From positions 64,001 to 128,000 of the forward strand of contig OY969474.1 of the NCBI GenBank assembly GCA_963700145.1: 64,000 nt of DNA, in the 5' to 3' direction. This document shows, piece after piece, positions 1 to 64,000 of the stretch; position 1 is the first letter of the stretch; the number at the start of each line of letters is the position of its first letter. Origin of the DNA: an uncultured Acidobacteriota bacterium. GTDB lineage: Bacteria; Acidobacteriota; Thermoanaerobaculia; Multivoradales; UBA5704. The translations under genes were made by a program, and so were the position numbers. The notes under the pieces were generated by a model, which saw only the letters and a program-made list of their open reading frames with translations, did no database searches and had not been told where the DNA came from.

Positions 1-3000
1 GTCGAAGAGCCGGAAGTCCCGCCCCAGCGTCTGCTCGCCGTCCTGCCAGGTGAGGTGCCCGCGGCTCAGCCAACGCCCCGACCGCCGCTTCTCCCAGTGG
101 AGGGTGAGCGCGCGGTCGTCCCGCCGCCGGTCGCCGTTGGCGAGGAGGGTGCCCCCGGTCCAGGCGAGGCCTGGCCGGAGGTCCCAGAACGGGACGTCGT
201 AGGCGGCGCCATCCGGCAGCGTGCCGATCAGGCGGCCGGCGGGGACCCAGTCGGCGGCGGTGGCGAGGAAGACGTCGCCGGTCGCGGCGTCGCGCACCCG
301 CAGGCGCTCCTCGAGCAGGTGGTGGGTGCGCCGCCAGGTGGCGCGCAGGCCAACGACGAAGTCCCAGCCGAGCGTGCGCTCGATGCCGAGCACCGCTTCG
401 TCGGTGAGCTCCGGGCGGAGGTCGCGGCTCACGGCGTCGGGGTCGAGCTCCGGGCGCAGCGGGTCCCGGCCGTCGCCTGACCAGGGGATCGCCGGCCCGC
501 CGCCGGCCTCGGGAAGCCGGAGGAAAAGCGCTCCGGGTGCGCCGGGGTCGGCGTGCCAGACGGCCTGCGGACCGAGGCGCGCGGCGAAGCGGCCGGCCGA
601 GGCGCGCACCAGAGTTTCGTCCTCCGCGCCGAGCGTCCAGGTCAGGCCGAGGCGGGGCGCCGGCGTCCAGACACGGCCGGCGCCGCCGAGGTCCTGCCCG
701 TCGAAGCGCAGGCCGAGGACCGCGGTCAGCGGGCCGGTCGTGAGCAGGTCCTGGGTCCACAGGCTGAAGGTCTCCGTCGCGGCGCGCCCAGAGCCGCGCC
801 AGAGCTCGGCCAGCTCGAGCCCCGCCGGCAGCCCGACGCTCTCGCCGGCCGTCGCGATCGAGCCGGGCGGGATCAGGGCGCGCGCCTCGTCCTCGGCCCG
901 CCACCCCAGGCCACCGGTCATCGTGTGCTCCGCGCGGTCGCTGAGCCAGAGCGACGCGTGGAGCCGCGCCTCGCGCATCCGCCGCTGGTCGTCGAAGAGA
1001 AACCAGCCGCCGCGGGCGATCCCCGCGGCGTCGAACCGCAGGTCGCCGGCTTCTTCCGGCGTCTCCCGCCGGGCGCGATCGACGCCCGCCAGCAGCGCGC
1101 CGGCGTAGGACGAGCCGCTCATGAGGTAGGTGGCCTCGCCCTTCCAGACGTCCTCCCGGCCGTCCAGTCGCAACATGGTCTCCGGTGCACGGCCCGGCCC
1201 GGCTCCCACTCCCGCCCCGTCGTGGTCGCCGCGCCGCCAGAGCAGCTCGGCGGACGCCGTGTCGCCGAGCTGTGCGTTGAGCTTGAGCCCTTCGCTTTGC
1301 CGCGACTCCGCCGCCGCCTGGCCGCCGAGCGCCGTGCGCTCGCTCTCGTCGCGGCCGGCGTGGGCCCAGAACCAGAGATGGTCGGTACGCAGCGGGCCGC
1401 CGCCCTCGGCGTCGACCACCCGCAGCGCGTCGAGCCGGTTGGCGGGGGGGTCGCTCCGCTCCGCGGCGAGCCCGCCGCCGCCCCACAGCGCGGAGACCGA
1501 GCCCCGCCACTCGGAGGTGCCGCGCGGCCGGATCAGTTGCAAGCGCGCTTCCGCCGTCTCCAGCGTCACGTCGGCGCCGCCGGTGGCGACCTGGACCTCC
1601 TCGAAGGTGTCGAAGTCGTAGGCACCTGGCGATGCGGCCGTGGCGCCCGAGTCGGTGACGACCACGCCGTCGACCGCGACCTGGCCGGGGCTCGCGGCGA
1701 GGACGCTCCAGGGGTCCCGCGCCGTCGGGATTCTCGCCAGCTCGGTTTGCGAGACGACGGAGCCGGTCGAGAGCCGGCGCGCGTCGAGGAGCGGCGACTC
1801 GGAGGTGACGGTGATGCATTCCTGCACCGAGCCACCCGCCCCGGAGCCGCCCGCCGCGGAGCCCTGCGGCTGGTTGAGAGGCAGCACGTGCGGCGACGCC
1901 GCGACCCCCGCAGGTGCCGTGATCTCTTCGTCGACCGCCACGAGGCTGGTGTAGGGCGTGACGAGGTGGTGCCGCAGCCCGAGCGCGACGACCTCGCGGC
2001 GCACCTCGCCGGCGTCGGCGCCCTCCAGCAAGCCGTCGGTGAGCGCCTGGACCTTGCGGCCGGCCCACAGCTTGTCGAGCCCGGCCGCCTTGACCTCGAC
2101 GGCGGCGGGCAGCTCCTCGCGCCAGCTCCGGCCGCCGCGCTCGCCGGCCACGGCCACGGACCCGGGCTCGCGCAGGCGGGCGGCGACGATGAGGGGCTCG
2201 CCCAGGTAGAGGTCGGGCACGCGCCGCGGCCAGGCCTCGGTGTCGGCGTCGGACCACGCGACCTCGATCTCGCGCAGCATCGGCGCCTCCAGGCGGGCGA
2301 AGAGGTCGGCCATGCCGGAGGCGACACGGTCGAGGGTGGGGAGGTGCGTCCACGACCCCCGTCCCAGCTCGGCCGCCCGCCGCAGGAACGGGACGTTGGG
2401 GGCGGCGCCGATGGCGACGGTGAAGAGGCGCCGCTCGCCGAGGCGCTCGGCGAGGGTGCGCAGGATGGTCATCTCGTTGTCGACCCTGCCGTCGGTGATG
2501 AAGATGACCTGCCGCACCAGGCCTCGGCCCTCGTCTCCCTGAAGGGCGCGCTCGAGAGCCGGCAGCATCTGGGTGCCGTCGTCCGCCACCAGCGCGCGGA
2601 CGAAGCGTCGCGCCTCCTCGACGTTGACCGGGCTCGCCGGGACGCTGTCGGGGAAGAGCGGCACGACGGTGTCGTCGAAGTCGATGACGTTGAACCGGTC
2701 GGCCGGGCCGAGACGGCCCAGCGCCAGGAGGAGCGCCTCCTGCGCCTGCTCCATCGCCGACCCGTGCATCGAGCCCGAGCTGTCGATGACGAAGAGGGTC
2801 TCGCGCGGCAGGCGGTCGGCGACCGCCTCGGCGTCGGCGGGCGGCAGCACCATCAGCAGCGCGTAGCGCTCGCCGTCCACCTCCTCGGCGAAGAAGACCG
2901 ACCGCGGCTCGCGGCCGGCGGCGGCCGCCCACTCGAGGACGAAGTCGCCGTCGGCGGCGGCGAGGCCGCCGGCGAGGTCGACCGCCCAGCGCGGCTGCCG

Positions 3001-3723
3001 GCGATCGCTCTCGACGGCGACGTCGTGCGTGGGGCTGTCGATCCACGCCAGCGGGAAGCCGGGCGCGAGATCGACGTGCAGGCCGAACGGATTGATCGGC
3101 GACCCGGCGAGGGGCGGCTGCGGCAACCGGGGCCCGGACGCGGCGCTCGCGGAGCCGGGCACCGGCTCCGCCGGTGTGTAGCGCGGCGCCGCCAGGGTCG
3201 GGAAGCGGAGGACAAATCGGCCGCGCTCGTAGCGCACCACCTGCTGCAGCTCGATCGCCACCTCCACCGTCTCGCCCGGGCCGATGTTGGCGACCGAGCT
3301 GGTGAAGAGGTCCGGCCGGAGCTGCTCGAGGAGCGACGCCCTGCGTCCCTCCGCGGCGGCCGTGGCGAAGGTCTGCCGCGCCTCGGCCGTCTCCTGAACG
3401 ACGCCTTCGATGACGCGGCCGTCGACGACGAAGCGCAGCGTGTCCACCGCCGCGCCGTCGGGCAGCGGGAAGAGGTAGATCCCTGTCAGCCACTGTCGCG
3501 TCGGGTTGGCGAAGATCTGGGTGACGCGCGAGCGCGCGACGACGCCGGTCACCCGCACCTCGATGGTGGTGCCCAGGACCGGCGCGGCGACCTCGGAGCC
3601 GTCCACCTCCGAGCGCAGCACGAGGCCGCATTCCGGTGTGAAGGGGCGGCCCGTTTCGGCGGCGGCGCCCGCCCGAGAAACGATCAAGAGAGAGAGGAAG
3701 AAACCACCCGCGATGGATCGCAT
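1..3723 (-). CDS. Secreted VIT + vWA domain protein fused to a TonB-dependent-receptor-like (Oar-type) plug/beta-barrel; 3' end lies outside the window
   Basis: Missing from the ORF track because there is no stop inside the window. GGAGG RBS and ATG at 3723. Signal peptide MRSIAGGFFLSLLIVSRAGAAA; VIT region (TQIFANPT..GIYLFPLPDGAAVD); vWA MIDAS (FVIDSSGSM); LRHHLVTPYTSLVAVD. Then ITVTSESPLLD..IPTARDPWSVL..FEEVQVATGG and barrel strands (LGLRFD, PRLGLTWTL, ELTDEAVLGIER). Confidence 0.85.
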   Translation of the reverse strand, partial: MRSIAGGFFLSLLIVSRAGAAAETGRPFTPECGLVLRSEVDGSEVAAPVLGTTIEVRVTGVVARSRVTQIFANPTRQWLTGIYLFPLPDGAAVDTLRFVVDGRVIEGVVQETAEARQTFATAAAEGRRASLLEQLRPDLFTSSVANIGPGETVEVAIELQQVVRYERGRFVLRFPTLAAPRYTPAEPVPGSASAASGPRLPQPPLAGSPINPFGLHVDLAPGFPLAWIDSPTHDVAVESDRRQPRWAVDLAGGLAAADGDFVLEWAAAAGREPRSVFFAEEVDGERYALLMVLPPADAEAVADRLPRETLFVIDSSGSMHGSAMEQAQEALLLALGRLGPADRFNVIDFDDTVVPLFPDSVPASPVNVEEARRFVRALVADDGTQMLPALERALQGDEGRGLVRQVIFITDGRVDNEMTILRTLAERLGERRLFTVAIGAAPNVPFLRRAAELGRGSWTHLPTLDRVASGMADLFARLEAPMLREIEVAWSDADTEAWPRRVPDLYLGEPLIVAARLREPGSVAVAGERGGRSWREELPAAVEVKAAGLDKLWAGRKVQALTDGLLEGADAGEVRREVVALGLRHHLVTPYTSLVAVDEEITAPAGVAASPHVLPLNQPQGSAAGGSGAGGSVQECITVTSESPLLDARRLSTGSVVSQTELARIPTARDPWSVLAASPGQVAVDGVVVTDSGATAASPGAYDFDTFEEVQVATGGADVTLETAEARLQLIRPRGTSEWRGSVSALWGGGGLAAERSDPPANRLDALRVVDAEGGGPLRTDHLWFWAHAGRDESERTALGGQAAAESRQSEGLKLNAQLGDTASAELLWRRGDHDGAGVGAGPGRAPETMLRLDGREDVWKGEATYLMSGSSYAGALLAGVDRARRETPEEAGDLRFDAAGIARGGWFLFDDQRRMREARLHASLWLSDRAEHTMTGGLGWRAEDEARALIPPGSIATAGESVGLPAGLELAELWRGSGRAATETFSLWTQDLLTTGPLTAVLGLRFDGQDLGGAGRVWTPAPRLGLTWTLGAEDETLVRASAGRFAARLGPQAVWHADPGAPGALFLRLPEAGGGPAIPWSGDGRDPLRPELDPDAVSRDLRPELTDEAVLGIERTLGWDFVVGLRATWRRTHHLLEERLRVRDAATGDVFLATAADWVPAGRLIGTLPDGAAYDVPFWDLRPGLAWTGGTLLANGDRRRDDRALTLHWEKRRSGRWLSRGHLTWQDGEQTLGRDFRLFD

Positions 3724-3986
3724 GTCCCGCCTCCATGGGGCCGTCCTCCCTCTGAGACGGTCCAAGAAATCTGGCGATCCGGAAGGAGCAACCGTGGTGC
3801 CACGGCGCCCGCGAGCGGCGGCCGCGGCGATGCTTCAAGTTCAGGTATCGAGCCGATTCAACCGCTTGATCGAAAACGGCTGGCGAGAAGGAAATGTGAT
3901 CGATTCGTCCACGGTCGGGGACGACGGCGTCCTGCCGCCGCGGGTTGAAGCCGGACCGCGGCCCGGAGTATCGTGCCTCGTTGTCA

Positions 3987-5048
3987 ATGATCCACTGGAA
4001 AGAAACCGCGGAGGTCCTGGCGCGGCTCGACGAGCTGGCGGGGGCGGGACGCCGGGCGGCGCTGGCCACGGTGGTGCGCATCGCCGGCTCCGCCTATCGG
4101 CGGCCCGGCGCCAAGCTCCTGGTGGAGGAGAGGGGCGGCGCGCTGGGGAGCGTCAGCGGCGGCTGTCTCGAGGCCGACGTGCGCGAGGTGGCGCAGGCGG
4201 TCATGGCGACGGGGAAGCCGACCCTGCGTCATTACGACACCGGCAGCGACGAGGACGCCGTCTGGGGGCTCGGGCTGGGCTGCAACGGGCTGGTGGACGT
4301 CCTGGTGCAGCCGGCGACCGAGGGGCCGCTGGCGGCGCTCGCCGGCCGCTGGCGGGAGCTGCTGGCGGGGGATGCGCCGTTCGCGATGCTGACGACCGTC
4401 GCGGAGGGGGAGGAGCTGGGGGCCGCGCGGCTCGTCGCCCCCGGCGAGCGCCTCCCGGCGCTCCCGCTCACGGGCGGCGCCGGCGTGCACGAGCTGGCCG
4501 GCCGCTCCGTCTTCGTCGAGCCGTTCGTGCCGCCGCCCCAGCTGCTCGTCTGCGGCGCCGGCGACGACGCCATCCCGCTCGTCGCCTACGCGGCCGACGC
4601 CGGCTTCCGCGTCACGGTGGCCGATCACCGGCCGGCGCTCCTCGAGCCGGGGCGCTTCCCGCGCGCGGCGCGCCTCCTCCCGGCCCGCGCGGAGGAGCCG
4701 GACCTGGCGCTGCCGTCCGCCGCGCGCACCCTGGCGGTGGTGAAGACCCACTCGCTGGCGCACGACCGCGCCTGGGTGCGGCGCCTCCTCGCGGCGGGCC
4801 TGGCCTACGTCGGCCTGCTGGGGCCGCGGGAGCGGACGCGCGCCATCCTGCGCGACCTCGGCGCCGAAGGGGACGAGCGGGTCTTCGGCCCGGTCGGCCT
4901 CGACCTCGGCGCCGACGGTCCCTGGCAGGTGGCGACGAGCATCGTCGCCGAGCTGCTCGCCTTCGGCGCGCGGCGCGAGCCGCGCCACCTGTCGCAGCGG
5001 GACGAGGCGATCCACACCGGGGAGCGCGACCTCGCCCGGCCGGGTTGA
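3987..5048 (+). CDS. xdhC: XdhC/CoxI family molybdoenzyme accessory (maturation) protein
   Basis: [56 protein letters not shown]; lies directly upstream of the cox cluster. Confidence 0.9.
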
Positions 5049-5115
5049 ACCCGCTCGGGCCTCGTGCTATGAACCGGCCACGTTCCCGCCTCACCTCCCG
5101 GACAGGAGGTCTCCG

Positions 5116-5626
<511 letters not shown>

Positions 5627-5637
5627 GGGGAGGGACC

Positions 5638-8022
5638 ATGGCCTCACGCATCTTCGGCTCCGGCATCAAGCGCCGCGAGGACCCGCGGCTGATCACCGGC
5701 CAGGCCAAGTACACCGACGACATCATGCTCCCCGGCATGGCCCACGCTGGCCGTCGTGCGCAGTCGCCGCACGCCCACGCCCGCATCACGCGCGATCGAC
5801 GCCTCGCGCGCCGCGCGAGCGTGCCCGGCGTCCTCGCCGTCTACACCGGCGCCGACATGAAGGACGCCGGCTTCGGCGGCATCCCCTGCGCCTGGGTCGT
5901 GCCCGAACTCCGAGACCAAGACGCCGGCGTATCCGCCGATCGCCATCGACACCGTCCGCTACGTCGGCGACGCGGTGGCGATCGTGGTGGCCGAGGACCG
6001 CTACGCCGCCCGCGACGCCGCCGACGCGGTCGAGGTGGACTACGAGCCGCTGCCGGCGGTCGCCGACGCCAGGAAGGCCGCGCAGCCCGGCGCGCCGCAG
6101 CTCCACGACGGAGGTGCCGGACAACGTCTGCTTCCACTGGCAGGTCAGCGGCGGCGACGTCGACGCGGCCTTCAGCGAGCGCCGACGTGGTCGGTCAAGG
6201 AGCGCATCGTCAACCAGCGCCTGATCCCCAACGCCATGGAGCCGCGCGGCGGCGCTCGCGCAGTACAACGCCGGCGATGGGCGAGCTGACGCTCTGGGTC
6301 ACCATCGCAGAACCCGCACATCGCCCGCTTCCTGCTCTCGCTGGCACGCTCGGCATGCCCGAGCACAAGATCCGCGTCATCGCGCCCGAGGTGGGCGGCG
6401 GCTTCGGCAGCAAGATCCCGCACTACCCGGAGGACATCGATGGTGGCCTTCGCCGCCAAGATGCTCGGGCGGCCGGTCAAGTGGACGGAGACGCGCAGCG
6501 AGAACTACCAGGCGACGATCCACGGCCGCGACCACGTGCAGGAGGTCGAGATGGCGGCACGCCAGCGACGGCACGATCCTCGGCCTCCGCGCCACCGTCT
6601 GGGCCAACCTCGGCGCCTACCTCTCGACCGCCTCGACCGGCATCCCGACGATCCTCCACGGGCTGATGCTCTCGGGCGTCTACGACATCCCGAACATCCA
6701 CGAGGACGTCTACGGCGTCTTCACCAACACGACGCCGGTGGACGCCTACCGCGGCGCCGGGCGGCCGGAGGCGACCTTCATCGTCGAGCGCCTGGTGGAC
6801 CTGGTGGCGCGCCGAGCTCGGGATGGACCCGGTCGAGGTGCGGCGCAAGAACTTCATCCCGCCGACGTTCCCGACGGCCACACCGTCGCGACCGGCGCTG
6901 ACCTACGACAGCGGCAACTACGCGGGCGCGCTCGACAAGGCGCTAGAGATGGCCGACTACCCGGCGCTTCCGCCGGCAGCAGGCGGAGCTGCGCGCCGCA
7001 GGGCCGCTACCTCGGGCATCGGCCTCTCGCACCTACATCGAGATCTGCGGCCTCGGGCCGTCGCAGGTGGCCGGCGCGGTCGGCTTCGGCGGCGGCCTCT
7101 GGGAGAGCGCCATCGTGCGCGTCCACCCCACCGGCAAGGTCCACGTCTTCATCGGCATCTCGCCGCACGGCCAGGGCGAGGAGACGACCTTCGCGCAGAT
7201 CGTGGCCGACGAGCTGGGCGTGCCCGTGGACGACGTGACGGTCGTCCACGGCGACACCGCGCAGACCCCGCAGGGCTGGGGCACCTACGGCAGCCGCCGC
7301 ACGGCCGTCGGCGGCCGGCGCGCTGATGGGCGGCGATCGGCAAGATCAAGGAGAAGGCGAAGCTCGTCGCCGCCCACCTGCTGGAGGCGGCGGCCGAGGA
7401 CATCGAGTACGCCGACGGCAAGTTCTTCGTCACGCGGCACGCCCGACGCAGGCGAAGACGATCCAGGACGTCGCGCTGATGGCCAACGTCGCCTGGAACT
7501 ACCCGCAGGGGCTCGAGCCGGGGCTGGAAGCCACGGCCTTCTTCGACCCGCCCAACTTCGTCTACCCCTTCGGCGCCCACATCGCGGTCGTCGAGGTCGA
7601 CGCCGAGACCGGCGAGGTCGAGCTGCAGCGCTACGTCGCGGTCGACGACTGCGGCCAGCGTCATCAACCCGATGATCGTCGACGGCCAGATCCACGGCGG
7701 CATCGCGCAGGGGGTCGGCCAGGCGCTCTGGGAGGGCGCGGTCTACGACGAGCAGGGCCAGCTCGCTGACCGGCACGATGATGGACTACGCGCTGCCCAA
7801 GGCGGACGCCTTCCCCAACTTCGAGCTGGGCATGACCGAGACGCCGTCGACCGTCAATCCGCTGGGCGTCAAGGGCATCGGCGAGACCGGGCACGATCGC
7901 CTCGACGCCCGCCGTCTACAACGCGGTCCTCGACGCGCTTGGCGCCGCTGGGCGTCAAGCAGGTCGACATGCCGTTGTCGCCCGAGCGGGTCTGGCGCGC
8001 CATCCGGGAAGCGAGGAGCTGA
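5638..8022 (+). pseudogene. coxL: Molybdopterin-binding large subunit, form II CoxL/xanthine dehydrogenase family; many frameshifts as assembled
   Basis: Fragments in shifting frames: [37 protein letters not shown] (form II AYxGAGR), [37 protein letters not shown]. Confidence 0.9.
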
Positions 8023-8026
8023 GGCC

Positions 8027-8894
8027 ATGTATCCCGCGAGCTTCGACTATCACCGGCCCGCCTCGCTGGCCGAGGCCGCCGACCTGCTGAAGAACGATCC
8101 CGACGCGCAAGCTGCTCGCCGGCGGGCACAGCCTGCTGCCGGCGATGAAGCTGCGCCTGTCGGTGCCGACGGCCCTCGTCGACCTCTCCGGGATCGCGGG
8201 GCTGGCGGGGATCGGGGACGCCGGCGGCGGCCTGGTCGATCGGCGCGATGACCACGCACGCGGCGGTGGCCGACTCCGACGGCGGTGCGCTCCGCGTGTC
8301 CCGCTGCTCGCCGAGACGGCGGCGCAGATCGGCGACCTCCAGGTGCGCAACCGCGGCACGATCGGCGGCTCCCTCGCGCACGCCGACCCGGCCGCCGACT
8401 ACCCGGCGCCGCTCACCGCTCTCGGCGCGACGCTGGAGATCGGCGGTGCCGCGGCGCGCACGGTGCCGGTGGAAGGCTTCTTCCAGGGGCTCTTCACGAC
8501 CGACCTCCAGCCCGGAGAGATCCTGACCGCGGTGCACGTGCCGGCCTACGGCCAGGGGACGGGCGGCGCCTACGTGAAGCACCGGCATCCCGCCTCGGGC
8601 TTCGCGGTCGTGGGCGTGGCGGCCCTGGTGACGGTCGAGGGCGGCACCTGCGCGAAGGTGAGCCTGGTCGTCGGCGGCGTCCAGACCAACCCCGTCCGCG
8701 CGCAGGCCGCCGAGGCGGCCCTCACCGGCCAAGCGCCGGGCGAAGCGGCCTTCGCCGCCGCCGCCGCCAAGGTCGCCGAGTCGCTCACCAAGCCGCTCTC
8801 CGACCTCTACGCCTCCGGCGAGTTCCGCGTGCACCTGGCGGGGGTGCTGGCCAAGCGGGCGCTGGCGCAGGCGGTGGAGCGGGCGGGGGCGTGA
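8027..8894 (+). pseudogene. coxM: FAD-binding medium subunit (CoxM/CutM); frameshifts in the 5' part
   Basis: MYPASFDYHRP, AGGHSLLPAMKLRL, QVRNRGTIGGSLAHADPAAD. Confidence 0.9.
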
Positions 8895-8968
8895 CTGGTC
8901 GCGTCGGCCGCGGCTGGTCGTAACCGCGGGCCGGCGTAGCCTCGCTGTCGCCTCGCTACAATGCCCCG

Positions 8969-9865
8969 GTGATCCCCGCCTCCATCGACGCGCTCCACGC
9001 CGCGCTGCGCGAGCGCCGCTACGTCGCGGACCGCGGACTGGCCACGGCGCTCTTCCTGGCGCTGAAGCTCGAGCGGCCCGCTCTTCCTCGAAGGGCGAGG
9101 CCGGGGTGGGCAAGACCGAGGTGGCGAAGGTGCTGGCCGATCTGCTGGGCGCGGAGCTGATCCGGCTCCAGTGCTACGAGGGGCTCGACGTCCACCAGGC
9201 CGTCTACGAGTGGAACTACGCGCGCCAGATGATGCACATCCGCCTGGCCGGAGGCGCGCGGACGAGCGGCCGACGCGAGGCGGACCTCTTCGGGCCGGAC
9301 TTCCTGCTCGCGCCGGCCGCTGCTGCAGGCGATCGAGGCGCCCGGCGACCCGCCGCCGGTGCTGCTGATCGACGAGGTGGACCGCAGCGACGAGGAGTTC
9401 GAGGCCTTCCTGCTGGAGGTGCTCTCCGACTTCCAGGTCACCATCCCGGAGATCGGCACCATCCAGGCGGTGCAGCCGCCGGTCGTGGTACTCACCTCCA
9501 ACCGCACCCGCGAGGTCCACGACGCGCTGAAGCGCCGCTGCCTCTACCACTGGATCGACTACCCCACGTTCGCGACGGAGGTCGCCATCGTGCGGTCCAA
9601 GGTGCCCGGGCGCCGCCGACGGGCTGGCGCGCCAGGTGGCGGCGCTTCGTCCAGGAGCTGCGCCGCGCCGAGCTGTACAAGGTGCCCGGCGTGGCCGAGA
9701 CGCTCGACTGGGCCGCGGCGCTCGTCGCCCTCGACGCCGAAGGCGCTCGACCCGGCGGTGGTGGACGACACGCTCGGCGTCCTGCTGAAGTATCAGGACG
9801 ACGTGGCGCGGATGAAGGGGGCCAACGCCGAGGCCATCGTGGACCGCGTCCGCGCGGCGGGGTAG
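8969..9865 (+). pseudogene. coxD: MoxR-family AAA+ ATPase (CoxD); several frameshifts
   Basis: Walker A (EGEAGVGKT, broken by an indel), LIRLQCYEGLD, Walker B LLIDEVDR, LTSNRTREVHDALKRRC. Confidence 0.88.
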
Positions 9866-9875
9866 GCGCGGCGCG

Positions 9876-11135
9876 ATGCAGCTCCTCCGCAACCTCCTGC
9901 TCTTCGGCCGGGTGCTGCGCGGCCTCGGCCTCGACGTCAGCCCGGCGCGGATGATCGACCTCGTCGCGGCGTTGCGGCTCCTCGACCTGGGGCGGAAGCA
10001 GGACGTCTACCACGCGATGCGCGCCCTCGTCGTCCACCGGCGCGAGGACATCGCGGCCTTCGACCAGGCCTTCGAGTTCTTCTGGCGCAAGCCCGCCGAG
10101 GGCTTCACCACCCTCGACCTGCGGGCGATGGGCGAGCGGCGCCGCTTCCGCCGGCCGCGGTTCGATCCGCCGGCGCCTCCCGACGCGGCGCCGGGCGGAG
10201 CGCAAGACCGGCCCGCCCCCGAGGCCCCGCCGACGCTGCGGGCGACGCTCACCTACAGCCCGGCCGAGGTGCTGCGCCACAAGGACTTCGCCGAGATGAC
10301 GGGCGAGGAGCTGGCCGAGGTCGAGCGGCTCCTGGCCGGCCTGGCGTGGCGGCTCGGGGAGCGGCGGACGCGGCGCTGGGCGGGCGGGCGCGGGCCGCGG
10401 CTCGACCTGCGGCGCAGCCTCCGCCGCAGCCTCCGCCACGGCGGCGAGATCCTCGACTGGGAGCGCCGCCGGCGGCGCGCGAAGCCGCGCCCGCTGGTGG
10501 TGCTGGCCGACGTCAGCGGCTCGATGGAGCGCTACACGCGGCTGCTGTTGCTCTTCCTCTACGCCTTGGCCGAGGGGCTGGAGCAGCGCGTCGAGGCCTT
10601 CGTCTTCGGCACTCGCTTGACCCGCGTCACCCGCCAGCTCCGCGGCCGCGACGTGGAATTGGCCCTGCGCGAGGTGTCGCGGGCGGTGCCGGACTGGTCG
10701 GGCGGGACCCGCATCGGCGAGGCCTTGCACGCCTTCAACTTCGCCTGGGGGAGGCGGGTGCCCGGCAGCGGCGCCGTTGTGCTGCTGATCAGCGACGGCT
10801 GGGACCGCGGCGAGCCCGAGCTGCTGCGCGGCGAGATGGCGCGCCTCCAGCGGAGCTGCCATCGGCTGGTGTGGCTGAACCCGCTGCTGGGCGCGCCGGA
10901 GTACGAGCCGCTGGCGCGCGGGATGCGGACGGCGCTCCCCTTCGTCGACGACTTCCTGCCGGTGCACAACCTGGCCAGCCTCGAGGAGCTGGCGCGGCGG
11001 CTCGAGGCGATCGACGAGCACCGGCCGCCGCGCCGGCAGGCGCCTGCGCTCCGTCTCCGAGACGAGGCCCCCGCGGCGCGTGCCGTTGAACGCCTCCCCC
11101 CGCTGGGCGTATGGTTGCCGCCGGAGCGGCCATGA
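9876..11135 (+). CDS. coxE: CoxE-like vWA domain protein
   Basis: LVVLADVSGSMERY, WSGGTRIGEAL, LISDGWDRG, WLNPLL; intact frame. Confidence 0.9.
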   Translation: MQLLRNLLLFGRVLRGLGLDVSPARMIDLVAALRLLDLGRKQDVYHAMRALVVHRREDIAAFDQAFEFFWRKPAEGFTTLDLRAMGERRRFRRPRFDPPAPPDAAPGGAQDRPAPEAPPTLRATLTYSPAEVLRHKDFAEMTGEELAEVERLLAGLAWRLGERRTRRWAGGRGPRLDLRRSLRRSLRHGGEILDWERRRRRAKPRPLVVLADVSGSMERYTRLLLLFLYALAEGLEQRVEAFVFGTRLTRVTRQLRGRDVELALREVSRAVPDWSGGTRIGEALHAFNFAWGRRVPGSGAVVLLISDGWDRGEPELLRGEMARLQRSCHRLVWLNPLLGAPEYEPLARGMRTALPFVDDFLPVHNLASLEELARRLEAIDEHRPPRRQAPALRLRDEAPAARAVERLPPLGVWLPPERP

Positions 11136-11749
11136 CCCACGACAACGAGCGCGGCGGCCCGGTCGCCGGCATCCTGCTCGCCGCCGGCACCTCGAGCCGG
11201 ATGGGGAGCAACAAGCTGCTCTTCGCGCTCGAGGGTGAGAGTCTGGTGCGGCGGGCGGCGCGGCGGGCCCTGGAGGCCGGGCTGTCACCGCTGCTCGTGG
11301 TGCTCGGCCACGAGGCGGAGCGGGCGGAGCGGGAGCTCCAGGACCTGCCGTGCGTGGTGGTGGTCAACGCCGCCTATGAGAGCGGCATCACCTCCTCGCT
11401 GCAGAGCGGCGTCGCCGCGCTACCCGCGGCGGCGCGGGCGATGGTGGTGATGCTCGCCGACATGCCTTTCGTGACCGCCGAGATGCTGGCCGGCCTCGCC
11501 GCACGCTGGCGGGCGGGCGCGGCGCCGCTCGTCATCTCCGACTACGAGGGGGTCAACGCCCCGCCCATGCTCTACGACCGCGCACTCTTCGGCGAGCTGC
11601 GCGCGATGCCGGTCGAGGGGGCAAGCGGCTGCGGTCGGCCGGTGGTCCAGCGCCACCGGGCGGAGGCGGAGGTGCTCGCCTGGCCGGCGGCGGCGCTCGC
11701 CGATCTGGACGTGCCCGAGGACTACGAGCGCCTGACGGCGCGGGAGTAG
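11132..11749 (+). CDS. mocA: Molybdenum cofactor cytidylyltransferase (MocA-like nucleotidyltransferase)
   Basis: ILLAAGTSSRMGSNKLL, LADMPFV, DLDVPEDY; ATGA overlap with coxE. Confidence 0.85.
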   Translation: MTHDNERGGPVAGILLAAGTSSRMGSNKLLFALEGESLVRRAARRALEAGLSPLLVVLGHEAERAERELQDLPCVVVVNAAYESGITSSLQSGVAALPAAARAMVVMLADMPFVTAEMLAGLAARWRAGAAPLVISDYEGVNAPPMLYDRALFGELRAMPVEGASGCGRPVVQRHRAEAEVLAWPAAALADLDVPEDYERLTARE

Positions 11750-11774
11750 TGCACCACCGCCTGAGGCCACGACC

Positions 11775-12458
11775 ATGGCGATGCAGATCGAGAAGAGCTT
11801 CACCGTCCGGGCGCCCGCGGCGGCGGTCTGGAAGTTCCTGACCGATCCCGCGAGGGTGGCGGGCTGCCTGCCGGGCGCCGCGATCACCAGGCAGGTGGAC
11901 GAGAAGACCTACGGCGGCACGATGACCGTCAAGGTCGGCCCGGTGACCGCCGGCTATCGCGGCACCATGCGCTTCGAGCGGCTGGACGCCGCGGCGCGCG
12001 AGGCAGAGATCGTCGCCTCCGGCCAGGAGACGCGCGGCAAGGGCGGCGCCGACATGCGCATGACCAGCCGCGTCGTCGAGCGCACGCCGGGCGAGACCGA
12101 GGTCACGGTCGTCTCCGCCGTCAACGTCGTCGGCATCCTCGCCCAGTTCGGCCGCGGCATGATCCAGGACGTCAGCGACAGGCTCTTCGAGAAGTTCACC
12201 GAGTGCATGCGGCGGCAGCTCGAAGCGCCGGCGGCGGCCGCGCCGCCCGCCGCCGCGACCGGCGTCGCGCCGAAGGAGCCGGCGGCCGCCGCATCGCCGC
12301 CCCCGGCGGTTCCCGAGCCCGAGGCACTGGACTTGGGCGCCCTCGGCGCCGCGGCGGCGGGCCGCGCCGCCACTCGCACTCTCCGCCGTCCCGGCTTCTG
12401 GATCGCCGTGCTCGTCGTCGCGGCGGTCGTCTACTGGTTCTTGAGGAGCAACGGGTGA
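11775..12458 (+). CDS. coxG: CoxG (SRPBCC) protein with a C-terminal membrane anchor
   Basis: VWKFLTDPARVAGCLPGA, VKVGPV, LAQFGRGMI, Ala/Pro linker and terminal TM helix. Confidence 0.88.
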   Translation: MAMQIEKSFTVRAPAAAVWKFLTDPARVAGCLPGAAITRQVDEKTYGGTMTVKVGPVTAGYRGTMRFERLDAAAREAEIVASGQETRGKGGADMRMTSRVVERTPGETEVTVVSAVNVVGILAQFGRGMIQDVSDRLFEKFTECMRRQLEAPAAAAPPAAATGVAPKEPAAAASPPPAVPEPEALDLGALGAAAAGRAATRTLRRPGFWIAVLVVAAVVYWFLRSNG

Positions 12459-12489
12459 TCCCCGCCACGCCGTGGGCTCAGCTCGGCGC

Positions 12490-12519
12490 TTGACTTTGCA
12501 GCGTTGCCGTTCTCACAAT
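12490..12519 (+). promoter_or_regulatory. Candidate sigma70 promoter for the poly-Ile gene
   Basis: TTGACT-N18-CACAAT; followed by hairpin CACGCGGTG-agtcc-CACCGCGTG and an AAGGAGG RBS. Confidence 0.4.
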
Positions 12520-12594
12520 GGCGCGAAAGATCGTAATCCAGGCTCACTCCATGCACGCGGTGAGTCCCACCGCGTGAAACGAAAGGAGGAAGCG

Positions 12595-12918
12595 ATGTCG
12601 AGGCTCAAGAGGTTCGGCCTCGTCCTGGCGCTCGCCCTCAGCCTGCTGATCCCGTTGGCCTCGCCCGCCGCCGCCCTCGCGGCGACGCCGGCGAGCGCTC
12701 AGGCGGCGGCCTTCACCGTCCCGGCGGCCTCCGCCGCGACGGCGACGGCCGTGTTGTCGGCGGCCAACAACCTGCTGCGGCAGGAGGCGGTGGCGCGCAG
12801 GCCGATATGGATCATCATCATCATCATCATTATCATCATCATCATTATCATCATCGTCCTCCGCCGCAGGCCGCCGCGGCCGCCGGGGCCGCCGCCGGGG
12901 CCGGGGCCGAGGGTGTAG
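12595..12918 (+). CDS. Small exported/membrane protein (107 aa) with a 15-residue poly-Ile helix, RRR and a Pro-rich tail
   Basis: Strong AAGGAGG RBS; Sec-type signal (MSRLKRFGLVLALALSLLIPLASPAAALA). Two ATT interruptions in the ATC tract are synonymous only in this frame. Confidence 0.75.
   Translation: MSRLKRFGLVLALALSLLIPLASPAAALAATPASAQAAAFTVPAASAATATAVLSAANNLLRQEAVARRPIWIIIIIIIIIIIIIIIVLRRRPPRPPGPPPGPGPRV
12811..12855 (+). repeat. (ATC)n trinucleotide tract, 15 units with two ATT
   Basis: Read directly: atc x6, att, atc x4, att, atc x3. Confidence 0.95.
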
Positions 12919-13017
12919 CCGCTCCTCTTCCACACGGTGCCGAGGTCCTGCTCCTCGCAGGAGCTCGGCACCGCCTCATGTCTCGTCAAGGCGTCTTCTA
13001 GACGCGGCTCTTCTGCG

Positions 13018-13725
13018 CTAACCGCCTGACAACTCAGCGAAGCTTCGGCAGGTACGGTGCGGGCCGGGGTCGGCGGGCGGGTTGCCGGGTCGCACCAGGC
13101 AGCCGGTGCGCATGCCTGCGGTAGCCGCGGCGTCGAGCTCGCCACGGTGGTCGCTTAGGAAGAGGATGTCCGCGGGCGGCAGCGCGAAGGCGCCGGCGAT
13201 CGCTGCGTAGGAGCCGGCTTCGAGCTTGGGGCCGGTCGTGGTGTCGTGGAAGCCTTCGAAATGGCCGGTGAGGTCGCCGTAGTCGGTGTGGGCGAAGAGG
13301 AGCTTCTGCGCCCGCACGCTGCCCGAGGAGAAGACACGCAGCCGCACGCCCGCCGCCGTCCAGGCGGCGAGCGCCGGCGGGACGTCGGGGAAGACGTGGC
13401 CACGCAGCGTCCCGTCGCGGTAGCCGCGCGCCCAGATCGCTCCCTGGAGCTGCTTCAAGCCCGTGGACTTGCGGTCGTGCGCCATCAGGTAGCGGGCGTA
13501 GGGCGCGCCGCCGAACGGTGGGAGGCCGGTGGCGGCAGGGAACTGCCCCGCCTCCTCGCGGTGCTCCGCGGCGAGCCGTGCGAGCGCCTGCGCGGCCTCC
13601 GGATCGCCGGCGGGCGGCTCCGCGCAGAAGGCGTCGAGGCGCGCCGCGGCATAGGGGAAGAGGACGTCGTAGACGAAGGCGACGGAGGTCGTGGTCCCCT
13701 CGATGTCGGTGAGGACCGCGCGCAC
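13018..13725 (-). CDS. mtnC: Enolase-phosphatase E1 (acireductone synthase)
   Basis: HAD motif LTDIEGTT, FVYDVLFPYA, DRKSTGLKQLQGAIW, FSSGSVRAQKLLF, LFLSD. Confidence 0.93.
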   Translation of the reverse strand: MRAVLTDIEGTTTSVAFVYDVLFPYAAARLDAFCAEPPAGDPEAAQALARLAAEHREEAGQFPAATGLPPFGGAPYARYLMAHDRKSTGLKQLQGAIWARGYRDGTLRGHVFPDVPPALAAWTAAGVRLRVFSSGSVRAQKLLFAHTDYGDLTGHFEGFHDTTTGPKLEAGSYAAIAGAFALPPADILFLSDHRGELDAAATAGMRTGCLVRPGNPPADPGPHRTCRSFAELSGG

Positions 13726-13748
13726 GCCGGCGGGGAGCCCGCCGCCGC

Positions 13749-14306
13749 TCAGAGGCCCGGCGCCGGGATGTAGCGCGGCCCGAAGCAGAGCGGCTGGAAC
13801 CCTGCCTCGGCGCGCGAATCGGTGTAGTGCGGCGTCCAGCCGGACTGATCCTGGAAGAGGCGGATCGCGCGGATGGTGCGGTCGGCGCAGAGATCGAACC
13901 AGTGCGTGGTGCCGCGCGGCACGCGGATCATGTCCCCCTTCTCGACCTCGATCGAGAAGACTGGCCTGTCGGGCAGGTGGATGTGGAAGAGGCCGCGGCC
14001 GTGGACGATGAAGCGCACCTCGTCCTCGTCGTGCCAGTGCTCCTTGTTGAAGCGGTCGAGCATCGCCTGGAGGCCCGGCGTCTCCGGCTGGACGTTGATG
14101 ACGTCGGCGGTGACGTAGCCGCCTTCGGCCATCAGGGCCCGGATCGGCTCGCCGTAGGCGGCGAGGATGGCGTCGTTGTCGGCGTCCTCGGGCAGCGAGT
14201 CCGAGCCCTCGAAGCGGCGGTACCAGATGCCGGCGCGGGCGAGCAGCGCGTCGCGCTCGGCGCCCTCGACGACCCGGCCCTCTTCGCGCAGCGTCACGGT
14301 GGCCAT
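13749..14306 (-). CDS. mtnD: Acireductone dioxygenase (ARD cupin)
   Basis: GGYVTADVI, EHWHDEDEVRFIVHGRGLF, VPRGTTHWFD, AIRLF; GGAGGAG RBS before ATG 14306. Confidence 0.92.
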   Translation of the reverse strand: MATVTLREEGRVVEGAERDALLARAGIWYRRFEGSDSLPEDADNDAILAAYGEPIRALMAEGGYVTADVINVQPETPGLQAMLDRFNKEHWHDEDEVRFIVHGRGLFHIHLPDRPVFSIEVEKGDMIRVPRGTTHWFDLCADRTIRAIRLFQDQSGWTPHYTDSRAEAGFQPLCFGPRYIPAPGL

Positions 14307-14463
14307 GGTGCGGCTCCTCCCGCGAGAATGTACCAGAGCCGGCCGGCGCGGTTGCGTCGCCCGGTGATGGGCTCCGCTACCCGAGCGGTCGCCTGCCGGA
14401 GCAGGCGACTGATCTAGATTGCGGGTTGCCCGGCCGCCGGCCCACTGGTACCGTGCCCGTCTC

Positions 14464-15093
14464 GTGAGCTCCGGGGACAGCGATCCGCGCCCGCGCCTCG
14501 GGGCGACGGCGCGACGGCTCCACCGCCGCGGCTGGATGGAAGGCACCGCCGGCAACCTCTCCGCCCGCCTCGACGACGGCACGCTCTGGATCAGCGCCAG
14601 CGGCAAGGACAAGGGGCGCCTCCGCCCGCGCGACTTCCTGCGCCTGGCGCCCGGCGGCGAGGTCGTCGAGCGCGGCGGCGAGGGCGACCGCCCGTCGGCC
14701 GAGACGGCGATCCACCACGCCGTCTACGCCCTCTTCCCGGAGGCCCGTGCCTGCCTCCACGTGCACAGCATCGCCTCCAACCTCGCCGCCCGGATGACGG
14801 ACGGCGACGAGCTGCCACTGCCGCCGCTCGAGATGCTCAAGGGGCTGGGGATTCGCGAGGAGGAGCCGCGGGTCGCCCTGACGGTCTTCCGCAACCACGC
14901 GCACGTGCCGGCGATCGCCGCCGAGATCGCCGCCCGCTTCGCCGCCGCCCCGCCGCGACTCCCCGGCCTCCTCGTCCGCGACCACGGCCTCACCGTCTGG
15001 GCGGCCGACCTCGATGCGGCCGTGCACCACCTGGAGCTCTTCGACTACCTCTTCGCCTACATGACCGCCGCCCGCGCCGGCGGCATCGGCTAG
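14464..15093 (+). CDS. mtnB: Methylthioribulose-1-phosphate dehydratase
   Basis: GWMEGTAGNLS, SASGKDKG, PSAETAIH, CLHVHS, LEMLKGL, LVRDHGLTVW; start position uncertain. Confidence 0.9.
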   Translation: MSSGDSDPRPRLGATARRLHRRGWMEGTAGNLSARLDDGTLWISASGKDKGRLRPRDFLRLAPGGEVVERGGEGDRPSAETAIHHAVYALFPEARACLHVHSIASNLAARMTDGDELPLPPLEMLKGLGIREEEPRVALTVFRNHAHVPAIAAEIAARFAAAPPRLPGLLVRDHGLTVWAADLDAAVHHLELFDYLFAYMTAARAGGIG

Positions 15094-15100
15094 CGCCGGC

Positions 15101-15676
15101 TCAGCGCTCGAGCTTCGCCTCGATCCGCCGGTCGGGGACGAGCCACATCAGCGCCACGAAGACGTAGATGGCGTCGGCGATCCATTGGTTGACGAAGGCC
15201 AGCGGGATCGCCGCGACGTAGAGGCCCGTCGAGAGCTTCCCCTTGGTGTCGCTCCCCATCGCGGCCGCGAGCCGCGAGTGCGGCCCCTGCGCCGCGACCA
15301 GCGTGCGCGCCAGGATGTAGTAGGCGACGCTGGCCAGCAGCAGCACGACGCCGTAAGCCGCTGTGGGCAGCGGCGCGAAGTGGTTCTCGCCCATCCAGCC
15401 GGTGACGAAGGGCACGAGCGACAGCCAGAAGAGCAGGTGCTGGTTGGCCCACAGGACCTTGCCGCTGATCCGCTCGGCGGCGTGGAGCATGTGGTGGTGG
15501 TTGTTCCAGTAGATGCCGAGGATGACGAAGCTCAGCACGTAGGTCAGGAAGACCGGCAGGAGCGGACGCAGCGCCTGCCAGCTCGCGCCGTGCGGGATGC
15601 GCAGCTCCAGGACCATGATGGTGATGAGGATGGCGATCACGCCGTCGCTGAAGGCTTCGAGACGCGTCTTGCTCAT
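15101..15676 (-). CDS. TMEM175-family potassium channel (DUF1211)
   Basis: MSKTRLEAFSDGVIAILITIMVLEL (FSD motif), YVLSF..IYWNNHHH, ~6 TM; true start lies inside the long 15101..18097 ORF, with GGAGG RBS. Confidence 0.9.
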   Translation of the reverse strand: MSKTRLEAFSDGVIAILITIMVLELRIPHGASWQALRPLLPVFLTYVLSFVILGIYWNNHHHMLHAAERISGKVLWANQHLLFWLSLVPFVTGWMGENHFAPLPTAAYGVVLLLASVAYYILARTLVAAQGPHSRLAAAMGSDTKGKLSTGLYVAAIPLAFVNQWIADAIYVFVALMWLVPDRRIEAKLER

Positions 15677-15687
15677 CGGGGGTCCTC

Positions 15688-18240
15688 CTAGCGCAGCGCG
15701 CGCCGGCTCTGGTACCACTCGAGCGGGCGGCGGAGGTGGTAGGTGCGCTCGCCGTCCTGAAGCTCGATGCCGGTGGCGAGGCGGCCGTAGCGGACGAAGA
15801 GGTAGCCGCGCTTGCTCTCGGGGGAGAGGCGCAGGCGGGTGCGCAGGTCGAGCCGTCGGCCGGCGACGACGAGCGGGTCGAGCACGATGGCGCCGTCGGC
15901 GAAGCGCACTTCGGCGCGGGCGGCGAGGCGCTCCTCGGCGAGGACGCCCTGGAGCCATCCCAGCGCTCGCTGCCGGCGGGCGAAGAGGGCGAGGAGGAGC
16001 CCCGCGTCCTTGAGCCGCGCCGCGACGGTGCTCTGGAGGGCGAGCGGGCGGGTCAGGCGGACGGTGCCGCGCTCGAGGTCGAAGTGCCCCCACCAGCCGC
16101 CGGGCGCCGGGCCGGGGATGGACGGAGCGCCGCCGTCGAGTTCGCTCCAGCTCACCCGCTCGAGCACCAGGCGGCTGCCGTCGAGGCGGAAGCGGTCGTC
16201 GGCCAGGTTGGCGGCGGCGAGCCGCGCCCGCAGGTTGAGCCCGGCGGCGATCCCCAGGTCGTGGAAGCGCAGCCGCACGGCGTTGGAGGTCAGGACCACC
16301 TCGCCGCGGCCGCTGTTGCCCGCGGTCTCCAGCTCGAAGTCGGAGCGCAGCCGCCCGGCGCCGCCGAGGATCGCCACGCCGGCGTCCGGCGGCAGGTAGC
16401 CGTTGAAGGCGGCGAGGTCGGGCGCCTCGGCGGCGGGGAGGTGGACGCGCAGGCGGAGGTCGCGCGCGGCGTGTGTGAGGTCGAGGTCGTCGGTCGTCAC
16501 CGTCATGCGGAGGCCGCTGCCGCGCAGGTGGGGCAGTGCGCCCGGCGCAGCGCGTGCGGCGACCTCGAAGCGGCCGAAGAGGACCTGGAGGTCGAGCGCC
16601 GGCGCGCCCGCCCGCGGCTCGACGGAGCCGGTCACGACGGCGCTGCCGCGCGCGCGGCTGGTCAGGTACTCGGCCTCGACGCGCGCCGGCGCGATGCGCA
16701 GCCGGCTGCCGGGCGAGAGGCGCCCGCGGTCGAGCCGCAGCGTGGCGGTGAAGGGGCCCTCGCCGCGCAGGTCGAGCCAGGGCGCCTTCTTCAGATACAC
16801 GTCCAGGAAGCCGAGCGAGGCGAGCCGGCCGGCGAGCTCGGCGTCGGCGGAGAGCGGCCGGAGGTTGGCGGCGCCGCGCAGGCTGCCCGGCGCGAACGGG
16901 TCGAGGCGCGCCGTGCCGCGCGCCGCGAGGCCGTCCGCCAGGGTCTCCGCGCCGCGGCGCGCGCGCCCCCGCGCGACGGTGAAGGTGGTGCGGTCGAGCG
17001 CCAACTTGCCGTCGCGCCAGGTGAAGCCGCCGGCGGCCTCGACGCCCGCCGTCAGCGCCAGGTCGCGGACCTCCATGGCGGCGGCCCCGGCGAGCCGCGC
17101 GTCCGTCAGGTGGACGCTCCACCGCCGCCGCGGCGGTCCGCGCCGCACCGCGGGGGGCGGACCGATCCCGACGCGGACGTCCGCGCCCTCGCCGCGCAGC
17201 CCGGCGAGGCGCAGCTCGCGTCGCATCAGGGCGGGGAGGTCGATGCGCGCCGCGGCGCGCGGCAGGGCGATCGTCCAGGCGGCGCGCCGGCCGGAGAGGT
17301 CGAGCCGCACGCGCTCGCCGTGGAGCTGCCCCCAGAGGGTGGCGCGGCGGGCGGCGAGGAGGCGGCTCAAGCGCAGCTCGGCGGTCGCCGCGGCGAGGCG
17401 CAGGGCGGCGCTCTCGAAGGCGCCGCCCTGGCGGTAGACGGCGACGCTGGCGGCGCGGCCGTCGAGGGCCAGCCGCGGGCCGGCGGGCGCCGCCTTCACC
17501 TCGGCGCGCACGACCAGCCGCGCCGCCTCCGGCGTCCGCAGCGCCGAGTAGATCGCGCGGCTGCCGGGAAGGAGGCGCCCATCGCGCACGCCGAGGTCGA
17601 GGAGCAGCCTCCCCGGGCCGCCGCCGGCCAGGCGCAGCGAGCCGGAGAGGAAGTCGAGGCCGCGCAGGCCGCGGTGGCGCCGCGGCGCGTAGGGCCCCAA
17701 GCGGAGTGAGCCGGCGAGCCGCGCGTCGCGCGCGATCGTCGCGCGTCCGGCGCGCAGGGTGGCGCCGCGCAGGTCGAAGCGCTCCAGCTCCAGTCGCGCC
17801 TCCCGGCCCGGCGCGATTTGCAGGCTGCCGGCGGCCATGCCCTTGCCCTCCAGGCGCAGCGGGCCGAGGCGCAGGGCGCCCAGGCGCGCGATCGTCACGT
17901 CTTCGAGCCGCACCTCGCGGCGCAGCAGGGGAAGGAGGCCGAGCCGGCCGCGCCCGCGCTCCACGCGCAGCGACCAGGGCAGCCGCCGCCGCGGCGCCGC
18001 GACCTCGAGCCCGCGCACCCACAGATCGCCCGGCCAGAGGGTCCAGGCGGCGCGCCAAGTCAGGCGCATCCGTTCCGGGCGGCGGTTGACCGCCCACTCG
18101 GCGAGCGGCGTGTTGAGGAAGAGGTTGGCGCCGGCGAGATACCCGCCGGCGGCCAGGCCGAGGACGAGCAGGAGCCGCCGCGCGGCGGCGGCCCCGCGGC
18201 TCATCGGGCGCCGCGGTCGTCCACCCCGCTGTCGACTCAC
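15688..18240 (-). CDS. Hypothetical membrane-anchored beta-rich protein (AsmA/DUF748-like architecture)
   Basis: 850-aa ORF with an N-terminal TM helix and repetitive amphipathic beta-strand pattern; TATAGT -10 six nt upstream of the GTG. Confidence 0.65.
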   Translation of the reverse strand: MSRQRGGRPRRPMSRGAAAARRLLLVLGLAAGGYLAGANLFLNTPLAEWAVNRRPERMRLTWRAAWTLWPGDLWVRGLEVAAPRRRLPWSLRVERGRGRLGLLPLLRREVRLEDVTIARLGALRLGPLRLEGKGMAAGSLQIAPGREARLELERFDLRGATLRAGRATIARDARLAGSLRLGPYAPRRHRGLRGLDFLSGSLRLAGGGPGRLLLDLGVRDGRLLPGSRAIYSALRTPEAARLVVRAEVKAAPAGPRLALDGRAASVAVYRQGGAFESAALRLAAATAELRLSRLLAARRATLWGQLHGERVRLDLSGRRAAWTIALPRAAARIDLPALMRRELRLAGLRGEGADVRVGIGPPPAVRRGPPRRRWSVHLTDARLAGAAAMEVRDLALTAGVEAAGGFTWRDGKLALDRTTFTVARGRARRGAETLADGLAARGTARLDPFAPGSLRGAANLRPLSADAELAGRLASLGFLDVYLKKAPWLDLRGEGPFTATLRLDRGRLSPGSRLRIAPARVEAEYLTSRARGSAVVTGSVEPRAGAPALDLQVLFGRFEVAARAAPGALPHLRGSGLRMTVTTDDLDLTHAARDLRLRVHLPAAEAPDLAAFNGYLPPDAGVAILGGAGRLRSDFELETAGNSGRGEVVLTSNAVRLRFHDLGIAAGLNLRARLAAANLADDRFRLDGSRLVLERVSWSELDGGAPSIPGPAPGGWWGHFDLERGTVRLTRPLALQSTVAARLKDAGLLLALFARRQRALGWLQGVLAEERLAARAEVRFADGAIVLDPLVVAGRRLDLRTRLRLSPESKRGYLFVRYGRLATGIELQDGERTYHLRRPLEWYQSRRALR

Positions 18241-18285
18241 GGCGCCACTATAGACTGCGGCTCAGCCATTCCTTTGGAGGGTGTC

Positions 18286-18843
18286 ATGAGAAGCCTGCGC
18301 CGCAGTCGTCGCATCCTGTCCCTCGCCGCGCTCGCGCTCGCCGCCGCCGCTCCGGCGGCCTTCGCACACGGCGGCGACGCGAGCCTCGTCCATGCCTGCG
18401 TCTGGAGCGCCAACGGCAACATCCGCATCGTCGCGCCGGGCGAAGCGTGCAAGCCGCACGAGACCCCGCTCGACTGGGCGATCGCGGGCGCCCCCGGTCC
18501 GGCCGGCCCGCCGGGCCCTCCCGGCCCCCCGGGCCCGCCGGGCGAGCCCGGCCCGGAAGGCCCGCCCGGAGTCAGCGGGCTGGAGATCGTCTGGGAGACC
18601 TTCATCATCACGGCGCAGACGACGTTCACCGTCGATTGCCCGGCTGGCAAGACCGCCATCGGCGGCGGCGGCATCCTGCCGGCGCCCGGCTGGATGTTCC
18701 TCTCCCGGCCCGTCGGCCCCGACATCGCCGGCCCCTCCGGCTCGGCCGCGAGCGCGACGGGCTGGCAGGTCGGCGCCAACAACGTCGTCATGGACGGCTC
18801 CGTGAGCATGACCGTCTACGCGGTCTGCGCGACGGCGGAGTAG
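18286..18843 (+). CDS. Secreted collagen-like (Gly-X-Y) protein
   Basis: GGAGG RBS, signal peptide, HAC..GNIRIV..C N-domain, about 10 Gly-X-Y triplets (GAP GPA GPP GPP...), C-terminal CPAGKTAIGGG..VYAVC domain. Confidence 0.8.
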   Translation: MRSLRRSRRILSLAALALAAAAPAAFAHGGDASLVHACVWSANGNIRIVAPGEACKPHETPLDWAIAGAPGPAGPPGPPGPPGPPGEPGPEGPPGVSGLEIVWETFIITAQTTFTVDCPAGKTAIGGGGILPAPGWMFLSRPVGPDIAGPSGSAASATGWQVGANNVVMDGSVSMTVYAVCATAE

Positions 18844-18861
18844 CCGGCGAAGAGCGCTGCG

Positions 18862-19959
<1,098 letters not shown>

Positions 19960-19971
19960 GGTTCCGTCGAG

Positions 19972-20355
19972 TTACCAGCTCACGCGCCGGAGGCCCGAGA
20001 CGGCATCGAAGTGGTCGTCACGGCTAACGACCGGCAGCCTGTGCTGCCGCGCCAAGGCGGCGATCCAGATGTCGTTTTCAGGGATCGGCCGGCCCTTCCG
20101 ACGTAGCTCCTCACGCACGTCTGCGTAAGCCTCGGCGGTTGCGGCGTCGACCGTCAGAAGGATGGATTCCCGTGCGAGCGTCACCAGGAGCTGAAGGAGA
20201 TGGTCGCGGTGACGCGAGCGGAGGAGCCCATACCGGTACTCACCGAGGACGATCACCGGCAAGTGGTGACGCGGGTCCGCGGCAAGCGCCTCGCCCAGGG
20301 CGGCGTCGCCGGCGAGGAGTGCGGAGACGGCGTTGGTGTCGAGGATCACCGCCAC
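19972..20355 (-). CDS. vapC: VapC PIN-domain toxin
   Basis: ILDTNAVS, LGEYRYG, GRPIPENDIWIAALA, VVSRDDHF. Confidence 0.93.
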   Translation of the reverse strand: MAVILDTNAVSALLAGDAALGEALAADPRHHLPVIVLGEYRYGLLRSRHRDHLLQLLVTLARESILLTVDAATAEAYADVREELRRKGRPIPENDIWIAALARQHRLPVVSRDDHFDAVSGLRRVSW

Positions 20356-20594
20356 TCGTCCGGGTCGACGCGCTCCAGCTCACGGCCGACGATCCGGTCG
20401 ATGGACTCCACCTCCGCCGCCTGCGCCTGGCCAAAGACGGCTCGCCAGCCTGGCCGAGAGCTCTGACCCGGCTCGCGGTCCAGATGTGCTTCCAGCGCCT
20501 CGGTGACGAACTCCTTGAGACTCTCCCCGCGCATCGCGGCCGTGGCCTTGGTGCGGCGGAAGAGCTCCTCCGGGATCTCGAGCGTCGTCTTCAT
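20346..20594 (-). CDS. vapB: VapB-type antitoxin (RHH-like)
   Basis: MKTTLEIPEELFRRTKATAA..SLKEFVTEAL; overlaps the vapC start. Confidence 0.85.
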   Translation of the reverse strand: MKTTLEIPEELFRRTKATAAMRGESLKEFVTEALEAHLDREPGQSSRPGWRAVFGQAQAAEVESIDRIVGRELERVDPDEWR

Positions 20595-20656
20595 GGGCCC
20601 ATCTTCCCATATTTATGGTCCCGCCGACCGTCCCAAGCCCGTGCGGGCGATTCCGC

Positions 20657-20732
20657 GGTGCCGCTCGTTCTTGACCTCGACGCCGTCCACCTCTTCGACG
20701 CCGCGAGCGAGCAGCGGCTCGCTGCCTGAGGT
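20657..20732 (+). repeat. Direct repeat copy 2 (duplicated 3' end of the ABC ATPase gene)
   Basis: Encodes [23 protein letters not shown] versus [23 protein letters not shown]. Confidence 0.9.
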
Positions 20733-21016
20733 CTCGTGAAGAGGAAACCGATGGGCGTTTTCGACGCCCGGGCGGGGAGGTCGGTCGTACTGCCGGGAGT
20801 GGTGCCGTCAGAGCAGAAGTAATCCGATCGCGGGAGAGGAGTTCGCCACGGTCGGCCGCGTCTTTCGCGCCAGGCGACCTATGTTACGGAGCGCCGGCGG
20901 GCCTTCGGGAGCCTCTGCCCGAAGATCTCCCGCGCCCGGAGCTTCATCTCGACGTTCCGGAGATGTATCTCCTATAGACGGAGATCTATCTTCGGGGTCC
21001 GACAACGGGTCTTCCA

Positions 21017-22381
21017 GGATGTGTCCCGATTCTTGTGGAGATTCGGCGTAACCCCCTGACTGTCGGGTTGACGTTAGCTCCTCACGCGGCCTGCGTCCAA
21101 ATCGTGGCGAGGAAACGTTGCAGGTCTTGGTGGCCATTGACGCTGCGTAGGCGGATCTGGCCGCAGGCCACCAGTGCCCAGAGCAGGGTCAAGGCCGCCT
21201 CTTCGGTGGCGAAGCTGGCCTGGGTCTTGGTGCGGCGTCGAAACTCGCGATGGAGGTTTTCCAGCGCGTTGGTCGAGCGTAGGGTCCTCCACAGCGAGCG
21301 GGGAAACTCGTAGAAGGTCAACAGCTCCTCTCCGGCCTCCTCGAGCGAGCGGGCGACAGCCGGACACAGGCGAGACCACTTGGCGAGGAAGGCCGCGTAG
21401 GCCTGATGGGCCGCCCCACCGTCGCGGGCCTCGACGATCGGGCGCCAGTCGCGCCGGAGCTCGCCGCGAGCATGGCGCGGGCAGTGCTCCAGCAGGTTTC
21501 GGAGCTTGTGCTGGGTGCAACGCTGCACGCGCACCCCCGGCCACGCCGCCAGCGCCTTGCGCAAGCCAGCGTGGCCGTCGACGATGAGCAACTCGGGCGC
21601 CGCCAAGCCCCGCCGCTGCAGATCCTCGAGCAGCTCGCCCCACAGCCGCGCCGCCTCGCTCGTGGCCAACCGTAACGCCACCAGGACCTTGCCGCCATCG
21701 GGGCGCACGCCCAGAGCGGCCAGCACCGGCACCGCCACCACCCGCCGGGCCAGCCGCACCTTGACGTGGAACCCGTCGAGAAACAGCAGCGCGTAACGCT
21801 CGCCCGCACAATCGCGCTCCCGCCAGGCCGCAAACCGCTCTTTGAGCCGCCCCACCACGCGCGAGGCCGCGCTCTTGGACAGGTGCTCTTCTCCCAGCAG
21901 CGGCGCCAGCGCCTTGCCGATCCGTCGGCTATTGGCCCCCGCCAGATAGCACGACAGGATCGCCGCGTCGATCTCCCGCACCCGCCGCGCGTAGCGCGGC
22001 ACCAACGCGCTGGCGAACTCTTCCGTCGTGCCCTCCACTGTGGCCACCCGACCGCGCGGCACCCGCAGCGGCCGGGTCCCCGCCACCGTCGTCACCCGCC
22101 GTAGCGTGGCTCCGTTGCGGTAGCCGCGGCGCACCGCCGTCCGCTCGTAGGGCTGCGCACCCAGCGCCTCCTGAAGCTCCTGCTCTAGCACCAGCTCCAC
22201 GGCCTCCAGAAGCCTCTGCTCGAGCAGCCGCCGGATGTCCTGGCGCAGCGGCACCACCTCCTGCTCTGACGTGCTAGCCTCCCACATGGCGTAACCCTCC
22301 TCCGCCGCCCACGCGACGGGATGTGCTTGACAGCTAGGAGGTTACGCCACTTTCTTTTTCCACAAGAATCGGGACGGATCC
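21017..22381 (-). mobile_element. Complete IS256-family insertion sequence (1365 bp)
   Basis: Terminal IRs GGAT(GT/CC)GTCCCGATTCTTGTGGA; 8-bp target duplication GTCTTCCA at 21009-21016 and 22382-22389. Confidence 0.95.
21082..22287 (-). CDS. IS256-family (mutator-type) DDE transposase
   Basis: GYRNG, LRVPRGR, LFLDG, LIVDGHAGL, QRCTQHKLRN (CxxH), LRSTNALENLHREFRRRT. Confidence 0.95.
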   Translation of the reverse strand: MWEASTSEQEVVPLRQDIRRLLEQRLLEAVELVLEQELQEALGAQPYERTAVRRGYRNGATLRRVTTVAGTRPLRVPRGRVATVEGTTEEFASALVPRYARRVREIDAAILSCYLAGANSRRIGKALAPLLGEEHLSKSAASRVVGRLKERFAAWRERDCAGERYALLFLDGFHVKVRLARRVVAVPVLAALGVRPDGGKVLVALRLATSEAARLWGELLEDLQRRGLAAPELLIVDGHAGLRKALAAWPGVRVQRCTQHKLRNLLEHCPRHARGELRRDWRPIVEARDGGAAHQAYAAFLAKWSRLCPAVARSLEEAGEELLTFYEFPRSLWRTLRSTNALENLHREFRRRTKTQASFATEEAALTLLWALVACGQIRLRSVNGHQDLQRFLATIWTQAA

Positions 22382-22558
22382 GTCTTCCATGCATTGGAGA
22401 TCTATCTCCGACGCCCCGGGATGAATCTCCCATGCATGGAGATCTATCGCCCGCTCTCCGAGATCTTCCCGGAGAACTCGGAGATGATCTCCAGGACCCA
22501 GCCAAGGTCGATCCTCCGGCCGCCCGTAAAGGGCTTGCTGCCCGTGAGTTGGCTGGCT

Positions 22559-22887
22559 TCAAGCCGCGCTGCCAGGCCCGTGCGCCGGGATCTTCTCCAG
22601 CTCGCCAGCCAGGCGTTGCTCGGCATGCCAGAGGTCGTAAGCCAGCTGCATGCGCAGCCAGAATCCCGGGCATTCCCGCAGAACCTGCCCAGGCGCACCG
22701 CCATCTCGGGGCTGACGGAGGATCTTCCGGAGAGGATGCGGTGCAGAGTCTGGCGCGTCACCCGAAGCTGCAGCGCGGCCTCGGTCACGGTGAGCCCCAA
22801 GGCGGGCAGCACGTCCTCACGCAGGATCTCTCCCGGATGAGTGAGCGGCCTCTTGGGCCGCGCCGGCGTTGTCGTGTTCGCAGACAT
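22559..22887 (-). pseudogene. higA: HigA-family antitoxin (XRE HTH), frameshifted near 22670
   Basis: THPGEILREDVL..LTVTEAA..VTRQTLHRIL..VSPEMAVRLG; the conserved FWLRMQLAYDLW continues in another frame. Confidence 0.85.
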
Positions 22888-22898
22888 CCTCCACCTCA

Positions 22899-22958
22899 CT
22901 AGTGATCCTGCTCCAAGTCGACCCGAATCGCCTCGCCCTCCTCCCACTCGAAGGTGAC
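22899..22958 (-). pseudogene. higB: C-terminal remnant of a HigB toxin
   Basis: VTFEWEEGEAIRVDLEQDH* directly upstream of higA resembles the HigB C-terminus (ITFxWxxG..VDLxDYH); no start codon. Confidence 0.65.
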
Positions 22959-23042
22959 GCACAGCTCGCGCAGCACGTCCACCAGGCGGTGGGCCTGATT
23001 GTCGATGACGTAGGGGAGGGGAGTCGCACTCGCGGGATGAAA

Positions 23043-23378
23043 TCAGCGGTCGAGGAGGCGCCGCACCGCAGCCTCGAGCGGCGGCAGCTTGTTCTGGATC
23101 ACGTCCCAGACGATCTCGAGGTCGACGCCGAAGTACTGGTGGGCGAGGATGTCGCGCAGCCCGGCGACCTTGGACCAGGGAACCTCGAGCGCTTGCTGCC
23201 GCACCTCCTCGGGCACTTGTTTGGCGGCCTCTCCTATAATCTCCAAGTTCCGCACTACCGCGTCGACGGCCATGTCATCTCTGCGGAAGCCTTCGAGCGG
23301 GCGCATGCCTACATAACGATGGATTCTGTCGGCCGCCGCTAGGATGTCCTCGAGATAGACCCTAGCGGAACGTGGCAT
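23043..23378 (-). CDS. hepT: HepT-like (DUF86) HEPN ribonuclease toxin
   Basis: [31 protein letters not shown] (Rx4H), IVWDVI. Confidence 0.92.
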
Positions 23379-23664
23379 AAACCGTTTCCCTCAGGATTTC
23401 TTCGCGGAGGGCTTCCTTGAGGGCCTCCTTGAGCACGAGGTCCACTCTCCGCCCGAACAGCTTCTCTAAGTAGCCCTTGAGATCCAAGTAGGCATCGAGG
23501 CTTTTCTGCCCTGGGAAAAATTCAACCAACACATCCACGTCACTGAGCGCTCGGCCACCACCTCGGGCCTGGGAGCCAAAGACGCCGATCTTCTGCACTC
23601 CGAAGGATTGAAGTGCACCTTGGTGTTCTTCGAGGGAGCGGACGACGTCAATGGGCTTAGTCAT
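23362..23664 (-). CDS. mntA: MNT minimal nucleotidyltransferase antitoxin
   Basis: [25 protein letters not shown]; overlaps hepT. Confidence 0.92.
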
Positions 23665-23803
23665 CGGTTGCCTCGTAGCTACTGGGGTCTTGCGAGTTCA
23701 TTAGGCGACTTGGCAGCCTTAGGCTCCGGAGGTTCAGTCCCTTCTGGCGGCATTCCTCAATTCTAGGCTGAGCCATGCGATGATAGAAGGCAGGTTCCCG
23801 CCG

Positions 23804-25363
23804 ATGTCTGCCGCGGCTCTGCTTCGTGTCCTCCTCGTCAAGCCGAGCAAGTACGGCGAGGACGGGTTCGTCGAGCGCTTCCGGCGCGGGTTCCTGCCCA
23901 ACAGCACGCTCGCCTACTTGCGCAGCCTCACGCCGGCCGCCGTGGACGGGTCGCCGGTCGAGGTGACGACGGTCGACGAGTACGTCCGCACCGACCTCGG
24001 CTACCTCGATCTCCTGGCACCCGCACCCGGCCGGCGCACGCTCCTGGCACTGGTCGGCGTGCAGAGCCACCAGCTTCACCGCGCGCTCGACCTCGCGGCG
24101 CTGGCGCGGTCGCGCGGGGTCGAGCAGTGCGTCGTCGGCGGGCCGCACCCGATGACTTGCGACACGACCGACCTCCAGGGGCGCGGGGTGAGCTTCGCGC
24201 TGGCGGAGGCGGAGATCATCTGGCCGCAGATCCTGCGGGACGCGGCGGCGGGGGAGCTGCGGCCGCTCTACGGCGAGGACGGGCGCTGGCTGGAGCGGCT
24301 GGACCCGCCGCCGCTCATCCCGCCGACGCGGCGGGAGCTGCGGCGCTACGCGGTGCCGCTCCTCGGCGTCTACCCGGCGCGCGGCTGCCCCTACACCTGC
24401 AACTTCTGCTCGGTGATCAAGATCGCCGGCCGGCAGGTGCGCGGCCAGCCGGTGGCGACGACGATCGCCAGCCTCGAGGCCGCGCGGGCGGCCGGCGTGC
24501 GCTACGTCCTCTTCGCCTCCGACAACTTCAACAAGTACCCGGAGGTGCGGCAGCTGCTGGAGGGCATGATCGAGGCCGGCATCCGCCTGCCGTTCTTCGC
24601 CCAGTGCGACGCGCAGGTGCACCGCCAGGAGGAGCTCTTCGAGCTGCTGGCGCGCGCCGGGTGCTTTCACATGTTCGTCGGCGCCGAGTCGTTCAGCCGC
24701 GAGGCGCTGCGCGGCGCCCACAAGCTGCAGAACGACCCCGCCGCCTACGCGCGGATCGTCGAGCTCTGCCGGCGGCACGGCATCGTCAGCCACTTCTCGA
24801 ACATTCTCGGCTTCCCGCCGGACACCGAGGAGGGGATCGCCGAGCACCTGCGCCGGCTGCGGGAACTGGCGCCGGACGTGGCGTCGTTCTACCTCCTGAC
24901 GCCGATCCCCGGCACCGACCAGTACCAGGACTTCCTCGACCAGGGGCTGATCACGGAGGACAACCTCGACCGCTTCGACGCCACCTGCGTGACGTGGCGT
25001 CATCCGCGCCTGGCGCCGCGGCGCCTGCGCGCCCTCCTCTACGAGGCGTACCGGGGCTTCTACCGCGGGCGCACCGTGACGGCGAAGCTCGGGCGGTGGG
25101 CGCTCGGGCGCCGCGACTTCCGCACCGCCGGCGCGCTGCTCTCGGTCGCCGGCTACTCGTTCCAGTCGCGCTGGGCGGCGCGGCGGCGCGAGCACCCGAT
25201 GGCCGGCGGCCTCGGCCGGGTGCGCCGCGACCGCGCCGCCGACTACCTGCCGCTGCGCCGCCGCCTCTTCGGCTTCGACCTGGCGCCGCTGCCGCGGAGC
25301 CTCGCCCTCTCGCGCGCCGACGAGGACTTGAACCGCCGCGCCAAGCTGCCGCTCGCACGCTGA
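23804..25363 (+). CDS. B12-binding-domain radical SAM protein
   Basis: VVGGPHP, ARGCPYTCNFCSV (CxxxCxxC), FASDNF, FVGAES, ILGFPPDT, LLTPIPGT. Confidence 0.88.
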   Translation: MSAAALLRVLLVKPSKYGEDGFVERFRRGFLPNSTLAYLRSLTPAAVDGSPVEVTTVDEYVRTDLGYLDLLAPAPGRRTLLALVGVQSHQLHRALDLAALARSRGVEQCVVGGPHPMTCDTTDLQGRGVSFALAEAEIIWPQILRDAAAGELRPLYGEDGRWLERLDPPPLIPPTRRELRRYAVPLLGVYPARGCPYTCNFCSVIKIAGRQVRGQPVATTIASLEAARAAGVRYVLFASDNFNKYPEVRQLLEGMIEAGIRLPFFAQCDAQVHRQEELFELLARAGCFHMFVGAESFSREALRGAHKLQNDPAAYARIVELCRRHGIVSHFSNILGFPPDTEEGIAEHLRRLRELAPDVASFYLLTPIPGTDQYQDFLDQGLITEDNLDRFDATCVTWRHPRLAPRRLRALLYEAYRGFYRGRTVTAKLGRWALGRRDFRTAGALLSVAGYSFQSRWAARRREHPMAGGLGRVRRDRAADYLPLRRRLFGFDLAPLPRSLALSRADEDLNRRAKLPLAR

Positions 25364-25412
25364 GCGCAGAGGGAGCTGATAGGCTCCCGCGCGCCCGCCC
25401 GGCAGCCTGCGC

Positions 25413-27194
25413 ATGCGCCGTTCCGCCGTCCTCCCGCTCGCCCCGCTCCTGCTCGTCCTGACGGCCGCCTCCTCGGTCGAGAACGACGCCGCGCCCGAGC
25501 TGTTCGTCGACGCCGCCGCCGCGAGCGGGCTCGACTTCGTCCACTTCAACGGCATGTCGGGCGAGCTCTACTTCACCGAGATGATGGGGCCGGGGGGCGC
25601 GCTCTTCGACTACGACGGCGACGGCGACCTCGACGTCTACCTGGTGCAGGGGGCGATGCTGGGGCCCAAGAAGACGCCGGCGCAGGCGACGGTGCCGCCG
25701 CAAGGGCCCCTCCCGCCGCGCGGGCGGCTCTTCCGCAACGACCTGCGCGTGGCGGCGGACGGCGCGCGGACGCTGCGCTTCACCGACGTCACGGCGGCGA
25801 GCGGCATCGACGCCCGCGCCAACGGCATGGGGGTGGCGACCGGGGACTTCGACAACGACGGCCGCCTCGACCTCTTCCTCGCCCACGACGGTCCGGACCA
25901 GCTGCTGCGCAACCGGGGCGCCGACGGCTCCGGCCAGGTCACCTTCGAGGACGTCTCCGCCCAGGCCGGCGTCACCGATCCGCTGTGGAGCGTCGGCGCT
26001 TCGTTCCTCGACTTCGACCGCGACGGCTGGCTCGACCTCTACGTCGTCAACTACGTGGACTTCCCGCTGGCCAAGAACCCGTCCTGCTACGCCGCCAGCA
26101 GTCGGCGCGACTATTGCGGCCCGGCCGACTTCCCGCCGGTGCCCGACCGCCTCTACCGCAATCGCGGCAAGGATGCCGCCGGGCACGTCGCCTTCGAGGA
26201 CGTCTCGACGCGCGCCGGAATCGCCGGCGCGGCGGCGCCGGGGCCGGGGCTCGGCGTCGTCGCCTTCGACGCCGACCGCGACGGCTGGCAGGACCTCTAC
26301 GTCGCCGAGGACGGCGCCCCCAACCGCCTGTGGATGAACCGGCGCGACGGCACCTTCCGCGACGAGGCGCCGCTCGCCGGCGCGGCGGTCAACCGGCTGG
26401 GGCGCCCCGAGGCGAGCATGGGGGTGGACGCCGGCGACTTCGACGCCGACGGCGACGAGGACCTCTTCATGACCCACCTCGACGGCGAGACCAACACGCT
26501 CTACGTCAACGACGGGGCCGGCCTCTTCGAGGACCGGACGGTCGAGAGCGGCTTGGCGCAGGGGAGCCTCCCCTTCACCTCCTTCGGCACCTGGTGGCTG
26601 GACGTCGAGAACGACGGCTGGCTCGACCTCTTCATCGCCAACGGCGCGGTGCGCATCCAGGAGGAGCTGGCGCGCACCGGCGACCCCTTCCCGCTGGCGC
26701 AGACGAACCAGCTCTATCGGAACCTGGGCAAGGACGCGGCGGGGCGGGTGCGCTTCGCCGAGGCGACGGCCGAGGCGGGGACGGTCTTCGGCCGCCCGGC
26801 GGTCGGGCGCGGCGCTGCCTTCGGCGACGTCGACGAGGACGGCGACACCGACGTCCTGGTCTGCAACAACAACGGCCCGGTGCGCTTGCTGCTGAACCAG
26901 GCCGGCTCGCGCAATCCGTGGCTCGGGCTGCGGCTCGTCGACCGCCACGGCCGTGACGCGCTCGGCGCCCGCGTCGAGGTGGCGCGGCAGGGTGCGCCCG
27001 CGCTCTGGCGACGCGCCCATAGCGACGGCAGCTACGCCTCGGCGAGCGACCCGCGGGTGCAGGTCGGGCTCGGCGCGGCGCCGCGCGTCACCGCGGTGCG
27101 GGTCCTCTGGCCGGACGGCGCCGCGGAGAGCTTTCCGCCGCCGCCGCTCGGCCGCTACACCACGCTCGAGCAGGGGACTGGAAAAACGCCATGA
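25413..27194 (+). CDS. CRTAC1-family protein (FG-GAP repeats + ASPIC/UnbV domain)
   Basis: Repeated DYDGDGDLD/DFDNDGRLD/DFDRDGWLD motifs; GRGAAFGDVD; RDALGARV..GSYASASDPRVQVGLG; signal peptide. Confidence 0.9.
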   Translation: MRRSAVLPLAPLLLVLTAASSVENDAAPELFVDAAAASGLDFVHFNGMSGELYFTEMMGPGGALFDYDGDGDLDVYLVQGAMLGPKKTPAQATVPPQGPLPPRGRLFRNDLRVAADGARTLRFTDVTAASGIDARANGMGVATGDFDNDGRLDLFLAHDGPDQLLRNRGADGSGQVTFEDVSAQAGVTDPLWSVGASFLDFDRDGWLDLYVVNYVDFPLAKNPSCYAASSRRDYCGPADFPPVPDRLYRNRGKDAAGHVAFEDVSTRAGIAGAAAPGPGLGVVAFDADRDGWQDLYVAEDGAPNRLWMNRRDGTFRDEAPLAGAAVNRLGRPEASMGVDAGDFDADGDEDLFMTHLDGETNTLYVNDGAGLFEDRTVESGLAQGSLPFTSFGTWWLDVENDGWLDLFIANGAVRIQEELARTGDPFPLAQTNQLYRNLGKDAAGRVRFAEATAEAGTVFGRPAVGRGAAFGDVDEDGDTDVLVCNNNGPVRLLLNQAGSRNPWLGLRLVDRHGRDALGARVEVARQGAPALWRRAHSDGSYASASDPRVQVGLGAAPRVTAVRVLWPDGAAESFPPPPLGRYTTLEQGTGKTP

Positions 27195-28780
27195 GCCGGA
27201 CAACGAGCGTCGTGCTGCTTACCCTCGTTCTACTCGCCGCGCCCACCGCCGCGCAACCGCCGACCGCGCAGCCGCCGGCACCGCAGCTGGAGGCCATCCC
27301 CTACCCCGACGTTGCCGGCCTCGAGCCCGCGGTCGCCGAGAGCATGCGCGACGCGCGCGCCGTCCTCGAGGGGCTGCTCGTCGCCCCCGAAGGCGGCCTC
27401 ACCAGCGAGCTGGCGGAGGTCTACGGCCAGCTCGGGCAGCTCTACCACGCCCACGATTTCGCCGCGGCCGCCGCGGTGGCGTACCGCAATGCCGTCCGGC
27501 TCGCTCCCGACGAGCCGCGCTGGATCTACCTCCTGGCGCTGCTCGACCAGGCCGCGGGCCGGCTGGAGGACGCCGCCGACGGCTACACCCGCGCCGCCGA
27601 GCTGCGTCCCGACCTCGTCGCCGCCCTCGTCCACCTGGGCGAGGTGCGCCTGGCGCAGAACCAGCCGGACGAGGCCGAGCGCTTCTTCCACCGGGCGCTG
27701 ACGGTCGCGCGCACCGCCGCCGCCTACGCCGGGCTCGGGCAGGCGGCGCTCTCGCGGCGCAGCTACCGCGAGGCGATCGCTCATTTCGAGGCGGCGCTCG
27801 CCGCCGCGCCCGACGCCAACGCCCTCCACCACCCGCTGGCCCTCGCCTACCGCGACGCGGGGGAGACGGAGCGCGCCCGCGAGCACCTGGCGCTCGCCGG
27901 CTCGGTCGGCGTGCGCCCGCCCGACCCTTGGCTCGACGAGCTGCAGCAGGTGGCGCGGGGCGAGCGCTGGCACCTGCTGCGCGGCCGCGTGGCGTTTCGC
28001 AAGGGTCGCTACGCCGACGCGGCGACGGAGTTCCGCGCCGCCGTCGCCGCCCGGCCGGAGAGCGCCGGCGCGCGCATCGCGCTCGGCGCGGCGCTCGCCG
28101 CGGCCGGCGACCGGCAGGCGGCGCTCGCCGAGCTCGAGGCGGCCCTGCGGCTCGAGCCGCAGAACGGCACCGCCCACTACAACGTGGGCTCGCTGCTGAT
28201 GGCGGAGGAGGGGCGGGCGGCGGAGGCGGCCGAGCACCTGCGCGCCGCCGTCGCCGCCGACGCGAGCGACGGCGCCGCCCACAACGCGCTCGGGAGGCTG
28301 CTCGACCGCGCGGGGCAGCCGGAGGAGGCGCTCGTCCACTTCACCGAGGCCGTCGAGCACCTCCCGGCCGACGAGCAGGCGGCCCTCGACGAGGCGGCCT
28401 TGCTGGTCCGGCTCGGGCGCTTCCGGCCGGCGCGGGCGCGGCTCGAAGAGGCGCTCGAGCGGCTGCCGGACAGCGGCCGGCTCACCCACGCCCTGGCGCG
28501 CGTCCTCGCCGGCGCGCCCGACCTCACGGTGCGCGACGGCGCCCGCGCCCTCGAGTTGGCGGAGAAGGTCCACACCGCCCGCCCCGAGGCCTTCGCGGCC
28601 GCCACCGTTGCCCTCGCCCTCGCCGAGCTCGGCCGCTGCGACGAGGCGGCGCAGTGGCAGCGGCGGGCGGTCGAAGCGGCGCGCGCCGAGGGCTCCGCCG
28701 AGCGCCTCGCCGAGCTGGAAGGCGCCCTCGCCGGGTACGAGCGCGGCGCGCCCTGCCGCCCGCCCGGCGCGGCGCCCTAG
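27191..28780 (+). CDS. Secreted tetratricopeptide repeat protein
   Basis: Signal peptide, about 10 TPR-like units, C-terminal RDGARALELA; ATGA overlap with the upstream gene. Confidence 0.85.
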   Translation: MSRTTSVVLLTLVLLAAPTAAQPPTAQPPAPQLEAIPYPDVAGLEPAVAESMRDARAVLEGLLVAPEGGLTSELAEVYGQLGQLYHAHDFAAAAAVAYRNAVRLAPDEPRWIYLLALLDQAAGRLEDAADGYTRAAELRPDLVAALVHLGEVRLAQNQPDEAERFFHRALTVARTAAAYAGLGQAALSRRSYREAIAHFEAALAAAPDANALHHPLALAYRDAGETERAREHLALAGSVGVRPPDPWLDELQQVARGERWHLLRGRVAFRKGRYADAATEFRAAVAARPESAGARIALGAALAAAGDRQAALAELEAALRLEPQNGTAHYNVGSLLMAEEGRAAEAAEHLRAAVAADASDGAAHNALGRLLDRAGQPEEALVHFTEAVEHLPADEQAALDEAALLVRLGRFRPARARLEEALERLPDSGRLTHALARVLAGAPDLTVRDGARALELAEKVHTARPEAFAAATVALALAELGRCDEAAQWQRRAVEAARAEGSAERLAELEGALAGYERGAPCRPPGAAP

Positions 28781-28957
28781 GCGCCCGGCCCGCCCGTCCT
28801 GTCACGCTTTCCCCCTCTGGCGATACCGTTCCTTTCAGAGGCCAGAGCACCCAGAGCACCCAGGACGAGTCTGTCCGAGCCGCATGAACGAGCCAACGCG
28901 CGGACCGCGATCGGGGGGGATCGGAGGGTTGCGGACCGCTTCACAGAGGAGGATCCG

Positions 28958-31900
28958 ATGAAGCATGCCGTCCGCAGGACGGGCCGGATCGCCGGTCTCT
29001 TCGGGCTGCTGGCCGCACTGGCCGGCGGTGCCGCGTGGGGCACGAAGCCCCCCGAGGAGTCGGGCGCCTACCTGAAGCAGAAGGAATTCTTCAAACCGGA
29101 GCTCTACATCAGCAGCTCCCACGCCGACCTCGAAGCCGTCGGCGGGCAGCTCCCCAACAAGAAGGCCTGGGACGACTACCAGAAAGGGCGCGCCGACAAG
29201 GGGAAGGCGAAGGCCAAGGCCTTCATCGACCCGCGCTCCGGCGCCGCCACCAACCTGATGCCGGCCGAGCCGCTGCTGCCCGGGCGCGGCGCCGGCAACG
29301 CGGTGACGCTCGAAGAGCTGGGGGCCAAGATCGGCAAGCAGCTCTCGAAGCTCGACGCCGTCGCGGTGGGCGACGCCGGCCTGCTCTTCGTGCGCGACTA
29401 CAAGGACGTCCTCGCCGTCGACCTCGATCAGCTCGGCGGCATCCGCACGACGCAGATCCACGACGGCCTCTGGCAGATCAGCATCCCGCAGACCTACAAG
29501 GGGGTGCCGGTGCGCCACGGCCGGCTGGTCGTCTCGATCAACAACGGCAACGTGGTGGTCGCCGGCGCCGAGACCTGGGCCAACGTCAAGGGCCTCTCGG
29601 TCAACGCCAAGGTGACCGCGGCCGCGGCGCTGGCGGCCGGCTTCGCCCACGCCGGCGGCGGCTCGGCGATGGACGAGATGCTCCGCCAGCCGACCCTCGA
29701 GATCATCCCGGTGGCGGCCAAGGAGCACGAGAACAACGGCAAGTTCGAGGGCCCGATCGGCGCCGGCTACAAGCACCGCCTGATCTGGAGCTTCGTCTTC
29801 CGGCGCCTGCCGGACGAGGCCGCCTGGGAGGTCATGGTCGACGCCCACGACGGCGAGGTGCTCGCCTTCCAGGACGCCAACCACTACGTCAACCAGTCGA
29901 TCACCGGCGGCGTCTACCCGGTGACCTCGACCGGGATCTGCCCGACCAACGGCACCTGCGGCATCATGCAGAGCGGCTGGCCGATGCCCTTCGCCGACAC
30001 CGGTCTCGCCTCGCCCAACAACTTCACCAACAGCGGCGGCATCTTCAACTACACCAGCGGCACGGCGACGACGACGCTCACCGGCCGCTACGTCGACATC
30101 GTCGACAACTGCGGCGCGATCAGCAACGGCGCCGCCGGCTCGATCAACCTCGGCGGCACCAACAACCAGCACGACTGCACGACCGGCGGCGGCTCGGCGG
30201 GCAACACGCCGGCCTCGCGCACGGCGTTCTACGAGCTCAACAAGATCGCCGAGCAGGCGCGCGGCTACCTGCCCTCCAACACCTGGCTGCAGGCGCGGCT
30301 GACCACCAACGTCAACATCAACCAGACCTGCAACGCCTTCTGGAGCCCGGCGGCGGGGACGGTCAACTTCTACCGCTCGGGCGGCGGCTGCCGCAACACC
30401 GGCGAGCTGGCCGGGGTCTTCGACCACGAGTGGGGCCACGGCATGGACGACAACGACGCCGGCGGCGGCCTCTCGAACTCCAGCGAGGCCTACGCCGACA
30501 TCGCGGCCATCTACCGCCTGCAGGACTCCTGCGTCGGCCACGGCTTCTTCCAGACCCTCGACGACGGCTGCGGCATGACCGCCGACGGCACCGGCTTCAA
30601 CTCCAACGAGGCGCAGCAGGGCGCCGCCCACTGCGACCTCAACTGCTCGGGGGTGCGCGACGCCGACTACCTGCGGCACAGCCCGAACACGCCGGACACC
30701 GCGCTCGGCTTCGTCTGCACTTCCTGCCTGGCGAGCACCGGCCCCTGCGGCCGGCAGGTGCACTGCGCCGCGGCACCATCGCGGCAGGCGGCCTGGGACC
30801 TGGTGGCGCGCGACCTCCAGCAGGCGCCCTTCAACCTCGACAGCCAGACGGCGTTCATCGTCGGCAACAAGCTCTTCTACCAGGGCAGCGGCAACATCGG
30901 CACGTGGCACGCCTGCACCTGCGGCGGCACTTCGTCGGGGTGCGGCGCGACCAACGCCTACATGCAGTGGATCACCGCCGACGACGACAACGGGAACCTC
31001 AACGACGGCACGCCGCACATGACGGCGATCTTCAACGCCTTCAACCGCCACGGCATCGCCTGCGCCACGCCGACGGCCGTCAACAGCGGCTGCGCGGCGG
31101 GCCCGAGCGTGGCGCCGACCCTCGGCGGCACGGCCGGTGACTACCTGTCGTCGCTGTCGTGGAACTCGGTCTCCGGCGCCACCCGCTACTGGGTGTTCCG
31201 CACCGAGGGGCATGCCGGCTGCAACTTCGGCAAGACGCTGATCGCCGAGACCACCGGCCTCTCTTACACCGACACCCAGGTGGCGGCCGGCCGCCTGTAC
31301 TCCTACAACGTGGTCGCCGCGGGGTCCTCCTCGGCCTGTTACGGCCGAGCGAGCAACTGCGTGCAGGTCACCCCGACCGCCGGCGCGCCGACGCCGGACT
31401 TCAGCATCGCGTGCAGCCCGTCGAGCCTGACGGTGACCCAGGGGAGCAACACGAGCACGACCTGCACCGTGACCTCGATCAACGGCTTCTCGAGCCTGGT
31501 GACGCTGTCGTGCGCCAACCTGCCGTCGGGCTCCTCCTGCGGCTTCAGCCCGGCCTCGGTCACCCCGCCGGCCAACGGCACGGCCAACAGCACCCTGACC
31601 GTCACGGCGACGGCCGGGGCCGCGACCGGCACCTTCACCATCCAGGCGCAGGGGACGAGCGGCGCGACGCGCAGCACCAACCTCTCGCTCACCGTCAATC
31701 CGAGCGGCGGCGGCGGGGCGCAGAACGCGGTCTTCGACGGTGTCCTCCAGGCCCCGAAGTGCGCCACCGTCGGCATCTCCTGCGACTCCGGCGCGACGCT
31801 CCTCCTCGGCCGCGACAACATGAGCGGCGGGGTCGAGCCGAACCAGCCGAACACCATCAACGACTCCTGCGCCGACGGCGCCTCGGGCACCTTCCACGTC

Positions 31901-32788
31901 GACGAGTCGAACGACCGCATCAAGGTCTCGACGACCGACGGCACCAACTTCGCGCCGGGCAAGACGGTGCGGATCGACGCCACGGTGTGGGTGTGGAGCG
32001 GCGGCCCGACCTCGGACCACCTCGACCTCTACTACGCCGCCAACGCCAACAGCCCGAGCTGGACGTTCCTCACCACCATCAACCCGACGGTGGGCGGCGC
32101 CCAGACCTTCAGCGCCAACTACACGCTGCCCTCGGGGGCGCTCCAGGCAGTCCGCGCGCGCTTCCGCTACCAGGGGGCCGCGTCCTCCTGCGCCACCGGC
32201 GCCTACATCGACCACGACGACCTGGTCTTCGCGGTCAGCAGCCCGCCGGTGACGACGGTGTTCTTCGACGACTTCGAGACCAGCCTGGGGTGGACGACGA
32301 ACCCCAGCGGCACCGACACGGCGACGACCGGACAGTGGGCGCGCGCCGACCCGGCGCAGACCGACTCGAGCGGTCCGAAGCAGCTCGGCACGACGGTGTC
32401 GGGGCTCAACGACCTGGTGACCGGCCCGCTGGCCGGCGCCGCGGCCGGCGACCACGACATCGACAACGGCACGACCTCGATCCGGTCGCCCGCCATCACC
32501 CTGCCGTCCACCGGTACGCTGACGCTGTCGTTCAGCTACTACCTGGCGCACGGCACCAACTCCTCGACCGCCGACTTCCTGCGCGTCTCGGTCGTCGGCG
32601 CGACGACGAGCCAGGTGTTGCAGGAGCTGGGAGCGGCCGACGACGACGATGCGGTGTGGGCGACGCACTCGGTGAACATCAGCTCGTTCGCCGGGCAGAG
32701 CGTCCGCATCCTCATCGAGGCGGCCGACGCCTCGACCGCGAGCCTCGTCGAGGCCGCGGTGGACGACGTGAGGATCACGCAGCAGTAG
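28958..32788 (+). CDS. Secreted gluzincin metallopeptidase (M4/M36-like) with propeptide and several C-terminal beta-sandwich domains
   Basis: GGAGG RBS, signal peptide, FTP/PepSY-like propeptide (QTYKGVPV; WEVMVDAHDGEVL), DHEWGH...SEAYAD zinc motif. Confidence 0.88.
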   Translation: MKHAVRRTGRIAGLFGLLAALAGGAAWGTKPPEESGAYLKQKEFFKPELYISSSHADLEAVGGQLPNKKAWDDYQKGRADKGKAKAKAFIDPRSGAATNLMPAEPLLPGRGAGNAVTLEELGAKIGKQLSKLDAVAVGDAGLLFVRDYKDVLAVDLDQLGGIRTTQIHDGLWQISIPQTYKGVPVRHGRLVVSINNGNVVVAGAETWANVKGLSVNAKVTAAAALAAGFAHAGGGSAMDEMLRQPTLEIIPVAAKEHENNGKFEGPIGAGYKHRLIWSFVFRRLPDEAAWEVMVDAHDGEVLAFQDANHYVNQSITGGVYPVTSTGICPTNGTCGIMQSGWPMPFADTGLASPNNFTNSGGIFNYTSGTATTTLTGRYVDIVDNCGAISNGAAGSINLGGTNNQHDCTTGGGSAGNTPASRTAFYELNKIAEQARGYLPSNTWLQARLTTNVNINQTCNAFWSPAAGTVNFYRSGGGCRNTGELAGVFDHEWGHGMDDNDAGGGLSNSSEAYADIAAIYRLQDSCVGHGFFQTLDDGCGMTADGTGFNSNEAQQGAAHCDLNCSGVRDADYLRHSPNTPDTALGFVCTSCLASTGPCGRQVHCAAAPSRQAAWDLVARDLQQAPFNLDSQTAFIVGNKLFYQGSGNIGTWHACTCGGTSSGCGATNAYMQWITADDDNGNLNDGTPHMTAIFNAFNRHGIACATPTAVNSGCAAGPSVAPTLGGTAGDYLSSLSWNSVSGATRYWVFRTEGHAGCNFGKTLIAETTGLSYTDTQVAAGRLYSYNVVAAGSSSACYGRASNCVQVTPTAGAPTPDFSIACSPSSLTVTQGSNTSTTCTVTSINGFSSLVTLSCANLPSGSSCGFSPASVTPPANGTANSTLTVTATAGAATGTFTIQAQGTSGATRSTNLSLTVNPSGGGGAQNAVFDGVLQAPKCATVGISCDSGATLLLGRDNMSGGVEPNQPNTINDSCADGASGTFHVDESNDRIKVSTTDGTNFAPGKTVRIDATVWVWSGGPTSDHLDLYYAANANSPSWTFLTTINPTVGGAQTFSANYTLPSGALQAVRARFRYQGAASSCATGAYIDHDDLVFAVSSPPVTTVFFDDFETSLGWTTNPSGTDTATTGQWARADPAQTDSSGPKQLGTTVSGLNDLVTGPLAGAAAGDHDIDNGTTSIRSPAITLPSTGTLTLSFSYYLAHGTNSSTADFLRVSVVGATTSQVLQELGAADDDDAVWATHSVNISSFAGQSVRILIEAADASTASLVEAAVDDVRITQQ

Positions 32789-32818
32789 GGGAGTCAGTCC
32801 GCAGTCGACGAGCAGGAC

Positions 32819-32853
32819 CCGCGGGGGCGCGCGAGCGCCCCCGCGGCGTCTTT
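32819..32853 (+). terminator. Rho-independent terminator
   Basis: CCGCGGGGGCGC-gcga-GCGCCCCCGCGG hairpin followed by TCTTT after the peptidase gene. Confidence 0.65.
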
Positions 32854-32898
32854 GCGCTAGGATCGAATCACCGAACAACTCGAGCAGCCGGAGGCCCG

Positions 32899-35256
32899 AT
32901 GGCAAACCCGTCGCGCAGCGCAGGCCGTTCCCTCGTCTTCGCGTCGCTCCTGGCGGCTCTCTGGAGCGCGGCGCCTCCCACGCTCGCCGCCGAGGACGGC
33001 CGCTGGGTCCATCGCGGGCCCTACGGCGTCGGCGTCCGCACCCTGGCCCTGGAAGTGACCGCGGACCCGCAGGGGCGCGAGACGGTGTGGGCCGGCTCGG
33101 CCAGCGGCGGGCTGTGGGTGCGGCGGCCCGGCGCGACGTGGAGCCGCGTCGACACCGGGCCGCACCGCGTCCTCGGCGTCGGCGCGATCGCGGCCCATCC
33201 GCGCCGGCCCGAGATCCTCTACGCCGGCACCGGCGAGGTCTACAAGTACCGCCAGGCGCTCGGCGGCTGGGACAACCACACCACCCGCGGCTCCTACGGC
33301 GTCGGCATCCTGGCGAGCCGCGACGGCGGCGCCACCTGGGAGGCGAGCCTCCCCTGGCAGCCCGCCGACCGCACCGGCGTGCAGGACTTGGCGATCGTGC
33401 CCGAGAGCGAGACCGCCTACACCGTCTGGGCGGCGACGACCGAAGGGGTGTACCGGCTGCGCGCGACGACCGGCGCCGCGCCCGCCGCCGGCGACTGGGA
33501 AAAAGTGCTCGACGTAGTCATGGCGACGAGCCTGTCGCCCAACCCCGCCGACCCGCGCGAGCTGCTCGCGGCCGGCGGCAGCTTCCAGAGCCCCGGGCAC
33601 GGCCTCTACCGCACCACGGACGGCGGCGAGACCTGGCAGAAGCTCGCCGGCGGCCTGCCCGCGACCTTCGCCGGCAAGGCCATGCTCGGCCGCTCGCCGA
33701 GCCAGCCCGCCGTCGTCTACGCCTCGATCGGCAACCAGATCGAGTTCGTCTACTCGAACGAGACCTTCGTCTGCCAGTACTCCGGCGCCGGCACGCCCGA
33801 CCCCGTGAACTGGCTGCTGCGCTCGGCCGACGGCGGCCTCACCTGGACGACGCAGACGACCAAGAGCTACGCCGGCTCGCAAGGGTGGTACTCGCACGCC
33901 GTCGCCGTCTCGCCGCGCGACCCGGCGCGGCTCTACCTCGCCGGCACCGGCCTGCAGCGCTCCTTCGACGGCGGCAAGAGCTTCGGCGGCTCGGGAACGG
34001 GGGTGTGGACGATCGTCAACGACGCCACCGGCCTCTACTTCATGGCCGACACCCACGAGGTCGTCGTCGTGCCGCGGGCCGCCGGCGAGCCCGACACCCT
34101 CTACTTCGCGAGCGACCAGGGGGTCTACCACTCGCGCGACGGCGGCCTCTCGATCCAGGCGATGAACGAGGGGTACGACACCGTGCAGCTCTACCGCGCG
34201 GCGACCGCCGGCGCCGCCGACCTCGTCGCCGCCACCGCCCAGGACCTCGGGCCCGGCTTCTTCCTCTACCGCGGCGCGCCGGGCGGCGCCGCGGGGACGT
34301 GGCAGTGGGTGGCCGGCTACGGGCACGAGGCGGGGGCGATCGCCTACGACCCGCGGGACGACCTCTTCTACGTCGGGCAGCACTTCAACTCCCGCGTCGG
34401 CCGCTACCGCCTCGGCGTGCCGGCGGCGGAGCAGTACGACGCGCCCGACAACGACAACGGCGGGCCGCTGTTCATCCCCGACGTCAACCCGTTCCGGGGG
34501 AGCGACAAGAGCTGTCTTCACTCGACCGCCTGGTTCGCGCCCCTGGCGATCGCCCCGGCCGGCGACGTGCTCTACGCCGGGCGCGACGTCCTTTACCGCT
34601 CGACGCGGTCGCCGTTCGAGGACCAGGACCCGTCGCACGCCGCGAAGAAGGGAGCGGCGCGGACCCTCGCCCTCGCCTGGCAGCCGACCGGGTTCGGCAA
34701 GGACAAGAACCCGATCGCCGCCATCGCCGTGGACCCGGCGGCGAGCGAGCGGGTGCTGATCGCGACCGACCCGCGCTACGAGCCGCTGCACGTCTACGCC
34801 AGCCCGGACGGCGGCTTCACCTGGCACGACCTCACGGGGGCGCTCCCCACCGGCCGGCCGCTGCGCGCTTTGGTGCTCGACGCCGCGCGCGGCAAGCTCT
34901 ACGCCGTCCTCGGCGACTTCGGCCCCGGCCACGTCTGGGCGGCGGACTTCGCCGCCGGCGCCTGGACGGGCAACGGCGGCAAGGGTCTCGAATGGAAGGC
35001 GATCGACGGCGGCGGCGCGGGCGCGCTGCCGGACGTCGACCACGGCGACCTCGCCGTCGACCCGGAGACCGGCGACCTCTACGCGGCCAACGACTGGGGG
35101 GTCTACCGCTCGCGCGACGGCGGCGCGAGCTGGCAGGCGTGGAGCGACGGGCTCTACCCGGCGGTGCGCAGCATGCAGCTCCTCGTCGCCCCCGAGCGCC
35201 GCCTGCGCCTCGTCACCCACGGCAACGGCCTCTGGGAGCGCCCGCTGCCGCGCTGA
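32899..35256 (+). CDS. Secreted BNR/Asp-box (VPS10-like) beta-propeller protein
   Basis: GGAGG RBS; signal peptide; repeated SxDGGxTW motifs; C-terminal LVTHGNGLWE. True start is inside the 31159 ORF. Confidence 0.85.
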   Translation: MANPSRSAGRSLVFASLLAALWSAAPPTLAAEDGRWVHRGPYGVGVRTLALEVTADPQGRETVWAGSASGGLWVRRPGATWSRVDTGPHRVLGVGAIAAHPRRPEILYAGTGEVYKYRQALGGWDNHTTRGSYGVGILASRDGGATWEASLPWQPADRTGVQDLAIVPESETAYTVWAATTEGVYRLRATTGAAPAAGDWEKVLDVVMATSLSPNPADPRELLAAGGSFQSPGHGLYRTTDGGETWQKLAGGLPATFAGKAMLGRSPSQPAVVYASIGNQIEFVYSNETFVCQYSGAGTPDPVNWLLRSADGGLTWTTQTTKSYAGSQGWYSHAVAVSPRDPARLYLAGTGLQRSFDGGKSFGGSGTGVWTIVNDATGLYFMADTHEVVVVPRAAGEPDTLYFASDQGVYHSRDGGLSIQAMNEGYDTVQLYRAATAGAADLVAATAQDLGPGFFLYRGAPGGAAGTWQWVAGYGHEAGAIAYDPRDDLFYVGQHFNSRVGRYRLGVPAAEQYDAPDNDNGGPLFIPDVNPFRGSDKSCLHSTAWFAPLAIAPAGDVLYAGRDVLYRSTRSPFEDQDPSHAAKKGAARTLALAWQPTGFGKDKNPIAAIAVDPAASERVLIATDPRYEPLHVYASPDGGFTWHDLTGALPTGRPLRALVLDAARGKLYAVLGDFGPGHVWAADFAAGAWTGNGGKGLEWKAIDGGGAGALPDVDHGDLAVDPETGDLYAANDWGVYRSRDGGASWQAWSDGLYPAVRSMQLLVAPERRLRLVTHGNGLWERPLPR

Positions 35257-35272
35257 GGGCCCCGACGGGCGC

Positions 35273-35566
35273 TCAGGCGATGTCGCCGGCGGCGGGGGGA
35301 GTCTCGGGATACGGCTCGATGGGTTCGCCGAGGAAGCCCATCGCGGCGATGAACAGGTGGGGCGAGGCCAGGGGCACCGAGCGGCAGAGGTGCAGGATGC
35401 GGCGCCGCAGCTCCCTCGCGTCCTCGCCGGGGCCCGAGGCCAGGCGATAGAGCTCGCGCCACGCCGCGAGCTCGCCGCGGTCGAGGATCTGCGCCAGCAC
35501 CTCGTCGCTCGCGAGCTCCAACCGGGCGCGATTCCACAGCGCTCCGGAGGTGGCCAGCGCGCTCAC
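35273..35566 (-). CDS. Small partner protein of the AbiEii-like gene (putative antitoxin)
   Basis: 97 aa, VLAQILDRGELAAWRELY; GTGA overlap with the upstream toxin-like gene. Confidence 0.65.
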   Translation of the reverse strand: MSALATSGALWNRARLELASDEVLAQILDRGELAAWRELYRLASGPGEDARELRRRILHLCRSVPLASPHLFIAAMGFLGEPIEPYPETPPAAGDIA

Positions 35567-36249
35567 GTCTCCGCCTCCTCGCCGCCCAAGAGCAGGCCGG
35601 CGAGCACCTGCGCCCAGGCTCGCCCGCGGCCTACCACGTACTGCCAGCCGCTCCAGGGCGAGCTCAGCCCCCGATAGCTGGTGAGATCGATCTGCGCGGC
35701 ATCGAGCGGCTGTGCGGCGCCCAGCCGCTCGATCACCTCCGCCAGCACCGAGGCGCCGTTCGGTTGGGGGTAGGTTTCATCGAGCGATTGCAAGGCGCGC
35801 CGCGCTCCCTCCTCGCCCAATCGCTCGAGGAGGACGACGGCGTCGAGATAGTCGCGCGTCGTGTAGCGTACCGCGAGCAGCCAGGCCTTGATCCGCGCCA
35901 TCTCCGCGAGCGTGGGGACGCGAAGCCCGGCCACCTCTTCAGTCTCGAGAGGCCGCACGCGCCGCAGCTGACGAATGCCGGTCAGGATGCCGTCCAGGCG
36001 ACCCAGGATCAAGACCGGCCGGCGGACACGCGAGGTCACCCACCCCGCGGCCGACTCCAAGTCCGCCAGCACCTCATCGAACCGCTCAGCCAAGTTGGCC
36101 AGCACGTGATCTCCATCGAGGCTCAGGCGGTGCCCGGCGTGAATCGCAGCGGCAGTGCCCCCGACCAATACGGTGCCGGGAACGAGCGCCTGGAGGTGGC
36201 GCTCCGCCGCCAGCAAGCGCTCCCACTCGGGCAGCGATTCTTCGGACAT
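35563..36249 (-). CDS. AbiEii/AbiGii-family nucleotidyltransferase toxin
   Basis: LVGGTAAAIHAGHRLSLDGD (GGT..RxSxDxD), IKAWL..R.TTRDYLD. Confidence 0.8.
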   Translation of the reverse strand: MSEESLPEWERLLAAERHLQALVPGTVLVGGTAAAIHAGHRLSLDGDHVLANLAERFDEVLADLESAAGWVTSRVRRPVLILGRLDGILTGIRQLRRVRPLETEEVAGLRVPTLAEMARIKAWLLAVRYTTRDYLDAVVLLERLGEEGARRALQSLDETYPQPNGASVLAEVIERLGAAQPLDAAQIDLTSYRGLSSPWSGWQYVVGRGRAWAQVLAGLLLGGEEAET

Positions 36250-36317
36250 GCGCATCAGGATAACGCGAGCGCTCCGTGAGCGCCTGACGAGAACGGCGGT
36301 ATTCTCGCCTGGAAACC

Positions 36318-36806
36318 ATGCACATCCAGGTCTGCCCCAAATGCGGCTCGGAGTTCCAGCCGCACGTCACGGAGTGCATCGACTGCGGCAGCGCGACGGA
36401 GACGCGGTTGGAGTCGCCGCCTGCCGGCCTGGAGGCGGCCCCCGAGGAGCGCGACGACCTCTCGGTCCCGAGCGAAGGCGAGGCGTGCAGCGTCCGCGTC
36501 GGCGATTACCCTGCCGCGCTGGACTTGGCCGCCTGGCTCGAGGAGCATGGGGTGCCCTGCCGCGTGCGCCGGCACTCGACGGAACGGCGTTCCTACGCCG
36601 TCTGGGTAGCGCCGGAGGACCTCGAGCGAGCGCTCGAGCTGGACCGCGAGAATTTCGCCTCCCAGGTGCCCGACGCGCCGGACATGCCGATCGAGCTGCC
36701 CGCGGACCGCTGCCCCGCCTGCGGCGCGCGGATCGCGCCGACCGCGCCGGAGTGCCCGGACTGCGGACTGGTCGTCGACTACGCGCCGGAGGAGCCGGCC
36801 CCCTAA
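36318..36806 (+). CDS. Double zinc-ribbon protein with a central DUF2007-like domain
   Basis: CPKC..CIDC at the N-terminus, CPAC..CPDC at the C-terminus; LEEHGVPC..VWVAPEDLERA. Confidence 0.7.
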   Translation: MHIQVCPKCGSEFQPHVTECIDCGSATETRLESPPAGLEAAPEERDDLSVPSEGEACSVRVGDYPAALDLAAWLEEHGVPCRVRRHSTERRSYAVWVAPEDLERALELDRENFASQVPDAPDMPIELPADRCPACGARIAPTAPECPDCGLVVDYAPEEPAP

Positions 36807-36812
36807 AGAACG

Positions 36813-39272
<2,460 letters not shown>

Positions 39273-39324
39273 GGCACGGTCCTCCCGGGTCCTCCAGATC
39301 GTACGCCGGGAGGGGCGCCGAGTT

Positions 39325-42300
39325 TCAGGCGGCGCGGACCTCGAGCGCGGTGCGCACGGCGCGGCCGAGGTCCTTGGTCGAGAAGGGCTTCTGTAGAAAG
39401 GCGGCCTCATGGTCGCCGAGCGAGAGCTCGTCCTGGCGGCCGGACACGAAGAGCACCGGCGTCTCGGGGCGCAGGGCGAGCAGGCGGCTGGCGAGCTCCG
39501 GGCCGCCCATGCCCGGCATGTTGACGTCGGTCACCAGCAGGTCGAGGGGCCCGTCGTGACGCTCGGCCAGCGCCAGCGCCTCGCGGCCGGAGGCCGCTTC
39601 CAGCACCCGGTAGCCGAGGCCGCGCAGCAGCCTCACCGTCACGCCGCGCACGGCGTGCTCGTCCTCGACCACCAGCACGGTCTCGTTGCCGCCCGGGGCG
39701 GCGGTCTCCTCGGCGCCGCCGGCGGCCGCTTCCAGCTCCGCCACCGGCAGGTAGATGCTGAAGCGCGCGCCTTCCCCCGGCGCGCTGTCGACGAAGATGC
39801 GGCCGCCGCTCTGGCTGACGAAGCCGTAGGCGGTGGCGAGCCCGAGGCCGGTCCCCCCGCCCTCCTGGCGGGTGCTGAAGAAGGGCTCGAAGACCCGCGC
39901 CCGGGTCTCGGCGTCCATGCCGATCCCGGTATCGGCGACGGTGACCAGCACCCAGCGTCCCGCCGGCACCTCGGCGTGCGGCGCCGGCCGGCCGGGATGG
40001 ACGTCGATGGCCGCCGTGCGCACCGTCAAGCGCCCGCCCTGCGGCATGGCGTGGCGGGCGTTGACCGCCAGGTTGACCAGCACGTGCTCCATCCGGCCGG
40101 GGTCGATGAGCACCAGCCCGAGCTCCGGATCGAGCTCCGTCACCAGCTCGACGTCGCCGCCGATCAGGCGGCGGAGCATCTTCTCGACCCCCGTGACCAC
40201 CTGGTTGAAGTCCACCACCTCCGGCTCCATCGCCTGCCGCCGCGCGAAGGCGAGGAGCTCGCGGGTCAGCGCCGAGGCGCGCAGGCCGGCTTCCTGAATG
40301 GCGGTCAGGCTGCTGGTGAGAGGCGCGTCGTCTTCGCGCTCCATCAGCAGCAGGTCGGCGTAGCCCAGGATGACCACCAGACAGTTGTTGAAGTCGTGGG
40401 CGACCCCGGCCGAGAGGCGGCCGATGGCCTCCATCTTCTCGGCGTGGAGGAGCTGCTGCTCGAGCCGCTTCTTGTCCGCCTCGTCGCGCTTGCGGCGCGC
40501 GATGTCGCGCACCGCGACGACCGTCGCGTCTTCGCCCTGGAAGTGGAAGCTCGCGGCCTCGACCTCGAGGTCGACGAGCCCGCCGTCGCGGCGGACGCCG
40601 CTGGTCTCGCGGGCGCCGGCGCCGGGCTCCACCGCCGCGTCGGGGAGGAGCTCGGCCAGCCGCCGGCCGATCAGCTCCGCGGCCTCGTAGCCGAGGATCG
40701 AGGGCAGCGCCTGGTTGACCTCCAGGACGACGCCGCCGCGGACGATCGCGATGCCCTCGACGGTGGCGGCGAACAGAGTGCGGAAGCGCTTCTCGCTGCG
40801 CCGGATCTCCTCCTCGGCCGCCTTGCGCTGCTCGATCTCCTGCTGCGAGCGCTCGAAGAGGCGGATGTTGTCGGCCACCGGCGCGAGCTGGTTGGCGACC
40901 GTGGCGAGCAGGTGGACGTCGCTCGCCGGGAAGTAGTCGTCCGGATCGCGGCGGCCGATGAGCCAGACGCCGATCGTCTCGCCCTGGAGCGCCAGCGGCA
41001 CGACCAGCCGCACCCAGGCGAAGCGCCCGGGCAGCGGGCCCGGCAGGAGCGGCAGGCGGGTGCCGCTGTCGGGCAGGAGCGCGTGCAGCTCGGCGGCGGC
41101 GGGCGCCGCGGCGTCGGGCGGCAAGTCGTGCTCGAAGAGCGGCTCGGCGCGCTCCTCAGCAAACAGATAGAGCGCGGAGCAGCGGATCAGCAGCGCCGGG
41201 AGGACCTGGTCGACCACGACCCGCGCCAGGGTCTCGCGGTCGAAGGCGCTCGAGACGCGCGCCGAGACCAGCTCCACCACCTGCTCGGGCAGGTGCCTGA
41301 TGCCGAAAACGTGGCGGTCCACGAACGCCTGGAAGCGGCCGCGCAGGGCGGGCGCCGCGGTCACCATGACGAGCGCGACGATGAGCGCCGCGCCGTAGAG
41401 CCCGCCCTGGTTGCGCGGCTGGCCGAGCTGCAGCAGGACGAGCAGATAAAGCGGCGCCCAGAGGGCGAAGAAGCCGAAGACGCCGAGCAGCCGGTTGGGG
41501 CGGAACTCGAGCGCGGCGAAGGAGTGCTTGTAGATCGAGTAGAGATAGGACAGCGGCAGCAGGGGAACGGCGAGCAGCGAGATCAGGCCCAGCTCGAGCA
41601 GCCCGCCCTCGAGCTCGCCGCGGCGCGACATCAGCGGCAGCGCGAAGAACACCAGGAAGACCGGCGTGAAGCCGACCGCGACGCCGAAGGCCATGATGCG
41701 GTTGGCGATCTTGACCGCCGGCGACGCCGGCAGCACCAGGCGCACGGCGAGCAGGGCCAGCGCCAGCGCCACCCCCAGGGCGAAGGAGCCGACGTAGAGG
41801 AACTGGATGGCGTCCAGCCGGCGCGCGGCGTCGAGCGCCAGCAGGACGATCGAGCCGCCGTAGAGCAGGCCGAGCAGGGGCGCGCGCCCGCGGCCGAGCA
41901 GCGGCGACGGCAGCAGGAGATGGAGGTGGACGGCCAGCGGCAGGAACAGCCAGACCACGACGTGGAAGACCACCGCCGCCCCGCCGGCGTGGCGGGCCGA
42001 GGCCATCCCCGAAGCGAGCAGGACGGCCGTCAGGTAGCTGAACAGGACGAGCACCAGCCAGCGCTCGTCGTGCGGGCGGAGGAAGATGACCAGCGCCGTC
42101 CCCATCAGCCAGAACACCAGCGGCAGCAGGGTGAGCAGGATGGCGTGCGCCAGGGGGCGTCCGATGTTGCGGCGCACCCCCACCTCCACCGTCCGCACCT
42201 CGCCGGCCCGCAGCAGCCGCACCTCGGCCCTGCCATCGCCGGCGAAGGCCGCGAACGGCTCGGCCATGCGGTCCTGGCGATAGCGCTCGAAGGTCAGTCC

Positions 42301-42519
42301 GCCGATCGACAGCACGCGGTCGCCGACCCGCGGGCAGTCCGCGCCGCGCGGGCAGGGCTCGGCCTGGACGACTTCCCATGTCATGGAGAACGGCGTGAAG
42401 CCGATGTCGGGGAGGAGCGCCGCTTGCGGGTAGTAGACGCAAGACACCAGCGCGAGGAGCGACACGGCGATCCAGACGAGGTCGCCGGCGTGGGGCGCGA
42501 TGGCGCGGCGGCGGTACAT
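39325..42519 (-). CDS. Hybrid sensor histidine kinase: TM-PDZ-multi-TM-GAF-PAS-HisKA-HATPase-REC
   Basis: PDZ-like RVGDRVLSIGG..VRLLRAGE; about 8 further TM helices; GAF; PAS; AHDFNN H-box; NLAVNARHAM; GTGLGL; REC (VVEDE, LLVTDV, LQKPF). Confidence 0.9.
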   Translation of the reverse strand: MYRRRAIAPHAGDLVWIAVSLLALVSCVYYPQAALLPDIGFTPFSMTWEVVQAEPCPRGADCPRVGDRVLSIGGLTFERYRQDRMAEPFAAFAGDGRAEVRLLRAGEVRTVEVGVRRNIGRPLAHAILLTLLPLVFWLMGTALVIFLRPHDERWLVLVLFSYLTAVLLASGMASARHAGGAAVVFHVVVWLFLPLAVHLHLLLPSPLLGRGRAPLLGLLYGGSIVLLALDAARRLDAIQFLYVGSFALGVALALALLAVRLVLPASPAVKIANRIMAFGVAVGFTPVFLVFFALPLMSRRGELEGGLLELGLISLLAVPLLPLSYLYSIYKHSFAALEFRPNRLLGVFGFFALWAPLYLLVLLQLGQPRNQGGLYGAALIVALVMVTAAPALRGRFQAFVDRHVFGIRHLPEQVVELVSARVSSAFDRETLARVVVDQVLPALLIRCSALYLFAEERAEPLFEHDLPPDAAAPAAAELHALLPDSGTRLPLLPGPLPGRFAWVRLVVPLALQGETIGVWLIGRRDPDDYFPASDVHLLATVANQLAPVADNIRLFERSQQEIEQRKAAEEEIRRSEKRFRTLFAATVEGIAIVRGGVVLEVNQALPSILGYEAAELIGRRLAELLPDAAVEPGAGARETSGVRRDGGLVDLEVEAASFHFQGEDATVVAVRDIARRKRDEADKKRLEQQLLHAEKMEAIGRLSAGVAHDFNNCLVVILGYADLLLMEREDDAPLTSSLTAIQEAGLRASALTRELLAFARRQAMEPEVVDFNQVVTGVEKMLRRLIGGDVELVTELDPELGLVLIDPGRMEHVLVNLAVNARHAMPQGGRLTVRTAAIDVHPGRPAPHAEVPAGRWVLVTVADTGIGMDAETRARVFEPFFSTRQEGGGTGLGLATAYGFVSQSGGRIFVDSAPGEGARFSIYLPVAELEAAAGGAEETAAPGGNETVLVVEDEHAVRGVTVRLLRGLGYRVLEAASGREALALAERHDGPLDLLVTDVNMPGMGGPELASRLLALRPETPVLFVSGRQDELSLGDHEAAFLQKPFSTKDLGRAVRTALEVRAA

Positions 42520-42524
42520 CTCCC

Positions 42525-43478
42525 TCAGCCGGCCGCGCCGCTGAGCACGTCGCCGGCGCCGACCGTCGCGAGCAGGCGCGAGAGCGGCTCGCATTGGCGG
42601 GAGAGGAGCCGCTCGAGGGGGCGCGGATCGCGGATGGGCGCCGCGGCGAGCAACCCCTGCGCTTCCTGCGCGAACGCGGTCAAGCGGTAGAGGCAGTAGG
42701 CGACGGCGCCGCAGCGGGCCAGGATCTGCTGCGCCTCGGCGAGCGCCGCCGGCTCGCCGGCCCGCGCCGCCAGGGCGAGGAAGGCCGCCCGCTCCGGATG
42801 CTCGGCGGTCATGGCGTAGAGGATCGCGAGGTTGCCGCGGCCGCGTCTCCAGTCGGCGCTCGCCGGCGTCTCCAGCGCATCATTGAGGTCGTCGCTCACC
42901 TGGACGAAGTGCGCCATGGCAGCGCCCAGGCGCCCCAGGGCTGCGACCGTCGCGGGCGGCGCGCCGCCCAGAAGGGCGCCGATCTCGAGCGCGGCGGCGA
43001 AGAGCGGCGGCGTCTTGGCGTCGACGACCCGCCAGTACGTCGCTTCGTCCGCCGGCTCGCGGGCGTCCAGCTCCTGCCCGCGCGCCGTCGCCAGCGCCAT
43101 GCGCGCCAGGCACGCCTGCAGGCCGGCGCGGGTAGCGCCGCCGGCCGCGGCTTCGTCGAGGAGCAGATGCGCCGCGGCCTGGAAGGCCAGGGCGAGGTTC
43201 GCGGCGCGCCCGGTCCCGAGGCGCCGGTACTCGCCATGCGGATCGTCGTCCAGCAGATCGTCCACCAAGTGGATGCCGGTGAGGGCGCAGAAGACGGCGG
43301 CGGCCCCGGGGAGTGCCGCCTCGGCCTCGCCGCCCACCGCCAGGCACGCGGCCGGCGGGTAGTCCCAGACCGAGCCGCTCTCCTGGTGCACGGCGCGCTC
43401 GGCGTAGGCCAGCGCCTCCGGCCAGCCGGCGATCTCGGGCAGACCGCGCAGGCGGTCGAGGATCTCTGCAATTGCCAT
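42525..43478 (-). CDS. Class I isoprenoid-synthase-fold protein, ComQ-like putative peptide tryptophan prenyltransferase
   Basis: First Asp-rich motif HLVDDLLDDD, GQELD, KT motif, second motif QVSDDLND; lacks the RRG after the first motif typical of chain-elongating polyprenyl synthases. Confidence 0.8.
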   Translation of the reverse strand: MAIAEILDRLRGLPEIAGWPEALAYAERAVHQESGSVWDYPPAACLAVGGEAEAALPGAAAVFCALTGIHLVDDLLDDDPHGEYRRLGTGRAANLALAFQAAAHLLLDEAAAGGATRAGLQACLARMALATARGQELDAREPADEATYWRVVDAKTPPLFAAALEIGALLGGAPPATVAALGRLGAAMAHFVQVSDDLNDALETPASADWRRGRGNLAILYAMTAEHPERAAFLALAARAGEPAALAEAQQILARCGAVAYCLYRLTAFAQEAQGLLAAAPIRDPRPLERLLSRQCEPLSRLLATVGAGDVLSGAAG

Positions 43479-43551
43479 CGGATGGCGATCCGCGTGAGTC
43501 CGTGCCCCGATCAGGCCGGCCGGCAGGAGGCAATGCGCGTCCTTACGGCGG

Positions 43552-43728
43552 TCAGAGCGATGACCCCTCCTCATGCGTCTCGTGGTTGGTGGTGGGCCAC
43601 ACGCCCCATTCCCCGGGCGCGATGACGCTGAGGTCGTCGATCGGGGGCAGCGCGCGCAAGGCCGCGACAAACGCCTCCGGCTCGGGTGAGGTGAAGCGGT
43701 CATGGAAGCTGTCGATCGTGAGGTGCAT
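43552..43728 (-). CDS. 58-aa Trp-containing peptide, putative ComX-like pheromone precursor
   Basis: AGGAGG RBS before ATG 43728; MHLTIDSFHDRFTSPEPEAFVAALRALPPIDDLSVIAPGEWGVWPTTNHETHEEGSSL; first gene of the peptide-prenyltransferase-kinase run. Confidence 0.65.
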   Translation of the reverse strand: MHLTIDSFHDRFTSPEPEAFVAALRALPPIDDLSVIAPGEWGVWPTTNHETHEEGSSL

Positions 43729-43935
43729 GGGCAGGGCCCTCCTAAAAAAGAGGGGGAGGATTCCCCCTCGGTTGCCTGATCCTTCCGACATCGCCTGAGC
43801 GACTGGAGTGGGCGTAGTGTGCCACGGCTTTTCAGCGTCGGGTTGAATGATTCTTAACGGCGACGTGCAGAAATCGGGGCAGGTGCGTGCGCGGCGCGAG
43901 CACGGCGATAGGATCGTTTCCTGCCGGAGAGAGAC

Positions 43936-46794
43936 GTGAATCGCGAAGCGGTGCTGCTCGGGATCGTGCGCGAGCTGGCGGCCGAGCTGCGGCCTGGCGG
44001 GCGGCCGGCGCGGGTCCGCGGCGACGCGGTTCTCGACGCCGCGCTCGAGCGCGACCTGGGCTTCGGCAGCCTGGCGCGGGCCGAGCTGTTCCGGCGTGTG
44101 GAGCGGGCGTTCGGCGCGCGCCTGCCGGACGGGTTGCTGGCCGCCGCGGAGACGCCGCGCGACCTCCTGCACGCCCTCGCCGCCGCGGGCTCGGCGCCGG
44201 ACCCCGCGGCACTGGCCGCCGCGCCGCTCGCCGAGCCGGCGGAGGCCGCGCCCGAGTCCACGCGCACGCTCCCCGAGGTCCTCGCCTGGCACGCCGAGCG
44301 CCACCCCGAGCGCCGGCACGTCCTCTTCGAGCCGGGCGACGGCACCAGCGAGGAGCTGACCTACGGCGGGCTGCGGCGGCGGGCGCGCGGGGCGGCGGCG
44401 GCGCTGCGCGAGCAGGGGCTGGCGCCGGGCGAGACCGTTGCCCTCATGCTCCCCACCGGGCTCGAGTACTTCGCCTGTTTCCTCGGCATCCAGCTCGCCG
44501 GCGGCGTGCCGGTGCCGATCTACCCGCCGGCGCGCCCGAGCCAGCTCGAGGACCACCTGCGGCGGCAGGCCGCCATCCTGCGCACCGCCGGCTGCGTGGC
44601 GCTGGTCGCGGCGCCGGAGGTGATGCCGCTCGCCCGCCTCCTGCGCGCCATGCTGCCGGCATTGCGCGAGGTCGTCACGCCTGCCCGGTTGGCGGCGGCG
44701 GGCGACGCGGCGGCCGCGGCGCCGCTGCCACCGGTCGCCGAGGGCGACGTCGCCTTCCTGCAGTTCACCTCGGGCTCGACCGGCGATCCCAAGGGCGTCG
44801 TCCTGACGCATGCCAACCTGCTCGCCAACCTGCGGGCGATCGGCCAGGGGATCGAGCTGCTGCCCGAGGACGTGGTCGTGAGCTGGCTGCCGCTCTACCA
44901 CGACATGGGGCTGATCGGCACCTGGATGGGGAGCCTCTACTACGGCCTGCCGCTGGTGCTGCTGCCGCCGACCTCGTTCCTGGCGCGGCCGGTGCGCTGG
45001 CTGCAAGCCATCTCGCGCCACCGCGCCACTCTCTCGGCGGCGCCCAACTTCGCCTACGAGCTGTGCGTGCGCAAGGTCGACGACGGCGAGCTCGCCGGGC
45101 TCGACCTCGCCTGCTGGCGGCTGGCGCTCAACGGCGCCGAGCCGGTGAGCCCGGAGACGCTGCGCCGCTTCGCCGAGCGCTTCGCGCCGCTCGGCTTCCG
45201 CGAGACGGCGATGAAGGCGGTCTACGGCCTCGCCGAGTGCTCGCTCGCGCTCTGCTTCCCGGCCGCCGGCGCGCCGCGGATCGACGCCGTCGCCCGCGCG
45301 CCCTTCGCGCGCGACGGCCGCGCCCTGCCGGCGGCCGCCGGCGACCCGCGCCCGCTGCGCTTCGTCTCCTGCGGCGTGCCGCTTCCCGGCCACGAGGTGC
45401 GCATCGTCGGCGAGGAAGGCCGGGAGCTGCCGGAGCGGCGGGAGGGGCGGCTGGAGTTCCGCGCCCCGTCGGCGACGAGCGGCTACTTCGGCAACCCGGC
45501 GGCCACGGCGCGCCTGCTGCGCGGCGGCGGCTGGCTCGACTCGGGGGACCTCGCCTACGTCGCCGGCGGCGAGGTCTTCGTCACCGGCCGGGTCAAGGAC
45601 GTCATCCTGATCGCCGGGCGCAACCTCTACCCGCAGGAGCTGGAGGAGGCGGTGGGGGAGCTGCCCGGCGCGCGCAAGGGGTGCGTGGCGGCGTTCGGAC
45701 GGCCCGACCCGGCGGCCGGCACGGAGCAGCTCGTCGTGGTCGCCGAGACCGGCGAGAGCGCGGAGCCGGCGCGCGAGCGGCTGCGCGAGGCGATCCGCCG
45801 GACGACGGTGGACCTCCTCGGCACGCCGCCGGACGACGTGGTGCTGGCGCCGCCGGGCACCGTGCCCAAGACCTCCAGCGGCAAGCTCCGCCGCGCGGCG
45901 GCGCGCGAGCTCTACCTGCGCGGTCGGCTCGGCCGGCGGCGCGCGGCGCCGGCGGTGCAGCTCGCGCAGCTCGCCTGGAGCGGTGCCGGGCCGCAGCTCG
46001 CGCGCTGGCGGCGGCGGGCGGGCGAGAGCCTCTACGCCGCCTGGGCCTGGCTCCTCTTCGGCCTCTTCGCGGCGCCGGCGTTCCTCGGCGTCTGTTTGCT
46101 GCCGCGCCTCTCCTGGCGGCGCCGCTTCGCGCGCCGGGCGGGGCGGCTCATGGCCCGCCTCGCCGGCATCCGGCTTGCCGTCCGCGGCCTCGAGCACCTG
46201 GCCGAAGCGCGCCCGCGCATCGTCGTCGCCAACCACCAGAGCACCCTCGACGCCTACGTCCTGACCGCCGCGCTGCCGCCCGACCTCGCCTTCGTCGCCA
46301 AGCGCGAGCTGGCGGGGAACCCCTTCGCGCGCGTCTTCCTGGCGCGGCTGGGGACCTTTCTCGTCGAGCGCTTCGATCCGCAGCAGGGCTCGGCGGACGC
46401 CGGCCGCGCCCTCGCCGCGGTGCGCGCCGGCGAGTCGCTCCTCTTCTTCGCCGAGGGGACCTTCGGCCGCGCCCCGGGGCTGCTGCCGTTTCAGCTCGGC
46501 GCCTTCGTCGCCGCGGCGGAGGCGGGAGTGCCGGTCGTGCCGGTCGTCGTGCGCGGCACGCGGTCGCTCCTGCGCGGCGAGGAGTGGTTCCCGCGCCGCG
46601 GCGCGGCGGAGGTGATCGTGCGGCCGCCGATCGCGCCGGCCGGCGCCGGCTGGGGCGCCGCGCTGGCGCTGCGCGACGCGGTGCGCGCCGAGGTCCTGGC
46701 GGCCTGCGGCGAGCCCGACCTCGCGGCCGGCGCGAAGGCCTTCGCGCCCGAGCCGCCGCCCGGGCGTTTGACCGCCCGCGCGGCCGGCCGCTAG
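43936..46794 (+). CDS. ACP - fatty acyl-AMP ligase - PlsC acyltransferase fusion
   Basis: ACP (DLGFGSLARAEL), FLQFTSGSTGDPKGV, SWLPLYHDMGLIG, YGLAE, PKTSSGKLRR, acyltransferase NHQSTLD and FAEGT. Confidence 0.9.
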   Translation: MNREAVLLGIVRELAAELRPGGRPARVRGDAVLDAALERDLGFGSLARAELFRRVERAFGARLPDGLLAAAETPRDLLHALAAAGSAPDPAALAAAPLAEPAEAAPESTRTLPEVLAWHAERHPERRHVLFEPGDGTSEELTYGGLRRRARGAAAALREQGLAPGETVALMLPTGLEYFACFLGIQLAGGVPVPIYPPARPSQLEDHLRRQAAILRTAGCVALVAAPEVMPLARLLRAMLPALREVVTPARLAAAGDAAAAAPLPPVAEGDVAFLQFTSGSTGDPKGVVLTHANLLANLRAIGQGIELLPEDVVVSWLPLYHDMGLIGTWMGSLYYGLPLVLLPPTSFLARPVRWLQAISRHRATLSAAPNFAYELCVRKVDDGELAGLDLACWRLALNGAEPVSPETLRRFAERFAPLGFRETAMKAVYGLAECSLALCFPAAGAPRIDAVARAPFARDGRALPAAAGDPRPLRFVSCGVPLPGHEVRIVGEEGRELPERREGRLEFRAPSATSGYFGNPAATARLLRGGGWLDSGDLAYVAGGEVFVTGRVKDVILIAGRNLYPQELEEAVGELPGARKGCVAAFGRPDPAAGTEQLVVVAETGESAEPARERLREAIRRTTVDLLGTPPDDVVLAPPGTVPKTSSGKLRRAAARELYLRGRLGRRRAAPAVQLAQLAWSGAGPQLARWRRRAGESLYAAWAWLLFGLFAAPAFLGVCLLPRLSWRRRFARRAGRLMARLAGIRLAVRGLEHLAEARPRIVVANHQSTLDAYVLTAALPPDLAFVAKRELAGNPFARVFLARLGTFLVERFDPQQGSADAGRALAAVRAGESLLFFAEGTFGRAPGLLPFQLGAFVAAAEAGVPVVPVVVRGTRSLLRGEEWFPRRGAAEVIVRPPIAPAGAGWGAALALRDAVRAEVLAACGEPDLAAGAKAFAPEPPPGRLTARAAGR

Positions 46795-46828
46795 GATCGA
46801 TCGAAACGACTCGACAAACCGAGGCCTC

Positions 46829-48832
46829 ATGGCGAAGGACAAGAGCGACGCCGGCGCCGCGCCCCAGCTCACCCGCGGGCTGCTGGAGCAGCTCATGCTC
46901 GGCACCGGCCGGGTGCGGCGCTTCACCCAGGACACCCCCGTCCTGCCCGACGTCTGGCTGGAGTACGCCAAGGGACCGGACGATCCGACGCGGCGCACCG
47001 GCGGGGGAGCCGGCGAGGACCCCTACCCGGCCGTCAAGCTGCTGCTGACGCCGTACCGCGAGAACCTGAGCGGCGACGTGCGGAAGGCCCTGTGGGAGCG
47101 GCTGGGCGAGCAGCGCAAGCGCCCCGAGTGGCGGCGCTTCGGCCACGACCCCAAGAAGCCGCCGCGACTGGTCTACAACCAATCCACGGTGGCGGCGACC
47201 CTCTACTTCGAGGACCTCATCCGGGTCGTCCTGCCGATGACCGACTGGTGGGCGAAGCTGGTCAAGCGCCTGGACTTCGCGCGCCTCCAGCTCGCGCCGG
47301 TGCAGAAGGGCCTCGCGCAGGCGGTCCGCGACCCCGAGCACCCGCCGCTGCTGGAGCAGCGCCGCCTGCCGCCCGACCTGCTGTGGATGGTGCGGGTGGT
47401 GGGCGCCCTGGCGCTCGTCCACCGCGGCGAGCCGCTGCCGGCGAGCTTCGCCCCTGACCGCGGCGGCGTCGCCAATGCCAAGCCCGCCGACTGGGAGAAG
47501 CTGGTGGCGGCGGTCGCCGACCTCATCCACGACCTCGATCCCGCCCCGCCGGACGCGCGCATCTACTCGGTCAGCCTCAACCGCGAGGCCGCGCCGACCG
47601 TCGCCCGCTCCGTGCTGTCGATCAAGGCCGATGCGGCGCGGCTGCTCTTCAACATCTCCTGCCGCAGCCTCGCCTGGGCGGTCATCGACAGCGGCATCGA
47701 CGCCACGCACCCCGCCTTCCGCCAGCGTCAGGAAGGCAAGGACGGCGGGCTCTACAAGACGCCGTTCCCGGTGGAGGACAAGAAGCCCGCCAACCGCACG
47801 CGCGTCCACGCGACCTACGACTTCTCGCAGATCGACCTCCTCCTCGACCCCGACAGCGACGACCAGCCCGAGGCGCTGATGAAGCTGAAGGAGGGGAAGT
47901 CGACGGCGGCGGCGAAGCAGCTCGACGCGCAGCTCGCGGACCTCAACAGCGAGCTCCGCGCCGGCCGCACCATCGACTGGAAGCTCATCGCCGAGCTGCT
48001 GCGCGTGCCGCACGAAAAGGGCAAGTACCGGCCGCCGGTCAACGACCACGGCACGCACGTGGCGGGGATCCTCGCCGGCGACTGGCGGAAGGCCGAGTCG
48101 AACGGCGCGCTGGAAGACGACCTCGTCGGCGTTTGCCCCGACCTCCGTCTCTACGACCTGCGAGTCCTCGACGACGAGGGGCGCGGCGACGAGTTCGCGG
48201 TGATGGCGGCGCTGCAGTTCGTCCGCTACCTCAACTCCACCAACGACTACACCGCCGTTCACGGCGTCAACCTGAGTCTCTCGATCCCGCACGACGTCTC
48301 CAACTACGCCTGCGGCCGCACGCCGGTCTGCGACGAGGCCGAGCGCGTGGTCTCCTCCGGCGTCGTGGTGGTCGCCGCGGCGGGGAACCAGGGCTATCGG
48401 CGCTACTCGACGCCCGAAGGCGTGAGCGTCGACATGTACAACACCATCAGCATCACCGACCCGGCCAACGCCGAGCTGGTGATCACCGTCGGCGCCACCC
48501 ACCGCTACCGGCCGCACACTTACGGGGTCAGCTACTTCTCCAGCCGCGGGCCGACCGGCGACGGGCGCCTGAAGCCCGACCTGGTGGCGCCGGGGGAGAA
48601 GATCACCGGCCCGCTGCCCGGCGAGCTCTTCGGGCTCAAGGACGGGACGAGCATGGCGGCGCCGCACGTCAGCGGCGCGGCGGCCCTGCTCATGGCGCGC
48701 CACAACGAGCTGGTCGGCCGTCCCGCCCGCATCAAGCAGATCCTCTGCGCCACCGCCACCGACCTGGGGCGCGAGCGCTACTTCCAGGGCGCCGGGATGC
48801 TCGACGTCCTGCGCTCGCTGCAATCAGTCTGA
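46829..48832 (+). CDS. Cytoplasmic S8 (subtilisin-like) serine protease
   Basis: Catalytic triad VIDSGID / HGTHVAG / GTSMAAPHV, oxyanion AAAGN; no signal peptide; long unknown N-terminal region. Confidence 0.9.
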   Translation: MAKDKSDAGAAPQLTRGLLEQLMLGTGRVRRFTQDTPVLPDVWLEYAKGPDDPTRRTGGGAGEDPYPAVKLLLTPYRENLSGDVRKALWERLGEQRKRPEWRRFGHDPKKPPRLVYNQSTVAATLYFEDLIRVVLPMTDWWAKLVKRLDFARLQLAPVQKGLAQAVRDPEHPPLLEQRRLPPDLLWMVRVVGALALVHRGEPLPASFAPDRGGVANAKPADWEKLVAAVADLIHDLDPAPPDARIYSVSLNREAAPTVARSVLSIKADAARLLFNISCRSLAWAVIDSGIDATHPAFRQRQEGKDGGLYKTPFPVEDKKPANRTRVHATYDFSQIDLLLDPDSDDQPEALMKLKEGKSTAAAKQLDAQLADLNSELRAGRTIDWKLIAELLRVPHEKGKYRPPVNDHGTHVAGILAGDWRKAESNGALEDDLVGVCPDLRLYDLRVLDDEGRGDEFAVMAALQFVRYLNSTNDYTAVHGVNLSLSIPHDVSNYACGRTPVCDEAERVVSSGVVVVAAAGNQGYRRYSTPEGVSVDMYNTISITDPANAELVITVGATHRYRPHTYGVSYFSSRGPTGDGRLKPDLVAPGEKITGPLPGELFGLKDGTSMAAPHVSGAAALLMARHNELVGRPARIKQILCATATDLGRERYFQGAGMLDVLRSLQSV

Positions 48833-48845
48833 AGGAGGAGCCGCG

Positions 48846-49994
48846 ATGCTGGTCCTCGAAGCGCTGCGCGCCAAGTACGGCGACGCCCTGCTGCTCCACT
48901 CCGGCGACGAAGACGACCCGCAGCTCGTCGTCATCGACGGCGGCCCGCCCGGGGTCTACAACGACGCCCTCAAGCCGCGGCTGGAAGAGCTGCGCGCAGA
49001 GCGCGGGCTGGAGGAGGGGACGCCGCTCGACGTCGCCCTGATGATGGTCAGCCACATCGACGAGGACCACATCGCCGGCATCCTGCAGCTGGTGCGGCAG
49101 CTCAAGGACCTGGAGGACTCCGGCGAGCCGCGGCTGTGGAAGGTCCGCCGCTTCTGGCACAACTCCTTCGACGACATCATCGGCAACGACGACGTCGCGG
49201 TCGCCTCCACTGCCTCGGTGGTGAGCACGGCCTCGATCGGCGACCTGCTGCGGCCGGAGGGGTCGCTGGTGCTGGCCAGCGTCGGCCAGGGGCGCGAGCT
49301 GCGCAAGCTGCTCGACGCCTTGAGTCTCGACGGCAACCCGCCGTTCAAAGGGCTGGTGCGGGCCGGCAAGAAGGCGTTCAAGATCGGCGACCTCACGCTC
49401 ACCGTCGTGGCGCCGCTCGAGGAGGAGATCGCCGCCCTGCAGGAGGACTGGGACAAGAAGATCAAGCCGATCCTGAAGAAGGAGAAGGACGCGGCGGCGC
49501 GCGCCGAGGCCGCCGCCTACGTCGACGAGTCGGTCTACAACCTGTCGAGCATCGTCGTGCTGGTCGAGTCGCAGGGCAAGCGGCTGCTCCTGACCGGCGA
49601 CGGCCGCGGCGACCACACGCTGCGCGGCCTCGAGGAAGCGAAGCTCCTCGACAAGAAGGGCCGGATGAAGGTCGACGTCCTCAAGCTCCCGCACCACGGC
49701 AGCGTGCGCAACGTCGAGTCCGACTACTTCGAAGCGATCCGCGCCGACCACTACGTCGTCTCGGCCGACGGCAAGTTCGACAATCCCGACCTCGAGACCC
49801 TGGAGCTGATCTCCGCCGCCCGCCCGGACGACAAGTTCACCATCCACTTGACCTATCCGACCGACGAGTTCAACGTACCGAAAATCGGCAAGGCCGTCGC
49901 GAAGTTCTTCGCCAAGGAGAAGGCCGCCGGGCGCAAGTACAAGGTCAAGACGCGCGCTTCCGGCGACCTCTCCTTCCGTCTCGAGCTCGCCTAG
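48846..49994 (+). CDS. MBL-fold metallo-hydrolase (ComEC/Rec2-like)
   Basis: AKYGDALLL, VIDGG, SHIDEDHIAG, NLSSIV, LLLTGD, KLPHHGS; AAGGAGG RBS, start 13 nt after the S8 stop. Confidence 0.88.
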   Translation: MLVLEALRAKYGDALLLHSGDEDDPQLVVIDGGPPGVYNDALKPRLEELRAERGLEEGTPLDVALMMVSHIDEDHIAGILQLVRQLKDLEDSGEPRLWKVRRFWHNSFDDIIGNDDVAVASTASVVSTASIGDLLRPEGSLVLASVGQGRELRKLLDALSLDGNPPFKGLVRAGKKAFKIGDLTLTVVAPLEEEIAALQEDWDKKIKPILKKEKDAAARAEAAAYVDESVYNLSSIVVLVESQGKRLLLTGDGRGDHTLRGLEEAKLLDKKGRMKVDVLKLPHHGSVRNVESDYFEAIRADHYVVSADGKFDNPDLETLELISAARPDDKFTIHLTYPTDEFNVPKIGKAVAKFFAKEKAAGRKYKVKTRASGDLSFRLELA

Positions 49995-50052
49995 CCGGCA
50001 CGGCCGCCCGGCCTTGTAGACTCCTCGCGCTCACGCCGAGGAGGGCCCCGGA

Positions 50053-51951
50053 ATGCGCGCACGTCGTCTCCCGCTTCGCCATCTCTCTCTCGCTGCCGCG
50101 GCGGCGGCGCTCCTGCTCGCCGTCCTCGCCGGTCGCCCCGGGGCGGCGCGCACCGCCAAGCCGGTGCTCCACGCCCGGCACTGGCTGGCGATCACCGGGA
50201 AGCCCTTGGCCGCCACCGCCGGCGCGATGACCTTCCAGAAGGGCGGCAACGCCGTCGACGCCGCCTGCGCCATGCTCGCCGCGACCTGCACCATGTGGGA
50301 CACCCTGGGCTGGGGGGGCGAGACGCAGGCGCTGATCTGGAACCCCGAGACGCGCAAGGTCATCGGCGTCAACGCCCTCGGCGTGGCGCCGACCGGCGCC
50401 ACGCCCGAGTACTTCCGCGCCAAGCAGATGCCCTACCCGCCAGAGTTCGGGCCGCTCGCCGCGGTCACTCCCGGCACGCCGGGCGGGCTCCTCGTCATGC
50501 TCGCCGAGTACGGCCGCCTGTCGCTCGCCGAGGTGCTCGCCCCCGCCCTGCAGCTCGCCGACGGCTACCCGATCGAGCAGCAGCTCGCCGACCGCATCGA
50601 GCGCGACAAGGCACGCCTCAAGGAGTGGCCGTACTCGCGCACGACGCTGCTGCCGCACCTCGGCGAGCCGCGCGAGGCGCCGCGCGCCGGCGAGGTCTTC
50701 AAGCAGCCGGAGCTCGCCGCCACGCTGCGCAAGCTGATCGAGGCCGAGCGCCAGGCCCTCGCCGCCGGCAAGTCGCGCAAGGAAGCGATCCAGGCCGCCT
50801 ACGACCGCTTCTACAAGGGCGACATCGCCGCCGAGCTGGCGCGCGGCGCGCAGGAGCAGGGCGGCCTCATCACGGCCGAGGACCTGGCGCGCTGGGAGGT
50901 CAAGCTGGAGGAGCCGGTCAAGACGACCTACAAGGGCGTCGAGGTCTACAAGCTCACCACCTGGACGCAGGGGCCGGCGCTGCTCCAGGCGCTCAACCTC
51001 CTCGAGCCGCTCGACCTGCGCGGCATGGGCCTCAACAGCGCGCGCTACGTCCACACGCTCTACCAGGCGATGAGCCTGGCCTTCGCCGACCGCGACTTCT
51101 ACTACGGCGACCCCTACGCGCCGCCGGAGGAGCCGGTGCGCGGGCTGCTGTCGAAGGAGTACGCGGCGGCGCGGCGGCAGACCATCGACTGGGAGAAGAA
51201 CGACCCGGCGATCGGCCCGGGCGATCCCTACCCGTTCGAGGGGAAGGCGGCGAATCCCTACCGCGAGCTGCTGGAGCGGTGGGGGAGGCCGCGCGGCGGG
51301 GAGGAGTGGACGCAGCCCGTCCAGGGCGCGGCGCTACGCGACGCGCGGCGCGCCGACGAGGCCTTCCGCGCCGGCACCACCTCGGTCGTCGCCGCGGATG
51401 CCGAGGGTTGGGTGGTGTCGATGACGCCTTCCGGTGGCTGGATCCCGGCCACCATCGCCGGCAAGACCGGCGTCGGTCTCTCGCAGCGCATGCAGAGCTT
51501 CGTCCTCGACCCGGCGGAGAACCCGTTCAACGTCCTCGCCCCGGGCCGGCGGCCGCGCGTCACGCTGACGCCGACCCTGGCGCTCAAGGACGGCCGCCCC
51601 TGGCTGGCTTTCGCCGTCCAGGGAGGCGACACCCAAGACCAGAACCTCCTGCAGTTCTTCCTCGACGTCGTCGAGTTCGGCATGAACGTGCAGGAGGCGG
51701 CCGAGGGGCCCAACATCACCAGCTACCAGATGCGCAGCTCCTTCGGCGACCACGCGGTGCAGCCCGGGCGGCTGACCGTCCACGCCAGCACGCCTCCCTG
51801 GGTGCGCGACCAGCTGGCGCAGATGGGCTACGCGGTCGAGGTCGAGGAGCGCACGTCGGGGCCGATCAACGCCATCCTCCTCGACCACGCCCACGGCACG
51901 ATGTGGGGCGGCTCCAGCGACCACGGCGAGGACTACGGGATCGGCTGGTAG
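50053..51951 (+). CDS. ggt: Gamma-glutamyltransferase family protein
   Basis: GGNAVDAACA, LAEVLAPALQLADG, AFADRDFYYGDP, GTTSVVAAD nucleophile Thr, GGDTQDQ. Confidence 0.9.
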   Translation: MRARRLPLRHLSLAAAAAALLLAVLAGRPGAARTAKPVLHARHWLAITGKPLAATAGAMTFQKGGNAVDAACAMLAATCTMWDTLGWGGETQALIWNPETRKVIGVNALGVAPTGATPEYFRAKQMPYPPEFGPLAAVTPGTPGGLLVMLAEYGRLSLAEVLAPALQLADGYPIEQQLADRIERDKARLKEWPYSRTTLLPHLGEPREAPRAGEVFKQPELAATLRKLIEAERQALAAGKSRKEAIQAAYDRFYKGDIAAELARGAQEQGGLITAEDLARWEVKLEEPVKTTYKGVEVYKLTTWTQGPALLQALNLLEPLDLRGMGLNSARYVHTLYQAMSLAFADRDFYYGDPYAPPEEPVRGLLSKEYAAARRQTIDWEKNDPAIGPGDPYPFEGKAANPYRELLERWGRPRGGEEWTQPVQGAALRDARRADEAFRAGTTSVVAADAEGWVVSMTPSGGWIPATIAGKTGVGLSQRMQSFVLDPAENPFNVLAPGRRPRVTLTPTLALKDGRPWLAFAVQGGDTQDQNLLQFFLDVVEFGMNVQEAAEGPNITSYQMRSSFGDHAVQPGRLTVHASTPPWVRDQLAQMGYAVEVEERTSGPINAILLDHAHGTMWGGSSDHGEDYGIGW

Positions 51952-53102
51952 GCGCGCGCGCGGGCGCCGCGCCACTGCCCGATCCGGATCACCACGAACT
52001 CGGCGGGGCGCGTCGGCGCGAAGCCGATCTCGATGTTGACGACGCCGCGGTCGATCTCCTCCTGCGTCATCGTGTCCCTGCCGCAGCGGGCGTAGTACGC
52101 CTCGCCCGGCGTGCTCCCCTGGAAGGCGCCCTGGCGGAAGAGGTCGTGCAGGAACTCGCCGGCGCGGCGCCGCACCTCGTCCCAGAGCGGCTCGGCGTTG
52201 GGCTCGAAGACCGCCCACTGGGTGCCGCGGCAGATACTCTCTTCGAGGTAGAGAGCGAAGCGGCGCACCGGGACGTACTTCCACTCCGACCCCTGCGCGT
52301 CGGTGCCGGCCAGGGTGCGCGCCCCCCAGGCGACGGTGCCGTGGTCGAGGACGGTGCGCAGGCCGTTGACGCCCAGCGCGGCGAGCGTCGCGCCGTCGCG
52401 CTCGGTCAGCGCGTGGGCCGGCTCCTCGCCGCCGCGCAGCGGCAGGGCGGTGCCGCCCGGCGCCTTCCAGGCGCCGCGCACGACGTCGCTGCGGGCGTAG
52501 AGCCCCGCCAGCGCGCCGCTCGCGGCGACGTCGCGCGGCCGGCCCGGGACGCGCAGCCGCGGGAAGTAGACCGCGGCGTTGCGGTGGCGCAGGGCCTCGT
52601 TCTCGGCGACCCAGGCCTGCATGGCGGCGGCGTCGCGGACGCTCTCGGGGATGTCGACCAGGAGGAAAGCGCGGCGCTCCTCGCAGTAGGCCGCGGCGGC
52701 GGTGTAGACGGCGCGCATCTCCGCGGGGGGGAGGTCCGCCGCTTCCGGCAGGCAGAGGACGTTGAAGAGATCGACGCTGTAGAGCGCGAAGAGCCCCGTC
52801 CCGTCGGCGCGGGTGCCGGACAGCGCCGCGGCGGTGGCCGCGGCGACGCGCACGACATAGGCGGCCGTGCCGCCGTTGAGGAAGAACCGGCGGACGGCGT
52901 CGCACACCAAGCACGCCTCGTCGGGGTCGCCGAAGACGCGCACGAAGTCGGCGAGGCTCAGGACCTGGACGGGCCGGTCGAGCGGCCCCTGCGGGAAGGT
53001 GCCGACGAAGGCGGCGACGGAGGTGGCGACGCCTTCGATCGTGCGCACACCGGTGGCGACCTCCTCGAGGAAGACGCCTGGGTAGATCGGTGTGCCGGGC
53101 AT
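51933..53102 (-). CDS. Phage tail sheath / contractile injection system sheath protein (orphan)
   Basis: YPGVFLEEV..RTIEGVATSVAAFVG, AAVYFPRL, GAWKAPG, WGARTL, WKYVPVRR, WAVFEPN, IGFAPTRPAEFV. Confidence 0.92.
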   Translation of the reverse strand: MPGTPIYPGVFLEEVATGVRTIEGVATSVAAFVGTFPQGPLDRPVQVLSLADFVRVFGDPDEACLVCDAVRRFFLNGGTAAYVVRVAAATAAALSGTRADGTGLFALYSVDLFNVLCLPEAADLPPAEMRAVYTAAAAYCEERRAFLLVDIPESVRDAAAMQAWVAENEALRHRNAAVYFPRLRVPGRPRDVAASGALAGLYARSDVVRGAWKAPGGTALPLRGGEEPAHALTERDGATLAALGVNGLRTVLDHGTVAWGARTLAGTDAQGSEWKYVPVRRFALYLEESICRGTQWAVFEPNAEPLWDEVRRRAGEFLHDLFRQGAFQGSTPGEAYYARCGRDTMTQEEIDRGVVNIEIGFAPTRPAEFVVIRIGQWRGARARAYQPIP

Positions 53103-53149
53103 GGGAAGGGCGGGGCGGCCGCGGCCGGCCCCGCCGGCGGGCGACTATT

Positions 53150-55918
53150 CTAGCGGCAGGTCTTGGGGTTCCCCTTGCAGCGGTTCGAGCAGCACTGGCT
53201 GTTGGTGGTGCAGCTCGCGCCGAGCGGCAGGCAGGAGCTGGTGACGTTGAGCGACATGGACTGGACGTGGAGGAGCGCGCCGCTCGTGCCCTGCGCCGAG
53301 AAGGAGTAGAGGCCGGTCGGCGTCGAGCCCGCGACGGTGACGGTGAGTGTCGAGCTCACGCTGCCGTTGGCGGGCGGGGTCACCGGGTTGGGCGCGAAGC
53401 CGCAGGCGACGCCGGCGGGCTGGCCGGTGCAGGCGAGGGCGACCGCGCCGGCGAAGCCGTCCTGCGATGTCACCGTGCAGGTGCTGCCGCCGCTCCCGCC
53501 CTGCACGACGCTCAGGCTCGACGGGTTGCACGCGAGGGTGAAGTCCGGCACCGGCGGGCCCGCGGGCGGCGTCACCTGCACGCAGTTGCTCACCGGCGCG
53601 TAGCAGGCCGAGGAGGCGCCCGCCGCCACCACGTTGTAGGAGTAGGTGCGGCCGGCGCCGACCTGGGTGTCGGTGTAGGAGAGGCCGGTGGTCTCGGCGA
53701 TCAGCGCCTTGCCGAAGTCGCAGCCGGCGTGCCCCTCGCTGCGGAACACCCAGTAGCGGGTGGCCCCCGCCACCGCGCTCCAGGAGAGCGCGGCCTGGTA
53801 GCTGCCGGCGCTGCCCGCGAGGGTCGCCGCGCCGGTCGGACCGCCGCCGCAGCCGCCGTTCTGCGGCGCCGGCGTCGCGCAGGCGATGCCGTGGCGGTTG
53901 AAGGCGGCGTGGATGGCGGTCATGTGCGGGGTGCCGTCGTTCAGGTTGCCGTTGTCGTCGTCGGCGGTGATCCACTGCATGTAGGCGTTGGTCGCGGCGC
54001 AGCCGGACGAGGAGCCGTTGCAGGTGCAGGCGTGCCAGGCCCCGATGTTGCCGCTCCCCTGGTAGAAGAGCTTGTTGCCGACGATGAAGGCGGTCCGGCT
54101 GTCGAGGTTGAAGGGCGCCTGCTGGAGGTCGCGCGCCACCAGGTCCCACGCCGCCTGCCGCGACGGCGCGGCGGCGCAGTGCACCTCCCGGCCGCACGGG
54201 CCGGAGCCGTTGCTGCAGGAGCCGCAGACGAAGCCGAGCGCGGTGTCCGGCGTGTTCGGGCTGTGCCGCAGGTAGTCGGCGTCGCGCACTCCCGAGCAGT
54301 CGAGGTCGCAGTGCGCGGCGCCCTGCTGCGCCTCGTTGATGTTGAAGCCGGTGCCGTCCGCCGTCTGGCCGCACCCCTTGTCCGCCGTCCAGAAGCCGTG
54401 GCCGATGCAGGAGGCCTGGAGGCGATAGATGGCGGCGATGTCGGCGTAGGCCTCGGAGGAGTTGGAGAGGACGCCGCCGGTGTCGTTGTCGTCCAGCGCG
54501 TGACCCCACTCGTGATCGATGATGGCGGCGATCTCCCCCGAGTTGCGGCAGCCGCCGAACGGGCGGAAGAAGTTGATGCTGCCGTCGGGCGGGTTGTAGG
54601 CGGCGTTGCAGAGAGTGGCGATGTTGACGTAGGTGGGGAGCTGGGCGAACAGCCAGGCGTTGGCGGGCAGCCAACCGCGGGCCATCTCCGCCAGCTTGTT
54701 GACCTCGTAGAAGGCGGTGCGCGACGCCGCCGTGTTGCCCGGCGAGCCGCCGGCGGAGGTGCACAGGTGCTGGCCGTTGGCGCCGCCCAAGTTGAGCGCG
54801 CCGGCGGCGCTGTTGCTGATCGTGCCGCACTCGTCGCCGACGGCGACGTACTTGCCGGTGAGCGTCGTCGTCACCGTGCCGCTCGTCCAGTCGAAGACGC
54901 CGGCGCTGTTGGTGAAGTCGTTGGGCGCGGCGAGCCCGGTGTCGGCGAAAGGCATCGGCCAGCCGCTCTGCATCGTGCCGCAGGTCTGGGGCGTGGGGCA
55001 GACCTCGGTCGCGGTGACCGGGTAGACCCCGCCGGTGATCGCCTGGTTGGCGTAGTGGTTGACGTCCTGGAAGGCGATCACCTGGCCCGAATGGGCGTCC
55101 ACGATCACTTCGAAGACGGCGACCTCGGGCGGCCGCCGGAAGACGAACGTCCACACCAGCCGGTGGCGGTAGCCGGCGCCGGGCGGGCCGCCGAAGCCGT
55201 TGCCGCGCTCGTGCTCGGGCGGCGCCACCGGCACGATCTCGAGCGCCGGCGGGCGCAGCAGCTCGTCCGTCGCCGAGCCGCCGCCGGCGTGGGCGAAACC
55301 GGCGGCGAGCGCCTCGGCGGCGCTCACCCTGGGGACCGTCGAGAGGCCGCGCACGTCGCCCCAGTGCTCGGCGCCGACGACCGCCAAGTTGCCGTGGCTC
55401 ACCGAGGCCGCCAGCCGCGCGCCGCGCACCTGCACCCCGCGGTAGACCTGCGGGATGCTGACCTGCCAGAGGTCGGGGTTCACCTGCCCGGCGCGGGCCG
55501 CGCCGAGCTGGCCGGGATCGACCCCCAGCAGATCGCGATGCCGCCGCGCGAAGTCGCGGACGGCGTCCGCCACGTCCGCCGCGCCGCCGCCGGGCGTGGG
55601 AAGGAGCGGGAAAGCCCCCACGAGGTTGGTCGCCGCTCCCGAGCGCGGATCGACGAAGGCGTGCACCGCCTCCTCGCCGGCCTGCTCGCGGGCCTGCAGG
55701 AAACTCTCCCAAGCGCCGCGGTTGGGGAGCCCCGCCAGCACTTGGTCCAACGGCACGTTCGCCGAGCTGATCGTCAGCTCCGGCAGGAGGAGCTCTTTCT
55801 GCTCGAGATAACCGCCGGGCCCCTTCGGCTCGAGCGCCCGGGCCGTGCCGCCGGCCAGGAGGCCGAGGAGCCAAGCCACCAAGCCCGCCCTGGACAGAGT
55901 GTCTCCGTTCCGTAGCAC
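53150..55918 (-). CDS. Secreted gluzincin metallopeptidase paralog with a C-terminal 6-Cys knottin-like domain
   Basis: GGAGG RBS, DHEWGH..SEAYAD; ends CLPLGASCTTNSQCCSNRCKGNPKTCR. Confidence 0.88.
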   Translation of the reverse strand: MLRNGDTLSRAGLVAWLLGLLAGGTARALEPKGPGGYLEQKELLLPELTISSANVPLDQVLAGLPNRGAWESFLQAREQAGEEAVHAFVDPRSGAATNLVGAFPLLPTPGGGAADVADAVRDFARRHRDLLGVDPGQLGAARAGQVNPDLWQVSIPQVYRGVQVRGARLAASVSHGNLAVVGAEHWGDVRGLSTVPRVSAAEALAAGFAHAGGGSATDELLRPPALEIVPVAPPEHERGNGFGGPPGAGYRHRLVWTFVFRRPPEVAVFEVIVDAHSGQVIAFQDVNHYANQAITGGVYPVTATEVCPTPQTCGTMQSGWPMPFADTGLAAPNDFTNSAGVFDWTSGTVTTTLTGKYVAVGDECGTISNSAAGALNLGGANGQHLCTSAGGSPGNTAASRTAFYEVNKLAEMARGWLPANAWLFAQLPTYVNIATLCNAAYNPPDGSINFFRPFGGCRNSGEIAAIIDHEWGHALDDNDTGGVLSNSSEAYADIAAIYRLQASCIGHGFWTADKGCGQTADGTGFNINEAQQGAAHCDLDCSGVRDADYLRHSPNTPDTALGFVCGSCSNGSGPCGREVHCAAAPSRQAAWDLVARDLQQAPFNLDSRTAFIVGNKLFYQGSGNIGAWHACTCNGSSSGCAATNAYMQWITADDDNGNLNDGTPHMTAIHAAFNRHGIACATPAPQNGGCGGGPTGAATLAGSAGSYQAALSWSAVAGATRYWVFRSEGHAGCDFGKALIAETTGLSYTDTQVGAGRTYSYNVVAAGASSACYAPVSNCVQVTPPAGPPVPDFTLACNPSSLSVVQGGSGGSTCTVTSQDGFAGAVALACTGQPAGVACGFAPNPVTPPANGSVSSTLTVTVAGSTPTGLYSFSAQGTSGALLHVQSMSLNVTSSCLPLGASCTTNSQCCSNRCKGNPKTCR

Positions 55919-55940
55919 GGGCCACCTCCTCGGTGCAACG

Positions 55941-55971
55941 AAAAGGCGGGGCGGGCCGCAGCCCGCCCCGC
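55941..55971 (-). terminator. Rho-independent terminator between the tandem peptidase genes
   Basis: Minus strand GCGGGGCGGGC-tgcg-GCCCGCCCCGC followed by CTTTT. Confidence 0.65.
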
Positions 55972-55985
55972 GCGTGGTGAAACTC

Positions 55986-58823
55986 CTAGCGGCAGGTCTT
56001 GTTGTTGGGGTTCCCCTTGCACTTGTTCGAGCAGCACTGGTTGTTGGCCGTGCAGCTCGCGCCCTGCGGCAGGCAGCTGCCGGTGACGGTCAAGGTGAAC
56101 GGCGTCGTGCGGGTGAGCGCGCCGCTGGTGCCCTGCACCTGGAAGTTGTAGGTGGCGGGCGTTGTCGAGAGGGCCACCGAGACGGTCAGCGCGCTGTTGG
56201 CGCTGCCGTTGGCGGGCGGCGTCACCGGGTCGGGGGCGAAGAGGCAGGCGACCCCGGCCGGCTGGCCGCTGCACGACAGGTCGACCGCGCTGGCGAAGCT
56301 GTTCAGCGAGGTCACCGTGCAGGTGCTGTTGCCGCTGCTGCCTTGCGCCACCGTCAGGCTCGACGGCGAGCAGGCGACCGTGAAGTCCGGCGGCGGCGGT
56401 CCCGCCTGCGGCGTCACGGTGACGCAGTTGCTCGCCCGGCCGTAACAGGCCGACGAGGCGCCCGCCGCCACCACGTTGTAGGAGTACGCGCGGCCGTTGG
56501 CGACCTGGGTGTCGGTGAAGGAGAGGCCGGTCGTCTCGGCGATCAGCGCCTTGCCGAAGTCGCAGCCGGCGTGCCCCTCGGTGCGGAAGACCCAGTAGCG
56601 GGTCGCCCCCGCCACCGACCCCCACGACAGCGCCGCCGAGAAGTCGCCCGGCGTGCCGGAGAGGGTCGCTGCCGCCGTCGGCCCGCCGGCGCAGCCGCCG
56701 TTCTGCGGCGTCGGCGTCGCGCAGGCGATGCCGTGCCGGTTGAAGGCGGCGTGGATGGCGGTCATGTGCGGCGTGCCGTCGTTCAAGTTGCCGTTGTCGT
56801 CGTCGGCGGTGATCCACTGCATGTAGCCGTTGGTGGCGCCGCAGCCCGACGACGAGACACCACAGGTGCAGGCGTGCCAGGCGCCGACGTTGCCGCTCCC
56901 CTGGTAGAAGAGCTTGTTGCCGACGATGAAGGCGGTCTGGCTGTCGAGGCTGAAGGGCGCCTGCTGGAGGTCGCGCGCCACCAGGTCCCAGGCCGCCTGC
57001 CGTGTCGGCGCCGCGGCGCAGTGCACCTGCCGGCCGCAGGGCCCCGAGCCCGTCAGGCAGGAGGTGCAGACGAAGCCCAGCGCGGTGTCCGGGGTGTTCG
57101 GGTTGTGCTTGAGGTAGTCGGCGTCGCGCACCCCCGAGCAGTCGAGGTCGCAGTGGGCGACGCCGACCTGCGCCTCGTTGGTGTTGAAGCCGGTGCCGTC
57201 GACGGTCAGGCCGCAGCCGTCGTCGAGGGTCTGGAAGAAGCCGTGGCCGACGCAGGAGGCCTGCAGCCGGTAGATGCCGGCGATGTCGGCGTAGCCTTCG
57301 CTGGAGTTCGAGAGCGCGCCGCCGGAGTCGTTGTCGTCCAGCGCGTGCCCCCACTCGTGGTCGAAGACGGCGGCGATCTCGCCGGTGTTGCGGCAGCCGC
57401 CGCCCGAGCGGTAGAAGTTGATCGTCCCGGCGCCGGGGCTGTAGAAGGCGTTGCAGGTCTGGTTGATGTTGACGTTGGTGACGAGCGTGTTCTGCAGCCA
57501 GGCGTTCGCCGGCAGGTAGCCGCGCGCCTGCTCGGCGATCTTGTTGACCTCGTAGAAGGCGGTGCGCGAGGCCGGCGTGTTGCCGGGGGAGCCGCCGCCC
57601 GAGGTGCAGTCGTGCTGGTTGTTGACGCCGCCGAGGTCGATGTCGCCGGTCGCCGAGCTGTTGCTGATCGCGCCGCAGTTGTCGAAGATGTCGACGTAGC
57701 GGCCGGTCAGCGTCGTCGTCGCGGTGCCGCTGGTGTAGTTGTAGATCCCGGCGCTGTTGGTGAAGTTGTTGGGCGAGGCGAAGCCGGTGTCGGCGAAGGG
57801 CATCGGCCAGCCGCTCTGCATGGTGCCGCAGGTCTGCGGCGTCGGGCAGATGCCGGTGTTGGTGAGGGGATAGACCCCACCCTTGATCTGCTTGTTGACG
57901 TAGCGGTTGGTGTCCTGGAAGGCGATGACCTCGCCCGAACGGGCGTCGACCAGCACTTCCCAGACGGCGTCGTCCGGCAGCCGCTGGAAGGCCCAGCTCC
58001 AGACCAGGCGATGGCGGTAGCCGGCGCCGACCGGGCCGCCGAAGCGCTCGCCCACCTGGTGCTCTCGCGGCGCCACCGGCAGGATCTCGAGCCTCGGCGC
58101 GGCGATCGTCTCGTCCATCGCCGAGCGCCCGCCGGCGTAGGCGAAGCCGGCGTCGAGCGCGGCGGCGGCGTCGATCTGCGGCACCGTCGAGAGGCCGCGC
58201 ACGTCGCCCCAGGTCTCGGTGCCGATCACCACCAGGTTGCCGTTGTTGATCGAGGCGGCGAGGCGGCCGTCGCGCACCGGCACGCCGCGGTAGACCTGCG
58301 GCGCGTTGATCTGCCAGAGGTCGGGCGTCACCTGCACGGCGCGGGCGGCGCCGAGCTGGTCGGTGTCGATCGCCAGCAGCCCGCGGTGCTCCTCGGCGAA
58401 GGCGACGAAGGCGCCGGCGACGGTCGCGGCGTCCACCGCCTCCACGGCGCGGCCGAGCCGCGCTTCCAGGTCCTCGAGACCGACCGCGTTGCCGACGCCG
58501 CGGCCGGGGATCAGCGGGAAGGCGCCGACGAGGTTCGTGGCCGCGCCGGAGCGCGGATCGACGAAGCCCTCGACGGGCCCGGCGCCCGCCTGCTGCCGGG
58601 CGGCCTGGAAAGCCTCCCAGGCGGCGCGGTTCGGGAGCTGCGAGAGCACCTCCTCGACCCGCGAGTGGGAGCTGGTGATCGCCAGCTCCGGCAGGAAGAA
58701 CTCCTTCTGCTCCAGACCGCCGCCCGGCTCCTTGGGCTCGATCGCCCGGGCCGTGCCGCCGGCCAGGAGACCGGCGCAGCAGGCGACGAGACACGTACAG
58801 CGCAGCGACGCTTTCCATGTCAT
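55986..58823 (-). CDS. Secreted gluzincin metallopeptidase paralog with a C-terminal 6-Cys knottin-like domain
   Basis: GGAGG RBS before ATG 58823; DHEWGH..SEGYAD; ends CLPQGASCTANNQCCSNKCKGNPNNKTCR. Confidence 0.88.
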   Translation of the reverse strand: MTWKASLRCTCLVACCAGLLAGGTARAIEPKEPGGGLEQKEFFLPELAITSSHSRVEEVLSQLPNRAAWEAFQAARQQAGAGPVEGFVDPRSGAATNLVGAFPLIPGRGVGNAVGLEDLEARLGRAVEAVDAATVAGAFVAFAEEHRGLLAIDTDQLGAARAVQVTPDLWQINAPQVYRGVPVRDGRLAASINNGNLVVIGTETWGDVRGLSTVPQIDAAAALDAGFAYAGGRSAMDETIAAPRLEILPVAPREHQVGERFGGPVGAGYRHRLVWSWAFQRLPDDAVWEVLVDARSGEVIAFQDTNRYVNKQIKGGVYPLTNTGICPTPQTCGTMQSGWPMPFADTGFASPNNFTNSAGIYNYTSGTATTTLTGRYVDIFDNCGAISNSSATGDIDLGGVNNQHDCTSGGGSPGNTPASRTAFYEVNKIAEQARGYLPANAWLQNTLVTNVNINQTCNAFYSPGAGTINFYRSGGGCRNTGEIAAVFDHEWGHALDDNDSGGALSNSSEGYADIAGIYRLQASCVGHGFFQTLDDGCGLTVDGTGFNTNEAQVGVAHCDLDCSGVRDADYLKHNPNTPDTALGFVCTSCLTGSGPCGRQVHCAAAPTRQAAWDLVARDLQQAPFSLDSQTAFIVGNKLFYQGSGNVGAWHACTCGVSSSGCGATNGYMQWITADDDNGNLNDGTPHMTAIHAAFNRHGIACATPTPQNGGCAGGPTAAATLSGTPGDFSAALSWGSVAGATRYWVFRTEGHAGCDFGKALIAETTGLSFTDTQVANGRAYSYNVVAAGASSACYGRASNCVTVTPQAGPPPPDFTVACSPSSLTVAQGSSGNSTCTVTSLNSFASAVDLSCSGQPAGVACLFAPDPVTPPANGSANSALTVSVALSTTPATYNFQVQGTSGALTRTTPFTLTVTGSCLPQGASCTANNQCCSNKCKGNPNNKTCR

Positions 58824-59008
58824 AGCGCTTTTTCCTCCACTCACCGCCGCCGGCGGCGTGCCGGCGGGGTCCGCCCTGTCCCCCCCAAAGGAAGTCGTGC
58901 TGCGGGCCGGCCAAACGGGACATGGCGCCGGCCGGGGGCTTCCCGAAGGGAAACATTCATAGTGCCGCGAGGAGACAAAAGCGGGACAAAATCGGCTAAG
59001 ATCGTCAC

Positions 59009-59257
59009 ATGCCGACACGAGAGAAGAAGGCCCCCCAGGGCGCCCGCGGCGCCTCCCCCCGGCCGGCGCGCACCGCTCCGGCCCCGCTGACCCCCGTCGC
59101 CGCCGCTCCGTCCGCCCCGCAGGGGATCGGCGCCGTGCGGGTCTACCTGAGCTCGCGCGAGCTCGACACCCTCCACCAGGTGGCGCGGGAGAAGGGGCAG
59201 TCCCCTTCGGGCATCCTGCGCCAGGCCTTCCGGGCCTACGTCAACTTCCAGGACTAG
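59009..59257 (+). CDS. Small ribbon-helix-helix (CopG-like) DNA-binding protein
   Basis: VRVYLSSRELDTLHQVAREKGQSPSGILRQAFRAY matches the RHH pattern; TAAGAT -10 six nt before the ATG. Confidence 0.65.
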   Translation: MPTREKKAPQGARGASPRPARTAPAPLTPVAAAPSAPQGIGAVRVYLSSRELDTLHQVAREKGQSPSGILRQAFRAYVNFQD

Positions 59258-59380
59258 ACGAGGCGCACCGCGCCGCGCAAGCGGCACCGGCGGCGGGAGC
59301 GAAGCGCCCCGCCCGGCGCCGCCGTCCCCTCCACTCTACTCGACAGCACTCCGGCGGCGCCATGTTCTTCTTCGGCGCGC

Positions 59381-59600
59381 CAACTCCGGGATGAAGGCGC
59401 CATCTCCGTGATCGTCGCTCCATCTCGGAGATCGGCGGCCCGTCACGGAGATGGGCACCCCGTTACCGAGATGGGCGGCCCATCTCCGAGATGGCCGAGT
59501 CGTCACGGAGATCGGAGCGCCGTCACCGAGATTGCCGCGCCGTCACCGAGATGGTCCGGCAATCTCGGAGATCGTCCGACGATCTCCGAGATCGGCCCGA
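59381..59600. repeat. Array of 11 tandem 20-bp units: conserved CRTCWCSGAGAT core + 8 variable nt
   Basis: Units start every 20 nt from 59381 to 59581, e.g. catctcggagat-cggcggcc, cgtcacggagat-gggcaccc, catctccgagat-ggccgagt. Confidence 0.88.
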
Positions 59601-59701
59601 ATCGCCGCAATGGGGCGAGCGTTCCCCGAGCTGCCGCATCGCCGAGGCGCACAGGCCGACCGCCTCGCAGCTCAGCCGGTGAGCTTGTACCCAGCCGGCC
59701 T

Positions 59702-61327
59702 TCAACCGGCGTCAGGAAGCCCGATCGCGTACAAGAGGCCTGCGTTGTCGACCAGGTACGCCACGTCGCCGACGACGGTAACCGGAGCGTTCAGAGGGAT
59801 CCTTCCCTCGGCCTCCCACTCCGGCTCGTCTCTTTCGCCGGGGAGCTCCTGGCCGCCGTAGAAAACCTCCCCCCGGTTGCTCTCGATACCAAGGGCGATG
59901 GACCAACGGCGACGGCCGGTGCGCGCGTCGATCGCGTGGAGCGCGCCGTCGTAGCGCGGGACCAGAACGTCCGCTCCGGCCGCGGCGGGGCTGCCGTATT
60001 GCGGGAATGCGGGCCAGCCGCACGGTTCCGCCCAGACGATCCCGCCGTCACGGTCGAAGGCCACGGTCAGGTTCGAGTAGGCGGCGGGTACGACGACCAA
60101 GCCGTTGGCCACGGCAGGTCGCGCCCGGATATTGCCGAAGTCCTCGTCCGGAAGGGCCGGCTCCGCGATCGTGTATCGCACCTGAAACCGGCGTCGCTCC
60201 AACGCGGCCACCGGAAGGCCCGGGAGGGTGGTCTCGCGGGAATGGGGAAGGAACACCGTCCCCTCCAGCCGGACGGGGCTGGCGGTGAAGGTACACATGT
60301 ATTGCTTGTCATCGAAGCCGGCGCGGGCGACTTGAACACGTCGTACATCGGGCGCCGCTGGATCGACTGCCCAGCGCAGCGGCTCTGCCAACGGCGCCTC
60401 GACCACCCACCCCTCTTGGGTCGCGAAGAGGATCCGATCATCGATGCGCAGGGGGTCTCCGATGACGCCGCCTGGCAGGTCCGCGTGCTCGAGCACGGCG
60501 CCCGAGCCGGGATCGAGCAGCGCTGCCTGTCCGTCCACCGCGCAGACGACGAGGCCGGCGGGTGTCCAGGCGGGTCGGGCGAGGACCGCTGACGACAGCC
60601 TCGGAGGCCTCTTCCAGGCCGCCGCACCCGTGGCGGCGTCGATGCATTCGATCGTGCCGGCGTCGGTACCGACATAGAGGAGGCTGTCCACTTGCAGGAT
60701 GGCGTTGGCGTCATGGCGGGTGCGTGCGTGCCAGACCTCCGAGAGATCGGCGGCGCGAAGGCAGGCGATCCCGTCGCGTCGATCGGGCTGGTTGTAGCGG
60801 GCGCCCGCGGTCGGCACGTAGAGCCACTCCCCGTCGGCGACGATGTCGTTCTTGATCGTCCCGATCCCGACAGTCGCCGTTCCCAGCAGCTCCGGCACGG
60901 CGCGCGAAGCGCCCACCACTCGCTCCACCCTCCTGACGAGAAGATCGACGAGATCGGCCTCGGAATTGCGCAGCAGATCGAAGTACAGCAACTGTCTGGG
61001 GAGCCACGGTGGCGGCTCGCCTTCCACCCGCACGGGGACGAGAAAAGGCGTCCGATCGGTCGTCCGCCGAGACAGGACGGCCTGACGCTCGATGTGCGTC
61101 CACGCGCTCTCCTCGTAGGCGGGCGAAAGAAGAAGTACGCACACCCGGGCCTGAGCGATGTAGACGTCGGCGAGGGCCTCCGCACCGTCATGGCCGACAA
61201 TCGTCTCCACGTCGACCCGGTCGAAGAAGACACGGAGCCCGCGTTCCCGTAGTGCCGACGAGAGGAGCGTCGCCAGTAACTGCTGTGCACTGACATAGCT
61301 CAGCGCGACGTCGAACTTGAAAGCCAT
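59702..61327 (-). CDS. TIR domain fused to a PQQ-type beta-propeller
   Basis: FDVALSY..GLRVFFD..LLLSPAYEESAWTHIER (TIR with the catalytic Glu position); propeller repeats (LYVGTDAG..IDAATG..W; DGALHAIDARTGRRRW); no signal peptide. Confidence 0.85.
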   Translation of the reverse strand: MAFKFDVALSYVSAQQLLATLLSSALRERGLRVFFDRVDVETIVGHDGAEALADVYIAQARVCVLLLSPAYEESAWTHIERQAVLSRRTTDRTPFLVPVRVEGEPPPWLPRQLLYFDLLRNSEADLVDLLVRRVERVVGASRAVPELLGTATVGIGTIKNDIVADGEWLYVPTAGARYNQPDRRDGIACLRAADLSEVWHARTRHDANAILQVDSLLYVGTDAGTIECIDAATGAAAWKRPPRLSSAVLARPAWTPAGLVVCAVDGQAALLDPGSGAVLEHADLPGGVIGDPLRIDDRILFATQEGWVVEAPLAEPLRWAVDPAAPDVRRVQVARAGFDDKQYMCTFTASPVRLEGTVFLPHSRETTLPGLPVAALERRRFQVRYTIAEPALPDEDFGNIRARPAVANGLVVVPAAYSNLTVAFDRDGGIVWAEPCGWPAFPQYGSPAAAGADVLVPRYDGALHAIDARTGRRRWSIALGIESNRGEVFYGGQELPGERDEPEWEAEGRIPLNAPVTVVGDVAYLVDNAGLLYAIGLPDAG

Positions 61328-61411
61328 TGGATCTTCGACGCTCCAAGGAGAGTCTCTCACGTGCCGCCTTCAGAGGCGCGAGGCCCCTTTTCTGCCAGAC
61401 TCCTCCGCCAG

Positions 61412-62152
61412 GTGACGGTCCACGCCCGCTTCCCGCCGACCCGCGGCTCGGTCGTGCTCGCCGCCGCGCACGGCGACGGGGAAGTGCAGCGCGAAGCGCT
61501 CGAGCGGCTGGCGGCGAGCTACTGGCGGCCAGTCTACGCCTACCTGCGGCTGCGCTGGCGGGCGGCGCGCGAAGACGCCGAGGACATGACGCAGGAGTTC
61601 TTCGCCCACGCCCTCGCCAAGGAGACCTTCGCCCGCTTCGACCCGGCGAAGGGGCGCTTCCGCACCTTCCTCCGCACCTGCCTCGACGGCTTCGCCGCCA
61701 ACTGGCGGAAGGCCGAGCGGCGCCTGAAACGCGGCGGCGGCGGCGAGCGGCTGCCGCTCGACTTCGCCGGCGCCGAGGCGGAGCTGGCGCGCCTGGCGGT
61801 CGAAGAGGCGGCCGCGCTCACGCCCGAGGAGCTCTTCCACCGCGAGTGGGCGCGCGGCCTCTTCGCCGGCGCGGTCGGCGAGCTGCGCGCCGCCACCCTC
61901 ACGGCCGGCCGCACCGCGCACTGGGCCCTCTTCGAACGCTACGACCTGGAAGGCCCCGACGCCGCCGAGCGTCCGACCTACGGCGCGCTCGCCGCCGAGC
62001 TCGGGCTGACTACCGTGCAGGTCACCAACTACCTCGCCGCCATGCGCCGCGATCTCCGCCGGCTGGTGCTCGCCGAGCTGCGCGCGGCGACCGCCAGCGA
62101 GGCGGAGTACCGCGCCGAGGCGCGGGCGCTTTTGGGGAGCGGCGCCGGGTGA
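61412..62152 (+). CDS. ECF sigma-70 factor of the kinase-associated type
   Basis: FPPTRGSVVLAA, YWRPVYAYLR, DAEDMTQEFF, KGRFRTFL, C-terminal HTH; start position uncertain (61361-61412). Confidence 0.85.
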   Translation: MTVHARFPPTRGSVVLAAAHGDGEVQREALERLAASYWRPVYAYLRLRWRAAREDAEDMTQEFFAHALAKETFARFDPAKGRFRTFLRTCLDGFAANWRKAERRLKRGGGGERLPLDFAGAEAELARLAVEEAAALTPEELFHREWARGLFAGAVGELRAATLTAGRTAHWALFERYDLEGPDAAERPTYGALAAELGLTTVQVTNYLAAMRRDLRRLVLAELRAATASEAEYRAEARALLGSGAG

Positions 62153-63099
62153 GCGCCTGGCTCTCGGACGGCGCGCTCCGCCACCTGCGCGCGGTCGCCG
62201 ACCTGCCGGATACGACCGGCACGCGCTACGAGGTGCTGGAGGAGGTCGGGCGCGGCGGCATGGCCGCGGTCTACCGGGCGCGCGACCGCGAGCTCGACCG
62301 CGAGGTGGCCCTCAAGGTGGAGGGGGCCGCGGTGCCGGAGCGCGAGCGGGCGCGGATGCTGCGCGAGGCGCGCATCCTCGCCCGCCTCGAGCACCCGGGG
62401 ATCGTGCCGGTCCACGACGTCGGCGTCCTCCCCGACGGCCGCACCTACTACGCGATGAAGCTGGTGCGCGGCGAGAGCCTCGACGCCCGCGCCGCGCAGA
62501 CGCCGCTCCCCGAGCTCCTCCGCCTCTTCACGCGGGTCTGCGAAGCGGTCGCCTTCGCCCACGCCCACGGCGTCGTGCACCGCGACCTGAAGCCCGGCAA
62601 CGTCATGGTCGGGGCGTTCGGTGAGGTGCTGGTGATGGACTGGGGAGTGGCGAAGCTGCGCGCCGACGCCGCGGCGGAGGAGCGGGGGACCGTCCTCGGC
62701 ACGCCCGGCTACATGCCGCCCGAGCAGGAGCGCGGCGAGGTCGAGCGGATCGACGAGCGGGCTGACGTCTACGCCCTGGGCGCTCTCCTGCGCTTCCTCG
62801 TCGAGCGCGCCGGCACCGCCCCCGGCGCCGGCGGACGGGCGCGTCGCGCGGCGCCGCTGCGACCGTTGCGCGCCATCTGCGACCGCGCCGCCGCGGCCGA
62901 GCCGGCGGCGCGCTACCCGTCCGTGGCGGCGCTCGCCGCCGACCTCGCGGCCTACCTCGACGGCGGCGCCGTCGCGGCCTACCGCGAGGGGGCGCTGGAG
63001 CGCGTCGCGCGCCTCGTCCGCCCCTACCGCACGCCGCTCCTGCTCGTCGCCGCCTACCTGCTGATGCGCGTCGTCCTGCTCCTCGCGCTCGGACGTTAA
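62149..63099 (+). CDS. Hanks-type Ser/Thr protein kinase with a C-terminal TM helix
   Basis: GRGGMAAVY, VALK, HRDLKPGN, DWG, GTPGYMPPEQ, DVYALG; GTGA overlap with the sigma gene. Confidence 0.92.
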   Translation: MSAWLSDGALRHLRAVADLPDTTGTRYEVLEEVGRGGMAAVYRARDRELDREVALKVEGAAVPERERARMLREARILARLEHPGIVPVHDVGVLPDGRTYYAMKLVRGESLDARAAQTPLPELLRLFTRVCEAVAFAHAHGVVHRDLKPGNVMVGAFGEVLVMDWGVAKLRADAAAEERGTVLGTPGYMPPEQERGEVERIDERADVYALGALLRFLVERAGTAPGAGGRARRAAPLRPLRAICDRAAAAEPAARYPSVAALAADLAAYLDGGAVAAYREGALERVARLVRPYRTPLLLVAAYLLMRVVLLLALGR

Positions 63100-63162
63100 A
63101 GAGATCGCCGCCGGCGTTGGATGAGAGGGCAGGGAGACTAGACTCCCTGAAAGGAGATCGGA

Positions 63163-63534
63163 ATGAGCAAGCCGCTGCTGGGCCTCCTCCTGGGGGGCGT
63201 TCTGGGGATCTTCGACGGCCTCTCGGCGCTGGTCTCGGCGCCGGAGACCGCGCCGTACATCGCCGGCATCGTCATCGGCTCGACGTTCAAGGGGATCGTC
63301 ACCGGCGTCCTGATCGGCTGGTTCGCGAAGAAAGTGAATTCCCTGCCGCTCGGCATCCTCTTCGGCCTCGCGGTTGGGCTGACGCTCGCCTTCCTGGTGG
63401 CGATGATGCCGTCGGAGACCGGCCAGCACTACTACTGGGAGATCATGCTGCCGGGGAGCCTGCTGGGAATGATCGTCGGCTACGCCACCCAGCGCTACGG
63501 CCGCCCCGGGCGCGCCGCGCTGGCTACCCCGTGA
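63163..63534 (+). CDS. Small four-TM membrane protein
   Basis: AAGGAG RBS; four Gly-rich hydrophobic helices. Confidence 0.75.
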
Positions 63535-64000
63535 ACTTGTACCCCAGCCGGTGGACGGTGACGATCCAGCGCGGGTCGCCGGGCTCGTCCTCGAGCTTCT
63601 TGCGCAGCTTGGCGATGTGCATGTCCACGGTGCGGGTGAAGGGGATCGAGTTGTAGTCCCAGACCGCGTCGAGGAGGGTCTCGCGCGTCACCACCTCGCC
63701 GCGGTGCTGGACGAAGAAGGCGAGGAGCTGGAACTCGCGCGGCGACAGCTCGAGCCGCGCGCCGCCTTTCGTCGCCTCGTGGCGGCGGAAGTCCAGCGCC
63801 ACCTCGCCGAAGCGGTAGCCGTCGGGCGCAGCGGCCTTGCCGGCGCTGCGCCGCAGCACCGCCTCGGCGCGCGCCATCAGCTCCATGAAGCCGAACGGCT
63901 TGGTGACGTAGTCGTCGGCCCCGAGCTTCAAGCCGATGACCTTGTCGATCTCCTGGCCGCGCGCCGTCAGCATGATGATCGGCACCCCGCTGCCGCCGGC
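63524..64000 (-). CDS. OmpR/PhoB-family response regulator (5' end outside the window)
   Basis: [50 protein letters not shown]. Confidence 0.93.

What the first reader, a model, noticed from the sequence alone, without database searches (positions are those of the whole stretch)
39325..43728. ComQXP-like prenylated-peptide signalling cassette in a Gram-negative (acidobacterial-type) genome
Seen: three co-oriented genes. First, an unannotated 58-aa ORF with an AGGAGG RBS and two Trp (GEW41-G-V-W44). Second, an isoprenoid-synthase-fold enzyme with DDLLDDD/DDLND motifs but no RRG after the first motif. Third, 5 nt later, a kinase with a TM-PDZ-multi-TM sensor. Known: Bacillus ComQ (same fold) prenylates a Trp in the small ComX precursor, which is sensed by the polytopic kinase ComP; ComX of B. 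subtilis natto has an internal Trp, and ComQ homologs are known in Chloroflexi. Inferred: this is a Trp-prenylated peptide pheromone system. Unlike Bacillus, the order is X-Q-P, the receptor is a GAF-PAS-HisKA(HDFNN)-REC hybrid rather than HisKA_3, and no comA-type regulator is adjacent, so output probably goes through a phosphorelay.
Basis: partly seen in the sequence, partly recalled or inferred. Interest (0 to 1): 0.9.

Follow-up and report, generated by a model that had tools for sequence, protein, structure and literature searches.

The report
Tryptophan-peptide, prenyl enzyme and sensor kinase cassette
A soil acidobacterium carries a small tryptophan-bearing peptide gene, a lipid-attaching-type enzyme and a membrane sensor kinase that are inherited and diversify together, which looks like a peptide-pheromone system of the kind so far known mainly from Bacillus.

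Summary
The 58-aa ORF (43728..43552, minus strand) is a real, conserved gene. Relatives lie beside orthologs of the enzyme in 22 of 24 loci and 70 of 75 loci. They share a leader (MSIxDF...LRRLS) and a W-x-x-W core in 102 of 110 distinct peptides.

The enzyme has a trans-isoprenyl-diphosphate-synthase fold and keeps both Asp-rich motifs. It has lost the GKRxR and RRG residues of chain-elongating synthases. A complex prediction places the peptide leader on the enzyme: 0.87 against a best control of 0.01.

A kinase with a TM, PDZ-like and multi-TM sensor follows the enzyme in 19 of 20 loci and in 56 of 62 acidobacterial loci.

Between two genomes of one genus, the flanks are 94-98% identical. 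The block of peptide + enzyme + kinase sensor/GAF (40,895-43,903) is only 75-78% identical, with dS raised 4-6 fold. This mosaic resembles the comQXP pherotype pattern.

It is not a ComQ-family member in the strict sense: the SARM is intact, there is no ComX match, and the kinase type differs. Most relatives add a REC-EAL regulator. No chemistry or expression data exist.

The parts
43552..43728 (-). Precursor peptide gene (58 aa). The conserved leader is about residues 1-33. The core is W41-G-V-W44, followed by a variable 14-aa tail.
   Evidence: There are 34 aligned relatives (A2), with I5, F8, L24, L27, W41 and W44 at 90% conservation or more. It is the only hit in the whole genome.
43738..43743 (-). 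AGGAGG ribosome-binding site, 9 nt upstream of the peptide ATG
   Evidence: sequence read directly. It is conserved in 3 of the 4 genus members aligned; G002 has AGGA-G.
43750..43769 (-). Conserved GC-rich stem-loop (GAGGGGG-loop-CCCCCTC) in the 5' leader, just before the RBS. The T-run that follows it in the window is not conserved.
   Evidence: terminator-like scan: 6 overlapping sites against 0.9 expected. (the stem is kept in 4 of 4 genus members, with loop changes).
42525..43478 (-). Trans-IPPS-fold enzyme (317 aa), the putative peptide Trp prenyltransferase. FARM is D73 D74 xx D77 and SARM is D196 D197 xx D200. GKRxRP is replaced by SVWDYP.
41311..42519 (-). Kinase sensor module: TM1 (aa 11-33), PDZ-like periplasmic domain (aa 37-117, with invariant C56 and C62), and a polytopic helical bundle (aa 119-403)
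40879..41241 (-). GAF domain of the kinase. It is the last part inside the polymorphic block.
   Evidence: GAF_3 at 24.3 bits, below the cutoff of 27. (change point at 40,895).
39325..40788 (-). Conserved signalling half of the hybrid kinase: PAS (40501-40788), HisKA with AHDFNN (40234-40422), HATPase_c (39739-40104) and REC (39355-39678)
   Evidence: In one search it is 93.7% identical to the G004 ortholog, against 64.9% for residues 1-573.
40895..43903 (.). Polymorphic 'specificity' block: promoter region + peptide + enzyme + kinase sensor/GAF. It is 75-78% nt identical to a congener whose flanks are about 95% identical.

Best explanation
The locus is a self-contained cassette that makes and senses a peptide signal.

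Proposed mechanism:
1. The 58-aa gene encodes a RiPP-type precursor. Its N-terminal leader docks onto the C-terminal helices of the adjacent enzyme.
2. The enzyme is a trans-isoprenyl-diphosphate-synthase-fold protein. It still binds and ionises an allylic prenyl diphosphate through its two Asp-rich motifs, but it has lost the IPP-binding residues.
3. The enzyme transfers the prenyl group to a tryptophan of the W-x-x-W core. The likeliest target is the second Trp, W44, the only one kept in single-Trp variants.
4. The lipidated, probably trimmed, peptide is then detected by the periplasmic PDZ-like domain and/or the polytopic membrane bundle of the co-transcribed hybrid histidine kinase.
5. In most relatives the output is an adjacent REC-EAL c-di-GMP phosphodiesterase. 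In the window's genus that partner is missing, so the route beyond the kinase's own REC domain is unknown.
6. Peptide, enzyme and sensor form one specificity unit that is exchanged and diversified as a block, like pherotypes.

Shown here: the conservation, the adjacency, the motif pattern, the predicted leader docking and the mosaic divergence.

Inferred: the prenylation, the acceptor residue, export and processing, and that the kinase's ligand is the peptide.
For: (a) The peptide is a real gene coupled to the enzyme.
- Relatives sit beside enzyme orthologs in 22 of 24 loci and in 70 of 75 loci from named genome records.
- 102 of 110 distinct peptides have W-x-x-W, and the other 8 all contain Trp.
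- Myxococcota precursors carry 3-4 repeated W-x-x-W cores.
- One database protein (P0207) has the peptide and the enzyme in one ORF.
- The genome holds a single copy of each.

(b) Predicted complex of enzyme and peptide.
- The score is 0.87 in each of 3 runs (0.87, 0.87, 0.86), and the best of 3 controls is 0.01.
- The tool's mark was reached by 58 of 80 solved complexes and 2 of 110 mismatched pairs.
- The runs agree in at least 44% of contacts, and the partner pLDDT is at least 59.
- The interface is peptide residues 1-33 with enzyme residues 220-227, 251-268 and 303-311, which include family-conserved positions.

(c) The enzyme is a distinct clade.
- Its own family profile gives 503 bits, against 36-41 bits for the genome's four housekeeping IPPS.
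- In a quick tree, 33 family rows are split from those four by a branch with SH-aLRT 99.
- 240 representative clusters score E<=1e-30 among 1.84 billion proteins.
- FARM, SARM, GQxxD, KT and Q193 are invariant. GGKRxRP is replaced by SVW(D/E)YP, RRG is not conserved, and the GK after SARM is replaced by TP.
- The 2026 review states that all characterised trans-IDS-like peptide prenyltransferases target Trp (PMC13290415, section 2.4 read).

(d) Kinase linkage.
- The sensor plus catalytic halves are adjacent to the enzyme in 19 of 20 loci.
- The sensor is present in 56 of 62 acidobacterial loci. The 6 others end at a contig edge within about 700 nt of the enzyme.

(e) Block-wise diversification, G000 against G004.
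- The flanks are 94-98% nt identical, while 40,895-43,903 is 75-78% identical.
- dS is 0.45-0.61 inside the block and 0.08-0.17 outside. dN is 0.20-0.35 inside and 0.02-0.05 outside.
- Among 14 locus pairs with kinase catalytic halves at least 94% identical, sensor identity is either 91-93% (4 pairs, same W-cores) or 67-77% (10 pairs, at least one W-core differs). These pairs share loci and are not independent.
Against: - No chemistry, no expression data, and no RNA run were found.
- The SARM is an intact DDxxD. The ComQ-family enzymes described in the StheQ preprint have NDxxx with no metal bound there, so the catalytic analogy is not exact and another acceptor or reaction is possible.
- The complex prediction places only the leader with confidence, not the Trp core in the active site.
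- The conserved module has no dedicated exporter or leader protease, and a lipidated peptide in a diderm cell would have to pass the outer membrane to act between cells.
- In 12 of 13 loci from records not titled as ordinary Acidobacteriota, the pair occurs without this kinase. The product may therefore have a function of its own.
- Sensor domains of kinases generally evolve faster than catalytic halves, so part of (e) is generic.
- The sharp mosaic was shown for one genome pair only.
- The window's genus lacks the REC-EAL partner (best match 34% identity, over the EAL domain only).
Confidence: 0.58

Rival explanations
1. The peptide-enzyme pair makes a lipidated RiPP natural product whose primary role is not cell-cell signalling, for example a membrane-active, antimicrobial or surface-associated product. 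The acidobacterial kinase would then be a producer-side regulator or immunity sensor, as with autoinduced lantibiotics, or would sense an unrelated cue.
For: The pair occurs as a two-gene cassette without this kinase in Kordia, Aureisphaera, Ardenticatenaceae/Anaerolineae, Plesiocystis and other Myxococcota, and Entotheonella. The multi-core precursors in Myxococcota resemble natural-product precursors.
Against: In Acidobacteriota the kinase sensor is present in every locus long enough to judge (56 of 56). The sensor also diverges together with the peptide and enzyme inside one recombination block. That is expected for a ligand-receptor pair and not for an unrelated sensor. There are no transporter, immunity or protease genes in the conserved module.
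Confidence: 0.22
2. The small protein is not a substrate. It would be a regulatory or structural small subunit of an IPPS-fold enzyme that makes or cyclises a prenyl lipid, as in heteromeric prenyl diphosphate synthases. The kinase would be merely co-transcribed.
For: Both Asp-rich motifs are intact, as in true synthases. The predicted interface involves only the conserved N-terminal part of the peptide. That heteromeric synthases with small subunits exist is recalled knowledge, not a result of any call.
Against: The basic residues of the GKRxR and RRG motifs are lost. The hypervariable C-terminus with an almost universal W-x-x-W, repeated 3-4 times in some precursors and lying at the very C-terminus in others, fits a leader/core substrate and not a subunit.
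Confidence: 0.08
3. This is an ordinary housekeeping polyprenyl synthase next to an ordinary kinase, and the small ORF is a chance reading frame in GC-rich DNA.
For: Automatic names on homologs are 'geranylgeranyl pyrophosphate synthase' or 'polyprenyl synthetase family protein'. The Atlas neighbours are generic polyprenyl synthetases.
Against: The ORF is conserved across phyla at 20-67% identity, with an invariant motif pattern. The genome has four other canonical IPPS. All NCBIfam equivalogs are far below their cutoffs.
Confidence: 0.02

Closest known systems
Bacillus ComQXPA quorum-sensing system (ComQ prenylates Trp of ComX; ComP senses it)
   Same: A small Trp-bearing precursor sits next to an IPPS-fold enzyme and a polytopic membrane histidine kinase. 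No dedicated exporter or protease is in the cassette. The block of enzyme + peptide + kinase N-terminus is far more divergent between close relatives than the kinase's catalytic half and the flanks. That comQXP shows such polymorphism is recalled knowledge, not taken from any paper read here.
   Different: - The gene order is X-Q-P.
- There is no PF05952 ComX match.
- The leader is conserved across phyla.
- The core has two Trp (W-x-x-W).
- The enzyme keeps SARM DDxxD instead of the pseudo-SARM NDxxx.
- The receptor is a PDZ-like/multi-TM-GAF-PAS-HisKA-REC hybrid.
- The regulator is REC-EAL in relatives and absent here, not ComA.
- The host is a diderm acidobacterium.
StheQ/StheX of Sphaerobacter thermophilus (Chloroflexi), bioRxiv 10.64898/2026.08.29.745113
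   Same: It is an IPPS-fold peptide Trp prenyltransferase outside Firmicutes with an adjacent 69-aa precursor. The enzyme forms a stable complex with the full-length peptide (abstract, introduction, discussion and passages read).
   Different: StheQ has the pseudo-SARM N215-D216-xx-D219 and a single Mg site. StheX has one Trp, second from the C-terminus. No kinase is mentioned in the text searched (0 occurrences of 'histidine kinase').
PalP-PalX-PalQ of Paenibacillus alvei (PMC10853753)
   Same: It is a three-gene cluster of histidine kinase + precursor + isoprenoid-synthase-superfamily Trp prenyltransferase. It was found through an AlphaFold complex of enzyme and precursor (section 2.1 read).
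   Different: PalX has an NHLP leader and a strictly C-terminal Trp. PalQ was filed as terpene-synthase-like and forms its own sequence cluster. The host is Gram-positive.
Ord1 all-alpha-helical indole prenyltransferase (PDB 9V4G/9V4J; PMC12510300)
   Same: It has the IPPS fold and uses an indole instead of IPP as acceptor. It is detectable by sequence from the window's enzyme (E 1.3e-5, 28 bits). The entry was identified as Ord1.
   Different: Per the review, Ord1 farnesylates free tryptophan, not a peptide. Canonical long-chain IPPS score higher than Ord1 against the window's enzyme (E 2e-8).
ChrPC P-domain, a trans-IDS-like peptide prenyltransferase fused to a cyclase (Hubrich et al., Chem 2024, cited in PMC13290415)
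   Same: According to the review, it is a trans-IDS-like enzyme that prenylates an internal Trp of a ribosomal peptide with C10-C20 donors.
   Different: It is a fusion with a terpene cyclase domain. No such fusion was seen among the four unusually long proteins I inspected out of the best 150 family representatives. The primary paper is not held, so overlap with that paper's enzyme cluster cannot be excluded.

Membership tests
ComQXPA quorum-sensing cassette | Small Trp-containing precursor gene adjacent to an IPPS-fold enzyme gene | tested here: met
ComQXPA quorum-sensing cassette | Precursor belongs to the ComX family (Pfam PF05952) | tested here: not met
   0 matches at E<=10 in the whole genome; no Pfam family on the peptide.
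ComQ-family prenyltransferase (IPR033965 sense) | FARM DDxxD conserved | tested here: met
   D73, D74 and D77 are invariant in 35 sequences.
ComQ-family prenyltransferase (IPR033965 sense) | Pseudo-SARM NDxxx in place of DDxxD (feature as stated in the StheQ preprint) | tested here: not met
   D196 D197 xx D200 is invariant in 35 of 35.
ComQ-family prenyltransferase (IPR033965 sense) | Clusters with ComQ rather than with other IPPS in a tree or network | not tested
ComQXPA quorum-sensing cassette | ComP-type receptor and adjacent ComA-type response regulator | tested here: not met
   HisKA (PF00512) hybrid kinase with REC; the adjacent regulator in relatives is REC-EAL (52 of 62 loci). None is adjacent in the window. 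That ComP carries HisKA_3 and ComA is a LuxR/NarL-type regulator is recalled.
ComQXPA quorum-sensing cassette | Enzyme + peptide + receptor N-terminus polymorphic as one block between close relatives | tested here: met
   one genome pair; bimodal sensor identity. That this feature belongs to comQXP is recalled.
ComQXPA quorum-sensing cassette | Trp of the peptide is prenylated and the product activates the kinase | not testable with these tools
   Needs LC-MS/MS and phosphorylation assays.
Trans-IDS-like RiPP peptide prenyltransferases | Trans-IPPS fold | tested here: met
   (pLDDT 92.9). (TM 0.72-0.80 to GGPPS and long-chain IPPS).
Trans-IDS-like RiPP peptide prenyltransferases | Conserved Gln just upstream of SARM (review) | tested here: met
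   Q193 is invariant. Canonical IPPS also carry this Gln, so it does not discriminate.
Trans-IDS-like RiPP peptide prenyltransferases | Binds its cognate precursor peptide | tested here: inconclusive
   prediction only (0.87 against a best control of 0.01). The tool states that this supports binding but does not show it.
Canonical chain-elongating trans-IPPS (FPP/GGPP/long-chain synthases) | GKRxR(P) and RRG basic motifs; scores above NCBIfam equivalog cutoffs | tested here: not met
   (SVWDYP replaces GGKRxRP, and RRG is absent in the family). (best 60.1 bits against a cutoff of 450). That these motifs bind IPP or diphosphate is established knowledge, recalled.
PalPXQ-type cluster | NHLP-type leader and strictly C-terminal Trp | tested here: not met
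   no Pfam family on the peptide; the tail after the last W-x-x-W is 0-26 aa (median 13).

The most novel reading that the evidence does not exclude
Thermoanaerobaculia-type Acidobacteriota, which are diderm soil bacteria, run a peptide-pheromone quorum-sensing system with discrete, recombining pherotypes. In this reading a leader-guided IPPS-fold enzyme prenylates the W-x-x-W core of a ribosomal peptide. A PDZ/7TM-like hybrid kinase reads the lipopeptide, and the signal is converted into c-di-GMP turnover through a REC-EAL regulator. The peptide-enzyme pair would itself define a new, cross-phylum RiPP class found in Acidobacteriota, Myxococcota, Chloroflexota, Bacteroidota and Entotheonella. 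That class would have an intact-SARM prenyltransferase that is mechanistically distinct from ComQ.
Probability: 0.4. Interest if true: 0.88.

Novelty: new variant of a known kind. Interest (0 to 1): 0.78.

Why it matters
Modified-peptide pheromones with histidine-kinase receptors are regarded as a Gram-positive trait, and Trp prenylation by IPPS-fold enzymes has been shown only in Firmicutes and one Chloroflexi organism.

If this reading is true, the cassette would:
- extend prenylated-peptide signalling to a poorly cultured, abundant soil phylum with an outer membrane;
- link it to c-di-GMP control;
- offer an independent case of pherotype-like co-diversification of signal, maturation enzyme and receptor.

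The peptide-enzyme pair alone defines a testable RiPP family of 240 representative clusters at E<=1e-30. Members occur in records titled as named strains (Plesiocystis pacifica SIR-1, Aureisphaera galaxeae NBRC 110018). Its prenyltransferase keeps both metal-binding motifs, which is of interest for peptide lipidation biocatalysis.

Tried and rejected
- Housekeeping synthase reading. Rejected.
- ComX Pfam model. No match in the genome.
- Neighbours as part of the system. The FAAL-ACP-acyltransferase, S8 subtilase, MBL-fold protein and ADOP/MacB-type permease are conserved only within the genus: all four in L021, only the permease in L022, and none in the 18 other loci. I therefore do not count them as parts.
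- REC-EAL ortholog in the window's genome. Not found with that query; the best match is 34% identity over the EAL domain of larger proteins.
- Fold of the kinase membrane bundle. Only generic 7TM-like matches: ACER3 at Z 10.3 and GPCRs at Z 8-9, below the tool's stated noise level for helical bundles. Foldseek found nothing at E<=0.001. My idea of a CAAX-protease-like prenyl-peptide site got no support and is dropped.
- Fused forms as hints to extra chemistry. P0198 is an enzyme-to-kinase-sensor read-through. P0239 and P0251 are tandem double IPPS-like domains. P0207 is peptide + enzyme in one ORF. No cyclase domain was seen.
- Atlas search. It gave only generic polyprenyl synthetase clusters.
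- Rfam on 43400-44000. One chance-level hit (E 0.43).
- Sigma-70 promoter scan. 0 sites.
- Expression. No RNA holder is listed; the runs listed are 20 labelled soil metagenome and one labelled metagenome, all kept as DNA-type contigs.
- Tree against ComQ. Not possible, because no ComQ, StheQ or PalQ sequence was obtainable by allowed means. The careful tree did not finish, so the quick tree is what I cite.
- Literature. Searches found no paper on this family or on peptide pheromones in Acidobacteria. Hubrich et al. 2024 (PMC11484575) is not held. It and the supplements of the papers cited, which are closed, may bear on whether this enzyme clade has been seen before.

Full report
WHAT IS THERE

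The window is 73% G+C and is part of a 5.46-Mb single-contig genome. Homologs of its proteins carry NCBI names of Thermoanaerobaculia, Holophagales or Acidobacteriota MAGs.

Three co-oriented genes lie on the minus strand.
- A 58-aa ORF runs 43728..43552. AGGAGG lies 9 nt upstream, and the protein ends ...APGEWGVWPTTNHETHEEGSSL.
- A 317-aa enzyme runs 43478..42525. It matches Pfam polyprenyl_synt weakly (53 bits) and no NCBIfam equivalog near its cutoff.
- Five nucleotides later a hybrid histidine kinase starts (42519..39325), with GAF (below cutoff), PAS, HisKA, HATPase_c and REC.

THE SMALL ORF IS A REAL, CONSERVED GENE TIED TO THE ENZYME

Strong enzyme orthologs (E below 1e-60) occur in 32 of 37 genomes of the window's family, counting G000. 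They occur in 3 of 24 genomes of other families of the order. An even sample of 401 genomes of the phylum holds them in only 5.

It finds peptide genes in 22 of 24 loci, giving 34 distinct peptides counting the window's. It finds nothing else in the 64-kb window.

In the whole genome, 71,315 ORFs of 30 aa or more give one hit (E 2e-12; the next is 0.58).

The alignment (A2) shows a conserved leader with I5, F8, L24 and L27. A variable linker follows, then W41 and W44 at 90% conservation or more, then a variable tail.

In 75 further loci from named genome records, 70 hold a peptide. Of 110 distinct peptides, 102 have W-x-x-W and the other 8 all contain Trp:
- four Chloroflexota peptides end in W-G-W-x-W-D-W;
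- three have G-I-W;
- one has P-V-W.

Single-Trp variants keep the position of the second Trp.

Other features of the precursors:
- Precursors from Plesiocystis pacifica and two other Myxococcota carry 3-4 W-x-x-W cores.
- Entotheonella peptides end exactly at the second Trp.
- Many Thermoanaerobaculia loci have a second precursor gene between the enzyme and the kinase.
- Some loci have tandem peptide-enzyme pairs.
- One database protein (P0207) has peptide and enzyme in one ORF.

THE ENZYME

The AlphaFold model (pLDDT 92.9) has the trans-IPPS fold, with TM 0.72-0.80 to GGPP and long-chain synthases. By sequence the best solved relatives are long-chain IPPS (E about 2e-8). The indole prenyltransferase Ord1 (9V4G/9V4J) scores E 1.3e-5.

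The family is sharply separate from housekeeping enzymes.
- Its own profile gives 503 bits, against 36-41 bits for the genome's four canonical IPPS.
- A quick tree splits 33 family rows from those four with SH-aLRT 99. The careful search did not finish.
- 240 representative clusters reach E<=1e-30, 2,178 reach 1e-10 and 13,364 reach 1e-3.

Across 35 members, FARM (D73 D74 xx D77), GQxxD, K155-T156, Q193 and SARM (D196 D197 xx D200) are invariant. Aligned with the genome's own IPPS:
- GGKRxRP becomes S-V-W-(D/E)-Y-P, with W38 invariant;
- RRG is not conserved;
- the G-K after SARM becomes T-P.

From established knowledge of trans-IPPS (recalled), the lost basic residues bind diphosphates, notably that of IPP. 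The retained Asp motifs hold the Mg cluster that ionises the allylic donor.

This pattern fits a prenyl donor-activating enzyme with an acceptor other than IPP. It differs from the ComQ family as described in the StheQ preprint, where the second motif is a pseudo-SARM NDxxx that binds no metal.

PEPTIDE-ENZYME CONTACT

The complex prediction with both alignments scored 0.87, 0.87 and 0.86 in three runs, against a best control of 0.01 from 3 controls. The tool's mark was reached by 58 of 80 solved complexes and 2 of 110 mismatched pairs. The runs share at least 44% of contacts, and the partner pLDDT is at least 59.

The confident interface is the peptide leader (residues 1-33) against enzyme residues 220-227, 251-268 and 303-311. 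These overlap conserved enzyme positions (L217, Y221, A222, A225, H227, G257, A258, V259, Y261, C262).

The Trp core is not confidently placed. The tool says this supports binding and does not show it.

THE KINASE

Its sensor half and catalytic half are adjacent to the enzyme in 19 of 20 loci.

In the named records, the sensor is found in 56 of 62 acidobacterial loci. The six others end within about 700 nt after the enzyme. It is found in 1 of 13 other loci, and that one is a 2.5-kb contig labelled Solirubrobacterales.

The model (pLDDT 80) gives three parts:
- TM1;
- a beta domain (residues 37-117) that aligns to PDZ domains (Z 8.1, rmsd 2.5 A, 76 residues; others at Z 7.1-7.5) and has two invariant Cys;
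- about nine TM helices with highly conserved motifs and no informative structural match.

In 16 of 20 sources and 52 of 62 acidobacterial loci, a REC-EAL protein precedes the peptide gene, usually on the same strand. Pfam scores it at EAL 148.8 bits and REC 48.5 bits. The window's genus lacks it, and the genome has no ortholog detectable with that query.

BLOCK-WISE DIVERGENCE

Against a congener (G004), 17 kb of flanks are 94-98% identical at the nucleotide level. Identity falls to 71-81% between about 40,800 and 44,000. Change points lie at 40,895 and 43,903, with identity going from 0.947 to 0.778 and from 0.748 to 0.949.

The block holds the promoter region, the peptide, the enzyme and kinase residues 1 to about 542, that is the sensor plus GAF. 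It ends at the GAF/PAS junction.

Divergence between the two genomes:

| Segment | Protein identity | dS | dN |
|---|---|---|---|
| Four flanking genes | 91.5-97.1% | 0.08-0.17 | 0.02-0.05 |
| Kinase C-terminal half | 93.7% | 0.12 | 0.03 |
| Kinase residues 1-573 | 64.9% | 0.45 | 0.24 |
| Enzyme | 71.3% | 0.61 | 0.21 |
| Peptide (first 36 aa) | 52.8% | 0.48 | 0.35 |

Because dS as well as dN is raised, the block has an older common ancestor than its surroundings. This points to allelic replacement by recombination, not merely faster change.

Among 46 other loci with complete parts, 14 pairs have kinase catalytic halves at least 94% identical. In those pairs sensor identity is either 91-93% (4 pairs, with the same W-cores in both precursors) or 67-77% (10 pairs, with at least one W-core different). 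These pairs share loci and are not independent.

INTERPRETATION

The most economical reading is a leader-guided Trp prenylation of a ribosomal peptide whose product is read by the adjacent kinase. Peptide, enzyme and sensor would co-diversify as a specificity unit. It works like ComQXP.

It fails several membership features of that family: the ComX model, the pseudo-SARM, the receptor type and the regulator type. I therefore file it as a new variant of a known kind.

Outside Acidobacteriota the peptide-enzyme pair stands alone. In Kordia the neighbours are a TPR protein and a GH30 enzyme. In an Ardenticatenaceae MAG they are an ECF sigma factor and an OmpR-type regulator. The signalling role is therefore best seen as an acidobacterial addition to a broader RiPP-like pair.

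LIMITS

- No experiment, no RNA evidence, and no direct comparison with ComQ, StheQ or PalQ sequences.
- Hubrich et al. 2024 and all supplements were unavailable.

Noticed in passing
window 43750-43769 (minus strand) and 43790-43850: A GC-rich stem-loop lies directly before the peptide's RBS. It is kept in all 4 genus members, with changes in the loop, while the following T-run is not conserved. An upstream stretch (GTTAAGAATCATTCAACCCGAC...) is also conserved inside the otherwise divergent block. It could be a regulatory or mRNA-stability element or an operator. There is no Rfam match.
   Followed up: partly
window 43936-49994 (plus strand): Divergent from the cassette is a fatty-acyl-AMP ligase fused to a carrier-protein segment and a PlsC-type acyltransferase (952 aa). 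It is followed by an S8 subtilase (667 aa) and an MBL-fold protein (382 aa). All three are conserved next to the cassette only in G004. Their function and any link to the peptide are unknown.
   Followed up: partly
window 36813-39275 (minus strand): Immediately downstream of the kinase is a MacB_PCD/FtsX duplicated permease of the kind common in Acidobacteria. It is kept in G004 and G002 only.
   Followed up: no
L108, L110 (Plesiocystis pacifica SIR-1), L112; L117, L118, L120, L124; L122: Myxococcota precursors carry 3-4 repeated W-x-x-W cores in one peptide. Chloroflexota precursors end in W-G-W-x-W-D-W. Entotheonella has two tandem precursors that end exactly at the second Trp.
   Followed up: partly
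proteins P0207, P0239, P0251, P0198: P0207 has a precursor-like N-terminus (with W-F-T-W) in frame with the enzyme. P0239 and P0251 are two IPPS-like domains in tandem, the first with degenerate motifs. P0198 reads from the enzyme into a kinase-sensor-like sequence. It is not known whether these are natural fusions or gene-calling or assembly artefacts.
   Followed up: partly
G000:C1 about 10,261-11,322 (minus) and 1,372,987-1,374,046 (plus), outside the window: Two nearly identical canonical IPPS paralogs occur in the same genome, with tree end branches of 0.024 and 0.011.
   Followed up: no
window 20001-24000: G+C dips to 0.64-0.68 against about 0.73 elsewhere in the window. This was not examined.
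   Followed up: no
L049 (G065:C10), genus g54 of another family of the phylum: Small genomes (2.7-3.0 Mb) of a distant acidobacterial genus also carry peptide-enzyme-kinase. Their peptide has a single Trp, second from the C-terminus (...FMVYWF). This positional pattern is the one reported for StheX.
   Followed up: partly
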